This document shows positions 1 to 64,000 of a stretch of 64,000 bases of DNA, piece by piece; the stretch's first letter is position 1, and the number at the start of each line of letters is the position of its first letter. The notes below the pieces were generated by a model. The model was not told where the DNA came from. It was given only the letters and a program-made list of their open reading frames with translations, and ran no database searches. The stretch comes from Pseudovirgaria hyperparasitica (taxonomy: Eukaryota): NCBI GenBank assembly GCA_010093815.1, contig ML996565.1, one strand, 5' to 3'. A program made the translations under genes and the position numbers.

Positions 1-30
1 GGGACGACGCCAAGTACTGACCATATCCAG

Positions 31-1288
<1,258 letters not shown>

Positions 1289-1889
1289 AATAACAGTCGC
1301 TATCCAACCTCCTCATATATCGCCCGCTTTTGCTTAGTGTAAGATAGATGATTAGGCGATTGTCTCCCGCATTGACACCAGCGCCTGCTGTAGTAGACGC
1401 CCTCATGTGACCTCGATAGTCGTACTTCCAGGGCTCGGTTGTGAGGCATCATCAGCCGTCGCTGCCTTATTCCGAGCTTGGAAATACTTAGGTTGAGGGC
1501 GGAGCTTGTCCGATGACCTAACTTCTCGTGCGTCTAATCGAGCCTTTGCATCCTCACGATTCTCCTTATAATTACTGCCATACGAACCCCCAAACCACCT
1601 AAGACTCTTCACCTATCCGTTCCTGCGATATATATCTGTCCATACGTCCTGCAGCCACAATATTTATACCGACTCACCTTGAAGTCAGACATCCTTCGAG
1701 CTGGACATAATAACCCATACAGGCTCCCAACACGGTCAGTCTCAGGTTTTCAGTGTCTGAAGCTGGACTCTTTGAAATATTTCACTCTACGGTGTCGTGC
1801 TTCCTTCCTGCGAGATTGGCAAACATTGGGACCTCGAGCGGTACACCATCCACTTACACTCACTTGCAGACCCGACGTCGGTTTTGTGG

Positions 1890-4795
1890 ATGCCAGTTGA
1901 TGACACCAGCTCATCCAGATCTCAATGCTTAGTGGTCTCGTCCGTCCAGTCGTATTGCTCACCGCCCTCTCGACGGGGAGCTACGATTGATACCGAACTT
2001 CACAATGATACCACAAAAGAAGAGGGATTGATACGCGATGAAAGTATATCTGCGGGGATGCCCAGTCCACTCTCACCGGAGCTGCGAGGTCAGTCTCTCC
2101 CGCAGATATCACAATCGGAGACGACCGCACAGATGACGCTTGCCGATAGCGAGACGTATTTTAGCAGTTCGATTGGGCAAAATCCAGCCCTGAAACGAAA
2201 TTCGATGATGCGACAAAAATCAAATTTGTCCATCGACTCAAGAGACAGCGACATAAGCATCCCCTCTGGACGGAAATCGGCATTGTCTATGGAGTCCAGG
2301 GATAGTGAAAAGAGTACCGTGCGCCCGTCGCGACGAAAGTCGGTCATGGCGATAGTCCTAGGATTGCGGGATACCGAGGCCAGAGAATTTCGATCTCTCT
2401 CAGAAACGAAGCCAGAAGAGAACAACCTTGAGGTTGTATCCGAATTCCCACAGATTGTTGTTGCTGATGTGAATGATACCGATACAAGTCAAGAGTACGA
2501 CTTGATGACACCTACTGTGGGGTTTCAAAATCCCTTTTGGGAAGATCCCATATCCAAAAGTCATCTGGCGCCGGACAAGAACATGCTTGCCCCAATACCA
2601 AGTCAGGTATCACTTGGGAGCGTTGGCACAACTGCGTCGTCAGCGTCTAGCATTGTTCGAGGGATCCGTCATGTATTGCCGCAGTTTAGCGCCACCGAAA
2701 CGCCCCCGAAGCCACGAAGGAGGTCGACTTTCGAGAGGGTCAAGAGAGAGCTCTTCCCTCAGCTCCCTTCAAAACCAGTTCTAGCAGCAAAGCGTCACAA
2801 AGCCACATCGCCGTCAGGAATGTCCAGGTCGCAACATATACGGCAGGTCAACCACGAGGCCGAGCTGTGCAAGTCAGAAAAGATCAGTACAGAGGACCGT
2901 CCCTCAGACGAGGAACTTCGACTGCGCAACGAGATTATGGGAAGTTCTCCTTTTAATGATAATCTGAATGTGGCGGAGGAGCAGAATAAGGGGGATAGTC
3001 CTGAACAGAAGCACACATTTGTCATACCAATACCCGAAGCTGCATTGCCAACAGAAGCAAGTACAGCCACGAAGATGTCCGAGTCTAAACTCAGGTGGCC
3101 AATGAAAATTGACTTGAGTGAGTTGAAACCCATTACATTCGGACTTGTTCCTACACCGACAAAGCCTCAACCACCGTCAAATCTCAGCCTACAAATGCCT
3201 GCATTGGAATCTATCAGCGAGACCCCCCAGATTATCTTTGATAGCGGTCTTTTTACACCGGCAGGATTCTCCGGTATGTACAAAATCTATCAAGATTGGC
3301 ATCCATACTGATCTAATATGCAACATAGACAAGACCCAGTCACAGCATCTTAGGTCCGTGAGCCGGGACTCTATGCGGCATACAAGGCGAAGGAAACCCA
3401 CTCCCAATAGTGAAGAGTCATCCCTGATCGGGTCGCCAACCCCTTTGTCAGCTGTCCAGCCCAAGTCTGGCCATAGACCAACTGTTAAAGCCTGGCTTCC
3501 AATGATGTCGCCCCAACGAGGGGTCAAAAGACCGCAGTCCTCGGAGTCGCTCTTCCCTAAGTCTGCGTCCCCTTTGCCACTGGCATCATTTCATAATGCA
3601 GGACGCCCCGTGAGAAGGTCTAGTGTATCAGCTGGGGCAACAGTATCCATGTTAAAGCCTCCTGGAATAGAAAGACGCTCTAGCACATCGACCCCTTCTA
3701 TGAACCCGAAGAAAGCGTGGAATGTATCAAGTCCTGAACAATGCGACAACACACAAGCCTCTTCAAATCCCTTCTCTCATATATGGAAGCCGTATTTACC
3801 TGAGAGACGCTGTAGTACATCAGCCCCCTCTCTCGACACAAAGGCCGTGTGGGATGTGTCTAAAGCTGGACTATCTGATAATACGCAAGTTTCTTCAGAT
3901 CAATGTGCTCAAACATGGAAGCCTCACGTGCCTGAGGCACACTCCGGCAAATCTACAACTTCCATCGAGACTAAAGTGTCAACGGCTTCACTCAAGTCCA
4001 AATCCAAGTTACAACCAATACCCGACAATGATGGAGCTGACGGACTGGAAGAAGCCTTGACTCGTCAGGAACACAAGGTGGATGTGCCTGGTGTACTGAT
4101 GCGGTCAAAGGTAATAAGTTGCAGGGACATGTGTCCGTTATCTAATATCCAATGCTAATCGAACACTGATACAGTCAAACACACGGCCACAGCTTCCTCT
4201 AAAGTTATGGCGAGCCTTCGGATCTTCCCAGCAGCGCACAAGGCCTGATAGTGAAGCAACTTCGCCGGCTACTAAAGTAAGTATAGAGCCTGGGGACGCC
4301 ACCGACATCCGATCCAGTTTGGGCACTGGCCGCAGGAAGACGAGCTATTTCTCAATGGAGAGATCACGATCAGAGGCGCAGACGGCGAAGGTATCTTTGG
4401 CAGCCCAAAAGAACCTTGCAACGAAGTCGAAAGTCATGTCGCAATATCTGGGCGACCGCTATCCTGCCGAGTCAACATCGCATTGGAACAGCGATGACTT
4501 GCTCATGTCTCAAGACGAGATACCACGCAAAAGTGGAGAGGTGCGGCCACTTTTGCCTGCCAGATCTGTTCCTAAGGATGGCGTACATTGGTTCAGAGTA
4601 AGGCTAGACTCCAAGGAAGATGATGACGAAGAAGGAATGGAAGAAGAAGACAGTACGGGGCCGATGAGACAGCATGAATGGGATTTACCAGAGCACTTGC
4701 CCGGGTCTCCGTTGTGTCCATTGAGTCCGAAGCATAAGAGCGGCGGGAAAGGATACTGTCCTATGCACAGTCGCCGAAAGACACACATCATCTAA
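1890..4795 (+). CDS. Large Ser/Pro-rich hypothetical protein with C-terminal HLPxSPLCP..PKH.SGG.G.C..H motif; start uncertain
   Basis: ORFs 1797-3311, 3145-4158 and 4319-4795 join in frame through introns 3274-3328 (GTATGT..TAG) and 4111-4174 (GTAATA..CAG). Confidence 0.7.
3670..3975 (+). repeat. 132-bp (44-aa) coding tandem repeat, about 2.3 copies
   Basis: Units start at 3670, 3802 and 3934: ERRSSTSTPSMNPKKAWNVS...DNTQASS...WKPYLP / ERRCSTSAPSLDTKAVWDVS...DNTQVSS...WKPHVP / EAHSGKSTTSIETK. Confidence 0.8.
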
Positions 4796-5101
4796 ACGTT
4801 AGACGCATTCCCGATTTTTGTCTTGTGATAGCTAAGAATATTGTCATGTGCGAGTATTGGCACTGCTGGGATGGAGCACCTGAATGTAAACAACCCTTCA
4901 AGCCTTCTACATTGCAAGGAGCGGCACATACGGAGCAGGCATGACTAGTCCCAAAGAGGGGTGCGTGGCTTAATCTGCTAAGTACCCGTACCGACCGCCG
5001 GGTGCACAGTGCATGGATCTATAATGGATGCTAGCGTCGCGCATCCACCGCGTTTCTTTTATATCACAGCTGTAACAAGCACCACCTCCATCCCAATCAC
5101 C

Positions 5102-6400
5102 ATGGCTTCGTTCGACCCGCTTCTCCAGCTGCGTGAAGCCATCGCTAAAGGCCCGGCGCCGTTTCTCACTAAGTCAAGCGACGGCACGGCGACGGGTGAC
5201 ATCGTGGCCTCTCTGTCAGAAGCAACCCATCTCCAGTTCAATCACGACAACCAGCAGCGCCTGATACCTCTCACCACACCAACCCGCTTCGTCGTATCCG
5301 GAAACCCAGTCGACCTGCGGAACATCTATCTGGCTTGGATCAAGAAGGATGCCGCAATTCCAGAATATGTGGGAGAGGCGCGGAAGCTGAATGAGGAATT
5401 GGCAAAGAGCGGAGCGGTAGCAGCAGTACAGAACTTGCAATTTGTACAAAAGCTTGATTTGGTTGCGTGGCTTCAAGGTGCATCCGATGAGAGTGAATAT
5501 ATAAAACCTCTTGCTGCTGATGGGGAGGCGGCTCAGGCATCGGCCGACGTAGCATCTGGTGCGGCTGGTGGTGTTGCGACCGTTCCCTCAGCGGGTCAGG
5601 CTGCAAAGGGCCCAAAGCAGGTGGACTCACGGTTACTGGAGATCTATAGTGCGGAGAGGAAGATGGGAGACAGAAATAGCTGTCTCAGAGGAATTAAGCC
5701 GACGGTTTGTAACCCGCGACATATCTGAGATGCAGGACTGACGTAGTTCCAGGACTTCTCGCATGTGCGCAAATCAGCTGCAGTATTCCTGCACCACTCG
5801 AAGCAAAAGCCAGGTCAAGCGCCTCCAAATGCCGGCATGGCGCCATCGCTCCCTCTAAATCCCAAGAAGCCCCATCGCAGAATAGAACCGATCATCCTCA
5901 TCTCGCCCTCCGCCAGCTCCCTCCTCCGCATGTCGAATGTCCGTTCCTTTCTCGGCGAAGGTCTATATATACCTCCTGACACCGCCAATGCGTCAGTAAA
6001 TATCCTCCACATTGAGCGCACACTCCCAAGCATCGACCCCGCGCGACCGATGCGTTTCATTCTCGTAGACAGCTCAGACCAATTCAAGCCGGACTACTGG
6101 TCGCGGGTCGTTGCAGTCTTCACAACGGGTCAGGCATGGCAGTTCAAGAGCTACAAGTGGACACAGCCAATGGAGCTGTTCGGTCACGCTCTAGGTATAT
6201 ATGTGGGTTGGAGAGGAGACAGTACTCCTGATACAGTCAAGGGCTGGGGTAGGAGCGTCGCTACCATTCAACTGGATAAGTGGAACAATACACAGGGAAC
6301 GCACGGCAGATGGAGGGATAGAGAGGTCATGGAGAGCGTGTGGAGCGCGATTGAGGAGAGCATGAGGGGCAAGGGGTGGGCCAAGGAGGGACCGCGGTGA
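5102..6400 (+). CDS. CDC73: Paf1 complex subunit Cdc73 (parafibromin)
   Basis: MASFDPLLQLREAI...; intron 5705-5752 gives RGIKPTDFSHVRK; C-terminal PIILISPSASSLLRMSNV, YWSRVVAVFTTGQAWQFKSYKW and RWRDREV motifs of Cdc73. Confidence 0.93.
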
Positions 6401-7086
6401 ACAACACTTCGGGTGGTAACATCACAACCACGATGCTGATATATCTTTGTATAAACACGAACGGATTTACCGAAGCGGGCGTTCAACGGACAAGAGGATC
6501 CATTGCAGTATGTATGCATATTGGCCCGGGCGCATTGGCAACGTTCGAAGACTTAGTTCCATAGTCGGCCACGGAGCGGATGGTTTGAATCAGAATCCAC
6601 GGTGACCAAGCACCGCATATCATGTTTGACTCCAATATCTCGCGAAAACCGGATTGAACGCGACAATCCTTGCAATTCTTGTATTAATCTTTCTCGATCT
6701 TGTCATGAAACTCGCCTTAGTCATCACAATCATACTCACTCTCGCTGTCAGCTCTTCTCTCATCCGACCATCCCTTGCCTTGCAATCCTCCGTCACATCA
6801 ACCTCACCCGTCGCCAGGACTCCAAGATCCCAACCCGAAATGGCATTCCGCGCCCGAAAAAAGCTCCACTGCCCGTCCCGAAACAGTTTCAACGATCCTC
6901 TGCCTACGACTTCGGCTACCGGTCACTCCCAGCGCTAGCACCCTCGAAGTGAGTAATACAACTCAGCATTTCGAACCAACGCTATAGAACTAGCAAGATT
7001 CGAACTGGGTCAGACGAGTTCGTGAATAGAAACATCAATTTCGGATGTTAACTTTGGTTAATCAGCCGTCTAGCTCAACCGGACAA

Positions 7087-8109
7087 TCATGCTGTAGGGG
7101 TGTCTACATACCTGTTTGACGCCTCAAACTGTCCAAATACAACCGCCTTGTTCGTGTTATTCTCTGACTGCATAAAGCTTTGCTCAAACTTAAGCAGTAA
7201 TTTGCTCGTTTGTACTAGCAATTCTCGGTACTCGACTTCATAGCTCACAGGCGGGTCTTCCCCCGGTAGTAACACAACGCGCGGCTCCCGCCAAATATCC
7301 TTCTCAGCCACACCAAACCGGAATCCAATAGTCTTGTTCAGACCCAACCATGTAATATCCGGATCTCCAGACACATCAAGTGTGTGCAGAGCTCGCGGCT
7401 CGACCTCTGTGACTCCCCGTCCACGCACGCATCTCTCGCCCAGCCAGCGCCTGAACAGCCGCGTGAAGCCTTCCTCGACAAGCACGCACGACGTATACAC
7501 TCCTTTCCGCGGCCCGAGCTGGATCAACTGAATGCTCGCGCACAGCTGCGTGAACAGCTCATGGCTATCCAGATGGAGAACCTTGCGCACCGTCTCCTGC
7601 ATCTCGGCCTCGGTGGCAGCGTATCGCTGCGGCTTATCCGCCGTCGCGGGATGCGTGCGCGAGCCCGGTACGTCGCCTGCCGGATGCCGTGGTTTCGGCT
7701 GTGAGGAATCAGACATCTCGCGCCTAGGCACAAAGGAGGTGTAGAGGTGCCGCATTGCGTGTAATTGGGATGCGAAGGGGCGCTCGTGGGTGTCTGGATA
7801 GGCGACGTCGGGGAGCCAGAGTGTGTCGTCGAGGCCGGGGGTGCCGAGGGGTGTGCAGTAGAGGTGTGGCTCGGAGTATTTGCCTGAAGGAGGGTAGAGT
7901 TCGAGGAGGAGAGTGTGGGCTTTGCTGGTGCAGAGGGTGTGCATGCGTGTGCGGATGAGGCGGCAGATTAGGGAGGCGAAGCGGCGGGATGTGAGTGTCC
8001 AGGGGAGGAGGGTGGGTGTGCGGAAGGTGGAGAGGATTGCGAGGAGGAGTTCGTTTGGGAGGGTGTAGAGGGGGCTTGTGTGTTGAGTTTGAGGGGGTTT
8101 TGAGGCCAT
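7087..8109 (-). CDS. F-box domain protein
   Basis: N-terminal LYTLPNELLLAILSTF...LTSRRFASL F-box signature; ATG at 8109; single long ORF. Confidence 0.75.
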   Translation of the reverse strand: MASKPPQTQHTSPLYTLPNELLLAILSTFRTPTLLPWTLTSRRFASLICRLIRTRMHTLCTSKAHTLLLELYPPSGKYSEPHLYCTPLGTPGLDDTLWLPDVAYPDTHERPFASQLHAMRHLYTSFVPRREMSDSSQPKPRHPAGDVPGSRTHPATADKPQRYAATEAEMQETVRKVLHLDSHELFTQLCASIQLIQLGPRKGVYTSCVLVEEGFTRLFRRWLGERCVRGRGVTEVEPRALHTLDVSGDPDITWLGLNKTIGFRFGVAEKDIWREPRVVLLPGEDPPVSYEVEYRELLVQTSKLLLKFEQSFMQSENNTNKAVVFGQFEASNRYVDTPTA

Positions 8110-8509
8110 GTTTGTGTATATAGCGTTGTATAGCGTGGGATAGAGGTGTGTGGACGGTTTATGGAGTGTATGAAGGGGGATTATGAGATGGCTCGTTATG
8201 CTGAGCGACAAGGTGATTGCGGGAGAATGAGGTTGAAGAAGTTGAAGAGAGCATTGTAGCGCAGAGTGGTGAAGCGTACATGGTGACGATTCTTCATGCG
8301 ACTACCAGCCGGAGATAAGGAGAAGTGAATTAGCGTTGTTTGGAATCCGGGGTAAATCTGCCCGCCCTATCGATAAGCCTTAGCGTAAAACGTGAGTGCG
8401 CGTTCAAGCGCGTTCGAACGCGTGGGTCATCTTAATCTATTCACATCCTCGCACTCCTACTCATTGCAACCATCCCACTCTCAGATTATGCTTGCGTGCT
8501 GACCTCACA

Positions 8510-10018
8510 ATGGAGAGATTCGTTGCTTCGAAGGAGAACAATCGTACAGGCTCACCCTTCGGCACGAAACCTGCACCAGCTCGCGATGTCCGGCTTCCAG
8601 AATTCAAAAGCGAAAACACAGCTCAGCCTGAGTATGGCTTGAGAGAGCGACCGCGCGCATTTCAAAATGTGCCGCAGTATCAGCCTCAGATAATACAAGA
8701 TTCAATGCCTCCACCTCCGCTTCAGCAACAGGCCAGGAATAGCTTATTTTCTTCCCGTGGGTCTTCGACATACGGTGCCCACAGAAACCCTTTTGAAGCT
8801 TCTGAAATCGGTAGCTTGGATGATAGTAGCATCACGAATCTTGATTTACCTGTTCCTCAACGTTTGCCTCAAAAACTCCATTTCGTCGAGCCAGCCCAGC
8901 AGCACCACCAGGACAACCAAGAGATGTATAGTGATGGCTATAGCCAGGGAAGGTCAAGCATAAATGGAGAGTCGCAGTACGACGAAGACGATGAAGAGGA
9001 AGAGCATTTTGCACAAAAGGTCGATGTGGAAGACGATGAGCGTAAAGGCGGAATGTATGACATAATGGAGACAGCCCGCGAGATGTATGACGAAGGTGAC
9101 TATCCGACGACTTCAATCGGCGAAGAGACGCAGACTGTGAACGACGCAGATCTAGTAGAACGTACAGGTTCTCCAGCTCTGCAGCAGCCAGTCCGACATA
9201 ATGGCCCGAAACGTCTGCCGACGCAGAATATGAAGCTGCAACACACTCCTACGTGGCCACCGAATGACGTTCCGCCCACTAACTGGCCTGCCGCAAAGAC
9301 TCGAGTTCAGACTCACACTAGTTTTGCCCAACGCCCGAATCCCAATGCCGTTGCTCGAGGCCTGCCTCCTAATAAAAATGTACCAGAGACTGTATCTGGG
9401 GTTACGAACGCCTTAACGGCCAAACAACCCAGATTTATCAAGGCGGAGCATCCACTGCCAGAGTCAAAGAGATTGCCGAAGCCTATAGTTGTAGCTTCAG
9501 CACCGCCCCCTATGAGCCCAGATCGTGACATTCGTGAGCAGGCTGCTGAAGAGAATATCGACGATACCTTCGTGATAGATTATGCCGAACCAATCCTATT
9601 CAAGAAGCCGTACTCTGACTTGGCGAAGGAGTCATTCGACCATGATCCAGCCGAGCCAGTCGTACCCTTTCCAGATAATCTCATGAACGCAGCTTTGCCG
9701 GACCGGATGCAATATGCCCGACAAAAGTTCAACCACGATCAAAAGACTGCATTCCTGTCATCCCTCGAACTCGAGGAATGGGAAGGTGCAGGCGAATGGT
9801 TTGTGGAAAAATTCACCGATGCCATGAAACAAGTCATCAGCAATCGAAGAGAGAAGCGTCAATTAGCGGCGAGATTCGAAGACGAAATCCGAGACCGCGA
9901 CCGGGAAGTGGCCCGGAAGAGGGCCCGGACTGAACAGGAGTTAAACTCAATGCGAAGTAATGGACAGAAGCTCCTGAACACGCCTCGTAAGGGTCGCTCA
10001 ACGCCTAAGAGACAGTAA
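8510..10018 (+). CDS. ECM11: ECM11 C-terminal-domain protein (disordered N-terminus, coiled-coil C-terminus)
   Basis: IDYAEPILFKKPYSDLAKESFDHDP...FLSSLELEEWEGAGEWFVEKF...REKRQLAARFEDEIRDR matches the ECM11 family pattern as I recall it. Confidence 0.72.
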   Translation: MERFVASKENNRTGSPFGTKPAPARDVRLPEFKSENTAQPEYGLRERPRAFQNVPQYQPQIIQDSMPPPPLQQQARNSLFSSRGSSTYGAHRNPFEASEIGSLDDSSITNLDLPVPQRLPQKLHFVEPAQQHHQDNQEMYSDGYSQGRSSINGESQYDEDDEEEEHFAQKVDVEDDERKGGMYDIMETAREMYDEGDYPTTSIGEETQTVNDADLVERTGSPALQQPVRHNGPKRLPTQNMKLQHTPTWPPNDVPPTNWPAAKTRVQTHTSFAQRPNPNAVARGLPPNKNVPETVSGVTNALTAKQPRFIKAEHPLPESKRLPKPIVVASAPPPMSPDRDIREQAAEENIDDTFVIDYAEPILFKKPYSDLAKESFDHDPAEPVVPFPDNLMNAALPDRMQYARQKFNHDQKTAFLSSLELEEWEGAGEWFVEKFTDAMKQVISNRREKRQLAARFEDEIRDRDREVARKRARTEQELNSMRSNGQKLLNTPRKGRSTPKRQ

Positions 10019-10394
10019 TCGTTTACGTAATTTGCTCGAGGGCATGATCATTTGCCAACGCGGTGTGGCTTACAGGACACGAGACGGAGTTCGGAAAAGT
10101 TCCCTATATCATCTGTGTCTCTCTACTATTTATGTTCACGTTTCGATCCATCAGTCTAGCGCATTCGTCTGCAGCGATACGCGAACATGCATTTACTGGC
10201 GCATTATACCCCCTACACGTGTCTGATATATCAATGGCATTTCATGTATTTCGTATGGCTCATGAACAAATATGATCACATCTCGTACGTCTCACTCTAC
10301 CGCTCTTAAAGACCTTTTCGATTCAACCCCGAGCCCTCGAATAATAAATCCTTCTCCGCTCATCATCACGCATCTATCCCCCTTTTCCATGCTC

Positions 10395-11256
10395 TCAGAA
10401 CCACCCACCCATACTCCCATACACTTCACCTACAAACATCAGCACCCCCTTTTCGAAATCCATCATCAGCACAGGAAAACTCACCAGTAACATACGCACT
10501 GCCCTCACCCCCCAACACCCACCCAATCAACCCCGCAATCTCCTCCGCCTTGCCAACCCGCTTCAAACTCAACCTCTCAACCTCATCCCTGATATACACC
10601 ATCATCGGCGTATCAACATACCCCGGCGCAACAACATTCACCCGCACTCCCCACGCCCCCGCCTCCATCGCCGCACTCTTACTCATCCCAACAACCGCAT
10701 GCTTACTCGCCGCGTACGCCGCACTCCCCGCCCGCCCCGCTACACCCGCTATACTCGCCACATTCACCACACACCCCCTCTGCCCCGCGACCTCCATCCC
10801 CTTTCCCTCCCCCGGCATCCCCACCTCCGTTTCCCTCCCACACCCCATCGCCCGCAACTGCGCACGCATACAATTCCACACCCCCGTCACATTCACCCCC
10901 GTAATCCGCGCATACAACGCATCATCAACATCCCAGATCGGCGTAGCAGGTGGATTCCCCCCGTTCGTCCCCGCCGCATTGACAGCGCCGTGCAGCGCCC
11001 CGAACTTCTCCAGCGTGGCATCTATCCATTCATTCACGGCGCTTGCGTCCCTGACGTCGACGACGCGGTATATGAGTGGTGCGCTGTGGGTGAGGGAGAG
11101 CGTGGATGCGGCGGAGGCGAGCGCGGAGGCGGATATATCGGCTAGGGAGAGGGATGCGCCGTTGCGGGCGAGGTAGTGTGCTGTTGCGAGGCCGATGCCG
11201 GATGCGGCGCCTGTGATGGCGATTGTTTTGCCGGTGAAGGGGGGTGGGGTTGACAT
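10395..11256 (-). CDS. Short-chain dehydrogenase/reductase (classical SDR)
   Basis: TGAASGIG, VNAAG, YAASK and VRVNVVAPG motifs; intron 10430-10484 (GTGAGT..TAG) gives the typical end SAYVTGEVYGSMGGWF*. Confidence 0.9.
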
Positions 11257-11902
11257 TTTGGATTGGTGGGGGGCTGTGGAGAGGGAGGGTGTGAGGTTAG
11301 TGGGTTTAGGAGATGGTGGAAGCAGGTATTAGAAGGGAAGGATCAAGGGATGGGGGTGGGTGTGTATGTGAGGTATGTGTTTCGAGGATATATGGTGAGT
11401 GTATGGAGGCTAGCCTGAAAGGGGTAATATCAGGATGAGAATGGATATGTGAAGCGACTGACTGATAGTGCGAGTGTGAAACAAGGGGTATACAAATGTG
11501 CGATGTATGTGCTGTATCGCCAATAATCGGCAGAGGCTATGAGTGAACAAGTTCCTTACCGATTGAATGACAGATCACACCGTGCTATCGGATCAGAGGA
11601 CGGAGACCTAGATGGAGAAAGAAAGCGTGAGCCTATACGACAGGTGCAAACTGTGAAGATGAATAGGTTCGGTCAGTGTTGCATACGTGCCTCTGAAATA
11701 TACGAACCTCAACGAGGGGAAGCTGGAGCTGATAATGCGGGGCAGAAGCACATGTCTAGTGGGCCAGATCCATGTGGATGTGATAAGTAAGAATTCAGTC
11801 ATAATCTCGAGAACAATACATGGGTATCAACACCAAACCACACACACTGAACTCCGACGCTACTAATAATGCACAACCAACGAAGCCACATAAAGAGATT
11901 CA

Positions 11903-13852
11903 TTAAGCAATGACCGCATCCAGGAAACGGTCCAACAAGCTCTCAAGGGCCGCCCTTCGCAGCACCATCTGTCCTCCACCCCTCAGCTGAGCGAGCCCCT
12001 GCCGGGCGATGTCATCTTCGACCAGTGCATTGTTCTCTCTCCAGTTCTTCTCCGCTTCTTCTCCCGCCCGCTTCCTCAGAGCTTCCTCGTCTTCCGTCCG
12101 ATACAAGTCACACCGATCGCACTGCACACAGTTGGCCCCTGGTGTGCGCCGGAAGTGCTGACAGAAGTGTGCATAGCCCTCTGTTCCGATTTTATCGCGG
12201 CAGACGTAGCACATCGTATATCCGCACGTACAGCGCATCTTGTTGCAGCCTGATTCCTTGACAAAGTTCGTATGGCATTGCGGGCATGTACGCTTGACGG
12301 CGTCGGCCATGGCGCGCTCGACAGTGGTGCGGAGGGATGTAAGAGCCGACGAGTGACAGGTGTGGAGTGTGTTCGGTGGCCATTCGGCGCTGCAGGAGAG
12401 GCACGAAGAGCGAGCGCAGGCACGCGATCCGCAGGTAAAGCGGAGACCATGTCGTCTACGGGCAATGCGAGTGAGTGAAGCGGTGACCGGAGACAATAAC
12501 GGGAGTGGGGTCGGGAGGAGGAGGTAGTTGAGGTTGACAAAAAAGAATATGAAGAGAAAGACGAAACGTAGTATAGTGGAGAGAAGATTCGCAAGGCCGA
12601 AAAGGGAGATTGAAACTATCACCGGCTGAGGTCGAAGTGAGAGGGCTAATGGTGGCTTTGAGAGAGCGATTGTGTCGACTTCGGCGTATGGACAGAATGG
12701 GCATTGTATCAGCGGTATCTGGGACTTGATCAGAGCTTCGGTGGTGAAGCGCTCATTAAGCTTCCGCAGGGAGTCGGTCCCCTCTTTGCCCGATGAACGA
12801 AGAGCAATTTCGAGGGACTGCGATGTCAAGCGACCGCGGCATTCTGCGTTGCTCACAGCCATGCATCTCAGGCTGCTATTTTCAATATCAATGCTCCGCG
12901 ACCAACCTTGTCCATACAGCGCTTCGTCCACAGTGTGTCGTATGCATCGAAAGCATATGAAATGGCCGTCTTCATTACATGCACTGAGCTGCTCTATCGT
13001 AGAAGATGTAAAGCAGCATTCGCAGTCGTACATCTCTCCAAGTTCTTCGGCTTGCTCTTCATTCAGCTTTTCGGCCAACTCGTGGTCGTTCGCTACTTGT
13101 TCTGCCATTTGTGTTGCGATGATAGGCTCGATCAGTTGCTCGTACAGTTCCTTGTCCAGTTCGAAGTTGTTTGTCGATATCAAACGAGGTGTCGTTGGAC
13201 CGCCAGCTCTGCTCTCCCGGTGCCACTCTAACAGTGGATGATCCTCAACACCCGGCGATTTCTTCCGAGTGAAGAGTTTGGTGAGTGAATATCGCCAAGA
13301 TTGGGTGTTCAGCCCTAACAGTGTTGGACGCGAGTGAGTATAGGAATAATTGTGCTCGGCCAGCACCGCATTGATGGTTGAACGGCTTAGGTTCTTGAAC
13401 TCTTGATAGAGCTGCGCCTTGACAGCATCACGATAGCTTTTACTTCTAAACTGGTCTTCCAACACCAAAGGTGCTTCTCTCGTACCCTTTGCGCTCGTGC
13501 TCTTGTACTTATATTTTCGGCTAGGTGTTCCTTCTTCCTTCTGCTCGTCTTCACCATTGATCGATGACCTCCATCGGCCCGCCACGAACTTTGATTTATT
13601 CTTCAGCATGGCCTCAGTAACGACTTGGAGTCGGCTCTCATCGCCAAAAGCCATGAGCATTTCACGAAATACCTCTGGCTGCACGTCTGGGAAGATGTCC
13701 ACCAGAGCTTTCAAAGCATTGTTAAGATCACGCAGGTCCAGGGCCTCATGTAAGCCTTTATCTGGAGCCTCAGACGGGGATGCTGTCAGCCTGGTGCTCG
13801 TAGGGCGCTCTCTCGTTGACCGCCATGGCATCGAGGCAAACATCGTAGTCAT
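11903..13852 (-). CDS. RBR (RING-between-RING) E3 ubiquitin ligase, RNF216/TRIAD3-like, with N-terminal CUE-like region
   Basis: LVDIFPDVQPEVFREML (CUE-like); RING1 CECCF..C..GHFICFRC; IBR CPFC..C...C...SCLSC...HTC; RING2 CPQC..FVKESGCNKMRCTCGYTMCYVCR. Confidence 0.88.
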   Translation of the reverse strand: MTTMFASMPWRSTRERPTSTRLTASPSEAPDKGLHEALDLRDLNNALKALVDIFPDVQPEVFREMLMAFGDESRLQVVTEAMLKNKSKFVAGRWRSSINGEDEQKEEGTPSRKYKYKSTSAKGTREAPLVLEDQFRSKSYRDAVKAQLYQEFKNLSRSTINAVLAEHNYSYTHSRPTLLGLNTQSWRYSLTKLFTRKKSPGVEDHPLLEWHRESRAGGPTTPRLISTNNFELDKELYEQLIEPIIATQMAEQVANDHELAEKLNEEQAEELGEMYDCECCFTSSTIEQLSACNEDGHFICFRCIRHTVDEALYGQGWSRSIDIENSSLRCMAVSNAECRGRLTSQSLEIALRSSGKEGTDSLRKLNERFTTEALIKSQIPLIQCPFCPYAEVDTIALSKPPLALSLRPQPVIVSISLFGLANLLSTILRFVFLFIFFFVNLNYLLLPTPLPLLSPVTASLTRIARRRHGLRFTCGSRACARSSCLSCSAEWPPNTLHTCHSSALTSLRTTVERAMADAVKRTCPQCHTNFVKESGCNKMRCTCGYTMCYVCRDKIGTEGYAHFCQHFRRTPGANCVQCDRCDLYRTEDEEALRKRAGEEAEKNWRENNALVEDDIARQGLAQLRGGGQMVLRRAALESLLDRFLDAVIA

Positions 13853-15321
13853 AGTGAGGGGAAGCAGCCTTGCGCGAGGGCCGGCGAGTGTGCCTTGGAC
13901 ATAGTGCGATGGGCCAGGATCAAGTAGGGACGAGTCGCGAGTGTAGGCAGACAGTGGTAGATGCAGTGTTGGACATAACAGGACATATATGAGGTTTAGT
14001 GCGTGATGCTGATGAATGCCGGGCGTGGTGGGAGAACATGAATATCGTGGATCAATTACTCCGGGAAGGAAGTGGATGCACAGCCACAATCACATGTCAA
14101 TAACGCCACACTTCTTATGCTGGATAACCGTGAATTGAAACACTATACCTCTGGACTAATTAATCGTTGCATTATAGATTCTCTAGACTCTCAAAGTAAA
14201 GGGATAGTCACTAGCTGAGTTATAGTAGAGATGAGCCTTAGTAGAAGTCCAATCAAACTAATTGACTACTAGGGTATCGTTAGGGTTTCTCTGTAACAAA
14301 TCATAGTATGTACTGTGTGGTACAAAAAATACGTCATATATATCCATACACATGCATACGTAAGCAGCAGGCCCGATATGTTCGCCTCCAAAATCGCTCC
14401 CTGCAATGGATCTTCATTACATCCCGTCCTCGTCCGACCTTCTCTTCGATTGCACCTCATCTTCCCATGACATGACGCATTAGACCCCTGCGTGCACTCT
14501 ATTTGTTGTGTTCCGTGTTCGGCGAAGCTCGACAACCTCACGTCTTTAGACTTGCTATCAGTCAATGCATCCTGAAACCCCTACACGAAGTCACAGGCTG
14601 CTTACAAAAGCGTCACCGAGCTAGGATGTTAATCTCACTTCTATGACATCTGTACGCTTGATAATCCTTAAGTTTCTTGAGCAGCCGCGGACTGTTCATG
14701 TATGTCAGATCGTAGCTGGGTCTATTACGTCGGCGATCCGGGGTACGTGTCTGTTACCTGCGTACATCTTCTATATGAGATTACCAAGCTTTCTGATAGT
14801 TTTATCCACTGTTGTAGTGTTGTGAAGCCATAGTGCGAAACGCAGACCGCATGGAGAGGCATAAGCTCTCATTCGCATACAGACAAGTATATAGAAGACA
14901 GCTAATGGTCAATGTAATTGAGGTGCACGGAGACTCTGAAACACGCGTACGTGGAAGCTTCTATCAACAAGGTATTGACTCGAGCAGCTGATTCTCGTAT
15001 GATGGACAGTTGCAGCTCTCTGAGTCGTGCTCTGACTCGCATGAGGGGACCATATCTCGACGTATACGTAGTGCTTAGTAGTGTCTTTGCATTGCTGCGG
15101 TGTAGGGTTTAATCAGTCACCGGCACGTGTAAACAGACCTTCGATATGGGTACCTCCCGTGACCAGGTTGCGACTGCGGCTCGTGGAGCCGTCTCCGTCT
15201 CGTGCCGTACCGCATTGATATAGCCGCTATGGGAGGTTCCCTAGAGCACACTACCTTGACGAAGTATAATTTCATTTACACATGAACAAGTATACTGACT
15301 CTTGTGCTCTTCACTAGTCAA

Positions 15322-16451
15322 ATGTTCCCTCAAAGATCCTCATGCGACCGTTGTCGCCAGCAAAAGGTGCGATGCCTCAAGAGTTGGGAACCATCAACAA
15401 CCGGTAGTGGAGGCGGCGGCCATCTTACCCCGTGCGACCGATGTGCAAAGGTGGATGCACCATGTGTATACAGCTGTATGTCTTGTGTCTCCATTACACG
15501 AGGTCTATCCACAGTGCTAGACACACAGAACTAATTACTCCAATGGTAGTGAGGCAGAGAAACAAACGATCAAAAGGGGAAGACGTCCCATCCCCGAAAG
15601 CGAATACGCAGCTCAAGCAGGATCTCCCAACGGTGCTATCAATTCCGGATGTTGCTGGATACGATATCAACGACTTGATGATGCCATTGCCACCGCTCGA
15701 CATGGACATAGTCTGTATCGATGATGGCGACACGTACAGCTGGAATAACGGACCGGGCCTCACATACAACGGCGATGATGACAGCATGACCCAAGAGAGC
15801 TCAGGAACCGGGCCAACACTTTCTCAAGATGAAAGCAAAGATACTTTAACAGAGCAGCTGATGAAGTTAAGTCAGCGAGCCACGAGGGCCACACGAGAGT
15901 TGGAGTGCGGAGAAATTGTTTTGCCATTGACAGTAAATTCACCTGTGGTGAATGAAGCATTCGAGACCGCGAATGCCTTGGTGCGCATCATCAACAGTAT
16001 GCCGCTGACGGACAGCACGTATGAGTCCTCATTATTGTCCCGCGATAGCAGTCAACAACAGCTACCAACTTTTCTGGCTCTAGCCGCCTATCAGTACGTC
16101 CTCGGCCTCTTTCGCGCAATCTGTGGATCTATCAAATGTTCCTCAGGATCAATAGCCCAGGGGATTGAGCTGCAGCAACAGACATTGCACGGTGCTGGCT
16201 CGTGCTCCGCGCAATTCATCATGGTTTTGCAGCTTATCATGCATCTCCTCAATCGCATAGGTCGTAGTCTTCGAACAGGGAGCCGAAGGAACTCGGACCA
16301 ACATGAGCTTGGGGGTGGAGAAGTCGGTAGCCTACAAGGTGTTGTCGATTCTGCTCAAGTCATGCTTAGAAGTATGACTGATGAACATGTCAAGCTCGGT
16401 GGGGTGATTCAGGATCTTCAAGCTGGGATAGAAGAAGGAGTTCATATGTAG
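15322..16451 (+). CDS. Zn(II)2Cys6 pathway-specific transcription factor, 351 aa
   Basis: Exon 1 encodes CDRCRQQKVRC-x19-CDRCAKVDAPC; intron 15476-15549 (GTATGT..CTAAT..TAG) joins in frame to the 15432-16451 ORF. Confidence 0.9.
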
Positions 16452-18336
16452 AATTAATGTAAAGTCGGAGAATATCTACAAATGTCTTGAAACCCCGAAG
16501 CCTCGTTGTGCAACAATGATCTGACTAAGGATGCAGTTGAAGAGCCGATTGCATAGAATCTTTGCTTTGATCTCATAAACTAAGGTCAACAAGGGCACGA
16601 GTATCACAGACTCGTTTCTTGACCAGCATAGCTTGCCTTGATGCGTGATGAAGACATGCATACAGCCGTATCTACGATACAGCCACTCAGAGGCAACTGT
16701 CCTACGTATCGCGAGCGATGCGGTTCGGAATTACTTAGACTCCTTCACAGGCTAGCTAACTGCCGATTCGTAATTGAAACACGTCTCTAAGAAGCCAAGT
16801 CTTCGAATGACCCCTTAATCAGATATATCACATTCGAACCTAGACTTGATAGGCGTTCCCAAGATTGTCTAATGTATTAGCCGATATCGGTTGAGATAGC
16901 TCTGAACTAGGCATCCACAAGCGGAGCCAAAACTTGCTTGTGACTCGACTACCCTGGCACATATGCTGAGTGAGGTTGAATCTGGTAAACATACGGATGG
17001 CACCAAGCCTATTGGAGTTACACTGTGGAGTATATGGACTCCCTGCATTTTCTCAAAACAGGGTCAGAAACAGGGTCAAGAATCAGCTGTCGATCTATGT
17101 TCGGTTAATCGACTCAGGGGTAGTTCTGGTCCTGCAAGCCAATATTGGCATGACTAAGTATCTCACGGCTTTGGCTTGTTCGTTCTTGGCAAGTCTTTCT
17201 ATAATATTCTAGACTAGCTTATAGGGTGCATGAACCAGGGTCCTGGATACCCGGCTCTGATATGGCTCAAGGAAATATCCCAGCTTTGATAAGACATCCT
17301 TGTCGATAAGCTTACAACTTGTCTGCAAGACATCCGACGTACTATGGTACTAGAAGGAGGTCCCACTGCGGGCCTACCCATAGTCCCTTGCGATGGATGC
17401 CGACGGCCATTGCCGCTCGTGGAGCTGCAAGGTAATCACTTAGCGCCCCTATCTCTCTATAGCAAGAATTTAGTATAGTATCAGCCGTCTTATATATTCA
17501 CTGTCCAATCACATGCTGGCTTGTTCAACGCCTTGTTTGTGCTTAGTCTTATGTATAGTGAACATCGATATTTATAACGCAGGACTCCGACAGTTGTAAT
17601 CAATGATTGTACAAATGTGTGTTTACGGTCCGTATTGTGTACAGACCAGACAATATCAAGTACTGCCTCGAGACGGGACTAGTGTCAAGTAATACAGCAG
17701 ATCTCTATTTAAAAATATACACGTTTCGGCGGCTACTCGCTAATCTCCACTAATCTATGATCACGAGCATGTGTCGTCTCGGTGCACTTGCCGGTGCTAC
17801 TCAAGTACTCGAGCTAAGAGTACAAAGGGTGATCTAATATATCTGGACACTTTTAAAACGGCTCAGGTTACAATATAAGTGATGCTGACATATACGACTT
17901 ACCGTTTAACGTTCATTCTCAATAAATGACTACATAAAATCGTTTGAAAAGCTTTCATTGTTGACCGTGATGGTCTTAGGTCCACTTCTCCGAGTCCTCT
18001 CTGCCTCTATTCGTGAATGTTCGGATTTCTTATTACACAAGGAATATTAACTAAATTGGCGAGGCCAATCTTCTGTCTGGGGTTCACATCAGAGAACTTT
18101 ACTTTCTAACGGGTCTACTAGAATGCCAAAGTCTGTCGACCTCAAAGTGAGGTAAAACATATATTCTAATGTTGCTAAGTTTCCCACAGACACTTGTATT
18201 CCTCACACATCGAAGAGAATTGTTTGCGCTAAGAACCATTCTATAAAACTAAGAGTTCAAGTCTACCACCTTCCTCTATAAGCTGATTTGGACGAGCAAG
18301 CATGAATATGCCTGAGAACTATGTTCTGAACCGTGT

Positions 18337-19508
18337 CTATGCGTCCACTAACGGAACCACCTGCCTCTTGGCACGTACATTCCCAACACGTAGATCGTTT
18401 ACGTACGTAGGAATACTCGCCAAACCTCCCGCCCTAATTTCCAAAGGATGATTCTTAATCCTGCCTTCGTTCAGCAACTTGTCTGCTAGGAGGAACAGAT
18501 TCAATCCAAAAGCTCGGTGCTCAGGGGTGCTAGGGCGTCCGTAAGTGCCCGGAATTTCAACTGGTGTTCCCATAATTGTAGGAGCCATCAACCAGTCGGC
18601 ACGGACATCTCGTCGCGTGTATTTGACGATAGGGCTAACAGCTTCGAGCGCGACATATCTGCCACCAGAAGAACCAATCGCCTCGTAGCACATCCGCATC
18701 GTCGATGCGTCGGTCACACAGTCGAAGACAGAGACAAGGCTGTTCGCGGTATACTCGCGGATGTCGGCGCCGCATGTAGACGAGCGGTAATCAAAGCATG
18801 CTGCGGCACCGAAGCTCTCGCATATGGCATTATTGGCAGGTGAACAGGTGACGATTGGTGTATATCCGGCTCTGTACATGTTCGAGTTAGTGAGATAACT
18901 CAGAAATACCACTTGCTTGTGCAACATATCATACTTGTACATATTGGAAAGGAGTAATCCACTTACATTTTGAGAAGCTGAGTGGCCATTGTTCCGGTAC
19001 CTGTTGCTCCTCCTGATACCAGCACGAATGAAGGTGTGTCTTCGGCGGATTTTGGACGTGGCAGTTCAAGGGCTAGCCCGGGTGCTTGAAAGAGAGCCAG
19101 TCCAGCAGTGGCAATGCCAAGACCCATTGAGCTTGCCTGTTCAAAGGATATGTTTTCGGGGACGTGGCAGCTTAAGTCCTCAGTCGCCAAGGCGTACTCG
19201 GCAAAAGCGCCCGCCGTCTTGTCTGAGGCGTTGAGGCCAAAAGTTACGGCGAGGATCCGGTCGCCTTTCTTGAACCTTGTAACACCTTCGCCGACTGAGG
19301 CTACGATACCAGCAAAGTCGCAGCCTCCTATTGCGCCAGGGGTATTCGAATAGTCTACGATCTTTGCGTCGTAGGGGCTCAGGGCGACTGAACGCACCTG
19401 ACACAGAATCATGCCCGGCTTTGGGGTGGGGATCTCGATATCGTCTGCGAGTCTGTAGCCGCCAGCCTCATCTCCGACGAGAGCTTTCATTGCTGTGCTA
19501 GGCTTCAT
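18337..19508 (-). CDS. Trans-acting enoyl reductase (LovC-like, MDR superfamily)
   Basis: VALSPYDAK, GCDFAGIV, GAFAEYA, VLVSGGATGTGTMATQLLK, FGAAACFDYRS; intron 18872-18966. Confidence 0.92.
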
Positions 19509-19715
19509 TGTTGAGTTGAGTTGTGTGTTGGGGTTTATGCAAAGAGAATCTGATCGAATCGTCTAGAAATATCGAAAGAAGATGTTGCTGGCTTATGTGA
19601 CTATGTAATCCAAGATCTGAACAATGATCGCAACTAGGGACTGCTCACTATATCTACTCTGTGCGATCATGTGGGGCCATTTGGGCCATCATAGTCAGGA
19701 ATTCCGTTCGGAGCG

Positions 19716-19743
19716 CCGACCGGAGGTCCCACGTCGCCTCCGA
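19716..19743. promoter_or_regulatory. Candidate Zn2Cys6 sites in the trans-ER/GST divergent promoter
   Basis: CCGACCGG at 19716 overlapping a CGGAGG-N10-CCTCCG inverted repeat. Confidence 0.4.
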
Positions 19744-19917
19744 AGACTGCTGAGCTGATACGGATTCCGGATAGCTTCCAGGGGTCAGTGGAGAATACTC
19801 TCCAACTCTAACTATCTGACGCCCCATCTGCAACTGATCTCACGACACAGTCACACTGACCATACTCCAACTTTCAGACTTAACCCATCAAAGGCTCGAA
19901 GACAAGTCTATTACACA

Positions 19918-20983
19918 ATGGCCTCGAATTTCTATCTTGAAGATACGCCGGCAGAGGTGAAGAATGCCAAGGTAAGTACTAGCGAGCTATAGTGTCCATT
20001 AGAATCTGTATCCGGAATTAACCAAAAGTGCTCAGGGGCTGCACCTAATTACTTCGAACACTCCTAATGGAAAGAAAGTGCAGATTATGCTTGAGGAGCT
20101 AAAGGAGTTGTATGGCACGGAGTGTTCGTAGATCTAACTCGTTTGTGTCTATGTACGAAGCCTTGACGGACCTAATAGACACTACGACAATAATCGACCT
20201 AAGTACCAACGAGCAGAAAAAGGACTGGTTCTTGAAACTTAACCCAAATGGTACGGGAGCGATATCTATACCTATGGATGATACTTATCTGCGACCGTAG
20301 GAAGGATCCCAGTTCTTATTGACAACACCCAAAATCCGCCTTTCCCAGTAATGGAGACTTCGGCAGAGCTGCTCTATCTCTTCAAGGAAGAAGACAAGAA
20401 GGCTGCGTTCGGCTACACCGATGATTATGGACGAAGCGAATGCCTGCAATGGCTTTTCTTCTGGCACGGCAGCGTATTGAAGTTTCTGCCGCCGATATGT
20501 CGTTTACACTAATAAAATTCTCAGGGTCAACCAATTCAAGGGCAGTTGGGCTGGTTCTCAAGAAATGCTAAGGACAATGAGGGTAAGTCATCAAAAAGTC
20601 ATTCCTAACTATGAAGCGTTTCTGACCGTCGCTGAACATAGTCGCTATCAATCGCTTCAAGAACGAAGTTCTTCGTATCTATGGTGTCCTTGAGCTCCAC
20701 CTTTCGGGTAAGTATACTGGCCAAGCTAAAGAATATCTTGCTGGTAAAGGCGCTGGCAAGTACTCTGTTGCAGACATCTCGACTTGGCGTAAGTGTTTGA
20801 TTCCTCAACAAGCAACGTAATTTGTATTGACACATGCAAGCTTGGTTAGATAGCTGGCACAAGATGGACCAGATCACTCAGGAGGACATGGACAATTTCC
20901 CACACTTGCAGAAGTGGATCGAACGTATCGGACAGCGGCCTGCAGTGAAACGAGGCACGGATCCTAAGACTTGGGCGATATGA
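19918..20983 (+). CDS. Glutathione S-transferase (Ure2/GstA-like), 7 exons
   Basis: Introns 19972-20035, 20124-20178, 20251-20300, 20474-20524, 20583-20641 and 20789-20840 give TPNGKKVQIMLEEL...WFLKLNPNGRIPVLID...METSAELLYL...LQWLFFWHGS...YLAGKGAGKYSVADISTWPW...FPHLQKWIERIGQRPAVKRG. Confidence 0.9.
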
Positions 20984-21349
20984 ATGCGTATGACCGTATC
21001 AAGATGATCTGAGATAATCAATGTCTTGACTTGAGTGTTAGCTGAGACCTTGAATGAACTATGAGGAGAAATCTATATTTGCTAAATTGAGAATCAACAA
21101 ATTCCTAAATAAAATTACTGCCTCCATGCAAGAAGTAGTCGTCCATCCATGGTTGTACCTTGTCTTCGTCGAACTTTACTAGAATATTCGTTTCCCTGCA
21201 TTAGCGTCTCCATCAATAGCCCAGCAGGGCAATAGTAGTAGGTTCGCCGACTTTGTAGAATCGTTCTGATGCAATCTATGTTGCATCCACTTTCGCTCAT
21301 CCTAGTGCGTAGTCAGCTTCCATATTCCCTACCCTGCATTCGCGGCGGC

Positions 21350-21403
21350 AGTCGGAACTTCGGTCGGTCAATTATGCACCAGATCCGATCGATCCGACCG
21401 ATT
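21350..21403. promoter_or_regulatory. Candidate Zn2Cys6 sites upstream of the dienelactone hydrolase
   Basis: Perfect inverted pair TCGGTCGG (21360-21367) and CCGACCGA (21394-21401), plus AGTCGG at 21350. Confidence 0.45.
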
Positions 21404-21545
21404 GTTATTTTTGTGTCGGGCGAACTCAAATTAGTGTAATCATATCATTCGTTCATCATTAGAGTGCCTCTTGTGGTATCCTCGTTGTTTGACATTCTCA
21501 ATCTTCAATACATCTTTACACTAATCTGCTCACATATCTGTCTCA

Positions 21546-22553
21546 ATGTCTTGTCCCGATTGCTTCCTTGGTGAGGTCTCTAAGGGCCAGCCAACTGGAA
21601 AGGAACTTGAAATACATGGCGTCCAAACCTACGTTACTGGGCCCGAAGCTGGTGTCAGTCCCAAGGGGATCATAGTCTACATTACCGATGCATTCGGCTA
21701 TGACTTTGTGAACAATCGAGTCTTATGTGACCAGTATGCTAAAAGGGGCTTTCTGGTCTACTGTCCAGACTTTATGAACGGTTTGTTTCACACCAAGACT
21801 TTTAGATTACATCCAACTTATAGATGCTAAGGCCGCTCCATGTCTCCTTCGATTATTGCTCCTATGCATACCATCTTAGAAAAGAAGTCATGGCTCTATA
21901 CTATCTTCGTCAAGCCATTCATACTTGTCAAGGTCCTCTACCACCTGATCCCCTGGTTTATGACGTGCAGCATCGCCAAGACGGAGGCCGGCGTAATCAA
22001 ATATTTCACGGCTCTTCGGACCTCGCCGCCTCCTTTCCAGACTAGAGACTTGAAGATTGGCGCTGCCGGATTTTGCTGGGGTGGAAAGCACACCGTCACC
22101 CTCGCACAAGACTATCCAGATCACCGCGTCACCCGACACTCATCCCAGAGCACCTCCTCGGCCCCTGAACCGCTTATCGACGCCGCCTTCTTAGTGCACC
22201 CAACCTTCATCAAGGTACCGGAGGACATTGACGCAATTAAGATTCCCATCTCCTGGTCCGTCGGCGAAGAGGACTTGCAGATGAAGACTGATGATATCAA
22301 GAAAATGAAAGCTATTCTCGAGAGCAAGCAAGACGCTGAGCACGAAGTCATACTTATTCCGGGTGCCAAGCATGGCTATGCAGTCCGCACCGATCCTGAG
22401 GATAAAGTTCAAATGGCAGCAGCGGAGCAGGCGGAGCAGCAGGCTGTGTCGTGGTTCTCGCGGCGCTTCACTCGTACACCTCGTACCGATGCTTCTCCCG
22501 TCGTACAGCGACCTGCCCAGGATCATTCAGCGAGCCTTTCTTCGGAATCTTGA
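21546..22553 (+). CDS. Dienelactone hydrolase family protein
   Basis: MSCPDCF start, TDAFG, YCPDF, nucleophile motif GFCWGG and HGYAVR; intron 21781-21831. Confidence 0.9.
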
Positions 22554-23117
22554 ATATAAATCGTGGCAACTTGCCCAAAGATTGACCGGTCGGTGGTGAT
22601 TGAAGGATATCATCTGTGTGGACTTGTTTACCACTTCAATCCGAGCGTAACCGAACAAGAAGACTCATGAGGTGATAATTAAAGAGTTCATGAAGCGTAG
22701 TATATGCACAAGAGTTCCTCGTATGCAGTGCTTCTTGTAATAACGTGAAGGATTTTGATGTTATAACCTTGGAATGGCTTGAGTAGAATGCGAACTTTAC
22801 TGTAGAACAGGAAACTAGGAGGGCGCAGCTATTAACGTCACTGACAACAGCCAGAGGATTATAATTTAGGGTCTTAGTTCTGTCCAAATCTTATTTGCGA
22901 CGCGTTGTTTAATCTAACTAGGCGTTCGAATCTACTCATGTCGCTTTGGAGCGGAGCTCAACTCGGTTGATTGTTCCCAAAGTCGACCATCAGTTCACAC
23001 ATTTGTGGCATTTTTGCATGATCTTTCAATACGTTGTTAGATGTGGTGGTAAAGTGAATGAATCTCATCAACTACGGCGTTATCGTATGCATAGTACTCA
23101 GATATACAGCGAGTATC

Positions 23118-23843
23118 TCAAGACTCGGGGACCGAACCACCTGCCACGCTCTCCATCGTGCTTATAAGCAAGTATCCTCCGACCAGCTGAGCCAACGCAG
23201 CAACACCCTCTTTACCCAGCAATGCAACAGCGGAATCAAACTGTTTGTCTTTGATATTACCAAAGCCTCTTGCAACGCTCAACGCTAGCTCGTAGACGCA
23301 TTCCTCTCTGTCCGATAGGCCCTTTGGAAGATGCCCTGCGCTGGCTCGTTCGACTTGGTCCTGGGTCAAGCCTAATGATATTCCAATTTTCTGGTGAGCG
23401 TACTCGACGTAGTCACTCTTGGTGACAGAAACAGTCGCCAACGTGGTCAATTCGCGCTCCTTGGGGGTGAGGTGCGGCAGAGTGTAATAGGATTTTGAGT
23501 AGCTGAGGAACGGCTTGAAGGTTGATGGAGTGTAACAAAGAACTCCGAAAGGGCCGAGGAAGTTTCCCTGAGCGTCTTTGAATGAGAAACTCTCTCCTTG
23601 GAGCTCTTTGACGTCACGCTCTGTTTGCTCGAAAGCCTCTTTCTGTTCCTGGCTCCCAAAGACGGAGGGGAAACGGGGAGCTTTGGCAACCATTCTGGAT
23701 TCGTTGCGAATTGAAAATTCGTGTGAGGAAATAGCTGACACGGAAGACTGGTATCTAGAAAAATAATGAGACAATTTGAATGCAGATTTTGGGACCCAAC
23801 GTGTAACCGGGCGAGGGACAAGCGTGGCGACGTATTTAATCAT
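23118..23843 (-). CDS. Carboxymuconolactone decarboxylase / AhpD-like protein; start at 23843 or 23693
   Basis: GNFLGPF..L, LTPKERELTTLAT, YVEYAHQKIG..LGLT, FDSAVALLGKEGVAALAQLVGGY pattern of fungal CMD-like proteins; no CxxC motif. Confidence 0.8.
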   Translation of the reverse strand: MIKYVATLVPRPVTRWVPKSAFKLSHYFSRYQSSVSAISSHEFSIRNESRMVAKAPRFPSVFGSQEQKEAFEQTERDVKELQGESFSFKDAQGNFLGPFGVLCYTPSTFKPFLSYSKSYYTLPHLTPKERELTTLATVSVTKSDYVEYAHQKIGISLGLTQDQVERASAGHLPKGLSDREECVYELALSVARGFGNIKDKQFDSAVALLGKEGVAALAQLVGGYLLISTMESVAGGSVPES

Positions 23844-23917
23844 GGACAGCTAAGCATTGTAGATGGGACGTAGTCTTACGACCGATTGCGAACCTCCGTG
23901 ATTTGTACCGGAAGCTC

Positions 23918-23959
23918 CAACTCGGTAGCACAACTCGGTAGCAGACTGCTACCGACTCG
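23918..23959. promoter_or_regulatory. Duplicated and palindromic CGG element in the CMD/hydrolase-1 divergent promoter
   Basis: CAACTCGGTAGCA x2 (23918-23943); TCGGTAGCAG-A-CTGCTACCGA palindrome (23935-23955). Confidence 0.5.
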
Positions 23960-24100
23960 CAATATCGGCAGTCGGGTCAGCTATGGGCAGCGGAGTGGAA
24001 CCTCCGACATCAAGATCTTAGATCAGTCTCACTATGCGATGCTAGCTAAAAACAAAGAGCAGCGCCAGCTCTTTCTTGTTCAACAAAAGACAAACAAACA

Positions 24101-25102
24101 ATGGCACCTACTCGCGAAGACATTGAGTTCAAGACCCTTGCCGGCATCACCTTGCGTGGATGGCTGTACCCAGCCGAAAAACGTGGACCAGGAATCATCC
24201 TTTCTGCAGGGGTATGTAAATCACCACGTCTGAATTTTGAAGAAGACTCCAAAGCCGACTAATTTCGATACAGTTCAATATGCCTAAGGATGTAGTCGTA
24301 CCAGATATTGCCGAATGGTATCACAAGCGAGGTTTCACTGCACTCATCTTTGACACATATGGCATCGGTGCGAGTGATGGTCTACCCAGACATGACGTGA
24401 GTTATTCTTTGCAACACGAAGCCAGCCAATTAGATGTCAACTGACATGCAATCGTGGTGGTAGAGTGATATGCTGAGGCGCATTGACGACTTCACCGACT
24501 CAGTGACGTGGCTCTCCCAGCATCCCCTTATAGATCCGGAGAAAATCGCAGTTTGGGGTCTCTGTTTTGACGGCAACATTATGCTTGCCACCGCGGCATA
24601 CGACCGTCGGATTGCTGCCGTAGTAACGGTTGCCCCGATGATCGATGTTACTGGTGACCCCGAACGCCGCGAAGCCATTTTCGAACTTGGACTGGCAGAC
24701 CGCGCTGCCCAACTTGCTGGGGAGGATCCCATGTACCTACCTCTGGTTGATGAAGACGGCATGACGCCACTTGGTCAATTCTTAGGCAATTTCTTCACAA
24801 CAATGGATAGCATGAAAATGCCCATTGAGAACCGTGTCACGGTCCATACCTATATGCGATGCCTCAACTGGAACATTCTACACCTACTGCCAAAGATCAG
24901 CCCGACCCCAGTGATCATGGTGACGCCTGAGCTCGACCAAGTATTCCCGGCAAGCAGGCAGAAGGAAGCATTTGACTTGTTGAATGAGCCGAAGGAACAT
25001 TGTCTTCTGGTTGGAAAGCATCACTTTGACTGGATGTTTGGAGATATGGACAATGCGTTCAGTCCGCAATATGAGTTCTTGAAGAAGCATCTGAGGCTTT
25101 AG
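24101..25102 (+). CDS. Alpha/beta hydrolase 1, PKS-partner thiohydrolase family (Fma-AT/Bref-TH/GrgF-like), Cys nucleophile, 290 aa
   Basis: Exons 24101-24211, 24274-24396 and 24464-25102: EFKTLAGITLRGWLYP, GIGASDGLPR, IAVWGLCFDG, SPTPVIMVTPELD, GKHH; inferred triad C112-D236-H265. Confidence 0.88.
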
Positions 25103-25622
25103 ATTTATTGGATAGATTAGGAACGAAATAGATATACTCATTCTACCTGTGACTATATCATACAGTGTCCTGTGACGTTCTAGCCGAATTATCTATTGCT
25201 CAGTTCATGTAATGTATGTTGCTACAACCCCAAAGATTCAGCTGAGCATCTGAGCTACAATACACGGACACTACATAGCAGTCCACTTCTCAAATTCGAC
25301 TAATGCAGGAAATACTATTATCTTGACTTTGAACCTGAGTGGATACGTTATAACTCTGCCAGACACGCTTATGCGCTAAGAAAACAGCCACTAGAAAGTT
25401 ATCAGGAGACGAGAGTGTAAGCTCGGCTTACTGTATTTGCACCGGGCCACCGACTCGGGAGCCGGGGCATAGCAGATCCTTGTCGCAGTGAGGTCACTCA
25501 AAAAAGCTCCGATAGTTGCATTTAAAATCCACCGTAAGCCGTTTTAAGAACCACCGAGTATCAAGTTGCTTCTACATAGTACTCTTTATAAGTTTCAATA
25601 CCTGAGCCTACAGCCCTGCATT

Positions 25623-26900
25623 ATGGTCTCCTCAGTGATCCCTGAATCAATATCCATTATCGGCGCCAGCGTGGGCGGACTCACGCTTGGTATCGTCCTC
25701 AAGAAATATGGCATTCAACCAAGGATCTTCGAATCACGAGAGCCAGGCTACGATTTCGGTGGTGCCGTCTCGCTTACTCCCAGCACTTTACGTATCATCG
25801 ACTCCATTGGTGCATACTCTCGCATCAAACCTCAAGGCTTCAGTTTCGAGGCCATGACATTCTTGACGGATCCTGAGCGCGAGACTACTGGTAAATTCTA
25901 CTTTGGACACAAAGACGTGTACGGGTACGATGGTCTGCGCATCACGAGGAAGGCGTTGCTCCACGAATTGACGGAAATGGCAAACGATGCTGGCGTCGAA
26001 ATCAACTATGGAAAAAAGTTTACCAAGATTGTCAATGAAACGACCGATGGTGTCATATTCGAATTCGCAGATGGGAGTCAGGAGAAAGCTCAAATGTTAA
26101 TTGGCTCCGACGGCATCCATTCGAAAGTCAGATCATGTATCTTCCCAGACATCCATCCACATTACTCTGGGTTTATAGGCCTGACGTACTGCTTCCCCCG
26201 CGATAATGTACGCATCGATGAGGGTTTCCCACTCCCAGTATCTTTGCGTGGGAGCCAAGGTGATGGCGCTATCATGCTACAACCTCAAACAGAAGGTGGA
26301 AAAGAGATTTTTGTAGGACGGCAGTTCAAGTTCGAAGAAAAAGATCGCTCAGGATGGGACAGTCTCTTGCAGGAAAAAAAAACTTTGATTGCAACCCTTC
26401 AGCGAGATTCTGCCGCATGGACACCACTTATCCAGAACGTGCTAGCACAAGCGAGCACTCCAGAGGCACATTTTCTGAACGTCTGGCCATTTTATACTGT
26501 TCCAAAAATGGAGAGATGGCATTCGTCAGCTGGAAAAGTGCTTATTATTGGAGATGCAGCACATGCTATACCACCTTCAGCAGGACAAGGCGCAAACCAA
26601 GCCTTTGAAGATGGTTACAGCCTCGCAATATTCCTAGCAAGTCTAAAGAATGTCCGCGTAAGCTTGTTGGATGCGTTGAAGACTTGGGAAGCCTATAGGA
26701 TGAAGAGAGTTGATGATGTATTGAAAATAACTAATCGACTTCTCACAATAAGGATGACAGAGGAGGAACTGGCGAGTGTTCCAAAGCACATGCAGTGGGA
26801 ACTCGATGGCAGTGAAGCGGGCAAGTCGCAGCTAGGGTGGCTATACCTTGCAGATATCGATCGCGATATCAAGAGTCTAGTAGAAAGTCTGCATATGTAA
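25623..26900 (+). CDS. FAD-dependent monooxygenase (class A, salicylate hydroxylase/KMO-like)
   Basis: IIGASVGGL, LIGSDGIHSKVR and IIGDAAHAIPPSAGQGANQAFEDG fingerprints. Confidence 0.92.
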   Translation: MVSSVIPESISIIGASVGGLTLGIVLKKYGIQPRIFESREPGYDFGGAVSLTPSTLRIIDSIGAYSRIKPQGFSFEAMTFLTDPERETTGKFYFGHKDVYGYDGLRITRKALLHELTEMANDAGVEINYGKKFTKIVNETTDGVIFEFADGSQEKAQMLIGSDGIHSKVRSCIFPDIHPHYSGFIGLTYCFPRDNVRIDEGFPLPVSLRGSQGDGAIMLQPQTEGGKEIFVGRQFKFEEKDRSGWDSLLQEKKTLIATLQRDSAAWTPLIQNVLAQASTPEAHFLNVWPFYTVPKMERWHSSAGKVLIIGDAAHAIPPSAGQGANQAFEDGYSLAIFLASLKNVRVSLLDALKTWEAYRMKRVDDVLKITNRLLTIRMTEEELASVPKHMQWELDGSEAGKSQLGWLYLADIDRDIKSLVESLHM

Positions 26901-27235
26901 TAGTGACCGGGCAATGTATAGGTTATCATAACAGACAGGGTCATTCGGAAACATAGGTATCCATGCACTTCTCCAGTACCTCTCAATAACCCAAGAGGAT
27001 TGCTTCCTCAGTCTTACAAACTTCGCATTCAACAGCATGGTTACGTTTCTCTTCAAACTTTTATGACAGGAAGATCCCATCAGGATATATAGTATGGGGA
27101 TTGCATTATAAATGATTGTGTATATACGTCAAAGGAATGACACTGTGGAAAGTATATGCGCATGCTTACATACATTCCAATACCCAGCCTGGGTCGACAG
27201 ATGTGCATGAGAATTTGAGAGAAGCATTTCGTACC

Positions 27236-28309
27236 TTAGAAGCCTAGAACATCCTTAAGGAACGCTAGCTGTCCGGTCAGAAGCTCATCAATGTCAACGC
27301 TCAAAAAGTTTGCGTGACCCCTATCTTTGACAATTTGGAATCTTTTCTGTGGTGATTGCAAACTGTCGTATATGCTCTTCTGATACTCAGGAGGCACAAT
27401 CTCATCATTCTCAGGTGTCAAAATCATGACCGGGGTGGGGCTGACAGATGCAAATAGGTGTATGGGCTTCCACTTCGCATGGCGATAGAAGCTCTGAATT
27501 GTGAGACTGTCTCTGAAGGTCGAGGCAGCCTTCTTGGCTCCGACGATCCAGTTGGGAAGGTGAGCCTGTTGCTCAGGCGTCATTTTGGCTAGGTAATTGA
27601 AGAGCAGGAAGTGCTCGCCCTTTTCATTGAGAAGGGGCATATACGCCGGCGGTTCGCCTCGAAGCTGGTTTGCTCGGTCCTCAACTGCTCGGGCAACGAG
27701 GTCCTCCTGATCCTTAGGATCCAGGTACCACTCAGGCATGAGGCCTTGCGCTATGACAGCTTTTATGCGCCTATCGAATGCTGCAGCCTCAAGTGCTATT
27801 CCAGAACTGTAGAAGAATCCCCATACGGCTATGCGGTTTGGGTCAACCCAGCCGTCGTTCTGCAAAAACTGTTTTCTATTGTTTAGTGTATTGTTTATAG
27901 AGCAACCGAAGTCGCATTGATAGGTAGATACATACCGTGACGGCGTCAGAGTTGTCTTCGGCCATCTTTTGTGGGTCCAAATCGGTTCGGGGCATGCCAT
28001 CGCTCGCGCCAATAGAACGAGCATCGTAAACAAGAGCTGTCAGCCCATGACGTCCGAACCAAGCCGCTATATTAGCCACGAAGATTTCTCTTGGGCACAT
28101 AAACTATTGTATAGAATATGACTAGGTAAGCAAAAGTACCAACTAATATTCTTGATAGATTATGAGGCGTTTGTCCATCAAGGAAAACTTACAGCACCGT
28201 TAACAATCACTGCAGGACCGCCCTTGGGGCCCACGAACAGCCAACCACGCAAAGTCAAGCCATCGAAGGTCTTGAACTCGACATCTCTGCGTTCTTGCTC
28301 TGCAGCCAT
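27236..28309 (-). CDS. Alpha/beta hydrolase 2, same thiohydrolase family, Phe at the nucleophile position, 305 aa
   Basis: Exons 28309-28193, 28103-27936 and 27868-27236: VEFKTFDGLTLRGWLF, SIGASDGMPR, IAVWGFFYSSG, SPTPVMILTPENDE, DRGH. Confidence 0.85.
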
Positions 28310-28490
28310 GATGATATAGGATTCAGAAAAGCTTAGTCTCGTGTCGAGTACTTCAGTAGAAGAGCAATGTGCGCCACCCTGCCAGGAGAAAACCTAGTCG
28401 TTAGGCTTCGAGAACTCAGTCGAGATTGCCGATCGAGCTTTCTAAGAAAGACAAAGAACTTCGACGTTAGATTAATGTTATTATTGTTCT

Positions 28491-28625
28491 GAGTCGGTAG
28501 AGGAACAGTCCTCCGAAAGGATCGGAGTATCGGAGCTAGGTCGAGTCTCCAGGGGCACAGGAGACCGGTGGGTCGCTTACTTTTCCGGTCCGGTCCGGTC
28601 CGGCGCTATCTGGACGACCGTACCG
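28491..28625. promoter_or_regulatory. CGG-rich divergent promoter of hydrolase 2 and the PKS
   Basis: GAGTCGGTAG (28491; reverse complement of 23949-23958), ATCGGAG x2, (CCGGT) tandem at 28585-28603 and CGACCG at 28615. Confidence 0.45.
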
Positions 28626-28912
28626 GTTCCTGCCCGACGTGATACTACAGCTCCGAAAGCGTTCGCTGTGTCTGAGGCTCGGATAGCGCATTATCTCACC
28701 TCTTCAAAACTGAATAAATATGTCCAACAACGACCTGCACGGTATCTCTGACGCGGCTTGCATTCCCACATCACTACTTCGTATGCCCAGCCACCGTCAC
28801 GTCCAAAACACACAAAGCGTGAAGCCTCCATGATATTGAGCTGCTATACTCTCAGATCGATTCAGCCAACCACTTTTCATAGTTCAATTGATCCTGCAGC
28901 ACAATATTAATC

Positions 28913-31900
28913 ATGGGCAGCTATCCTCAGTCTAACGATGGCCCACTTCGAGAGCCCATTGCAATCGTGGGAAGCTCTTGTCGCTTCCCAGGTGGTGCTA
29001 CTTCCCCATCAAAGCTATGGGATCTCCTCTCAGATCCCCGAGATCTTGTGCAAGAGATTCCCGCCAGTCGCTTTGATCCGAAGGTTTTCTATCATGAAAA
29101 CAGTCAGCACCATGGAGTATGTCCCGTTGGCTATCTCAAGAAACATATCTGAGTTCATTGGCTAACTGGTGTAACAACAGAGTATGAACACAAAATATGC
29201 TTATATTTTACAAGATGAACCGCGACTTTTCGACCGCGATTTCTTTAACATCAGCCCAAAGGAGGCTGAAGCGATGGATCCACAGCAGCGATGTCTTCTG
29301 GAGACTGTCTACGAGGGAGTGGAGTCGGCAGGTTACTCCATCCCTCAGCTCCAAGGGTCTTCTACTGGTGTCTTCGTCGGAGCAACATGCTTCGACTACC
29401 AGTCCATTGCAATGCGTGGCCTCGATAGCCTGCCGCAGTACTACGCCACTGGCGGGTCCATGGCGATCCTAGCCAACCGTCTATCGTACTTTTTTGACTG
29501 GAGAGGTCCGTCACTTGCCTGCGATACTGCTTGTTCGTCATCACTCGTGGCGCTGCACCAGGCAGTGCTTTCTCTTCGAAGCGGGGAAATCAACATGGCT
29601 GTTGCAGCGGGGGCAAACCTCATCCTCGGGCCAGAACTTTTTATCGCTTATTCGAATGTATGTTGTGCCATTAATGAGCATTCTTGGGCAGTCTCAGCTA
29701 ACATATGACATGATAGTTAAATATGTTGTCTCCCAATGGTCGATCCTACATGTGGGATTCATCTGCCGACGGATACGTACGAGGAGAGGGGTTCGCCTCT
29801 GTCATTCTCAAGACCCTTAGCCAAGCTGTTGCTGATGGTGACCACATTGAGTGTATTATCCGTGAAACCGGTGTAAACTCTGATGGTCGAACTCCAGGTT
29901 TGTAAGCCACGCTGTTCATAATGACGGTTGAATTAACCGTCATATAGGTATCACAATGCCAAGTGCAGAGGCGCAGTCCCAACTTATTCGAGACACATAT
30001 AAGAGATGTGGGCTGGATCCGGTGCGTAATCGTCCTCATTATTTTGAGGCTCACGGCACTGGTACTCCAGCAGGCGATCGTAAGTATACGATCATCACAA
30101 CAAAGGGATCTCGATGCTAAATTCCACCAGCTATTGAGGCACGTGCCATACATGATACTTTTTTCCCAGGACATCCAGGCCAGAATGACGGTCACCTCTT
30201 TGTAGGCTCATTGAAGACCATCATCGGACATACAGAGGGCACTGCTGGCCTCGCTGGAGTACTCAAAGCATCGTTGGCTGTTCAACACGGCCAGATCCCG
30301 GGCAACCTTCATTTCAAAGAGCTGAACCCGAAGATCCAGCCATTTTATAAGCATCTAAGGGTTCCAACAGGATTGACTTCGTGGCCCACTCTGCCCAAAG
30401 GGGAGCCACGCCGTGTAAGTGTCAACAGTGTAAGTCTTGACCTGCATCCAAATCGCAATTGAATCCTAATCTGAGGCAGTTCGGCTTTGGCGGAACCAAC
30501 GCCCACGCTATCATTGAGAGCTGGGATGGAGCATACGACCGCTATGCATCCTTGTCGAATCCGGGCGGACTTGTTGTCCTGTCTGCCAACTCGGCTCAAG
30601 CACTTGCAGCTAAAGCTACGACGCTGGCCGAATACCTACGGAAACATCCTGCTACAGATCTTGGGCGACTAGCCCGGACCCTATTCCAGAGAGGAGACTT
30701 CCTCTTCCGAGCCTCATTTGCCGCTGTATCTGCTGAGCAGCTTGCCGGAAAGCTTGAATCGCGCGCAGAGGCGCTCAAGAAGACTGCACGGATTCCAGCC
30801 ATTCCAAAGTCCCTACCGCCTCGTATCCTTGGTGTCTTTACAGGTCAAGGTGCCCAGTGGGCCACCATGGGCAAAGAACTCTACGAAGCATCATCTGTGT
30901 TCAGGAAGACGTTGGACCAGCTACAGAACAGTCTCGATACACTCCCTGAGAGCGATCGACCAAACTGGAAGCTAATCGACGAACTCTCTGCTCCAAGGGA
31001 AACATCCCGCGTTGGTGTAGCTGCCATCTCGCAGCCGATCTGCACAGCCCTTCAAGTCGCTCTAGTAGACGTTATCCGCGCAGCTGGAGTTGACTTTGCG
31101 GCCGTTGTCGGACACTCAAGTGGAGAAATAGCTGCATCGTATTGTGCAGGCTATCTTGACGCTCGGGATGCTATACGCGTTGCATATTACAGAGGTTTCC
31201 ATTCTAATCTAGCCCAATGCGATGGCAAGCGTGGCAAGATGATGGCCGTGGGCATGGGCTTGGACGCCGCGTTAGCATTCTGTGCTGAATTTGGCACAAA
31301 CCTCAAGGTAGCAGCCAATAACTCCACCACTAGCTGTACGCTGGCTGGTGATGCCAACTTGATTGACGAGGCCAAGGCTCAATTGGACGAGGACAAAGTC
31401 TTCGCCCGTGTCTTGGCAGTGGACACAGCATATCACTCTCATCACATGTTGCCATGCGCGGGTCCTTACCTTGAGTCGTTACGACAATGTGGAGTCAAAA
31501 CTCTGAAAGGCCCCAGAAAGTGCGAGTGGTATTCTAGTGTTTGGGGATCAAATGGCCGTAGTCGTTCTTTCAACGACGAGAAGGGCATGGAACTGCTCGA
31601 AGGCCAGTACTGGGTCGATAACTTGACCAACACGGTCCTGTTCTCCCAGGCAGTGAACCGAGCTGTGTCTGAAGAATCCTCAGTGTTGGACTTGGCACTA
31701 GAGGTAGGCCCGCATCCAGCTCTCAAGGGGCCAAGTTCCGAAGTGATCAAGTCTTTGACCGGCCTGAACCTTCCTTACAGCGGTGTCCTCAAACGCGGAG
31801 AAAGTGCTGTTGAAGCTTTTACCGATAGCTTAGGACTTATATGGTCCTCTTTCCCCTCGTCGCGTCCTCTCATCACTTTTGATGGCATATTACGGGCCTT

Positions 31901-34900
31901 GCCGCTGGCTAGTCCTAAGAAACCCAGCATTCTCAAGGGCCTACCAACCTATCCTTGGGATCATGATACCCTTAATTGGCGGGAGTCGAGAGCATCGCGT
32001 CTCTTCCGTGGTGGTCAGCCGCCCCACGAGCTGCTCGGTCGACCAACGATACTTGGTGAACAAGCTAGGCGAGAGGTCTATTGGCGCCAGGTTTTCAAAC
32101 TGAACGAGCTCCCATGGGTACGAGGCCATACCATACAAGGCGAAGTCCTCTTCCCAGCAACTGGATACTTGACAATGGCGTACGAGGCAGCAGTGCGTCT
32201 CGTCGATGACCAGGAGTCAATCCGTCTTGTTGAGCTCCATGATATCGAGATCGTGCGAACCATGGGCATGCAGGAAGACTCGTCAGGCCTGGAGGTTCTA
32301 TTCACTGTCCGCGTGACGGGTCAGACCGACAGCTGCATTACTGCCGAAGTGGCCTGTTACAGCGGCGACATTACCACGGCCAAGTTGGACGGCCCTGTGA
32401 GCTCGCTCACCGCACATTTCAGTGGTGGTGTGCGGCTTTTGCTGGGTCCAGCCCAGAGCGGCGACCTTCCCACCCGGAAGAAGCCTCTACTCCCAATGAA
32501 CACTTTGGATATGGACCAATTCTACGGTTATCTGTCGAAAGTGGGCTACAACTATTCCGACTCTTTCAAAGCGCACTCGGTTGATCGTCACCTCAACCAT
32601 GCCGTGGTATCTGTCTCGACACCTGCTGAATCTGCCTCAACATGTCCCTCAATGCACCCTGCAGTTCTCGACACCGCTATCCAAGGCCTCCTGGCCGCTT
32701 TTTCATACCCAGAAGACGGAAGGCTTGGGACAGTGTATCTCCCTACGGGCATTGATAGTGTCCGCATCAAAGTGGCATCTGACTCTCCCGACGTCTTGAT
32801 GGCAGACAGCGCTTTGACTTCCTCAGGGGAGAAGGGGCTCACGGGTGAAGTAGACCTTTTCAACGCAAGCGATTCAACTGTCCAAGTCCAAATGCGAGGA
32901 GTGAGCTGGACCGCCCTAAATCAAGGCCGGGAGCGCTGGCTATATGCAAGCGAGGAATGGGTACGAGACGCATCTCACGGCATCGAGCCTACCCTGAAGA
33001 CCAAGTTCTCTCCCGAAGATGAAGTGTTGCGGAAGCTCCTGGTACGAGTAGCGCATTTCTACTTACGCGCCCTTCGCAGCCAGATAAAGCCTTCAGAACT
33101 GATCGTTATGGGCAAACATCGTCGTCACATGATGAGATGGGTCCGTGAGCACCTGTTTCCCCAGATCGAGGCAGGCAAGGTGCCCGATATTGAGCCTGAG
33201 TGGGCGAATGATACGCTTGAAGAAGTGCAGCAATGGAGCGCTCCCTATATTGAAGCAGGAAACAACGACATGCTCATCCTGCACGCTGTAGGCAAAAACT
33301 TGCCTGCTATTGCTCGCGGAACTATGCCTGCCCTCCAGGTTATGCTTAAGGACGGCATGCTCGACCGTTTGTATGTGGAGGGAGTCGGTTTTGCCGACGG
33401 TAACCTTGATCTCGGGCCGTTGGTCAAGCAAGTTGCGCATCGATATCCCCGGATGAAGGTCCTCGAGGTCGGAGCTGGAACGGGTGGTACCACTCGCAGT
33501 GTACTTGAGTCTGTCGGCGACCATTATGGATCATACACGTACACTGACATCTCAGCCGGCTTCTTTGAGCCGGCAAAGGCAAAGTTTAGCGAGCACACAA
33601 GCAAATTGACGTTCAAGATGCTGAACATTGAGAAAGATCCGATAGAGCAAGGGTTCGTTGAAGGCTCATATGACATGGTCGTAGCCTCCAACGCGCTGCA
33701 TGCGACTCGATGCTTGAAAGATACGCTCAGCCACTGTCGCCAGCTGCTTCGACCTGGCGGATACTTGGTATTGCTAGAGATCACGACCAACCATCTGCCA
33801 ATTCAACTCATCATGGGCACGCTTCCTGGATGGTTCCTGGGCGCTGACGAAGGCCGCGTCTGGGTGCCTACGCTTAGTCTTGAGGAATGGGACAAGATAC
33901 TCAAAGAGACTGGATTCTCAGGTGTTGACACAAGCTCAACACCGTCCTTCTGTTCCGTCATCATGTCTCGGGCAACTACCGAGACCTTCGAAGCCATTCG
34001 AGAGCCACTATTAACTGCACCGCGCCCAGCAGCCCAGCCACTGGGTCCTGTTCTTATTGTCAGCAATGCGGCGTCAGAACTTGCATCCGGGTCACAAGCC
34101 CTCCTCACTTCCATCGAGGGTGTTACTCAATGCGATATTACAGGCCTCGAGGACATCAAGTGCCCCGTCGGAGCAGTAGTGTTGTGCCTCTCTGACCTGG
34201 ATAGTCCAGTCTTCGAGGAAATGACTGAAGCGAGATTCGAAGCTATGCAGACAGTCTTCCGCAATGCCAGCGTCGTTTTGTGGGTGACGTCAGGGGCAAC
34301 CTCGGGCAAGAACCCGCTGGCCAATGTGACAGTAGGATTGGGACGTACACTGCTGGCCGAACGTAGTGACTTGCAGCTTCAGTTCCTCGACGTTGATGAT
34401 CCAACATCTCTGGAGCCGTCTCTACTGGCGAAGCTTCTGCTCAGACTCACCGGAACAGATCAAGCTGATCTAAGCGAGATGCTCTGGACCCAAGAGCCTC
34501 TTCTTGCACTTAAAGATGGCGCGTTCTATATTCCCAGGGTTTTGCCTCTACAAGTTACCAGTCGTCAGTCTACAACGGAGCCATCCGTCGAAGTGGCAAC
34601 ACAAGATTCGGTAGAGAACGTCGTCACCGAAACCGGCCTTGATGAGCATAAAAGCACTTTCGCCGATAACAAGACCTACATCCTTTTTGGCATGACAGGA
34701 GATCTTGGAATCTCTATTGCTCGATGGATGGTGGAGAACGGTGCTCGAAACGTCGTGCTGACCAGCCGCCATCCCGATGTTCCGGAGGGAGTGTTCGAAT
34801 TTATGTCACAAAAGGGAGCCATACTGCGTGCCATATCAGCAGATGTTACGGACAAAGAAGGATTGAACAAGGTATACGCAGAGATCAAGTCGACTTTGCC

Positions 34901-36863
34901 ACCCATTGGAGGTATCATCAATGGCGCCATGGTACTCCGAGACCGCCCCTTTGTCGACACTACCTGGGACGACTTTGAGGCAGTACTTGCGCCAAAGGTT
35001 GCAGGGACTCGCAACCTTGATGAGCTCTTTGGTGAATCTGAGGCCCTGGACTTCTTCATTGTGCTTTCGTCTGCGACATCCATTGTGGGCAACATTGGAC
35101 AGTCAGCTTATAGTGCAGCAAACCATTATATGACAAGTCTCGTCAAACGTCGGCAGGGTCGTGGACTGGTTGGGTCAGTCGTAGTCATTGGCTTCCTGAC
35201 GGGCCTGGGCTACATCTTCCGTTCAGACAAGAAGCATCGCGCTGCCATTGAGAAGTCTCTCCTTCCACGGCTGGATCGACAAGCCGAGACAGATCTGCAC
35301 GATATGCTCATCAAGGCTATCGAGTGCGGACGACCAGAATCCAACCTACCATCCGAGCTCATCACTGGTATAAGGAAGAAGTTCACAGAAGCGTGGCACG
35401 AAGATGTGCGCCTATCAGGCTACCTCCTACAAGAAGGTGACAAGGAGGAAGGCGCCAGTCAGGAGCAAGCTGATGGGAATGTCAAAGTTGATATTCAGCT
35501 GGCTGCAACCAAGGATCCAAAGGAAGGTCTCGCAATCCTGATCAAGTGCTTCTCGCAAGCTCTGGGTAACATGCTCCAGCTCGATCCGGCCCAGATCAAC
35601 GCCGATATGCCTGTGGCTGAACATGGTGTTGACTCGCTCGTATCCGTTCGTATACGTGAGTGGTTCCTGAAAGAGCTCGGTGTTGACGTGCCGGTATTGA
35701 AACTCATGTCGACCAACCACACCATGTCGCGCGTATGCGAGGATGCCTTCGCAGGATGGCGAAAGCTTCGCTCAGGGTCTCAGGCAGAGTCCCAGACCGC
35801 TACCAAGACCCATGACGATCCAGAAATGGATTGGAAGAAGGAAGTAGCCGGGCTCATCGACGGCATTCCTGCCCTGGTCGCAGCTGGCGTTGACTCCGCC
35901 GACGTGCCTCGCACTAGCGCACGCCGCGTCGTCTTGACTGGATGCACAGGTTTCTTGGGTACGCACATACTTCGTAACCTCGTCGCAGACCCCAATACCG
36001 CAGAGGTGCACTGTCTCTGCCTTCGCTCGCGTCCTCTGCGCGTCAAGGACGCAAGGATCCACGAGTACAAGGGCGACCTAGTCAAACCGTTCCTGGGGCT
36101 GTCCGCGGCCGACTTCAAGCGCCTCAGCCAGACGGCCGACCTAATCATCCACGTCGGAGCCGACGTCGCGCATCTGAAATCGTACGAAATGATGCGAGCT
36201 GCCAATGTCATCTCGACGCAGACGCTGCTCGCGATGGCGACGCCACGCCACGTGCCCGTACACTTTGTGTCTTCGTCGTCCGTGGCAATGTTGCAGAAGG
36301 ATACAGCAGAGCTGTGGGAGGTGCCGCCGTCCAGCTTCTGGCCACCGTCGGATGCAGAGTCGCTAATGAAGAATGCGATTGGTTATGCAGCCAGCAAGTG
36401 GATGGGCGAGATCCTGCTGGAGCGTGCGGAGGGTGTTCCGGGCGTAGTCCATCGCTTCCCCAACATCATGGGGCCGGACGCACCCGAAGAGATCCCGCTA
36501 GTGGCCCTAGACCGCTACTGCATGAAGCTGCGGGCCGTCCCTGCGCTAGATCCCAAGCAGTGGGTCGGAGAGCTTGACGTCATCGAGGTTACTGACGTGG
36601 TGCCGGAACTCATGGCCACGGCGTATGCCCATGATCCCAGCAAGTCATTCGCAATTCACAACTACTGCAGCGAGAATAGATACTTGCTCTCGGATCTCGT
36701 GAGTATGTACAAGCAGAAGCTGGGTGGCACCGTTGAAGTCCTGCCGACACCTGAGTGGATGCGGAGGGCTAAGGACTTGGGCATGCCCAAGGGAGTGGAG
36801 GCTACTTGGACTGGGCACAATGAAGTGTTCATATCGCCTGTATTGCACAAAGGACAAAAATGA
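28913..36863 (+). CDS. Iterative highly reducing PKS, KS-AT-DH-MT-KR-ACP-R (ER domain absent), 2558 aa
   Basis: Exons 28913-29116, 29181-29657, 29717-29897, 29948-30079, 30131-30429 and 30480-36863. [89 protein letters not shown] domain [16 protein letters not shown]. Confidence 0.96.
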
Positions 36864-36874
36864 TTAGACATAGA

Positions 36875-36943
36875 GTATAGAGGCGACTGTAAATTGTATA
36901 GAGGCGACTATAAATTATATAAAGGCGACTGTAAATTGTATAG
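36875..36943. repeat. 21-bp minisatellite, about 3.3 copies, just 3' of the PKS stop
   Basis: GTATAGAGGCGACTGTAAATT / GTATAGAGGCGACTATAAATT / ATATAAAGGCGACTGTAAATT / GTATAG. Confidence 0.9.
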
Positions 36944-37766
36944 ATGACAGTAGAATATTAGAACGCTCTCTCCTCATTGCACTTCATTCCAACGTTGGAT
37001 TCTGTTAATAGGATTTACAAAATACGATAGAAAACAGAGATGTAATAATACTGTATAATACAGCTCTTTTCTTATCGACATGCTCGTTCATGGAAATCAT
37101 CTCTCTTTAGTATTCGCTAACAACCTACAGTTTCATAAAGAGTAGATGAAACTTTTTCCTTCTACATATTTAGAGATACAAAAACTTCATAACATAATAT
37201 ATTATGGGTTCTAAGACGATCGAAGACCTATAATATATAGAATATAGCATTACATTTCATGGTGATGCACGTTTGTATAGAAAGTAATCCAGATTGAGCT
37301 CCGGTGTTTATATATATATACATCATTTTATCCTAAGAGAGAAGTTATCCCAAAAGGCCTGAAGTCGCAGGTCGTCATGGCAACTAGAGCTATGAACGTG
37401 CAAATGCGGGGCACATGGATTCTAGCCAGACGAGTTCAAAAACCCTCACCCGACCTCAATCTCAATCGCATCACCTCGTCTGTCCACCAACCCATCGTCG
37501 AAGCACCTCCGAAAAATCAATAAAGCTTTCATATTTCAATTTCAATGCTAATGCTACAAAGTGAACTACCTTGCGAGGTCTACTTGAGTATATTAAGAAA
37601 AGCTAGCCATGAGCGGCACCCATTTTCCACCCCTCTAACACGCATTCTACGCTCTCCTCTACCCCAAACCCAATGCTAAAATCATCGTACACATGAAATG
37701 AACTTCCCGCCTCGATCAGTCAACAGCACCGCCCTTCTCGCCCCTATGTTGGGGGAAATAGCCATC

Positions 37767-39770
37767 TCAAGCCTTGCTAGCAGCCTGCTTCTTTGCATTG
37801 ACATTATTCCACCTGGTGAGCATGCTGACAGGCACACAGATACCACAGCACGCGATTGTGATTGCAAAGGCAACCTTGATACCCCATGCATACGCGCGCA
37901 AGACGCCGTCGAGGTCGGCGCCGGTAAAGACGCGGTGCAGATCCGTGGCGCCGGTGGCGGTGACGAGGGTTGCATCGAGATTGGGTGCGGTGCTGGCGAG
38001 CTTTGCGACGAGTTGGTTGACGAAGCCGCACTGGGCGGCTGAGAGGAGGATTGTACCACCCATGGATCGACACCCTGGGAGAAGAAATTAGTAAAAGAGG
38101 CAGAAAGGGGGTAAGTAGGAGTGATGGCATGCTCGATCTGGTCGAAGGAGACTTACATATGATGATTGCCGTGGTGGGGGCTATATCAGCGGGTGCGGAG
38201 AAGGCCTGCGAGATGATGACGGGAACTTGCAGCGCGAGACCGTATCCAAAGCCGCCTAGGATCTGGTAGCCAACCCATTTGCCTGTCGATGTTCCAATGT
38301 CCATGGTGAAGAATAGACCGGCGGCGATGGTGACGATTACGGAGCTAACTGGCAAGTAAGGAGCTGCGACACCTGTCTTTGTGATGATCACACCCGAGCC
38401 GTATGTGGCGATGCCGAACAGGACGATGAGAGGGATGTTGCGGACACCCGAGCCAATCGGACTGGCGTTGTCGATACTTTGGAAATAAATGGGCAGGTAG
38501 TAGAGCGTGACGAAATAAGCGCCGGCAAAGAAGAAACCCCAAAGACCGTTGACCCAGACGTGTCGTTGACGCATCAGGCGAGGTGTTAGCATGGCGCGTT
38601 CGCCCTGCCAGATCTCTACTGCTGTGAGGACTCCAACGATGGCAACGAAACCGACGATCAATCCGATAACAAGACTAGAGCTCCACGGATGGGTCTGACC
38701 TCCATACTGAAGGGCTAGTAGCAAGGTGAGGGATGCACCCATGGTGAGCGTTGCGCCCAAGAAGTCCATTTGCAAAAGCTTCTCCTTTAATGTAGCTTGG
38801 ACCACCTTGGCAGCTGCAGGAGTCTTGAAGGTGACCAAAATGACAGCAGCGGCCAGACCACCGATTGGAAGATTGATATAGAAGCACCTAAAGTTGGTAT
38901 GTCAGACGAGGCCATTGCAGGAGCGGAAACTATGGAATAGTGCAACAAGGAAAAAGTAGTAAGTAAAACGTTGACTACTCACCATCTCCACGACGCTCCA
39001 TCAGTGAGTCCTCCACCAATGAGTGGTCCACACACAGCAGCAACACCATACGAAACTCCAATGACCGAGGTGTAGGTAGCTCGTTTCGTGGGCTCAGCCG
39101 CAAACGCCGAAATCGTGTAAACTCCAGGCGCAATACCCGAAGCACCAAGACCGGAAATAGCACGTCCAACGATCAGAGTCATTGAGTTCTGAGCGACTCC
39201 GCTGATCAAGCTTCCGAGTTCGAAGATGAAGATTGCGACCAGGAAGCTGGTTTTCAGTGGGAAGAATTTGTACACCTTGCCCCATAGTGACTGGAACGCG
39301 CCAAGCGTCAAGAAGTAAGCAGAACCGTACCACGAGATATCATCAAGCTTGTGGAATTGGTCCGTGATCTTTGGAATTGCGGTCGCGACGATGGTCTGCA
39401 TCGAGAGTGTTAGTTTATTAGCTTGATATACCACAGCGAAGACGACTCTGGAAGGGCGATATGAAGCAGAACTCACCTGGTCCAGAGAGATCAGTGTGAT
39501 ACTGAGTATGAGAGCAAGCATAATGAACAAGACCTCGATACCCTTTGGGTATGTCATAGGTTTCGGCGGCTCAGCGACAGGTTTCTCTTCGGTAGTAGCA
39601 CCATCAGCTTCAGGGGCATCTGATCTGGGTACACCATTGTCCGTCGAGGAGGCCGAAGAGGACATTTCGTTCGGCTTTTCCTTCTCAGGATCGACCTGGT
39701 GTGTATTGTCTCCCATATCTGCGAGCGTCCTGTCCTCTGGCAAGCGAGGCGGTGGTGTTGAAGGGGACAT
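37767..39770 (-). CDS. MFS efflux transporter (14-TMS DHA2, GliA/AflT-like)
   Basis: LDQTIVATAIPKITDQF, WYGSAY, GRAISGLGASG, GPLIGGGLT..SWRWCFYINLPIG, YYLPIYFQ; introns 39396-39476, 38888-38982 and 38075-38156. Confidence 0.93.
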
Positions 39771-41472
39771 ATCTGTTTGAAGGATGGTAAGAGTCTGTGT
39801 ACTTTGGAACCGCAGCCTCGAAGGATTCAGAGTGTGATGTAGAAAGTAGAAAAGAGAAATGTAAAATATGACCAAATATCAGTCAAAGTTGGCTTTTGAC
39901 TAGCGGACATGAGGATTTAGTACTAAAGGCGGGTAAGGCCTTTAACGCCGTTCATTCACTCCCCTGTCAAACCCCTACTAGCGTTAGATGCCGGAGCTAG
40001 ATGGATCTGATAGAAGGTCGTAAATCCGCTAACACCGTTCGTACTTACAGTGGATACAGTAAGATTCCGTTCACTCACCGACCGATTCGTGCTTCGGAGA
40101 TCATATGCAAGTAAGCTCTTCCGTCACCGTACACGAATCAGGTAATCGCGAGTGACCAAACAAGCTCCTTCGTCTTGCCTTTTGACCTTGCAACTTACTG
40201 TAATAGTTCGCATTCTACATACAACCAACTCAAGGCAAAAAAAAGGCTATATTCATAGTTATGCGCATCCATATACAACAGCAGACCTAGATGAAGGACG
40301 TCAGAGTGTACTGTGGGTTCACGAGTCAGTCATGATACAGCGGCACACGTGCCTTGACTCATGCGCGCCAATGACATCCATGATCGACCACATATACCCA
40401 CATATACATGGTGAGCCTCGACGCGGAGTGTCGTCAGAAAACAGGATAAGAAATTCCGACATGTTGCTTGGCGCGGTCCGATCAAGCCAAGGATTTTAAG
40501 ATTTGCCCTTTCTGTGCGGCGTGGCCCGACTCCCTAGGCTTACTTTCTTATATGGCGTAGATGTCTGCGACTCCGTGTGATTAAATGCCTTCATTGCTTC
40601 CAAGATGCTTAACGTGGCGTGATGCATTACCCTTATCGGAGCGATCATTTCTTGACAGAAGTCTTGTGCGTGTCTTGGTCGGCGGCTGATTCTCCTAACT
40701 CGACTCACTCAGCGACCACGAGATGCGTTCATTCACAGGATTCATCTTCAATGGTCGAGTGTTATACCGAATTTGCATGATGGAAGCATCTCGAAAGAAC
40801 AAGTGTTCATCGACCAGTGGTGGCTGGTGCATTAGACGGCGATAGGTCTTTAGATATATCCTTAACGGCAATATCGCTTACAATGATTCGTGTTTCAGGG
40901 AGAGAGACTCGTGCAACGGTATGTAGGAGCAGGGATTCTACAGAACCCGAAACTGGAGTATATTTCCGGTTCTTTTCCACTTGAGAAAAACTTTTCGAAG
41001 GTGATCTGCGGTTACATCCGTCGCTCGCAAGGCGTTTGTCGGAGCTAGTATAACTCTCATAGCATTGATATTGCGACAAGAGAATCAAATTTGCTGGAGA
41101 CATACAACGAACAAAAGGCTGCAGAAAGATGAACATATTGGAAAATGAAACAAAAAAGAGGACGACGACTCGTCAATTAATGCAACTGAATACCAAACAT
41201 TCGAAAACCAGGAACGCTTCTGACACCACGAAGAGATATGCCGCCCGTACGACCAGATCGCAAATCGATACTGTAGCAGTCGGAGTTATGGACACGAGTA
41301 CAGCGCTAAGTGATGCTACAGTAGTTCTGGAACAGCTCAGCAGTGATATAAATAATATTGAGGGTAAGTACCATAGGCCAAAAGGCACGCCGAAAATCCA
41401 TCGGTGTGGTACCGTATGGAAAAGTTTGAAGAACGATCGTAAACATGAATGTTTTATGCTACAGCGATATGA

Positions 41473-42366
41473 TCAGTGTCTGTGATACTGATGAGCATGC
41501 TGATGCGCATGTTGATGCGCATGCTGATGATACGGTGGCTGCGGGTATGGCGGCTGCTGGTAGGGCTGTTGATACTGGCCTGGATACGGATTATAAGGTG
41601 CATTCACGAGCACCATCCTGAACGGCGCCATTATTGCAGAAATGATCCTTCCAGCTGCATCCAAAGTCGCCCAGATGACGATCAGTGCTAGTATGGCACC
41701 GAGGATCTTGGCTACCGAGTCCCATTGACACGGTGGAGGTGTAGGTGCCGGAGCTGGATCGGGCGCTTTCTTCTCCTCCTCTTTCGGGGGCGGTGGACAG
41801 CCGTATACGTATGTCGGAGGCTCGTCTTTCGAGGGTGGGCAGCATGGTTTAACCGGGTGGCAGAAGGGACGCGGTCCGGGACCTCCATCCCAGATGAATC
41901 GTGGATGTGGCGCCGGGGGATCTTCTTTCTTCGGAGGACCCAAATGGATGTGAATGGGCTTCTTTTCTTCTTTCGGAGGCTCCTCTGGCGGATGGATGAT
42001 GACGGGCCCGAATGGAGTATCAAACTTGTTCGATGGTTTGTCTTTCGGCTTGGGCTCAGGATTCAATGTCGTCCATCGATGGCTCGTTGAGTACTTTCGT
42101 TCTACATCTGGCTCCTTTTCGTCTTTCATCTTTAGGAGCTCTTTCCAACGTTGTCGCACGGCGTGTTCTGAGATCGTGGGTCCGTCCCGTGGGTAGTCAA
42201 TGTGCCGATAACTCATTGGTAGAGGCACATCGCCCGGAATGACCTCATAGCGCCATCTATACTTTATCTCGGGTATCTCTTCTTTTTCCTCTTTCTTCGC
42301 TGGAGGGGCGGGTGGTGCTGGTGCTGGCGGTGCCGGTGGCCACCATCCGATAACGTTTTTGACCAT
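41473..42366 (-). CDS. Proline-rich hypothetical protein with one predicted TM helix and His/Gln tail
   Basis: 297-aa ATG ORF; PPAP and PPKEEKK repeats; hydrophobic VAKILGAILALIVIWATL; ends HQHAHQHAHQHAHQYHRH. Confidence 0.65.
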   Translation of the reverse strand: MVKNVIGWWPPAPPAPAPPAPPAKKEEKEEIPEIKYRWRYEVIPGDVPLPMSYRHIDYPRDGPTISEHAVRQRWKELLKMKDEKEPDVERKYSTSHRWTTLNPEPKPKDKPSNKFDTPFGPVIIHPPEEPPKEEKKPIHIHLGPPKKEDPPAPHPRFIWDGGPGPRPFCHPVKPCCPPSKDEPPTYVYGCPPPPKEEEKKAPDPAPAPTPPPCQWDSVAKILGAILALIVIWATLDAAGRIISAIMAPFRMVLVNAPYNPYPGQYQQPYQQPPYPQPPYHQHAHQHAHQHAHQYHRH

Positions 42367-43028
42367 GCTGCACGCAATGAAAGTTATGAGACCGTGTGGT
42401 TAACTTTTCGGTTGATGGAGAGCTCACTCAAGATTAGATCGTATCGAAAATTGTTAGACCATTGATCACGATCCAGATTCCGGGAACAGTGGAGATTGTT
42501 GCGATATTCAAGGAAGACTTCTTAGGCAGGGCTAACCCTTCCAGCGTTGGATACGTTCTCGAATTCAGGTCGGAAACGATATTTTAGTGAGCTGTACAAG
42601 GCATGCGACTGTACGAAATATTGGGATGATGAGAGCATGTAAACACCTCCATGTGACGGAATTTTATCGTGGGATCAAGGGATGTGGCGGGAAGCGAAGA
42701 ATGTGGGTAGTCGGCGACACAACGCAAGGGAGAAAGGAATGTCGACATCAGTAGGTGAGGCATGTAGCCTTCAATGACAAATACTCATTCCTTCCATGAG
42801 ACCATAAAACATCCACGATGATTCACATGTGCCTAGTCGCACCATGTATTGCGCTTCGCTTGTGGCTCTGAAAGTCGATGTTCGCGATAATGCTTCCCCG
42901 TTCACAACAGAAAGACCCGAGCCAACTCCCTTTCTTGTGTAGAAGCCTTTTCCCTTAGTACGCCAGGTATTTCAGAAACTCAAGTTCGCTCATCAAGAAA
43001 CGCCGAATGCTTTGTACGCCTCGTCTGG

Positions 43029-44424
43029 TTAATCCTCGTTTGCGCCATCTATCTCAGAGTACTCCTTCCAAAGGTCATTCACACCCTTCTTCCATGTTCG
43101 AATGGTGCCGTCATCTCCAGTGGATATAAGCAAGTCCCCTTCAAAGATTAGTAAGAGTGCGAAGAGCAGAAACGTAGGGAAGGTAGACACTCACCCATCG
43201 GTGAGAACGCGACACGCCAGACTGCGCCGTGGTGATTTTTCAATTCGGCCACCTTTTTGACCAGATGCTTGACCCTTCCAGGGATCGTAACTTCTTGTGA
43301 ATCTTCGTTGGATTTTGACGCGCCGGCGAGTCCAGCACCGATGCCAGATGGACCAGCGCGTGAACCACGGGGGCGTGGCGAGCTTCGACCGTCAGTGTGA
43401 CCGTTGTGTATCGCAACAGTCGTATCCGATGCAGATTGCTTGTCAGTCTCAGCATTGTGTAGCTCGTAGATCCGTATAGCTCCATCTTTGCTTGCTGTTG
43501 CAATGATATCGTATCCTCTCATAGACCCGTTGGCCCACGAAAGGTCTCGTACGATAGATGTAGCATCGTTCAATTCGGCTGCAACATACCACTTTCTGTT
43601 CTTGTCTGTCCGAAAGATCTTCACCGTCTTCATGGCTGCTACAGCTAGAGAGAGTGACTTACGGTCAAGGCCTTCCCGCACAGCAGTCCAACAGGGTAGT
43701 TTTTCGTGGTGGAAGCAGACCTTGAATCCGGCTTCATCCTGGCGACTAGGAGTGGCACATACATAGGAATCATGCAGATACTGCCATTCGGCGATATTGT
43801 TGTTGTCTAAAGGTTCATACACGCTCAGATGGCCATCGCGTGTAATCAGAGCAAGGTAGGTGTCTTGAAATATGTTCTTGAAGTCCAGTGACATATATGG
43901 CACTTTTGTTTCAGGCGTCAGAGTCGTTACAAGCTTGAAACGTCGACCAGACTGAGGGACTTCGGTGACATCTTCCTGCCATAGTTTGAAGCGACCGTCT
44001 TCAGCAACGCTGCCCAGAATTTCTCCGGCATATGGTCCATTCCATTTAACCTGATTTGACATTAGCATCCATCTTAGCTCTTATAGATCTCGATGTTCCG
44101 CGAAGTATCGAATGTACTGCGTGTTGGGTTATAGGTCAGGGAGTCGGGAAAGCATGGATGATGTGAAATGACCACTCTTGAGAGCAATGATGGCTGTATA
44201 GTGCTACCACGCGCTGTCCAATAGATACTTACATCGACAATTTCAGCATCATGGGCTCTCCAGCTATCAGCGAGGTTCCAGTTGTCGTCCTTGCGATCCC
44301 AAACCTTCAGTCGGTGATCTGAGGAAGCTGTCACCATACGGGTACCGAAGTAGTTGAAGTCGACGGCCAGAACCAAATCCTGGTGTCCATGAGAGAAGCT
44401 CTGGAAGCCACGATCGGTAGCCAT
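43029..44424 (-). CDS. SEH1: Nucleoporin / SEA(GATOR2) subunit Seh1, WD40
   Basis: GHQDLVLAVDFNYFGTRMVTASSDHRLKVWD, SWRAHDAEI, VRDLSWANGSMRGYDIIATASKDG, LISTGDDGTIRTWK; introns 44051-44232 and 43139-43194. Confidence 0.9.
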
Positions 44425-45170
44425 GCTTTTGGCAGCTTTATAGGCTCGCAGAACACTTGCTTGAAGCTTTTGGCAGACCTTATGATTCAACGTCAGGGCT
44501 GCGGCGCTACCATGGCTGAGAAGATCGATAGTGAGAATATGGGCAGCTTCTATCCGTTCAACTCTGCTGGCGAACTCGACAGCTGTATCAGACAAGTTAG
44601 ACTGGGTGCGTTTGCTTGCCTGAAAGCCAAAAGTAGATTTTGTGGGTTCGGGCGAGATGGAGGAGCAATCAGAGGCGGCTTGAGAGGGAAGACGAGAAGC
44701 TGAAATGGACTGTAGGAAAGCGGGACGGCAAAGCTTCAAGTTGACAGCCTCGAGTTTATCTTTGATAGGATCATTGATAGAATCCAAGACATCCGCTTCG
44801 TCTCCTCCGGCCTGGCGAGTCGCGCGACGTTGGTGAGGTTTCTCACGTTCCATACTTGAGTCGGAGCGGGCCAAGGGCTACTCTTAGCTAGTTAGTTGGC
44901 TACGCTTGGGGTCCTTGGGGTGTTCCAAGGTTGGAAACGGCGCGATCTCAGCGGTCGGTGTCAACTACTGCCGCCGCAACACCAACTAATCAGGAAGGTA
45001 CGAGCCGACTGGCCAGAACAGACGCGACACGCCGCCATAGTTATTAATTAACCAGACACCTGGCGGGAAAAATCACTCGTCCACTTCCGCGCGGCTCCAT
45101 TCTGCACTTCACTTATCATGAATTTGTCGCTATATCGCGTCTCTCCCTCCTCATCGGCGCCGCCATCGCA

Positions 45171-46739
45171 ATGACAGTGTCGACTAGTCTGAGTCGCACC
45201 GAGACTCTCTCATTGTTCTCACTGTCGGCCGCCTGTGTCGGCATCATCGCAAACACATTTCAAGGCGACGGCGAACCCTTGATCGCATCAATAGCTTTCA
45301 GCGGAATTGCGTACGCTTCGACATATGCTCTCATAAGATGGTTGGGAGACGTGTTCATGCGAGCGGGCCTGAAGGGCAGAGACATGTCCAAGACAAGAAC
45401 AGATGAGATGTAAGAGCCGCACGCGCCTGCGGAAGACTCGCAATTTCAATATGCTGACCATGTTTGCAGTCCAGAGACAATGGGCGCTGTATGCGCTGTG
45501 GTCTACCTGCTCATCATCATCGTCTTCATTCCCTTCCCGTTCTACAAAGACATCGTCATGGCCACGTCAGGAGGTGGAAATCGCGATCTGGTGCTGGAGG
45601 TCCAGCACGTCGAGACTGGCAGACTGCTGCACCGGTTCCCGCATAGCAAGGTTAGACATGAAGAAGTCTTCACGGAAGTATTGAGATGATGACTGACTCT
45701 TGTCAGTTATCATCCTACTTGTCCGCAATCCTCTCTATCCAATCTGTAGTTTTGCTCGGAGTAGGTGACGATCTATTCGACATTCGATGGCGGCACAAGC
45801 TGTTCATTCCAGCATTCGCGGCGATACCAATGCTCATTGTCTACTTTGTAGACTTTGGTGTTACCCAGATAGTCATACCCACACCACTGCGTTCCTACTT
45901 CGGAGCGCTGTTTGATCTGGGTAGGATACATGCGTTGCGAAAACAGCGTGCATAACTGATTTCGTACAGGGTGGTTATACTACGCATATATGGCAGCAAT
46001 ATCAATATTCTGTCCAAACAGTATCAACATATTCGCAGGCATCAATGGTATCGAGGTGTCTCAATCACTGGTCATTGCCTCCTTGATCTGCCTCAATGAT
46101 GCTCTATACCTCTCACCCTTTACTGAGTATCCACACCCGGCGACAGACTCGCATCTGTTCTCCCTATACCTCCTGCTTCCGTTTATTGGAGTATCATTAG
46201 CACTCTGGGCACATAATTGGTATCCTGCGCGAGTTTTTGTGGGTGACACATACTGCTATTTCGCAGGAATGATCTTCGCCGTTGTCGGCATTCAGGGACA
46301 TTTCAGCAAGACGCTGTTACTGCTGTTCATGCCGCAGATTTTCAATTTTATATACTCAGCGCCGCAGCTCTTCCACATCGTGCCTTGTCCCCGACATCGG
46401 CTCCCGAAGTTCAATGCAAGGACAGGACTGCTAGAATGCTCCACAGCAGAATTCAGAAAACCACTTTCGCCATTGGTATCCGCTGTTATGAGGCTAATGC
46501 ACCGCCTCAGGCTACTTCGGATCGTCGAAAACGATGCCGGACAGATAACGGAGAGTACCAATTTCACCATCATCAATCTGTGGCTGGTATGGTTTGGCCC
46601 AATGAGAGAAGACCGTTTAGCTATAGGACTGCTCACTATGCAGACCATAGTGGGTCTCGTAGGGCTGTTCATCCGGCACCGGCTTGCACTGTGGGTGTTT
46701 ACAGCAGACAATTTGCATTATACATATTCCTCTGCCTAA
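45171..46739 (+). CDS. ALG7: UDP-GlcNAc:dolichyl-phosphate GlcNAc-1-phosphotransferase
   Basis: GLKGRDMSK, PETMGA, LLGVGDDLFDIRWRHK, FCPNSINIFAGINGIEV, VFVGDTYCYFAG, PCPRHRLP; three GT-AG introns. Confidence 0.95.
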
Positions 46740-46888
46740 GTCAGGCCAAAGCCATGGTTCTGATAAGCTGCAACAGGAACCTCAGCAACAAGTAAATGAA
46801 TGGCATATATAGACCTACATGTATATAGATAATGCACCCACCTCCTGAAGAAGGGGAAGACAGCCACTGATCGGAACAGCATGCAGAT

Positions 46889-46918
46889 CATATCTGCAGA
46901 CCATATCTGCAGACCATA
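46889..46918. repeat. 13-bp direct duplication between ALG7 and LEU1
   Basis: CATATCTGCAGAC x2 followed by CATA. Confidence 0.8.
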
Positions 46919-47350
46919 AGCCGCGTGTTCCTACACTCTATGGGCCTACCTGTATGCGTGATTTATGGACTACAGTATGTTTTCGGAGTAGAGACCTGGA
47001 GTCTTGGAGACTTGGACTCCCTTGCAAGACGATGGAAGCAGCCCAAAAGTGCGGGGCAAAAAGCGGGAGTGGACTGTTGACACCGACGTCCGAGCCAGCT
47101 GACCAATCACAGCGCGTCTCTTTCTAAACCTCAGCACTGATGCAAGTTCCCTCCGATCTCGCTGCGCTGCTGCGATGCTACCGAAACAATATCTGCCTTT
47201 CCACTGCGTGAAATACTGCTCTGTCCGCCCTGCGTCTCTTTGATAACCCCAATCGTCTTTCAGACTGCTCATTCGTCTCTTGTGTTTCTTGCACGCTCTT
47301 CCAGTACTTTCGCATCTAGTTCCGTCGTCTAAGCGACCCCACTATACGCC

Positions 47351-49790
47351 ATGCCTGGAGCTATAAAAAAACCTCAGACTCTCTACGACAAGGTCTTCGA
47401 GGCTCACGTAGTCAATGAGCAGGAAGATGGTACTATCCTTCTTTACATTGACAGGCATCTAGTTCACGAAGTCACATCTCCGGTCTGTACATTCCGTTGC
47501 GCTAAAAAGGCACGTCCTGACCATTTACTAGCAAGCATTCGAAGGCCTAAGAAACGCTGGGCGGAAAGTGCGTAGACCTGACTGCACTTTGGCCACGACT
47601 GATCATGTATGTCTTGCATCTCGTTGACTTGGTCACAATGATAGTAGAATTAACAACCAGCAGAATGTACCGACTACCCCCCGTAAAAACTTTAAAGGCG
47701 TTGCAGACTTCATCAAAGAGGACGATTCGAGGACACAATGTGTGACTCTAGAGGATAACGTCAAGGCCTTTGGTCTCACATATTTTGGCCTTGGTGACAA
47801 GCGCCAGGGTATCGTGCACATCATTGGTCCAGAACAGGGATTCACTCTTCCCGGCACAACGGTCGTATGCGGTGACAGTCATACGTCAACCCATGGTGCA
47901 TTTGGCGCATTGGCCTTTGGTATCGGAACCAGCGAGGTAGAGCATGTCTTGGCAACCCAGACTCTCCTCACCAAGAGAAGCAAGAACATGAGGGTACAAG
48001 TTGATGGAGAGCTAGCTCCTGGCGTCAGCAGCAAGGACATTATTCTGCACGTTATTGGTCAGATCGGTACTGCAGGTGGTACTGGAGCTGTGATCGAGTT
48101 CTGCGGTTCTGCGATCCGCAATCTAAGCATGGAGGCCCGCATGTCTATATGTAACATGTCCATCGAAGGTGGTGCACGAGCCGGCATGGTCGCTCCGGAC
48201 GAGACGACTTTCGAATATCTCAAGGGCCGCCCATTGGCTCCAAAGGTCGATAGCGCCGAGTGGAAGAAGGCGACAGCCTATTGGTCATCCCTGAAGTCCG
48301 ACGAAGGTGCCGAATATGATCTAGATGTTTTCATTGACAGCAAAGACATCGCACCTACGGTCTCGTGGGGAACTTCACCTCAGGACGTGGTTCCAATCAC
48401 AGGGAAGGTACCTAGCCCAGACGATTTCCAAGACGAGGACAAGCGGAAAGCATGCATTCGCGCACTTGATTACATGGGGCTTGAAGCTGGAACCCCTATG
48501 CAGGAGGTTGTCCTCGACAAAGTCTTCATTGGATCGTGTACCAATGCCCGAATCGAAGATCTCCGCGCCGCTGCTCGGATCGTGAAGGGAAGGAAAGTAG
48601 CATCAAATATCAAGCGCGCCATGATCGTCCCCGGCTCCGGTCTCGTCAAGCAACAGGCTGAGTCCGAAGGTCTCGACACGATCTTCACAGATGCTGGATT
48701 CGAATGGCGGGAAGCAGGCTGCTCCATGTGTCTGGGCATGAACCCAGACATCCTCTCCCCCAAAGAACGCTGCGCCAGCACATCCAACCGCAACTTCGAG
48801 GGACGCCAGGGTGCAGGCGGCCGCACACATCTGATGTCCCCTATGATGGCCGCTGCCTGTGCTATCGCCGGTAAGCTTGCCGATGTGCGCAAAATCGCCA
48901 ACTTTCAACCCAGCGATGTTGCGCAAGGCAGCCCGAAAGTCGACGTCGCACCCGCACACCAGTCCGACATCGAATCAGACGAAGACCTCGACAGGATTGC
49001 TGACGCTCCTGAAGACAGCCCTGCCACTGTTTCCGGTAACAACAAATCCGCCTCCTCATCGAGTGGCGGCATGCCCAAGTTCGAGAAACTCAAGGGCATC
49101 GCCGCGCCCATGGACGTCGCCAATATTGACACCGACGCCATCATCCCCAAGCAATTTCTCAAAACCATCAAGCGTAGCGGCTTGGGTTCTGCATTATTCT
49201 ACAGCTGGCGCTTCGCCGACGACGGCAGCGAAAAGAAAGACTTTGTTCTCAATCAAGAGCCATACCGCAATGCCAAAGTGCTAGTCAGCACAGGCAAGAA
49301 CTTCGGCTGCGGCAGCTCGCGCGAACACGCACCGTGGGCCCTCCTCGACTTCGGCATCACATGTATCATCGCGCCGTCGTTTGGCGACATATTCTTCAAC
49401 AACACGTTCAAAAACGGCATGCTCCCATTGCGCCTCACGCCCGAACAGGGCCTCGATGCCGTTGCTGCCGAGGCCCGCGCCGGCCGCGAGATCGAGGTCG
49501 ATCTTCCCGGGCAGGTGATCCGTGACGCCGACGGGAAGCAGATCGCGACCTTCGAGGTGGAGGAGTTTAGGAAGCATTGCCTGTTGAACGGGCTGGATGA
49601 TATCGGCTTGACGTTCCAGCAAGACGATAAAATCAAGGCGTTTGAGGGGAAGAGGAGCAGAGAATATCCATGGCTAGACGGGAGCGGGTACTTGAGGAAG
49701 CACAGGCCTGGAGAGGCGGTGAAGGTCGAGGCCGTGCCAGTGCCGAAGACGAACAGGGGAGAGGTCAAGGGCGAGCCGTTGGAGTGGTAG
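47351..49790 (+). CDS. LEU1: 3-isopropylmalate dehydratase (fused large and small subunits)
   Basis: [82 protein letters not shown]; two 5' introns. Confidence 0.97.
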
Positions 49791-50431
49791 ATTTAATACG
49801 TTGTTCTGTTGAGCGGATACTGTGTATTGCGCCGGAATGGCAGAAAAGGTAAGAAGAAGTGGGAGGTTAATGATTCGACAAGTCGATTCTTTTGTTTTTT
49901 CAAACGGCCGACTCATGGGAGCGGAAGGCATACGTGCGTGGACGCTGGCGGTACGGCGTGGACACACGCTGGAATAGGCAATTTACGGTACATAGGTCAT
50001 GCAAATACTTGGTTGATGATTGTGCTTCTCATACGTCTACATCTGGCTCGAGGCTTCCACGTGAGGTAGTGCTGGCAGATTCAAATCGAGTCACTCCTCC
50101 AAGCTGTTGTGGAACGTGATAGATCAGGCCGAGACAGCCGTATCAATACTAGTTTCTCATGCGCCAGGCAAGATGTGTCCCTCACAACAGCTTTGCAGAT
50201 GTCGGCGCGCCTGAAACAGTGGAACAGGGCGTACCTGATAGGAGGAAGCATGGCTCAGCAATATGGAAGTGCTAGTGTCACGTCGTGCTGCTGTTGCAGT
50301 CTTGCCTGCCAGGATCAGAGCCTGTGGTTGGCTTAACAAACGCCATATCGTTTACCATCGGGTGCAACACGCTCCTCTGAAGCCTCATGGGCAATGAATG
50401 GCGATATCTTCGACCCCCGGGTACGCCGCCC

Positions 50432-51528
50432 TCACTTCACCTTTACGCCGTCCAGCTTCCTCTCGACGACTTTTACCAAGTCCATCTGCACCAGCTCATT
50501 CGGATCGCGCATGACGCTCAACGCGCGCGCGTCCGCGACGCCCTGCCTCCTCAGACCCTCCCTTACCTTGCTATACTCTTCTTCCCTAGCGCAGTACTCG
50601 CGTATGACGACGCCGGTTTCAAACTCGATATACACTCTGGTGTCGCGAATGCGGAACAGGACGTCGTCTAAGCGCATGAAAAAGCGTGCTAGGATGAGCA
50701 GTCGCTGGGGCATGACGCGGAGTTTGACGGTGTAGAAGGAGATGCCGTTGTCGGCGAGCTCGTCTTCGTAGAGGGGTACTTCGTCGAAGAGGAGGATGGG
50801 GTCTCGGCGGGCGAGCAGATGGAGTGGGAGAGGGGTATCTGTTGTGGAGAATGTTGGTGGTGGTGAGGGACGAGTGGTCGGGGACGCAGGGGATGGCGAG
50901 GATCCGGCGTAGTCGGTGGTGTACGACCAGTCGAAAGGCTTGATGACTTCCTTGATATCCGAGGAATGGTGTTGCCTGTGACGTACACACAAATTAACAA
51001 GATGGACGCAAGGCAAAGTGGTGTGTCAGCGCAGCCCAATACACGATACTCAGCCCTCCGCATTGAAGCTCCAAACGGCAGTCCCATCCTGGAGGAGCCC
51101 GACGGAGCGTCATCGTACATTAACGCACTGCCAGTGGCGCGTGGGCGTGTAGAGCGAATTAGCACTCACCGATTCTCCTGCCACTCACGAGAATAGGCAA
51201 CTTTCAGCATCGACTTGTCGGTTTTGTCCACTCTGTCCAGCGCGTCGCCGGCGTTAAACTCGATGGCCCAGCCGCTGACCGGATGCTCCACGCGCACGTA
51301 GTTGTCGCCAAAGATCATCTCAGGGATTGCAATGCCCAGGCGTTCGGCCAGCTTCTCGATCGGGTCTGCCTTGAGGATGGGCAGCTTGCGCGTGGATATC
51401 GTGAAGCCATGCTGCGATATGGACTTTACGGCGGGGGACTGTGGGGTGGGCAACTGGGTGTCTGGCGGCGGGAGAGAGACGGAGGGGCTCGGGGACAAGG
51501 CCGAAGCGGTATCGGCGGTGGTCGTCAT
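50432..51528 (-). CDS. TIP41: TIP41-like PP2A/TOR regulator
   Basis: LGIAIPEMIFGDN, EFNAGDAL, KPFDWSYTTDY, LYEDELADNGIS, KLRVMP, RFFMRLDDVLFRIRDTRVY; intron 50976-51169. Confidence 0.93.
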
Positions 51529-52042
51529 TATTGGGCGATCCTCTCTACAGCCAGATCGACAGTGCCGTGAGCTTTACAGGCGTTGTGTGGTGCAAAGAAA
51601 GAGAAAAAGAATGATGGTGAAGGAGGAGACTCATATCATGGTTTTTAGCGGCTCAGGGCCACAATCTTAGGCTGAATTCAGGCATCGATCATAGTTCAAT
51701 CCAGCGGGGGGTGCAGGTGGTGCGTGCGCCTGCCGGGTTGTTGGTTGTTGTTGCCCTGCGCTACGTGCGACGTCGCTGGCCCAGTCAACAATACTAAACC
51801 TGCATGCTCGCTCATTCACTCACTCCAGCTCCCCCTCCCTCTCTCCCTCTGACGCACTCATTCACAGAGCCTGGAAAGGACCCGAGTTGCAACCTTTGCT
51901 CCTTCTCAACAACTTTACTTTACGATAAACCACCCATCCCCTCAGACACGTTCTGCGACAGCACTGCTTGTCGCCCTAATTTGTCCTTTCTACCTACATT
52001 ACTCCATCTCTTGTTTCTTTGCGCCATATAGCTTTATATCAA

Positions 52043-52858
52043 ATGGCGGATACAAGATCCCTGGAAGATCGTTTTGAACGAATCACTGTTACTGACGAGA
52101 ATGATGGCGGCTATATTACTCAGACGACCACGTACCACCATAAGTCGAAGGTAGACTCGCAATAGTGTAGCATTGTATAAGTCACTGCTAACAAGTCCAG
52201 GGCTCTCTCTCACACGCAATGAACCTCACTGGATTGGGCCAACCAACGAACCCGAACCGTATGAAGTTACCTCTACAACGCCCGCCCACCCAGAGTCAAC
52301 CCAAATCTGTCACGACAACAATTACGAAAGTCACCACCGTACCGACGCATCCACCGAGCAATCCATACCATGACTCGTTCGCCAGCTCAGGTGTCTCGCT
52401 GTCATCACGCTCCTCGGATGAGATGACCGTTGCACAAGTCGCCAGACAATCCATGTACAACCCCTTCCCTCCAAACAAGAAATGGCACCTCAGCATGTTC
52501 GAGATTGGCAAGCCACTCGGCAAAGGCAAATTCGGAAGAGTCTATCTCGCGAAGGAAAAGGCTACGGGCTTCGTCTGTGCTCTTAAGGTCCTGCACAAAT
52601 CAGAAATTTCGCAAGGCAAAGTCGAAAAGCAAGTGCGCCGCGAAGTCGAGATTCAATCTAATCTCTGCCACCCCAATGTTCTCAAGATGTTTGGCCACTT
52701 TCACGACTCCAAGCGCATATTTCTCATAATCGAATTCGCCGCCAGAGGCGAGCTCTATAAGCACCTCCGCGCCGAGCAGCGCTTCGCTGAACCCAAGGCC
52801 GCAAATTACATCGCACAGATGGCTTCCGCACTCAAATATTTGCACCACAAACACATCA

Positions 52859-52893
<35 letters not shown>

Positions 52894-53337
52894 GGTATCC
52901 ATGGCGAGATCAAGATTTCAGACTTCGGGTGGTCCGTCCACGCGCCCAACAACCGCCGCAATACCATGTGTGGCACACTCGACTATCTGCCTCCAGAGAT
53001 GATCAAGGGCACCGACGGCTACTCCGAGAAAGTCGATCTCTGGTCGCTAGGTGTACTTACCTACGAATTCCTTGTCGGCGAAGCGCCCTTTGAAGACGCG
53101 CCTATGATGACGCACAAACGCATCCAGCGCTGCGACATGACAATTCCGTCCTTCATATCCTCAGATGCGCGGGATCTGATCAGAAAACTGCTACAGGTAG
53201 ATCCTGAGAAGCGGATTACCTTGGATGAGATAGAACGGCATCCGTGGATCGTGAAGCATGTAACCACCAGCGCGAGAGCGTATGATCGTGGGAGCAACAG
53301 CAGTCGTGGCAGTGCGAGTAGTGGGAGTGAGTCGTGA
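52043..53337 (+). CDS. IPL1: Aurora kinase
   Basis: Exon 1 52043-52150, intron 52151-52200; [67 protein letters not shown]. Confidence 0.95.
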
Positions 53338-53403
53338 CGGATAGTGAGGAGTCAACCACGACAGACCGTTGGGACATCTGCTAGGAGCGCGCCCGCGTCG
53401 GCC

Positions 53404-53508
53404 AGAAGCCCGCAGCAGGTTGTCAGGAGTCCACATCAGCTTGTCAGGAGCCCGCAGCAGGTTGTCAGAAGCCCTCAACAAGTTATCAGAAGCCCGCAGC
53501 AGCCTATC
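53404..53508 (+). repeat. 21-bp tandem repeat x5 encoding RSPQQVV-like heptads, in frame with and 3' of the Aurora stop
   Basis: aga agc ccg cag cag gtt gtc / agg agt cca cat cag ctt gtc / agg agc ccg cag cag gtt gtc / aga agc cct caa caa gtt atc / aga agc ccg cag cag cct atc. Confidence 0.9.
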
Positions 53509-54003
53509 AGAAAGCCGCATAGTGCCACAAGTCCGCGTACAGTGGTGCAGCAGGTTGTGACAAGCTACAAATACGGTGTCTAATCAACAAAACGCACCGA
53601 GCATATTGTTCCTAGTACTTTCGCTTCTAGCGGTCTGGTGGTGGTATGATCTGGTGTGATTTGAACGTAGTAACGATGCCGTCTGTTGGCACATGGGTGT
53701 TTTATTTCTTCTTTGGCTTTCGGTATATATCATGGTATATGAGTTGTTTTTCTGGGTCTGGGCGAGGCGTTTACCGGGCATTGCTTAAAACACTTTCATG
53801 GACTTTCAAAACGATTGTTGTGATGGAGCTATCGTAGCATACGCGGTGCACATTTGGTTGGCATCAGAAACGGGAATACATCTTATTGGCATCATCATTT
53901 GAGGTGTATTCTTGTGTGATATGTTGCCTCTATCGTCCCTGACGACTCGTCTCTTTGCGCGGTGGCGAAACGTTCACACTATAGGCAACTGTCTGAGGAT
54001 ATC

Positions 54004-55726
54004 TTAGATGTATCTGGACGTCTTTATACAATCGCGTATTGATACACTCAACTTTGTGTAGTGCATGGGCTCATCTGTTTGGACACGCCAGTGCAGGAAG
54101 ATTGGACGCGGTCCGTCTGTGAATTCGGTATTCCAGGCTGCAGATCCCGATCCTTGCCGCCATTCGAATTGCTCCTTGAAGAAGACAAAACATCCAATCG
54201 TAAACGAGCCCCAGCTATCCGAATAGATCTCAAAGGGATGTTGTGAAAGCACACGTTGTGGCTCACGACAGCTAGGGTGCTGCGATCATAAATCAACTTG
54301 TGGGGTTCCCTTGTGCCTGTCATGATGGACTGAACATTAACTGTGGGACGCTTACCAGAAAACATATTACTTTATCAATGACATCTGGATTAGATGGCCA
54401 CAGGAAGAAACACCACTTGAACCGGGTTTCACCGGGGCGGTCTTCGTACGAATTCCCGTAGGTAATGGTTAGGTCCTCCATTTCTTTGACTTGTCCAAAT
54501 TTCGACCAGATGTGGATTGGGGCGCAACAAGTCTGGCACAGTTTTGTAGGTCCTACTATCTCGTCTAGTAGTTGCAGGTTGGCGTTCAAGTGCTTGATAC
54601 CTGGTCGAGATGGTGGCTGATGACGCAGCATCATCCGCACATCAGTCATCAAGAACGTGTCTCGTAGAGAGTTCAGAGCTATGACGTTGAACCAGTTCAC
54701 GATATGATCTAGATTGGCATGGAATGATCGGTCTCTGGCTGGCCTGAGAGCTTCCAACTCTTTCAAAGAATAGCCGTTACAGATACCGACAATCTCCAAG
54801 ATGATGCATCCAAAGGAGAACATTTCCGCCGACCTACCAGCACCCTCGTACGCCGCAACTTCCGGGGCAAAGTATTTCGGAGTGCCACGTTCGCCACCTT
54901 CCGTAACACTTTCGGCATCTGTCGAGAAGTCCGACGAGGTGCCAAAATCGGTCAGCCAAAGCCTGCCGTCCTGGCCGAGTAGGATATTTGCTGGTTTCAA
55001 GTCCTTGTGCTTGATTTTATTATCGTGCAAGTACGCAATTGCGGAAGCTGTGCAGCCAATAGTGTTGTATAGTCGAGTAGATATCGAGTCCTGGTTAGGC
55101 GTGTCTTCACATAGAAGATGAGATATTCGAAGTCTGGATAGGGCATACTGACTAGCGTCGTGTCCGTCACTGTCTTCATGGTACAGATGGTCAACATCTT
55201 CCATGAACGAGGCTAGGTCGCAGGTAGCGACCGGGTACAGTAAAAGTCCAACGATAGGCCCTTTCGTATAGGTTCCGACCAATTGGATGATGTGACGATG
55301 CCGCAATTTCTTCAAAATGTCAATTTCTTTTCTTTCCCTGTCACCCAGTTGTCTTCTGGTGAATTTGCGTTTCCAGGCGATTGCTTTGCCTTGAACTACA
55401 GTCTCATACACGCCGCCGTGGACGCCGTGCCCCAGAAGCCTTCCTTCGACCAACGGAACCTTCTCCTCCCGCGTAAATTCAACATGAGAGCTTCCTCGGT
55501 CGCACCAGTCCCAATCGTATGTAGTCGGTTGGAGGTCCGGCGGCGGTGAGCAGTTTGTATGGTACTTATGATACTCGAAATATTGATACACACCCGGTAT
55601 AGACACCCGAGGACTCGCATCACCATGCCCGTTCATAGCACTGACACTCTGACGCGCGATTACAGGACTTGAGATTCCAGTGGAGTCCTTCAGGTCATCG
55701 AGACCAGCATCCCAGCCCCAAGACAT
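54004..55726 (-). CDS. Ser/Thr protein kinase fused to a C-terminal YEATS-like domain, about 548 aa
   Basis: Kinase: LGHGVHGGV, IAWK, EIDILKKL, HKDLKPANIL, DFG, GTPKYFAPE. Intron 54280-54355 (GTAAGC..CAG) joins ITYGNS...KWCFFL...IDKVICFL to HPSCREPQRVLSQHPFEIYSDSWGSFTI. Confidence 0.8.
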
Positions 55727-56231
55727 GTTGTCCAGGCTTTGAGCAGGTCAAGACACGCTTGGTACAACACAAGAGGTACAAGTTCAATGATGGGAGCGTG
55801 AGCAGCCTCTCGAAGAAGAGTGAGAAGGCTGTCATCGCGTCTCGCTGCATTCTGCATTCAAGTCACAGCCTCGCTGCTCAGCGGCGGGCGCACGCAGGTG
55901 ATTCGCTGGCTGCAACGCCAATCCTCCATTTATGGGGCCACATGCTGTTAGGGAAGGTCGTACTTTGATGCATAGCATCCGGGACCATGACAATGGACTG
56001 TTGGGCGCAGTCTTGGGAAAGTAAGGACATGGAAGGAAACAAGGTGAATTGAAGCTACTATACACTACGGAGGAAGTAATAGATCTTAGCATAAGTGTGC
56101 ACGGCCGGTGTTTCCACGTACAGAAGGAACGTACCAGGCCCGTGCGCAAATTTCCATCCGACGTCAGTATCGCGAACGAACCCAGAAACCTCAATCACAA
56201 CCTCCATCCCATATCGAATCCGATCCACCAC

Positions 56232-56234
<3 letters not shown>

Positions 56235-56268
<34 letters not shown>
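56235..56268. repeat. (CT)17 microsatellite in the ATP23 5' leader
   Basis: Direct reading; ends 13 nt before the ATG at 56282. Confidence 0.95.
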
Positions 56269-56272
<4 letters not shown>

Positions 56273-56281
56273 AAATCCACA

Positions 56282-57097
56282 ATGTCCACAACCACCACAG
56301 ACACACCCGCCCCCCAACAACCCGCCTCACCCCCTCCCTCCACCCCAACAGACGCCTCCCAACTAAACACCTACTACACCTGGAGCACCTTCTTCAACAT
56401 CCTCCTCTCCCGCTCCACGCCCACGGAAACAGCCTCCTACTTCGCCGCGCGCGACCTCGCCAACGAAGCCAGCGACTGCGCCCGCTGCACCCAAACCGTC
56501 ACCTCGCTCTTCAAAACCTCGCCCATCGTGCGCTTCCTCCGCGACGAAACGCGCGCCCTCAGTGGCGGCCGCCACAGCGAAATTGGCCCCGCGCAGATCC
56601 ACTGTCGCCGCTGTACCACGCGGCAGAGCGGCGGGTTCGACATGGACTATGGGATTCTGCTGTGTGCGAATCATCTGCAGAGTAGGGCGCAGACGGAGGA
56701 TACGCTGGCGCATGAGCTGGTACATGCGTATGATCATTTGCGGTTTGATGTGCAGAGGACGGACTTGAGGCATCAGGCTTGTACGGAGGTGGGTTTTGTG
56801 CTTGCTGTCTAGCCTATATACATATACCCACAATCCCCCGTCACCACCTACTAACATACAACTGTATAGATCCGCGCCTCCACACTCTCCGGCGAGTGCC
56901 GCTTCACACGCGAGTTCTTCGGTCGTCGGCAGTGGAAGGTCACGCAGCAGCTGCAGGAATGCGTGCGGCGGCGCGCCACGCTCTCGCTCATGCATAGGCC
57001 TGAATGTAAAGATGAGGCGCATGCCAGTCGGATAGTGAATGAGGTGTGGGAGAGCTGTTTCCGCGATACGAGGCCGTTTGATGAGATATATCGGTAG
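56282..57097 (+). CDS. ATP23: Mitochondrial inner membrane metalloprotease Atp23 (peptidase M76)
   Basis: [34 protein letters not shown] (HExxH), [35 protein letters not shown]; intron 56789-56869. Confidence 0.95.
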
Positions 57098-57497
57098 TAT
57101 GGAGGGGGGGACCGGGAGGGGAGATGAAAATTAGGAACAGGGGAAGGGGGAAGGGGGAAGGGATCCAGAGGAAATGAGATGTAGATGTGTGTATAGATGT
57201 GTGTAGAGATATGTATATATATACCCAAGCATAGACGAGTACTCCACGGACGGGCATCAAGCCTATGTAGCTGTATGTACAACAAATACTGTATAAAAAT
57301 ATTCCTCTCATCATGCTCACAAGTACACATAATCACACATAAACATATACTGCATGCATTCCTGGTGTCACATCACATCACATCACATCGCATCAAGAGA
57401 CGAGCACAGTCAAAAGACATTATATATATACAAAGATATACATGCAATCTAATCTAATATAATCTATACCTAACATATCATCCCTACGTGCTATCCA

Positions 57498-60400
57498 TTA
57501 CTGATTCTTCGCAGTCTTACCACTCCCATTCGCCCGTCGAACAGTATCCGTACCTTTTGACAGAGTGGAATTTCCATTTCCATTTCCATTCCTACTCCCA
57601 TCAACACCATCCTCCTTCCCACTCCCACTCTCATCCCCCTTCCCATCCCCACCGTCACCCTCAAACCCCACCCCCCTCACAAGAACCCCACTCCCACCCT
57701 CCAACCCCGCCACAAAAACCCCCAACGCACTAACAATACAAAACCGACTAATCGACGTGCCAATCTCCAACCAACTACCCTCGTCCCTCACCATCCAGAA
57801 GAACCTGACCGTCAGCCAGTCCGCCGCCGCCACAACGCCCATAAAAAGCGCACTGGGCGCAACACCAAGCCGCTTATTGAGAATACCGAGGTTTGCGGAA
57901 ATCAGGGCAAAGGGGATCAGGATTTTGTACATGAGCAGGGCGCCCTGGGAGAAGGGGTCGAAGATGGGGATGAGGCGGTAGACGGCGTCGAGGGAGAAGG
58001 AGGAGATGGATGCGATGTTGCCGGTGGAGAAGAAGGCGGATTGGAGGAGGTAGAGGAAGAAGAGGGAGGTGCGGAAGTCGGCGAGGGTGAGGGGGCGGTA
58101 GGGGGTGGTCTGGTTCGTTTTCGATGGTGATGGCGATGATGATTTTGATGATTGTTGGGGTTTGGTGGTTGCGGCGTGGGTGAGGAGGTGGATGTGGTGC
58201 TCCATGCGCACCCAGGTGAAGACGGTGAGGCTGAAGGCGAGATAGAAGAGGCCCTCGTAGGAGATTGTGAGGATGATGAAGGAAGGAGCGAAGGCGAGGA
58301 AGAGCACGGCGAGGCGGTGGATGTAGTGGCTGTTTGGACGGAGGCCGTGGAGGAAGGGCACGGCGAGGGATGCGACTATTCTTTCATGAGCGGAGTACTA
58401 TATATGAGAAAGGAAAGTAGAGCTTACGGAGCGTGATCCATCCAACGACCTGCGTCCCGAGCGGGAGACCTGTCTTCGCTTGTATCGATTCCGAACTAGA
58501 CTTTGTGACGAATATGGCGAGGACAATCAGTCCCACTTGCGCGCCCAGAATCGACCTGGCCAAGGAGTCGTCTTTTCCTTGCGCAGGCTGGCTCCTCGAC
58601 CTCGAATCGGCCAGTAAGTTCTTCTCGAAGATTACATAGAACGCGCCGACGATGAACATGAGATACCCTCCCAGCAATCTTTTCAACAATTAGCAGACTC
58701 TAAAATTCCTCTTTCGATCGCAGACTTACACTAGATTAAGATTTTCCACCTTGTTCGCAGGTAGTAAAGTGAATAGGCTCATGGAGCCACAGGCCAGAGC
58801 CCAGGTGGCAACAAGAACCTTGTTATCTGTCAAGAACCGCTTCCCATAGAACGCCGGCCATGCAATCGCTAGAAGATAGCAAACAGTATAGATCTCTCGA
58901 TGAAAGTAACTTTGAACCTAGTCAACATCAGAAAACAACACAGCATCCTAAGCACAGCCACACTCACCAATCCCTCCAACACTGCGATGAAAGCCAGCGT
59001 TTTGGCGGCAAAGGATATATAGTCCTGAGACGACGCGAGATGGCCAAGCAGAACTTCCTTTCCTTTGATCAATGCCCCACGTCGTGCAAACACCTCTTCC
59101 CAGAACCCGACTGGAAAGATGGCATAAAAGTAATATCTCCACGAAGATCGCTGAAATAGTAATAGCGAATAAATAGCGACAAGTGCCGAGGAGAAAGCAA
59201 TGGTGCTGGGCATGGTACGATTTGTTGCCGTCTTTCCACCCAGCACATGGAGGTCGATCATGGTAGTGATGGCGAAAGCGATCCAGCCGAAATATCCCAA
59301 GGTAATCAACACGCGCAGGAAGAGCCAGTCGTACGTCTGGAGATACCGCATCCCAGCCAAACCGGCGGCTATCATATCACGGCTCTGCTGTATCGCAGAA
59401 GCAAAGTCGTCAGAGTCAATCGCATTCCGGATAGACGCTATGCGATGATCGACCGAATGCTCCTCGTCTCCAAGGCCGGGATAGGGCTTGTATCGCAAGA
59501 GCTGCGCGCTCTTCTGCTCTTCCTTGACGCGGTACATCTCCATCACTCCCTGTGCGTTCACAAGCATGGCTTCTGCTTTCGATCTCTCGTCTGCATCGAT
59601 GTACTCCAGAGGAAGCTCACCAACCGAATTGACGGGGAAGTCAATGCCACCCAGATATGCCATCAAGGCCGCGATATCAGCCTGCGCGACATCGTGTCGC
59701 TGGACTTGATCAAGACCCCAGTCTGACGAGAACCCGTCCTCATGCCCCAGTGCAACGCCCTCTGCTTTCAACGGTTTCGCGACTCCTGAGCCCCAGACAA
59801 TCAGAGGCGTCCTAGTATTGTCCGGATGCCCGTCTCCATGGCTACCCCAGTCACTCATGCCATGATCTGCCGTGAAGACAAAAGCCGTCTTCCCATCGCC
59901 ATAAAAGTCATCAATCAGCTCAGTAATCTCTTTCACACCCTGATCCACAACCTTGATATTATTCAGATACTCCTTCGAATACGGTCTGTACGCATGGCCA
60001 TTCGTATCCAGGCCCAGCAAATGCAAAAAGAAGACATTCTTCTCCTGCCTAAGCTCCGCATCCAGCGTCGCATTCGTCTTCGCGTTCGCAAACATCTCCT
60101 TCACCTTGTCAAAGACCCAAACATCCAGCTCCAGCGCATCGGCCGTAAAGTCCTCCGCCTCATGTCCGTACGTGTCCCCGTCAACCCTTCCCGGCACCGC
60201 GCCTTGCACAAACATGGGCAGAATGTCCGGACTCCCCCAACTCCACGTATGGCGGCTGCGGTTGAACACGCTGTCAAAGTTGACTGGGTTCAGCTTCCAC
60301 CCCGTCGTCACCGCGGACACGTCTTCGTACAGGCCCGCGATGAGCGCAACATGGCCCGGGCGCGACTCTGTCGGAACTCTCGTATGTGACACGCCAAACG

Positions 60401-60785
60401 TGCCATGTTCAAGTACACGAGAACGTAGATACGGTGCAAGCGGACGTGGCACCAGCGCGTCTGGGGAGGAAGGGTCAGAGGACGAAGGGTCCGGGAACGA
60501 TTGAAAGGCCTTGTCAGCGCGAAGTCCGTCACCTATAGCACACGCACACAGTCAGTCATTGCACAATCAACACCCAGAAGTACGTTCAGTTGAGTAGTAC
60601 CTACCAACAAAAAGCACCACTCTCTTCGCCGGAGCAGTCTTGCCCAGTTCCTTCCAATCCACACCATACGCCTTCATGCCCGTGACAATTGGACTGACAA
60701 AATATATATCAAAGATGGAATATATGTAGATCAAGTGGAATACCACCGCGATAGCGAGGAACGCACCACGAGTGATGCGCGCCAT
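57498..60785 (-). CDS. MCD4: GPI ethanolamine phosphate transferase 1 (PIG-N), multi-exon
   Basis: SIFDIYFVSPI, LFVGDGLRADK, SHTRVPTESRPGHVALIAG, FLHLLGLDTNGH, TADHGMSDWGSHGDG, YLQTYDW, AFFSTGNIASISSF, EGSWLEIGTSIS. Confidence 0.95.
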
Positions 60786-61886
60786 GCTTGCTACCGGGGG
60801 TCTGCGGAGGAGCTGTGAGATTCGCGCGGGAATACAAAAGGCAAACGAGCGGGTTGGACGTGTGAGAGAGTGAGAGACTGCGCTGGCGAAGTATGAGCAT
60901 GAAAGACGACACGAAAGACAGGAGAAAGATCATGGGATGTGCAAGACATCTGTGATGCAATATTATTTGGATGCCAAGCCCTACAATGATGGAGTGCGGC
61001 GGACGGGACGCGCAGGAGCCCAGCGCGCCCCACGTTTTCGGGTCGCCCCTGACTTGGACTGCTGCGCGTACTTCCAACATGAGCCAAGTGCTTTTGGGCG
61101 AATAGGAGGCTTTCAAATACCCACACGAAAGTGTCGATCTCTCATATCGCCTACGACATGCACTTGATCAGTGTTCACGCATACTTGGAAAGTTTATCAA
61201 AAACAGTAGTCTCTTCAAAGTCTTCTAGCTATGTACCTTCACGAACTTTCACCGAGGTGAGGAGAGCACTACTCCAACATCTCCTGATATCCCACATACC
61301 CAGTGATAATGTGGTTCTCGCGTCATCCCCACGCGTGCGCACTTTCTTCACCAAACAGGAGAATAAAACAAGTCTAGTAATCAGCCACTGCTCCGAAGAG
61401 CACGGTAGAAAAGGTATCTTGCGAAACGAAGAGCAATAAAAAAAAGGTTTGACAGGTCAAGATTGAACACCCCGTCGGTCGATAGGGGAGGGTCGGTTGA
61501 AAAGGTATCGTGGTAAAGGACAGCCGGGCAAAGAGAAGGCATGCCCCTGAAATAGGAAATCAAGAAGGCGTCAGACGGACATGGTTGGTGTATATGCGAA
61601 AAATAAGCTCGAGGCTATGTGGTAGATTGTGGCACGTAGGCCAGATATCCAGGTAGATAATGGAATATGCTGTTAGACACCGCATAGTGTCGTCCGCTGG
61701 AGGTTGTTGTCAAAGAGCCAAGCCAGGTAAATGAAGAGAGTTTTAGATTTGAGAAGCAAATAGTGACCAGAATATCCAAAACAGCGCCACGAAAAGCGCT
61801 CCCGTCAGTCGCGTAGAATACATAACGTTCGTATCGTTGGAGAAGACCACGCCTCAGATACTGCACGTCGGATGCGAGTTGGTATC

Positions 61887-64000
61887 TCAGTTCCATCCGA
61901 GTGAGTTCTCAGCCGCGACTGGTGCCGAAATCTGCGCAGTGCGCACGCTGCGCTCGTTGGTGCTATTGCTATTGTCGCTGTTGCGACTATCGCGGCCATC
62001 GACAAATGGATCATCAGGTTGGTTGTGGGCACCAGACATCCATGCCGGTGTGACGCCGTTGTAAGCCATCTCACTGTTGCTGCGTTGGCTGCTGTCGACC
62101 GAGCTGTTGCGATTGTGGCCTCGCATGGCACGCTTCTTCTTGTAACGACGGGCAATGAAGAACATGGCAGCACCGTAGGCAGCAACACCTCCAATGGCAG
62201 CGAAAGCAATGCCGACACTGCTTGCAACGACAGGAGACTTGGAACCAGCACCTCCGTCCATGGTCCCACTATCGTCACCAGTGCCGGAAGGGTTGGTAGG
62301 GTCTGCGCTGTAAGGGTTGTTCGGGCTACCGCTGTCCGGAAGTTCTCCAGCTTGCAGTGGGATCGCAGTATTGATGACGTTCATTAGGTCCGCGACAGGC
62401 TGCACATCGTTACTGTAAAGAGCCGACCTGGGTGTGTGAAGATCAATGTTTAGCTTGTCAAACATGTCACTTGGAATGTAGAACATGACCAAGGTCGTAA
62501 CGTAGCCCATAGTACCGGTGGTGTCGTAAGGTCGGATAGAGTTCATAACGACTTGACCGTCCTTAAGCTTCAAACCATCTTTAACACCCTGTCCGAGGAA
62601 GGAGAAGATCTGCATCGGTGACTCCGAGTTCCGTACTACGAATGGATAGTTCAGTTCTCGTTTGAACCCAATCTGAACCAGTGTCGAGTTTGCTGGAGGA
62701 GTCGCCATACCGCCAGGAGGCTGAATGACTTTGGGCATTTCGGTTGGGATTCCAGAGGGAGTTGGAACGGGCTCGGTTCCGGAAGGCGTCGGGTCCATCC
62801 AGATTGAAGTCTCGATGATCTGAGAGGTCAACGAGTTGGTACCGACGGGTGTTTGGGTCAAGACAAAAGTGGGTTGGGCGGTAGTGGCAGGTGGCTCGGA
62901 AGGAGTAGCTTCGGAGGGAGTAGCTCCGGTAGTGTAAGCTCCTGTTGGGGTCGCTTCAGTTGGGAGGCTGTCGGACGGAGTGGCCTTTGAAGGAGTTGCC
63001 CCGGAGGGTGTAGCGTCCGTTGGGCTGGCTCCAGTGGGAGTGGCATCAGATGGCGTGGCGTCCGATGGTGTAGCCACACTCGTGCCAGGAGTGGGAACTC
63101 CGGTGGGAACATCACTGACTCCAGTGGACGGGCCAGTAATGCCAGGCGTAGGGGTGCCACCGGTGATTGGTGTCAGTAAACTCGTGAGTCCGGAGACGAT
63201 TGATGGGATCAGACCGCCGTCAGAGGTTGGGGTAGGAGAAGTGCCAGTCTCGGGGTTTGTGTAGTCGGCTGTTGGCGATGGGCTGCCTGGAAGAAGGGTG
63301 TCCAGAATCGAGCTCAAACCAGGAATGAGACCGGAAGGTGCTTGACTTGGTTCTGTTCCGATTGCAGAACTGAGGCCGACCGTGATGTCGCCGGAAGTAG
63401 GTACAGGCTCTGGGGTGGGAGTCGGCGTCAGAATTGGAGTCAAGATTGGACTCAGAATAGGGTCTAGAAGGCCACTATCCTCTGGGGTCGGCGAAGGGGT
63501 TGCGTAAGAAGCCGGGACTCCTCCAGTCGTTCCTACATCTGTAGGAATAGGCGTGGCAATTGGCGTCTCGACAGGCGTCTCTGCAGTTGACGGCTGTGGT
63601 AAAAGGTTCGTCAATATAGGATCAAGGAGGCCGGCTGATGACTGAGCTGGTGTCTCGACTGGAGTTTCTCCGCCATCAGATGAGACGGGTGCTGTGGTCG
63701 GGGTGAGAGGGCTCTCTGGGACACCACCGGTTGATCCGACGCTGCTACTAGGGGTTGGTTTGGGCAGAAGGGGCGAAAGAACAGGGCCGAGTAGACCACC
63801 GTCTGATTGTGACGACGGTGCCTCTCCACCGGACGACGACGGCTGCTGAGAGCCTGAAGGGGCGTCCGAGGGAGAATCGGAAGGGTTGTTTGAGGGTTTA
63901 TCAGAAGGAGTGTTGGAGGGCTCATCAGGATTGAGATTTAGCAGATCAGACAAAAAGCCGCCTCCAGTTTGCCGCGTGGTGACCTCTGGTGAGGTAGATG
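61887..64000 (-). CDS. MSB2: Signalling mucin Msb2/Hkr1-like; reading frame stays open past the window end
   Basis: Long S/T/P-rich ectodomain, conserved LVQIGFKRELNYPFVV...QIFSFL domain, single TM VGIAFAAIGGVAAYGAAMFFIARRYKKKR and terminal ISAPVAAENSLGWN. Confidence 0.88.
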   Translation of the reverse strand, partial: STSPEVTTRQTGGGFLSDLLNLNPDEPSNTPSDKPSNNPSDSPSDAPSGSQQPSSSGGEAPSSQSDGGLLGPVLSPLLPKPTPSSSVGSTGGVPESPLTPTTAPVSSDGGETPVETPAQSSAGLLDPILTNLLPQPSTAETPVETPIATPIPTDVGTTGGVPASYATPSPTPEDSGLLDPILSPILTPILTPTPTPEPVPTSGDITVGLSSAIGTEPSQAPSGLIPGLSSILDTLLPGSPSPTADYTNPETGTSPTPTSDGGLIPSIVSGLTSLLTPITGGTPTPGITGPSTGVSDVPTGVPTPGTSVATPSDATPSDATPTGASPTDATPSGATPSKATPSDSLPTEATPTGAYTTGATPSEATPSEPPATTAQPTFVLTQTPVGTNSLTSQIIETSIWMDPTPSGTEPVPTPSGIPTEMPKVIQPPGGMATPPANSTLVQIGFKRELNYPFVVRNSESPMQIFSFLGQGVKDGLKLKDGQVVMNSIRPYDTTGTMGYVTTLVMFYIPSDMFDKLNIDLHTPRSALYSNDVQPVADLMNVINTAIPLQAGELPDSGSPNNPYSADPTNPSGTGDDSGTMDGGAGSKSPVVASSVGIAFAAIGGVAAYGAAMFFIARRYKKKRAMRGHNRNSSVDSSQRSNSEMAYNGVTPAWMSGAHNQPDDPFVDGRDSRNSDNSNSTNERSVRTAQISAPVAAENSLGWN
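62895..63076 (-). repeat. 15-bp (ATPSD-type pentapeptide) mucin repeat, about 12 copies
   Basis: ATPSD ATPSD ATPTG ASPTD ATPSG ATPSK ATPSD SLPTE ATPTG AYTTG ATPSE ATPSE. Confidence 0.85.

Follow-up and report, generated by a model that had tools for sequence, protein, structure and literature searches.

Analysis of a 64,000-nucleotide stretch of DNA from Pseudovirgaria hyperparasitica (the window) revealed that the alpha/beta hydrolase gene Hyd1 encodes a member of the same Cys-nucleophile clade as GrgF and lies in a conserved cluster with a HR-PKS that carries its own R domain. We propose, with a probability of about 0.5, that Hyd1 is a GrgF-type acyl-S-Cys enzyme that joins two chains from one PKS, and that the R domain releases the product. 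The family, clade, residues and splicing of Hyd1 are established here, as are the make-up of its cluster and the conservation of that make-up. To our knowledge, biochemical study of the Cys clade has been confined to GrgF, and few enzymes are known to join two polyketide chains.

The Hyd1 gene consists of three exons, and the two introns between them rule out reading its span as a single open frame. Its parts and the residues discussed below are as follows.

24101-25102, plus strand: Hyd1 gene, three exons and two introns, ATG at 24101, stop TAG at 25100-25102, product of 290 aa
24101-24211, plus strand: exon 1, residues 1-37, from the translation, agreeing orthologue N-termini and a splice joint in contigs
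24274-24396, plus strand: exon 2, residues 38-78 (41 aa, FNMPKD...LPRHD), agreeing with the orthologue consensus and with both flanking joints in contigs
24464-25102, plus strand: exon 3, residues 79-290 (Ser79 plus 211 aa) and the stop
24349-24351, plus strand: Phe63, clade-specific, Tyr in other clades
24479-24481, plus strand: Arg84, in exon 3
24563-24565, plus strand: Cys112 (TGT), within W-G-L-C-F-D-G-N
24569-24571, plus strand: Asp114, at +2 from Cys112
24935-24937, plus strand: Asp236, an invariant column among 16 aligned relatives
25022-25024, plus strand: His265, an invariant column in the same alignment

In two public runs from a single study, contigs connect 24211 with 24274 and 24396 with 24464, both joints having GT..AG ends; the kind of these runs is unrecorded and no record marks them as RNA, the spliced contigs alone serving as evidence. 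Because the contigs skip exactly the predicted introns, both introns are confirmed and a spliced transcript exists. The spliced product aligned end to end with full-length orthologues. Re-reading this product located the Cys elbow described in the initial annotation at Cys112, and the Asp and His that it had reported as retained are the two invariant residues, Asp236 and His265.

Comparison of Hyd1 with solved structures supported the earlier description of the enzyme as GrgF-like. The best match was GrgF itself (PDB 6lzh, E 8.1e-69 for exon 3), with identity at 100 of 205 exon 3 positions as counted from the alignment, and P0003, an orthologue of Hyd1 at 90% identity, scored 367 bits against GrgF over residues 3-290. 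This E-value, together with 44 Hyd1 homologues of which the closest is 90% identical, indicates that the likeness is not due to chance. The runner-up, 7d78 ("DltD domain-containing protein"; E 1.3e-29, 179 bits over the full length), belongs to the same family but has a Ser nucleophile, in the elbow W-G-M-S-F-G-G, and falls outside the Cys clade; we take it to be DcsB, a medium-ring lactone-forming thioesterase. Pfam returned partial superfamily matches alone (Peptidase_S9, BAAT_C, DLH and S15), and the match to DLH (PF01738; 23.5 bits against a cut-off of 21), which spans profile positions 78-128 of 217, represents superfamily-level likeness near the elbow.

The wider family, comprising 668 relatives at E 0.001 or better among 1.84 billion representatives, usually uses Ser, as had been stated in the initial annotation. 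Among the 181 elbow-aligned members of 194 pooled proteins, the nucleophile position was occupied by Ser in 131 and by Cys in 44, and 40 of the 44 Cys proteins were Hyd1 and its close relatives, all with W-G-L-C-F-D-G. This elbow was also present in all nine of nine orthologous loci. Hyd1 does not fit the Ser-type pattern W-G-x-S-x-[SGA]-G, its nucleophile being Cys, and it departs from the GrgF pattern G-x-C-x-G-G in having Asp at +2. A wider search yielded three Cys elbow types, C-F-G, C-W-G and C-F-D.

In a tree of 71 rows, built by a quick method with SH-aLRT support, all 35 Cys rows formed a single clade (support 99), within which the C-F-G and C-W-G rows clustered together (support 99). 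Hyd1 fell in a starred set of 14 Asp-type (C-F-D) rows; the Asp-type rows comprised two starred groups, the union of which had a support of 66. The C-F-G branch beside the Asp-type branch is that of GrgF: it contains P0345, which scores 576 bits against GrgF (6lzh), as well as FFUJ_12241 of the fujikurin cluster (P0451, CCT72379.1). FFUJ_12241 has a C-F-G elbow and lies within the 90% cluster of P0346. The tree thus places Hyd1 inside the Cys clade with the GrgF-like P0345, but in the Asp-type branch. Fourteen positions set the Cys clade apart, being shared by 33 or more of 34 members and by at most 3 of 13 Ser-type relatives; all 14 are present in Hyd1, and they include Pro41, Trp52, Asn116, Arg146, Trp268 and Phe270 (Hyd1 numbering).

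Several unusual homologues were observed in these searches. An orthologue from a marine metagenome (L005:10001-10633) has the elbow W-G-L-C-F-D-G-D, with Asp in place of Asn at Cys+4, and no PKS was found within 10 kb on either side of it. Two Asp-type models are over-long, P0362 from Aureobasidium melanogenum (519 aa) and P0198 from Cladorrhinum (647 aa). P0362 also matches ADH_N and ADH_zinc_N, and may be a trans-ER fused to a hydrolase or a product of merging by annotation.

The Asp at +2 had been put forward as a possible sign of new chemistry, a suggestion that the distribution of this residue does not favor. At nine positions, at least 15 of 16 Asp-type proteins carry a residue that none of 18 C-F-G and C-W-G proteins has, the most telling being Asp114 (Gly in C-F-G and C-W-G proteins), Arg84 (Gln) and Phe63 (Tyr in every other group). 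Asp114 is thus fixed throughout its subclade and changes in concert with Arg84 and Phe63. Arg84 lies at the start of the helix preceding strand 5 and Asp114 in the first turn of the helix that follows the nucleophile, and in the alpha/beta-hydrolase fold these two helices run side by side on the edge of the active site. Judged by sequence co-variation, the most likely partner of Asp114 is Arg84 on the adjacent helix, an arrangement that would structurally replace the Gln/Gly/Tyr set of GrgF; the Asp114-Arg84-Phe63 trio looks like a compensated buried contact and may tune the thiol. Because Asp114 co-varies with Arg84 and Phe63, a structural role is more likely than new chemistry, and a role as a new catalytic residue is disfavored. 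As to the related statement that +2 is usually Gly or Ser, Ser is the commonest residue at +2 as well among the 181 elbow-aligned members, and Gly is not the norm.

A strict tie between Asp114 and the R domain was also considered and is weakened by the basal Asp-type member from Verticillium dahliae (P0196), which is 58% identical to FFUJ_12241. The fujikurin-like PKS of V. dahliae is listed without R in the available excerpt of PMC9495618, and the V. dahliae hydrolase probably serves this R-less PKS, so that Asp114 is not clearly tied to R.

The genes around Hyd1 form a cluster with the following members.

15408-16451, plus strand: probable cluster regulator with a CcsR_C/AflR-like C-terminal region, from Atlas neighbours (0.96) that carry CcsR_C
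18337-19562, minus strand: LovC-like trans-enoylreductase (trans-ER), Pfam ADH_N and ADH_zinc_N, LovC 3b6z at E 2.6e-36
21525-22553, plus strand: dienelactone-hydrolase-family protein (DLH; accessory), Pfam, with a Cys elbow G-F-C-W-G-G
23118-23843, minus strand: CMD/AhpD-like protein (CMD; accessory), Pfam
25623-26900, plus strand: Group-A flavin monooxygenase (FMO; accessory), Pfam and PDB relatives, covered by the run contigs
27236-28309, minus strand: Hyd2, a paralogue of Hyd1, exons 28309-28193, 28103-27936 and 27868-27236, product of 305 aa
27814-27812, minus strand: Phe at the nucleophile position of Hyd2, in W-G-F-F-Y-S-S-G, with Asp and His retained
28914-36863, plus strand: HR-PKS with several introns, KS-AT-DH-CMeT-(psiKR/ER0)-KR-ACP-R and no ER, from Pfam, start codon and motifs
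about 35934-36860, plus strand: R domain of the PKS, NAD_binding_4 at E 2.4e-33
37804-39878, minus strand: MFS transporter, Pfam

A Pfam scan of the regulator ORF at 15408-16451 gave no match, and a scan of the gaps at 16451-18337, 19562-21840 and 39878-41473 gave no further cluster genes apart from exon 1 of the DLH gene. The PKS was identical over 451 compared aa to a 2558-aa NCBI protein from P. hyperparasitica (P0223). Its R domain, which shares one 2140-aa open frame with AT, DH, CMeT, KR and ACP, looks as intact as was first reported: in addition to the NAD_binding_4 match, it contains the NAD(P)-binding motif TGCTGFLG and the YxxxK motif GYAASKW, both of which are kept in 37 of 37 PKS orthologues (P0223-P0259).

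Conservation of the cluster was assessed in nine metagenome loci with orthologues (L001-L009), representing about five distinct contexts, and the set that recurred comprised the PKS, trans-ER, Hyd1, regulator and MFS transporter, often with Hyd2. A PKS lies beside the Hyd1 orthologue in L002-L004 and L006-L009, with the R part included in L008 and L009; the trans-ER is conserved in L001-L003 and L005-L009, the regulator adjoins Hyd1 in L006-L009, and the MFS transporter is conserved in L005, L008 and L009. Among these loci the FMO is confined to L002-L004, and the CMD and DLH genes are limited to L001-L003 in addition to the window; Hyd2, FMO, CMD and DLH are not within range at every locus. 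Equal length of the longest contig served as a proxy for a shared contig; by this measure, a PKS-R orthologue accompanied 12 of the 44 Hyd1 homologues, whereas three C-F-G hydrolases, relatives of GrgF, co-occurred with PKSs lacking NAD_binding_4. From this proxy and the co-occurrence at the loci, an Asp-type Cys hydrolase and an R-bearing PKS form a conserved pair, which is not an accident of a single genome. Between Dothideomycetes, Penicillium, Clonostachys, Xylaria, Cadophora and lichen-forming fungi, Hyd1 and the PKS show 75-90% identity, a level unusually high for such distant hosts, which suggests strong constraint or horizontal transfer.

The cluster core of ER-less HR-PKS, trans-ER, regulator and MFS transporter is that of the gregatin (PMC8902786), fujikurin (PMC9495618, PMC10657286) and fusamarin (PMC10947347) clusters, as these are described in the available excerpts of the cited articles, and beyond the gregatin and fujikurin core the Hyd1 cluster adds the PKS R domain and the Phe-type paralogue Hyd2. 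For gregatin, the excerpts describe how GrgA, when helped by the trans-ER GrgB, makes a pentaketide and, in its absence, a diketide, both of which are fused by GrgF (PMC8902786) in a Claisen-type reaction (PMC12304814), with grgF governing condensation, grgG forming the furanone ring and grgD encoding an O-methyltransferase (PMC10288003). All three sources agree with what the initial annotation had stated, namely that a Claisen condensation by GrgF joins two chains. GrgF (from Penicillium sp. sh18, gregatin A) has the same fold and length as Hyd1, with about half of the residues identical, and alignment offsets give its triad as Cys115, Asp240 and His269, the Cys being equivalent to Cys112. 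The two enzymes share the monophyletic Cys clade, its signature residues and the combination of partners, an ER-less HR-PKS and a trans-ER (PMC8902786). They differ in subclade, in the elbow (C-F-D-G in Hyd1, C-F-G-G in GrgF), in Arg84/Phe63 as opposed to Gln/Tyr, and in the Phe-type paralogue, a feature of the Hyd1 cluster.

The other two clusters also show likenesses to that of Hyd1, and fusamarin, and probably fujikurin too, are described as assembled from two chains from one PKS (PMC10290801, PMC10947347). FFUJ_12241, annotated "polyketide transferase", belongs with the fujikurin PKS19 of Fusarium fujikuroi, in a cluster of PKS, trans-ER, hydrolase, TF and MFS (PMC9495618, PMC10657286); it is a Cys-clade member, 46% identical to Hyd1 exon 3, but has a C-F-G-G elbow and a 27-residue insert after helix C, and PKS19 is listed without R in the excerpt of PMC9495618. 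FmFmn3 of Fusarium mangiferae, compared with Hyd1 by description, is an alpha/beta hydrolase with a "peptidase" annotation, encoded beside the fusamarin PKS8, a trans-ER and a TF, and its deletion abolishes the products (PMC10947347). Its authors, who propose that one PKS makes both chains, attribute their fusion to the KS and off-loading alone to FmFmn3 (PMC10947347).

Together, Cys-clade membership, the 14 signature residues and the gregatin/fujikurin-like cluster core make chain fusion by Hyd1 plausible on sequence grounds. In the mechanism that we propose, the ER-less HR-PKS would act iteratively to make two different chains, the LovC-like trans-ER taking part in only one of them. Hyd1 would move one chain from the ACP onto Cys112, giving an acyl-S-Cys112 intermediate with the triad completed by His265 and Asp236, and would pass this chain on to the second one, a beta-ketoacyl chain bound to the ACP, at its activated alpha-carbon in a gregatin-like Claisen-type C-C fusion. 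The R domain, and not hydrolysis, would free the joined chains as an aldehyde or alcohol, and Hyd2, in some lineages also FMO, CMD and DLH, would act on or with the fused product. Our inferences concern the origin of both chains in one PKS, their fusion, the sequence of steps and what R does; the order of fusion and R release is guesswork.

Several observations weigh against this proposal: the elbow has Asp at +2 where GrgF has Gly, the intact R domain could render a hydrolase dispensable for release, the monophyly of the Asp-type rows is weak, the basal V. dahliae member probably has an R-less PKS partner (PMC9495618, in excerpt), and Hyd2, FMO, CMD and DLH do not accompany Hyd1 within range at all orthologous loci. 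A literature search, supplements aside, found no activity, product or labelling data for Asp-type members and no characterised cluster of the Hyd1/PKS-R type.

A somewhat unlikely alternative, though the strongest of those considered, is that Hyd1 is a plain trans-acting thiohydrolase that clears stalled or wrong chains, or frees one short chain, and forms no inter-chain bond. Plain hydrolysis or editing is possible because GrgF, in a JACS study of 2020, reportedly carried out hydrolysis as well as fusion and because the wider hydrolase family consists mostly of Ser-type chain-releasing or acyl-transferring enzymes. The Ser elbow of the second PDB match, 7d78, fits such a role, and the fusamarin hydrolase is discussed as an off-loading enzyme in the excerpt of PMC10947347. 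The restriction of Cys to one clade nevertheless argues against it, the named members of that clade lying in the gregatin cluster, for which fusion is shown, and in the fujikurin cluster, for which it is only proposed (PMC10290801, in excerpt). Further arguments for fusion over hydrolysis are that Hyd1 retains the clade signature residues shared with GrgF and that it is kept, across loci, next to a PKS already equipped with a release domain that is likewise conserved.

Distinctly less likely is a polyketide acyltransferase that would form a C-O bond by esterifying the chain on Cys112 onto a hydroxyl, for example that of an alcohol from double reduction by R. The database names "polyketide transferase" and "acetyltransferase fmaC", given by similarity only, occur in the family; Fma-AT, a possible member, moves a polyketide to fumagillol (PMC8902786, in excerpt); and the R domain could provide the alcohol acceptor. 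The nearest characterised relative of Hyd1, however, forms a C-C bond, and nothing points to double reduction by the PKS R domain. Finally, a decaying or silent copy without a role is highly improbable, since, despite a contig depth of 3-6 compared with 23-50 for the neighbouring FMO, a poor measure in itself, the Hyd1 frame is intact and correctly spliced and the protein shares 75-90% identity with its orthologues in many fungi, the triad residues all being invariant.

Hyd2 may contribute to the chain fusion proposed for Hyd1. Both of its introns are skipped in contigs of the two runs, and the F-F at its elbow was invariant in 10 of 10 relatives. In the 71-row tree, Hyd2 proteins formed their own clade (support 100), which joined the Cys clade and one Ser-type row at a support of 97. 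Complex prediction with the Lecanosticta orthologue pair P0033 and P0377 gave a pass, with 0.83 against 0.00 for the best control, at a level attained by 51 of 78 solved complexes and, among mismatched pairs, by 2 of 108, and the runs had contact agreement of at least 93% and partner pLDDT of at least 87. Structures of the family have been solved as multimers (two chains for GrgF and six for 7d78), and because a homodimer of the family, once solved, may account for this outcome, we regard the pass as a lead and not as evidence of a heterodimer.

It is a tentative and rather doubtful extension that a Hyd1-Hyd2 heterodimer, likened loosely to the ketosynthase/chain-length-factor pair of type II PKSs, would serve as an off-line condensing unit that fuses two chains of one PKS and returns the product to the ACP for reductive release by R. 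If true, Hyd1, Hyd2 and R would make up a three-part fusion-and-reduction machine leading to an aldehyde or alcohol metabolite common to many unrelated ascomycetes, including lichen fungi. One idea for the role of Hyd2, by analogy, comes from PyiE/ORFZ of the cytochalasan clusters, incomplete-triad alpha/beta hydrolases that work alongside a PKS(-NRPS) from which R releases an aldehyde and that aid the C-C bond-forming Knoevenagel step (PMC7898483, in excerpt); with this functional precedent, Hyd2 might help C-C bond formation on an R-released aldehyde. PyiE/ORFZ belong to a different alpha/beta family, absent from all Hyd1 search results, and they keep Ser and lack His and Asp, the reverse of Hyd2 (PMC7898483). 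The Hyd2 gene is divergent to the PKS start. In run X1, one 3124-base contig extends from 27086 to beyond 28500, covering Hyd2 and continuing towards the PKS start, although contigs cannot tell one transcript from several.

The Hyd1 locus is a GrgF-type system with a reductive release domain and a nucleophile-less paralogue, widespread and, supplements aside, uncharacterised in the literature. With 75-90% protein identity across distant fungal classes, it defines a distinct and strongly conserved cluster sub-family that bears on the generality of Cys-clade fusion, on the coupling of fusion to release and on a metabolite common to many fungi. For genome mining, the elbow type (C-F-D or C-F-G), read along with Arg84 and Phe63, also offers a sequence rule.

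An aconitase gene (47628-49790, plus strand) lies 11 kb from the cluster, and the fusamarin cluster in Fusarium likewise has an aconitase gene at its border, the deletion of which was without effect (PMC10947347, in excerpt). Given that result and the WD40 and glycosyltransferase genes that intervene in the window, the aconitase was rejected as a cluster member, and the neighbour shared with the fusamarin cluster is probably a coincidence.

What the first reader, a model, noticed from the sequence alone, without database searches (positions are those of the whole stretch)
27236..28309. Second thiohydrolase paralog lacks the nucleophile (Ser/Cys replaced by Phe) but keeps Asp and His and shares the PKS promoter
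Seen: W-G-F-F-Y-S-S-G aligns with W-G-L-C-F-D-G-N of paralog 1, placing Phe114 (TTC, 27812-27814) at the nucleophile site. TPEND and DRGH are retained, and the ORF and splice sites are intact. Inference: a pseudo-hydrolase repurposed as a His/Asp-base aldolase or cyclase, a pericyclase, or a heterodimer partner or chain-length ruler. Caveat: TTC is one base from TCC (Ser) and TGC (Cys), so a recent lesion or sequencing error is possible.
Basis: partly seen in the sequence, partly recalled or inferred. Interest (0 to 1): 0.7.

Follow-up and report, generated by a model that had tools for sequence, protein, structure and literature searches.

The report
Conserved nucleophile-less partner of chain-fusing hydrolase
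A fungal polyketide gene cluster carries, next to an ordinary cysteine-type GrgF-like hydrolase, a second, expressed and strongly conserved copy in which phenylalanine replaces the catalytic cysteine or serine, so it cannot work as a normal hydrolase and probably does some other, still unknown job in building the product.

Summary
The gene (minus strand, three exons, 305 aa) reads W111-G-F-F114-Y-S-S-G; Phe114 (TTC, 27812-27814) is the single residue between strand 103-113 and helix 115-126 of the model, i.e. the nucleophile elbow. It aligns with Cys of paralog 1 and with Cys115 of GrgF (PDB 6LZH, E 9.5e-63). It is not a lesion or a sequencing error. All 85 orthologs that cover the site have Phe. 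TTT and TTC both occur. Exon-3 dN/dS is 0.06-0.11. Spliced transcript contigs from a second study carry the same letters. Asp250 and His280 are kept throughout.

The Phe clade arose once, as sister to the Cys (GrgF/H1) clade. It travels with H1, a flavin monooxygenase and a PKS19/GrgA-like polyketide synthase that has gained a reductase release domain. This is the "fujikurin-like" cluster type, where the gene has been noted only as "a hydrolase".

What it does is not shown. My best reading (about 45%) is a non-hydrolytic His/Asp acid-base catalyst acting on the synthase's released product. A non-catalytic partner of H1 or the synthase is about 30%. I rate it a new variant of a known kind, of moderate to high interest.

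The parts
27236..27868 (-). H2 exon 3 (residues 96-305 plus stop). It holds the elbow motif W111-G-F-F114-Y-S-S-G, Asp250 and His280.
   Evidence: 100% match to P0001; transcript contigs cover it with no differing letters.
27812..27814 (-). Codon TTC = Phe114, at the nucleophile-elbow position.
   Evidence: Alignment with Cys of H1 and GrgF. In the model it is the only residue between strand 103-113 and helix 115-126.
27404..27406 (-). Codon GAT = Asp250 (TPENDE), the acid of the former triad.
   Evidence: Aligns with the Asp in TPELD of GrgF and DcsB.
27314..27316 (-). Codon CAC = His280 (DRGH), the base of the former triad.
   Evidence: Aligns with the His in GKGH of GrgF and DcsB.
27869..27935 (-). 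H2 intron 2 (67 nt, GT..AG).
   Evidence: skipped by contigs of runs X3 and X4.
27936..28103 (-). H2 exon 2 (residues 40-95).
28104..28192 (-). H2 intron 1 (89 nt, GT..AG). Paralog 1 has an intron at the same protein position.
28193..28309 (-). H2 exon 1 (residues 1-39).
28310..28912 (.). 603-bp divergent intergenic region between H2 and the PKS. It holds (TCCGG)x4 at 28584-28603.
   Evidence: The 9-mer TCCGGTCCG is shared with the equivalent intergenic regions of loci L003 and L004.
28913..36863 (+). Polyketide synthase (P0241, 2558 aa): KS-AT-DH-CMeT-KR-ACP-R. The R domain keeps TGCTGFLG and Y2400-x3-K2404.
   Evidence: Its first intron, 29117-29180, is skipped in an X3 contig.
24101..25102 (+). 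Paralog 1 (H1): GrgF-like hydrolase with a Cys nucleophile (WGLCFDGN at 24554-24577). Exons 24101-24211, 24274-24396, 24464-25102; 290 aa.
   Evidence: Exon 3 matches GrgF at E 7.2e-69. It is 90.7% identical to P0054 and 38% to H2.
25623..26900 (+). FAD-dependent monooxygenase (FAD_binding_3) lying between H1 and H2.
   Evidence: E 1e-28. It sits between H1 and H2 orthologs in L003 and L004. H1 and H2 locus tags are two apart in many genomes.
23121..23849 (-). CMD-family (carboxymuconolactone decarboxylase family) protein.
   Evidence: syntenic in L004/L009.
21525..22553 (+). Dienelactone-hydrolase-family protein (two exons).
   Evidence: syntenic in L004/L009.
18337..19562 (-). Medium-chain dehydrogenase/reductase (ADH_N + ADH_zinc_N), a candidate trans-acting enoyl reductase.
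   Evidence: A homolog lies beside H1 in L005/L006. The role is inferred from the fujikurin and gregatin clusters.
37807..39878 (-). MFS transporter.

Best explanation
SHOWN. The gene encodes an intact, transcribed and correctly spliced 305-aa alpha/beta-hydrolase-fold protein (H2). It belongs to the GrgF/DcsB family of free-standing enzymes that handle polyketide chains. Phe114 sits at the nucleophile elbow where GrgF and paralog H1 have Cys and most relatives have Ser. Asp250 and His280 are kept. The Phe form is an old, single-origin clade under strong purifying selection. It is sister to the Cys clade and is embedded in a conserved H1 - flavin monooxygenase - H2 - PKS module. The PKS in that module is PKS19/GrgA-like but ends in a redox-competent reductase (R) domain.

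INFERRED. Without a nucleophile, H2 cannot form the acyl-enzyme that GrgF-type enzymes use for thioester transfer, Claisen chain fusion and hydrolysis. Those steps fall to H1. H2 most likely uses its retained His280-Asp250 pair as a general base/acid inside a remodelled, aromatic pocket. That pocket has F113-F114-Y115 at the elbow, an 11-residue cap insertion carrying invariant His181 and Tyr187, and clade-specific Tyr223, His225 and Asp215. It would act on a non-covalently bound or ACP-tethered beta-dicarbonyl aldehyde made by PKS + H1 and released by the R domain. The favoured reaction is a ring-closing or condensing step (aldol/Knoevenagel or hemiacetal-type cyclisation). The exact reaction is the least certain step.
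For: Identity and fold:
- GrgF 6LZH matches at E 9.5e-63 and DcsB 7D78 at E 1.5e-46.
- The model has pLDDT 84.4 and pTM 0.85.
- Foldseek gives TM 0.86-0.91 to GrgF and DcsB.

Phe at the elbow:
- Strand 103-113 is followed directly by helix 115-126.
- The alignment columns agree.

Conservation:
- F114 is present in 22 of 22 orthologs, in 48 of 48 rows that cover the site, and in 37 of 41 further cluster members; the other 4 are fragments lacking the region.
- D250 and H280 are invariant in the 22-sequence alignment. All 41 further members match the PE.DE and G/S-H patterns.
- The more distant Phe-clade member P0102 (43% identity) also keeps Asp and His.

Selection:
- Exon-3 dN/dS against six distinct metagenome orthologs is 0.058-0.112 in five; the sixth is saturated.
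- Codon 114 is TTT in one ortholog and TTC in the others.

Single origin: the Phe clade has SH-aLRT 98 and is sister to the Cys clade at 95, in a tree of 84 rows.

Expression: spliced contigs of runs X3 and X4 cover both H2 and the start of the PKS.

Linkage:
- Gene order is the same in L003 and L004/L009.
- H2 and H1 locus tags are two apart in about 15 named genomes.
- H2 lies next to the PKS in Alternaria dauci and Neocucurbitaria cava.
- 21 of the 35 closest PKS hits (66% identity or more, all with an R-domain Pfam hit) share a contig with an H2 ortholog.

The R domain keeps its NAD(P) and Tyr-Lys motifs.

Precedents for catalysis on this fold without a nucleophile:
- MKS1 has Ala at the elbow and is a beta-keto-acid decarboxylase.
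- AqdC has Ala at the elbow and uses a His-Asp dyad as base (passages read).

The orphan H2 genes in L007 and L008 remain intact, which weakly favours an autonomous activity.
Against: - No biochemical datum exists for any member of the clade. [quoted passage not shown]
So the geometry of His280-Asp250, the orientation of Phe114, and whether the clade-specific cap residues line a pocket were not measured.
- A bulky Phe at the elbow, Ser-Ser in place of Gly-Gly, Ala39 for the Gly of the beta3 loop and Leu138 for the family's Pro could equally mean that the old active site is simply filled in.
- L007 and L008 show H2 orthologs among housekeeping genes, with no PKS, H1 or monooxygenase in the held flanks. 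The link to the R-domain PKS is therefore not absolute.
- The cluster already has a monooxygenase, a CMD-family protein and a dienelactone-hydrolase-family protein that could carry out the tailoring steps.
Confidence: 0.45

Rival explanations
1. H2 is a non-catalytic partner (pseudoenzyme). It would bind H1 as a heterodimer, or dock on the PKS ACP or R domain. It would control which chain is loaded, fused or released, in the way a chain-length factor partners a ketosynthase. It might also shield the thioester from hydrolysis so that the R domain can release an aldehyde.
For: The nucleophile is lost while a catalytically complete paralog sits two genes away, and the two genes travel together in many genomes. 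The Phe clade appears together with the R-domain form of the PKS, where hydrolytic release is no longer wanted. The elbow and neighbouring loops are filled with bulkier residues. The His is often kept in non-catalytic alpha/beta-hydrolase-fold proteins. Earlier notes of this scan describe bacterial Cys plus nucleophile-less hydrolase pairs at PKS/NRPS ends (unchecked leads and an analogy only).
Against: Asp250 and His280 are invariant across the whole clade, including the 43%-identity member. Several clade-specific polar residues are also invariant. That is more than a scaffold usually needs. H2 orthologs in L007 and L008 are intact with no H1 or PKS in the held flanks. No binding evidence was obtained.
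Confidence: 0.3
2. H2 is a non-hydrolytic enzyme with a different chemistry. It could be an MKS1-like decarboxylase of the beta-keto acid made by H1. Alternatively it could be a cofactor-free oxygenase of an enolised beta-dicarbonyl or furanone, of the HOD/AqdC type with a 'hydrophobic elbow'.
For: Both precedents lack a nucleophile at the elbow and rely on the His, or on the His-Asp dyad (passages read). GrgF-type chain fusion yields beta-dicarbonyl and beta-keto-acid species. A hydrophobic elbow is said to favour O2 at the oxyanion hole in AqdC and HOD S101A.
Against: The R domain argues that release gives an aldehyde rather than a free acid. The cluster already encodes a flavin monooxygenase and a CMD-family protein. 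H2 shows no sequence relation to MKS1 or HOD families beyond the shared fold (not tested directly). In MKS1 and AqdC the replacement is Ala, not a bulky Phe.
Confidence: 0.15
3. H2 is still a hydrolase or acyltransferase that uses another nucleophile, such as Ser116, Ser117 or a cap residue, or direct water activation by His/Asp.
For: Ser116 and Ser117 are (nearly) invariant next to the elbow. His and Asp are intact.
Against: In the model Ser116 and Ser117 lie inside helix C, after the elbow. Ser116 is the ordinary Nu+2 residue of the family, present in 98 of 144 other members that have their own Ser nucleophile. Ser117 replaces a Gly.
Confidence: 0.05
4. The Phe is a sequencing error, a strain-specific lesion, or the gene is a decaying pseudogene.
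For: TTC is one base from TCC (Ser) and TGC (Cys).
Against: All 85 orthologs that cover the site have Phe. Both Phe codons occur and dN/dS is 0.06-0.11. Contigs from a second study carry identical letters and are spliced. The reading frame and both splice sites are intact.
Confidence: 0.01

Closest known systems
GrgF, the alpha/beta hydrolase of gregatin A biosynthesis in Penicillium sp. sh18 (PDB 6LZH)
   Same: It is the best solved relative: E 9.5e-63 by sequence, TM 0.86/0.91 and 37% identity by Foldseek. It has the same TPExD acid and G-H base motifs, and it partners a PKS19/GrgA-like highly reducing PKS. Reviews describe GrgF as fusing two chains made by one PKS through Claisen condensation and then hydrolysing the product (passages read). 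The primary JACS 2020 paper is not held.
   Different: GrgF has Cys115 at the elbow (WGLCFGGN); H2 has Phe (WGFFYSSG). H2 has Ser-Ser where GrgF has Gly-Gly, an 11-residue cap insertion, and clade-specific His181, Tyr187, Tyr223 and His225. The PKS here has an added R domain. Paralog H1, not H2, is the GrgF-like enzyme of this cluster.
DcsB thioesterase (PDB 7D78/7D79)
   Same: Same family and fold: E 1.5e-46, TM 0.87-0.91. It is a free-standing off-loading enzyme for a fungal polyketide. Its medium-ring lactonisation role is recalled, not read here.
   Different: DcsB keeps a Ser nucleophile (WGMSFGGT).
The 'second hydrolase' of the fujikurin-like OpPKS8 cluster (Sbaraini et al. 2017, PMC5468452)
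   Same: The Scedosporium apiospermum protein KEZ41289 named in that paper is in the same 90%-identity cluster as H2 ortholog P0031. Its neighbour KEZ41291 is an H1 ortholog. That cluster type also has an enoyl reductase, a monooxygenase and an MFS transporter (passages read).
   Different: That paper is purely comparative. [quoted passage not shown] No product is known.
Tomato methylketone synthase 1 (MKS1) and the cofactor-free dioxygenases HOD/AqdC
   Same: They are alpha/beta-hydrolase-fold enzymes that work without a nucleophile at the elbow (Ala in MKS1 and AqdC). [quoted passage not shown] This is a model for how H2 could work.
   Different: They belong to different families of the fold, with plant and bacterial substrates, and carry Ala rather than Phe. 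No sequence membership is claimed or tested.
PyiE/ORFZ hydrolases of cytochalasan pathways
   Same: They are free-standing alpha/beta-hydrolase-fold partners of a synthase that releases an aldehyde through an R domain. They are proposed to steer a Knoevenagel ring closure and possibly to act in a complex (passages read).
   Different: They are the mirror image: they keep the elbow Ser but lack the His and Asp. They belong to a different family.
Bacterial 'hydrolase 1 / hydrolase 2' pairs (TIGR03100/TIGR03101) noted earlier in this scan
   Same: A Cys-type alpha/beta hydrolase is paired with a nucleophile-less paralog beside PKS/NRPS genes (unchecked notes).
   Different: There is no family membership. 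P0054 scores 30.2 and 17.6 bits against cut-offs of 168 and 203, and P0001 does not hit either model. The bacterial partner has Arg, not Phe.

Membership tests
GrgF/DcsB-type fungal free-standing polyketide alpha/beta hydrolases | Sequence and fold homology to GrgF and DcsB | tested here: met
   E 9.5e-63 and 1.5e-46; TM 0.86-0.91; placed inside the family tree.
GrgF/DcsB-type fungal free-standing polyketide alpha/beta hydrolases | Cys or Ser nucleophile at the elbow after strand beta5 | tested here: not met
   Phe114 is at the elbow. All orthologs that cover the site have Phe.
GrgF/DcsB-type fungal free-standing polyketide alpha/beta hydrolases | Asp and His of the catalytic triad | tested here: met
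   Asp250 and His280 align with those of GrgF and DcsB and are invariant. Their geometry was not measured because no coordinates are available.
GrgF/DcsB-type fungal free-standing polyketide alpha/beta hydrolases | Encoded beside a highly reducing PKS that lacks a thioesterase domain | tested here: met
   The gene is divergent from the KS-AT-DH-CMeT-KR-ACP-R synthase. The same arrangement occurs in L003 and L004. Two orthologs, in L007 and L008, lie outside any cluster seen in the held flanks.
GrgF/DcsB-type fungal free-standing polyketide alpha/beta hydrolases | Thioester hydrolysis, acyl transfer or Claisen fusion through an acyl-enzyme | not testable with these tools
   This needs enzyme assays. 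The absence of a nucleophile argues against it (inference).
Alpha/beta-hydrolase fold superfamily | Eight-stranded beta-sheet core with a strand-elbow-helix motif and a cap | tested here: met
   Pfam Hydrolase_4, Abhydrolase_6, Peptidase_S9 and Peptidase_S15 score above their cut-offs; model secondary structure; Foldseek hits.
Exosortase-A-associated hydrolase 1/2 pair (TIGR03100/TIGR03101) | Score above the NCBIfam cut-offs | tested here: not met
   P0054 scores 30.2 against 168.45 and 17.6 against 202.75. P0001 has no hit.
MKS1-type decarboxylases / HOD-type cofactor-free dioxygenases | Membership of the hydroxynitrile-lyase-like or HOD families; decarboxylase or oxygenase activity | not tested
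   These were considered only as mechanistic models, from passages read.

The most novel reading that the evidence does not exclude
The Phe clade is a new functional class of the alpha/beta-hydrolase fold in fungal polyketide biosynthesis. One possibility is a 'hydrophobic-elbow' His-Asp catalyst that forms a C-C or C-O ring bond on the aldehyde released by the R domain. The other is that it is the obligatory second subunit of a two-component chain-fusing machine with the Cys enzyme H1, analogous to ketosynthase plus chain-length factor. That machine would let a PKS19/GrgA-type synthase fuse two chains without hydrolysing them, so that the R domain can release the fused product reductively.
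Probability: 0.3. Interest if true: 0.8.

Novelty: new variant of a known kind. Interest (0 to 1): 0.6.

Why it matters
GrgF-type hydrolases are the only known enzymes that fuse two fungal polyketide chains. Their relatives decide how many reducing polyketides leave their synthases. This finding shows that a whole, widely spread and strongly conserved sister clade has given up the nucleophile but kept the His-Asp pair. The clade is seen in Dothideomycetes, Eurotiomycetes, Sordariomycetes, Leotiomycetes and lichen fungi. It also travels with the Cys enzyme and with a synthase that has acquired a reductase release domain.

That gives natural-product enzymologists a sharply defined, easily testable target. 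The tests are to add or omit one small gene, or to mutate His280, Asp250 or Phe114, in a heterologous reconstitution. It is also a handle on the unknown product of the 'fujikurin-like' clusters found in several plant pathogens. More generally, it adds a case of a bulky aromatic residue at the nucleophile elbow to the short list of repurposed alpha/beta hydrolases.

Tried and rejected
- Complex prediction of H1 (alignment A4) with H2 (alignment A3) never ran. The heterodimer idea is therefore untested.
It was repeated after the stated wait and succeeded. The tools return no coordinates, so distances and pocket shape could not be measured.
- No whole genome is held for the window. Other paralogs and a possible cluster transcription factor could not be searched genome-wide.
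- The GrgF primary paper is not held. A search for the DcsB paper found nothing relevant. What I say about their mechanisms comes from reviews, PDB titles and recall.
- The look-up of sequencing runs listed no RNA holder. Runs X3 and X4 have no kind on record; I infer that they derive from RNA only because their contigs join across three introns.
- The window's own H1 protein was not returned at 100% identity by the homolog search, so a 90.7%-identical ortholog (P0054) stood in for it.
- The idea that the H1/H2 pair belongs to the bacterial TIGR03100/03101 pair was tested and rejected.
- Literature searches found no study of the Phe clade. Only open-access papers and bioRxiv were searched, so a report in a subscription journal cannot be excluded.
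- The protein Atlas returned only generic alpha/beta-hydrolase clusters.
- Earlier-findings look-ups by place and by sequence returned nothing.
Full report
**The gene.** The finding lies on the minus strand. Two GT..AG introns (28192-28104 and 27935-27869) divide the gene into three exons. Together they give a 305-aa protein identical to database protein P0001, which NCBI names 'peptidase S15 [Pseudovirgaria hyperparasitica]'. Paralog 1 (H1) lies on the plus strand. Its exons are 24101-24211, 24274-24396 and 24464-25102, giving 290 aa. It carries W-G-L-C-F-D-G-N at 24554-24577.

**Is Phe really at the nucleophile position?**
- The closest solved structure is GrgF (6LZH, E 9.5e-63), followed by DcsB (7D78/7D79, E 1.5e-46).
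- In the printed alignments, Phe114 faces Cys115 of GrgF (WGLCFGGN) and the Ser of DcsB (WGMSFGGT).
- An AlphaFold2 model built on 23 sequences has pLDDT 84.4 and pTM 0.85. It places strand 103-113 directly before helix 115-126. Residue 114 is therefore the single strand-turn-helix elbow residue, and Ser116/Ser117 are already in the helix.
- Foldseek matches the model to GrgF and DcsB at TM 0.86-0.91.
- Ser116 is not a displaced nucleophile. In the wider family the same column is Ser in 98 of 144 members that have their own Ser nucleophile two residues earlier.

**Is it an error or a recent lesion?** No.
- The homolog search gave 53 proteins at 59-100% identity. In an alignment of 22 of them, F114, D250 and H280 are invariant.
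- I aligned all 234 held family proteins of 150 aa or more. The nucleophile column holds S 132, F 49, C 37, G 5, Y 1, A 1, P 1, with 8 gaps. All 48 H2-group rows that cover the column have Phe. All 36 H1-group rows that cover it have Cys.
- Of 41 further members of five H2 clusters, 37 carry WGFFYSSG and 4 are fragments without the region.
- A metagenome scan returned nine loci, six of them distinct. Over exon 3 (209-210 codons), dN/dS against the window is 0.058-0.112 for five. The sixth has saturated synonymous sites. Codon 114 is TTT in L001/L002 and TTC in the others.
- Contigs of two runs from a second study (X3, X4) join exactly across both H2 introns and across the first PKS intron. They show no differing letter over H2. 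The two DNA runs are unspliced. The gene is therefore transcribed and spliced as modelled. These runs are not on record as RNA; that they derive from RNA is my inference from the joints.

**Where the clade comes from.** A quick maximum-likelihood tree of 84 family members shows the Phe sequences as one clade (ten H2 orthologs plus the 43%-identical P0102; SH-aLRT 98). That clade is sister, at 95, to a clade of nine H1 orthologs, the GrgF-like representative P0095, one Tyr variant and one Ser member. So Phe arose once, after a duplication in the Cys lineage. Branch lengths in the H2 clade resemble those in the H1 clade.

Clade-specific, (nearly) invariant changes:
- F113, F114, S116 and S117 at the elbow.
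- Ala39 where H1, GrgF and DcsB have Gly before the conserved Phe of the beta3 loop.
- Leu138 where the family has Pro.
- Asp215 where the family has Asn.
- An 11-residue cap insertion with invariant His181 and Tyr187.
- Tyr223, His225 and Lys227.

**Context.** The window holds the following genes:
- MDR reductase (18337-19562, minus strand)
- dienelactone-hydrolase-family protein (21525-22553, plus)
- CMD-family protein (23121-23849, minus)
- H1
- FAD monooxygenase (25623-26900, plus)
- H2
- a 2558-aa synthase, KS-AT-DH-CMeT-KR-ACP-R (28913 onward, plus)
- an MFS transporter

The R domain keeps TGCTGFLG and Tyr2400-x3-Lys2404, so it looks redox-competent.

The same order, PKS/H2 divergent then monooxygenase, H1, CMD and DLH, is found in L004/L009. 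It is found as far as H1 in L003. H2 and H1 locus tags or accessions are two apart in about 15 named genomes. These include Penicillium griseofulvum, P. ochrochloron, P. subrubescens, two Leptodontidium, Cadophora, two Pestalotiopsis, Phlyctema, Oculimacula, Xylogone, Bathelium and Scedosporium apiospermum. In Aspergillus nanangensis they are five apart.

Of the 35 closest PKS hits (66% identity or more, all with an R-domain Pfam hit), 21 share a contig with an H2 ortholog. Of the 85 weaker hits, only two share one (P0284 and P0287); both are truncated PKSs at 73-75% identity. None of the hits of about 60% identity labelled 'Polyketide synthase 19', which lack the R domain, was seen to do so. 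These matches rest on contig lengths and locus tags, so they are indirect.

There is a second cluster layout with an O-methyltransferase (L001/L002, L005/L006). Two loci, L007 and L008, go against strict linkage. There, an intact H2 ortholog sits among housekeeping genes (ESF1, a DEAH helicase, a mitochondrial carrier), with no PKS, H1 or monooxygenase in the held flanks.

**What is in print.**
- Reviews describe GrgF as the hydrolase that fuses two chains made by one synthase through Claisen condensation and then hydrolyses the product (passages read: PMC8902786, PMC12304814, PMC8948627). The primary paper is not held.
- Sbaraini et al. 2017 (PMC5468452; passages read) described a 'fujikurin-like' OpPKS8 cluster in Ophiostoma, Scedosporium, Aureobasidium and Setosphaeria. 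It has an enoyl reductase, two hydrolases, a monooxygenase and a transporter.
- The second hydrolase they name, KEZ41289, is in the 90% cluster of H2 ortholog P0031. Its neighbour KEZ41291 is an H1 ortholog. So this window holds a member of that cluster type.
- A search for six ortholog identifiers found only that paper. [quoted passage not shown]
- Searches for GrgF, gregatin plus hydrolase, fujikurin plus PKS19, and chain-fusion terms found no study of a nucleophile-less member. Only open-access papers and bioRxiv are covered.

**How it most likely works.** The shown facts are a lost nucleophile, a retained and invariant His-Asp pair, strong purifying selection, expression, and linkage to H1 and to an R-domain synthase. 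From these I infer the following.
- H2 cannot form the acyl-enzyme on which GrgF chemistry depends. Chain transfer and fusion therefore fall to H1.
- H2 most likely uses His280-Asp250 as a general base/acid in a remodelled aromatic pocket. Its substrate would be the reactive beta-dicarbonyl aldehyde that the R domain releases, and I favour a ring-closing or condensing step.
- Precedents for catalysis on this fold without a nucleophile are tomato MKS1 (Ala at the elbow, beta-keto-acid decarboxylase) and AqdC/HOD (His-Asp dyad as base, Ala tolerated or natural at the elbow) (passages read).
- PyiE and ORFZ are alpha/beta hydrolases that partner R-domain synthases in cytochalasan pathways and are proposed to steer a Knoevenagel closure. 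They are the mirror case, with Ser kept and His/Asp lost.

The main rival is a non-catalytic partner of H1 or the synthase. The paired genes fit this, as does the ESTHER remark that the His often survives in non-catalytic members. The intact orphan copies in L007 and L008, and the invariance of Asp/His and several polar cap residues, lean slightly towards an autonomous catalyst.

**Verdict.** H2 belongs to the GrgF/DcsB family by descent and fold but fails that family's defining nucleophile test. It is best described as a new, nucleophile-less variant of that family. Its function is unassigned. I give a non-hydrolytic His/Asp catalyst about 45%, a structural partner about 30%, another nucleophile-free chemistry about 15%, a hidden nucleophile about 5% and an artefact about 1%.

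Noticed in passing
window 28584-28603; L003 and L004 PKS-H2 intergenic regions: A perfect (TCCGG)x4 repeat sits in the middle of the 603-bp divergent H2-PKS intergenic region. The 9-mer TCCGGTCCG is the only 9-mer (with its reverse complement) shared by the equivalent intergenic regions of the window, L003 and L004, at a similar mid-region position. In run X4 the H2 contig ends at 28489 and the PKS contig starts at 28737, bracketing the repeat. It is a candidate CGG-type transcription-factor site for co-regulation. It was not found with one mismatch or fewer in the other cluster promoters.
   Followed up: partly
family-wide (proteins P0133, P0208, P0209, P0201, P0157, P0147, P0150): Other members of the same hydrolase family have also lost the nucleophile. 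Three have WGIGHSGG (Gly, followed by His). The others are WGAGHAGG, WGTGYSGG, WGLYLGDN (Tyr, inside the Cys clade) and WGYAYSAM (Ala). Most keep Asp and His, but P0201 has lost both. Nucleophile loss is therefore recurrent in this family.
   Followed up: no
window 24101-25102: The window's own paralog 1 (H1) protein was not returned at 100% identity by the homolog search; the best hit was 90%. My three-exon model gives a clean 290-aa protein, 90.7% identical to P0054. The public annotation of this genome may lack or mis-model this gene.
   Followed up: partly
L007 2806-3884; L008 7001-8049: Intact H2 orthologs (WGFFWSSA / WGFFYSSG, with Asp and His kept) lie between housekeeping genes (ESF1, a DEAH-box helicase, a mitochondrial carrier) rather than in a PKS cluster, within the flanks held.
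   Followed up: partly
PKS orthologs P0262, P0266, P0268, P0272, P0274: PKS orthologs fall into two length classes, about 2540-2578 aa as here and about 2818-2865 aa. Both have the R-domain NAD motif near the C-terminus. The extra 270 aa or so in the longer class was not located or identified.
   Followed up: no
window 27086-29200 (run X3, record 5): One transcript-derived contig runs from the H2 3' end, across the whole intergenic region, into the PKS, with the introns of both genes removed. This could be overlapping divergent 5' UTRs merged by the assembler. A contig cannot show a single transcript.
   Followed up: no
L001 10267-11067: A Tc5/pogo-type transposase DNA-binding ORF (HTH_ABP1_N, HTH_Tnp_Tc5) lies just beyond the monooxygenase in the O-methyltransferase-type cluster.
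   Followed up: no
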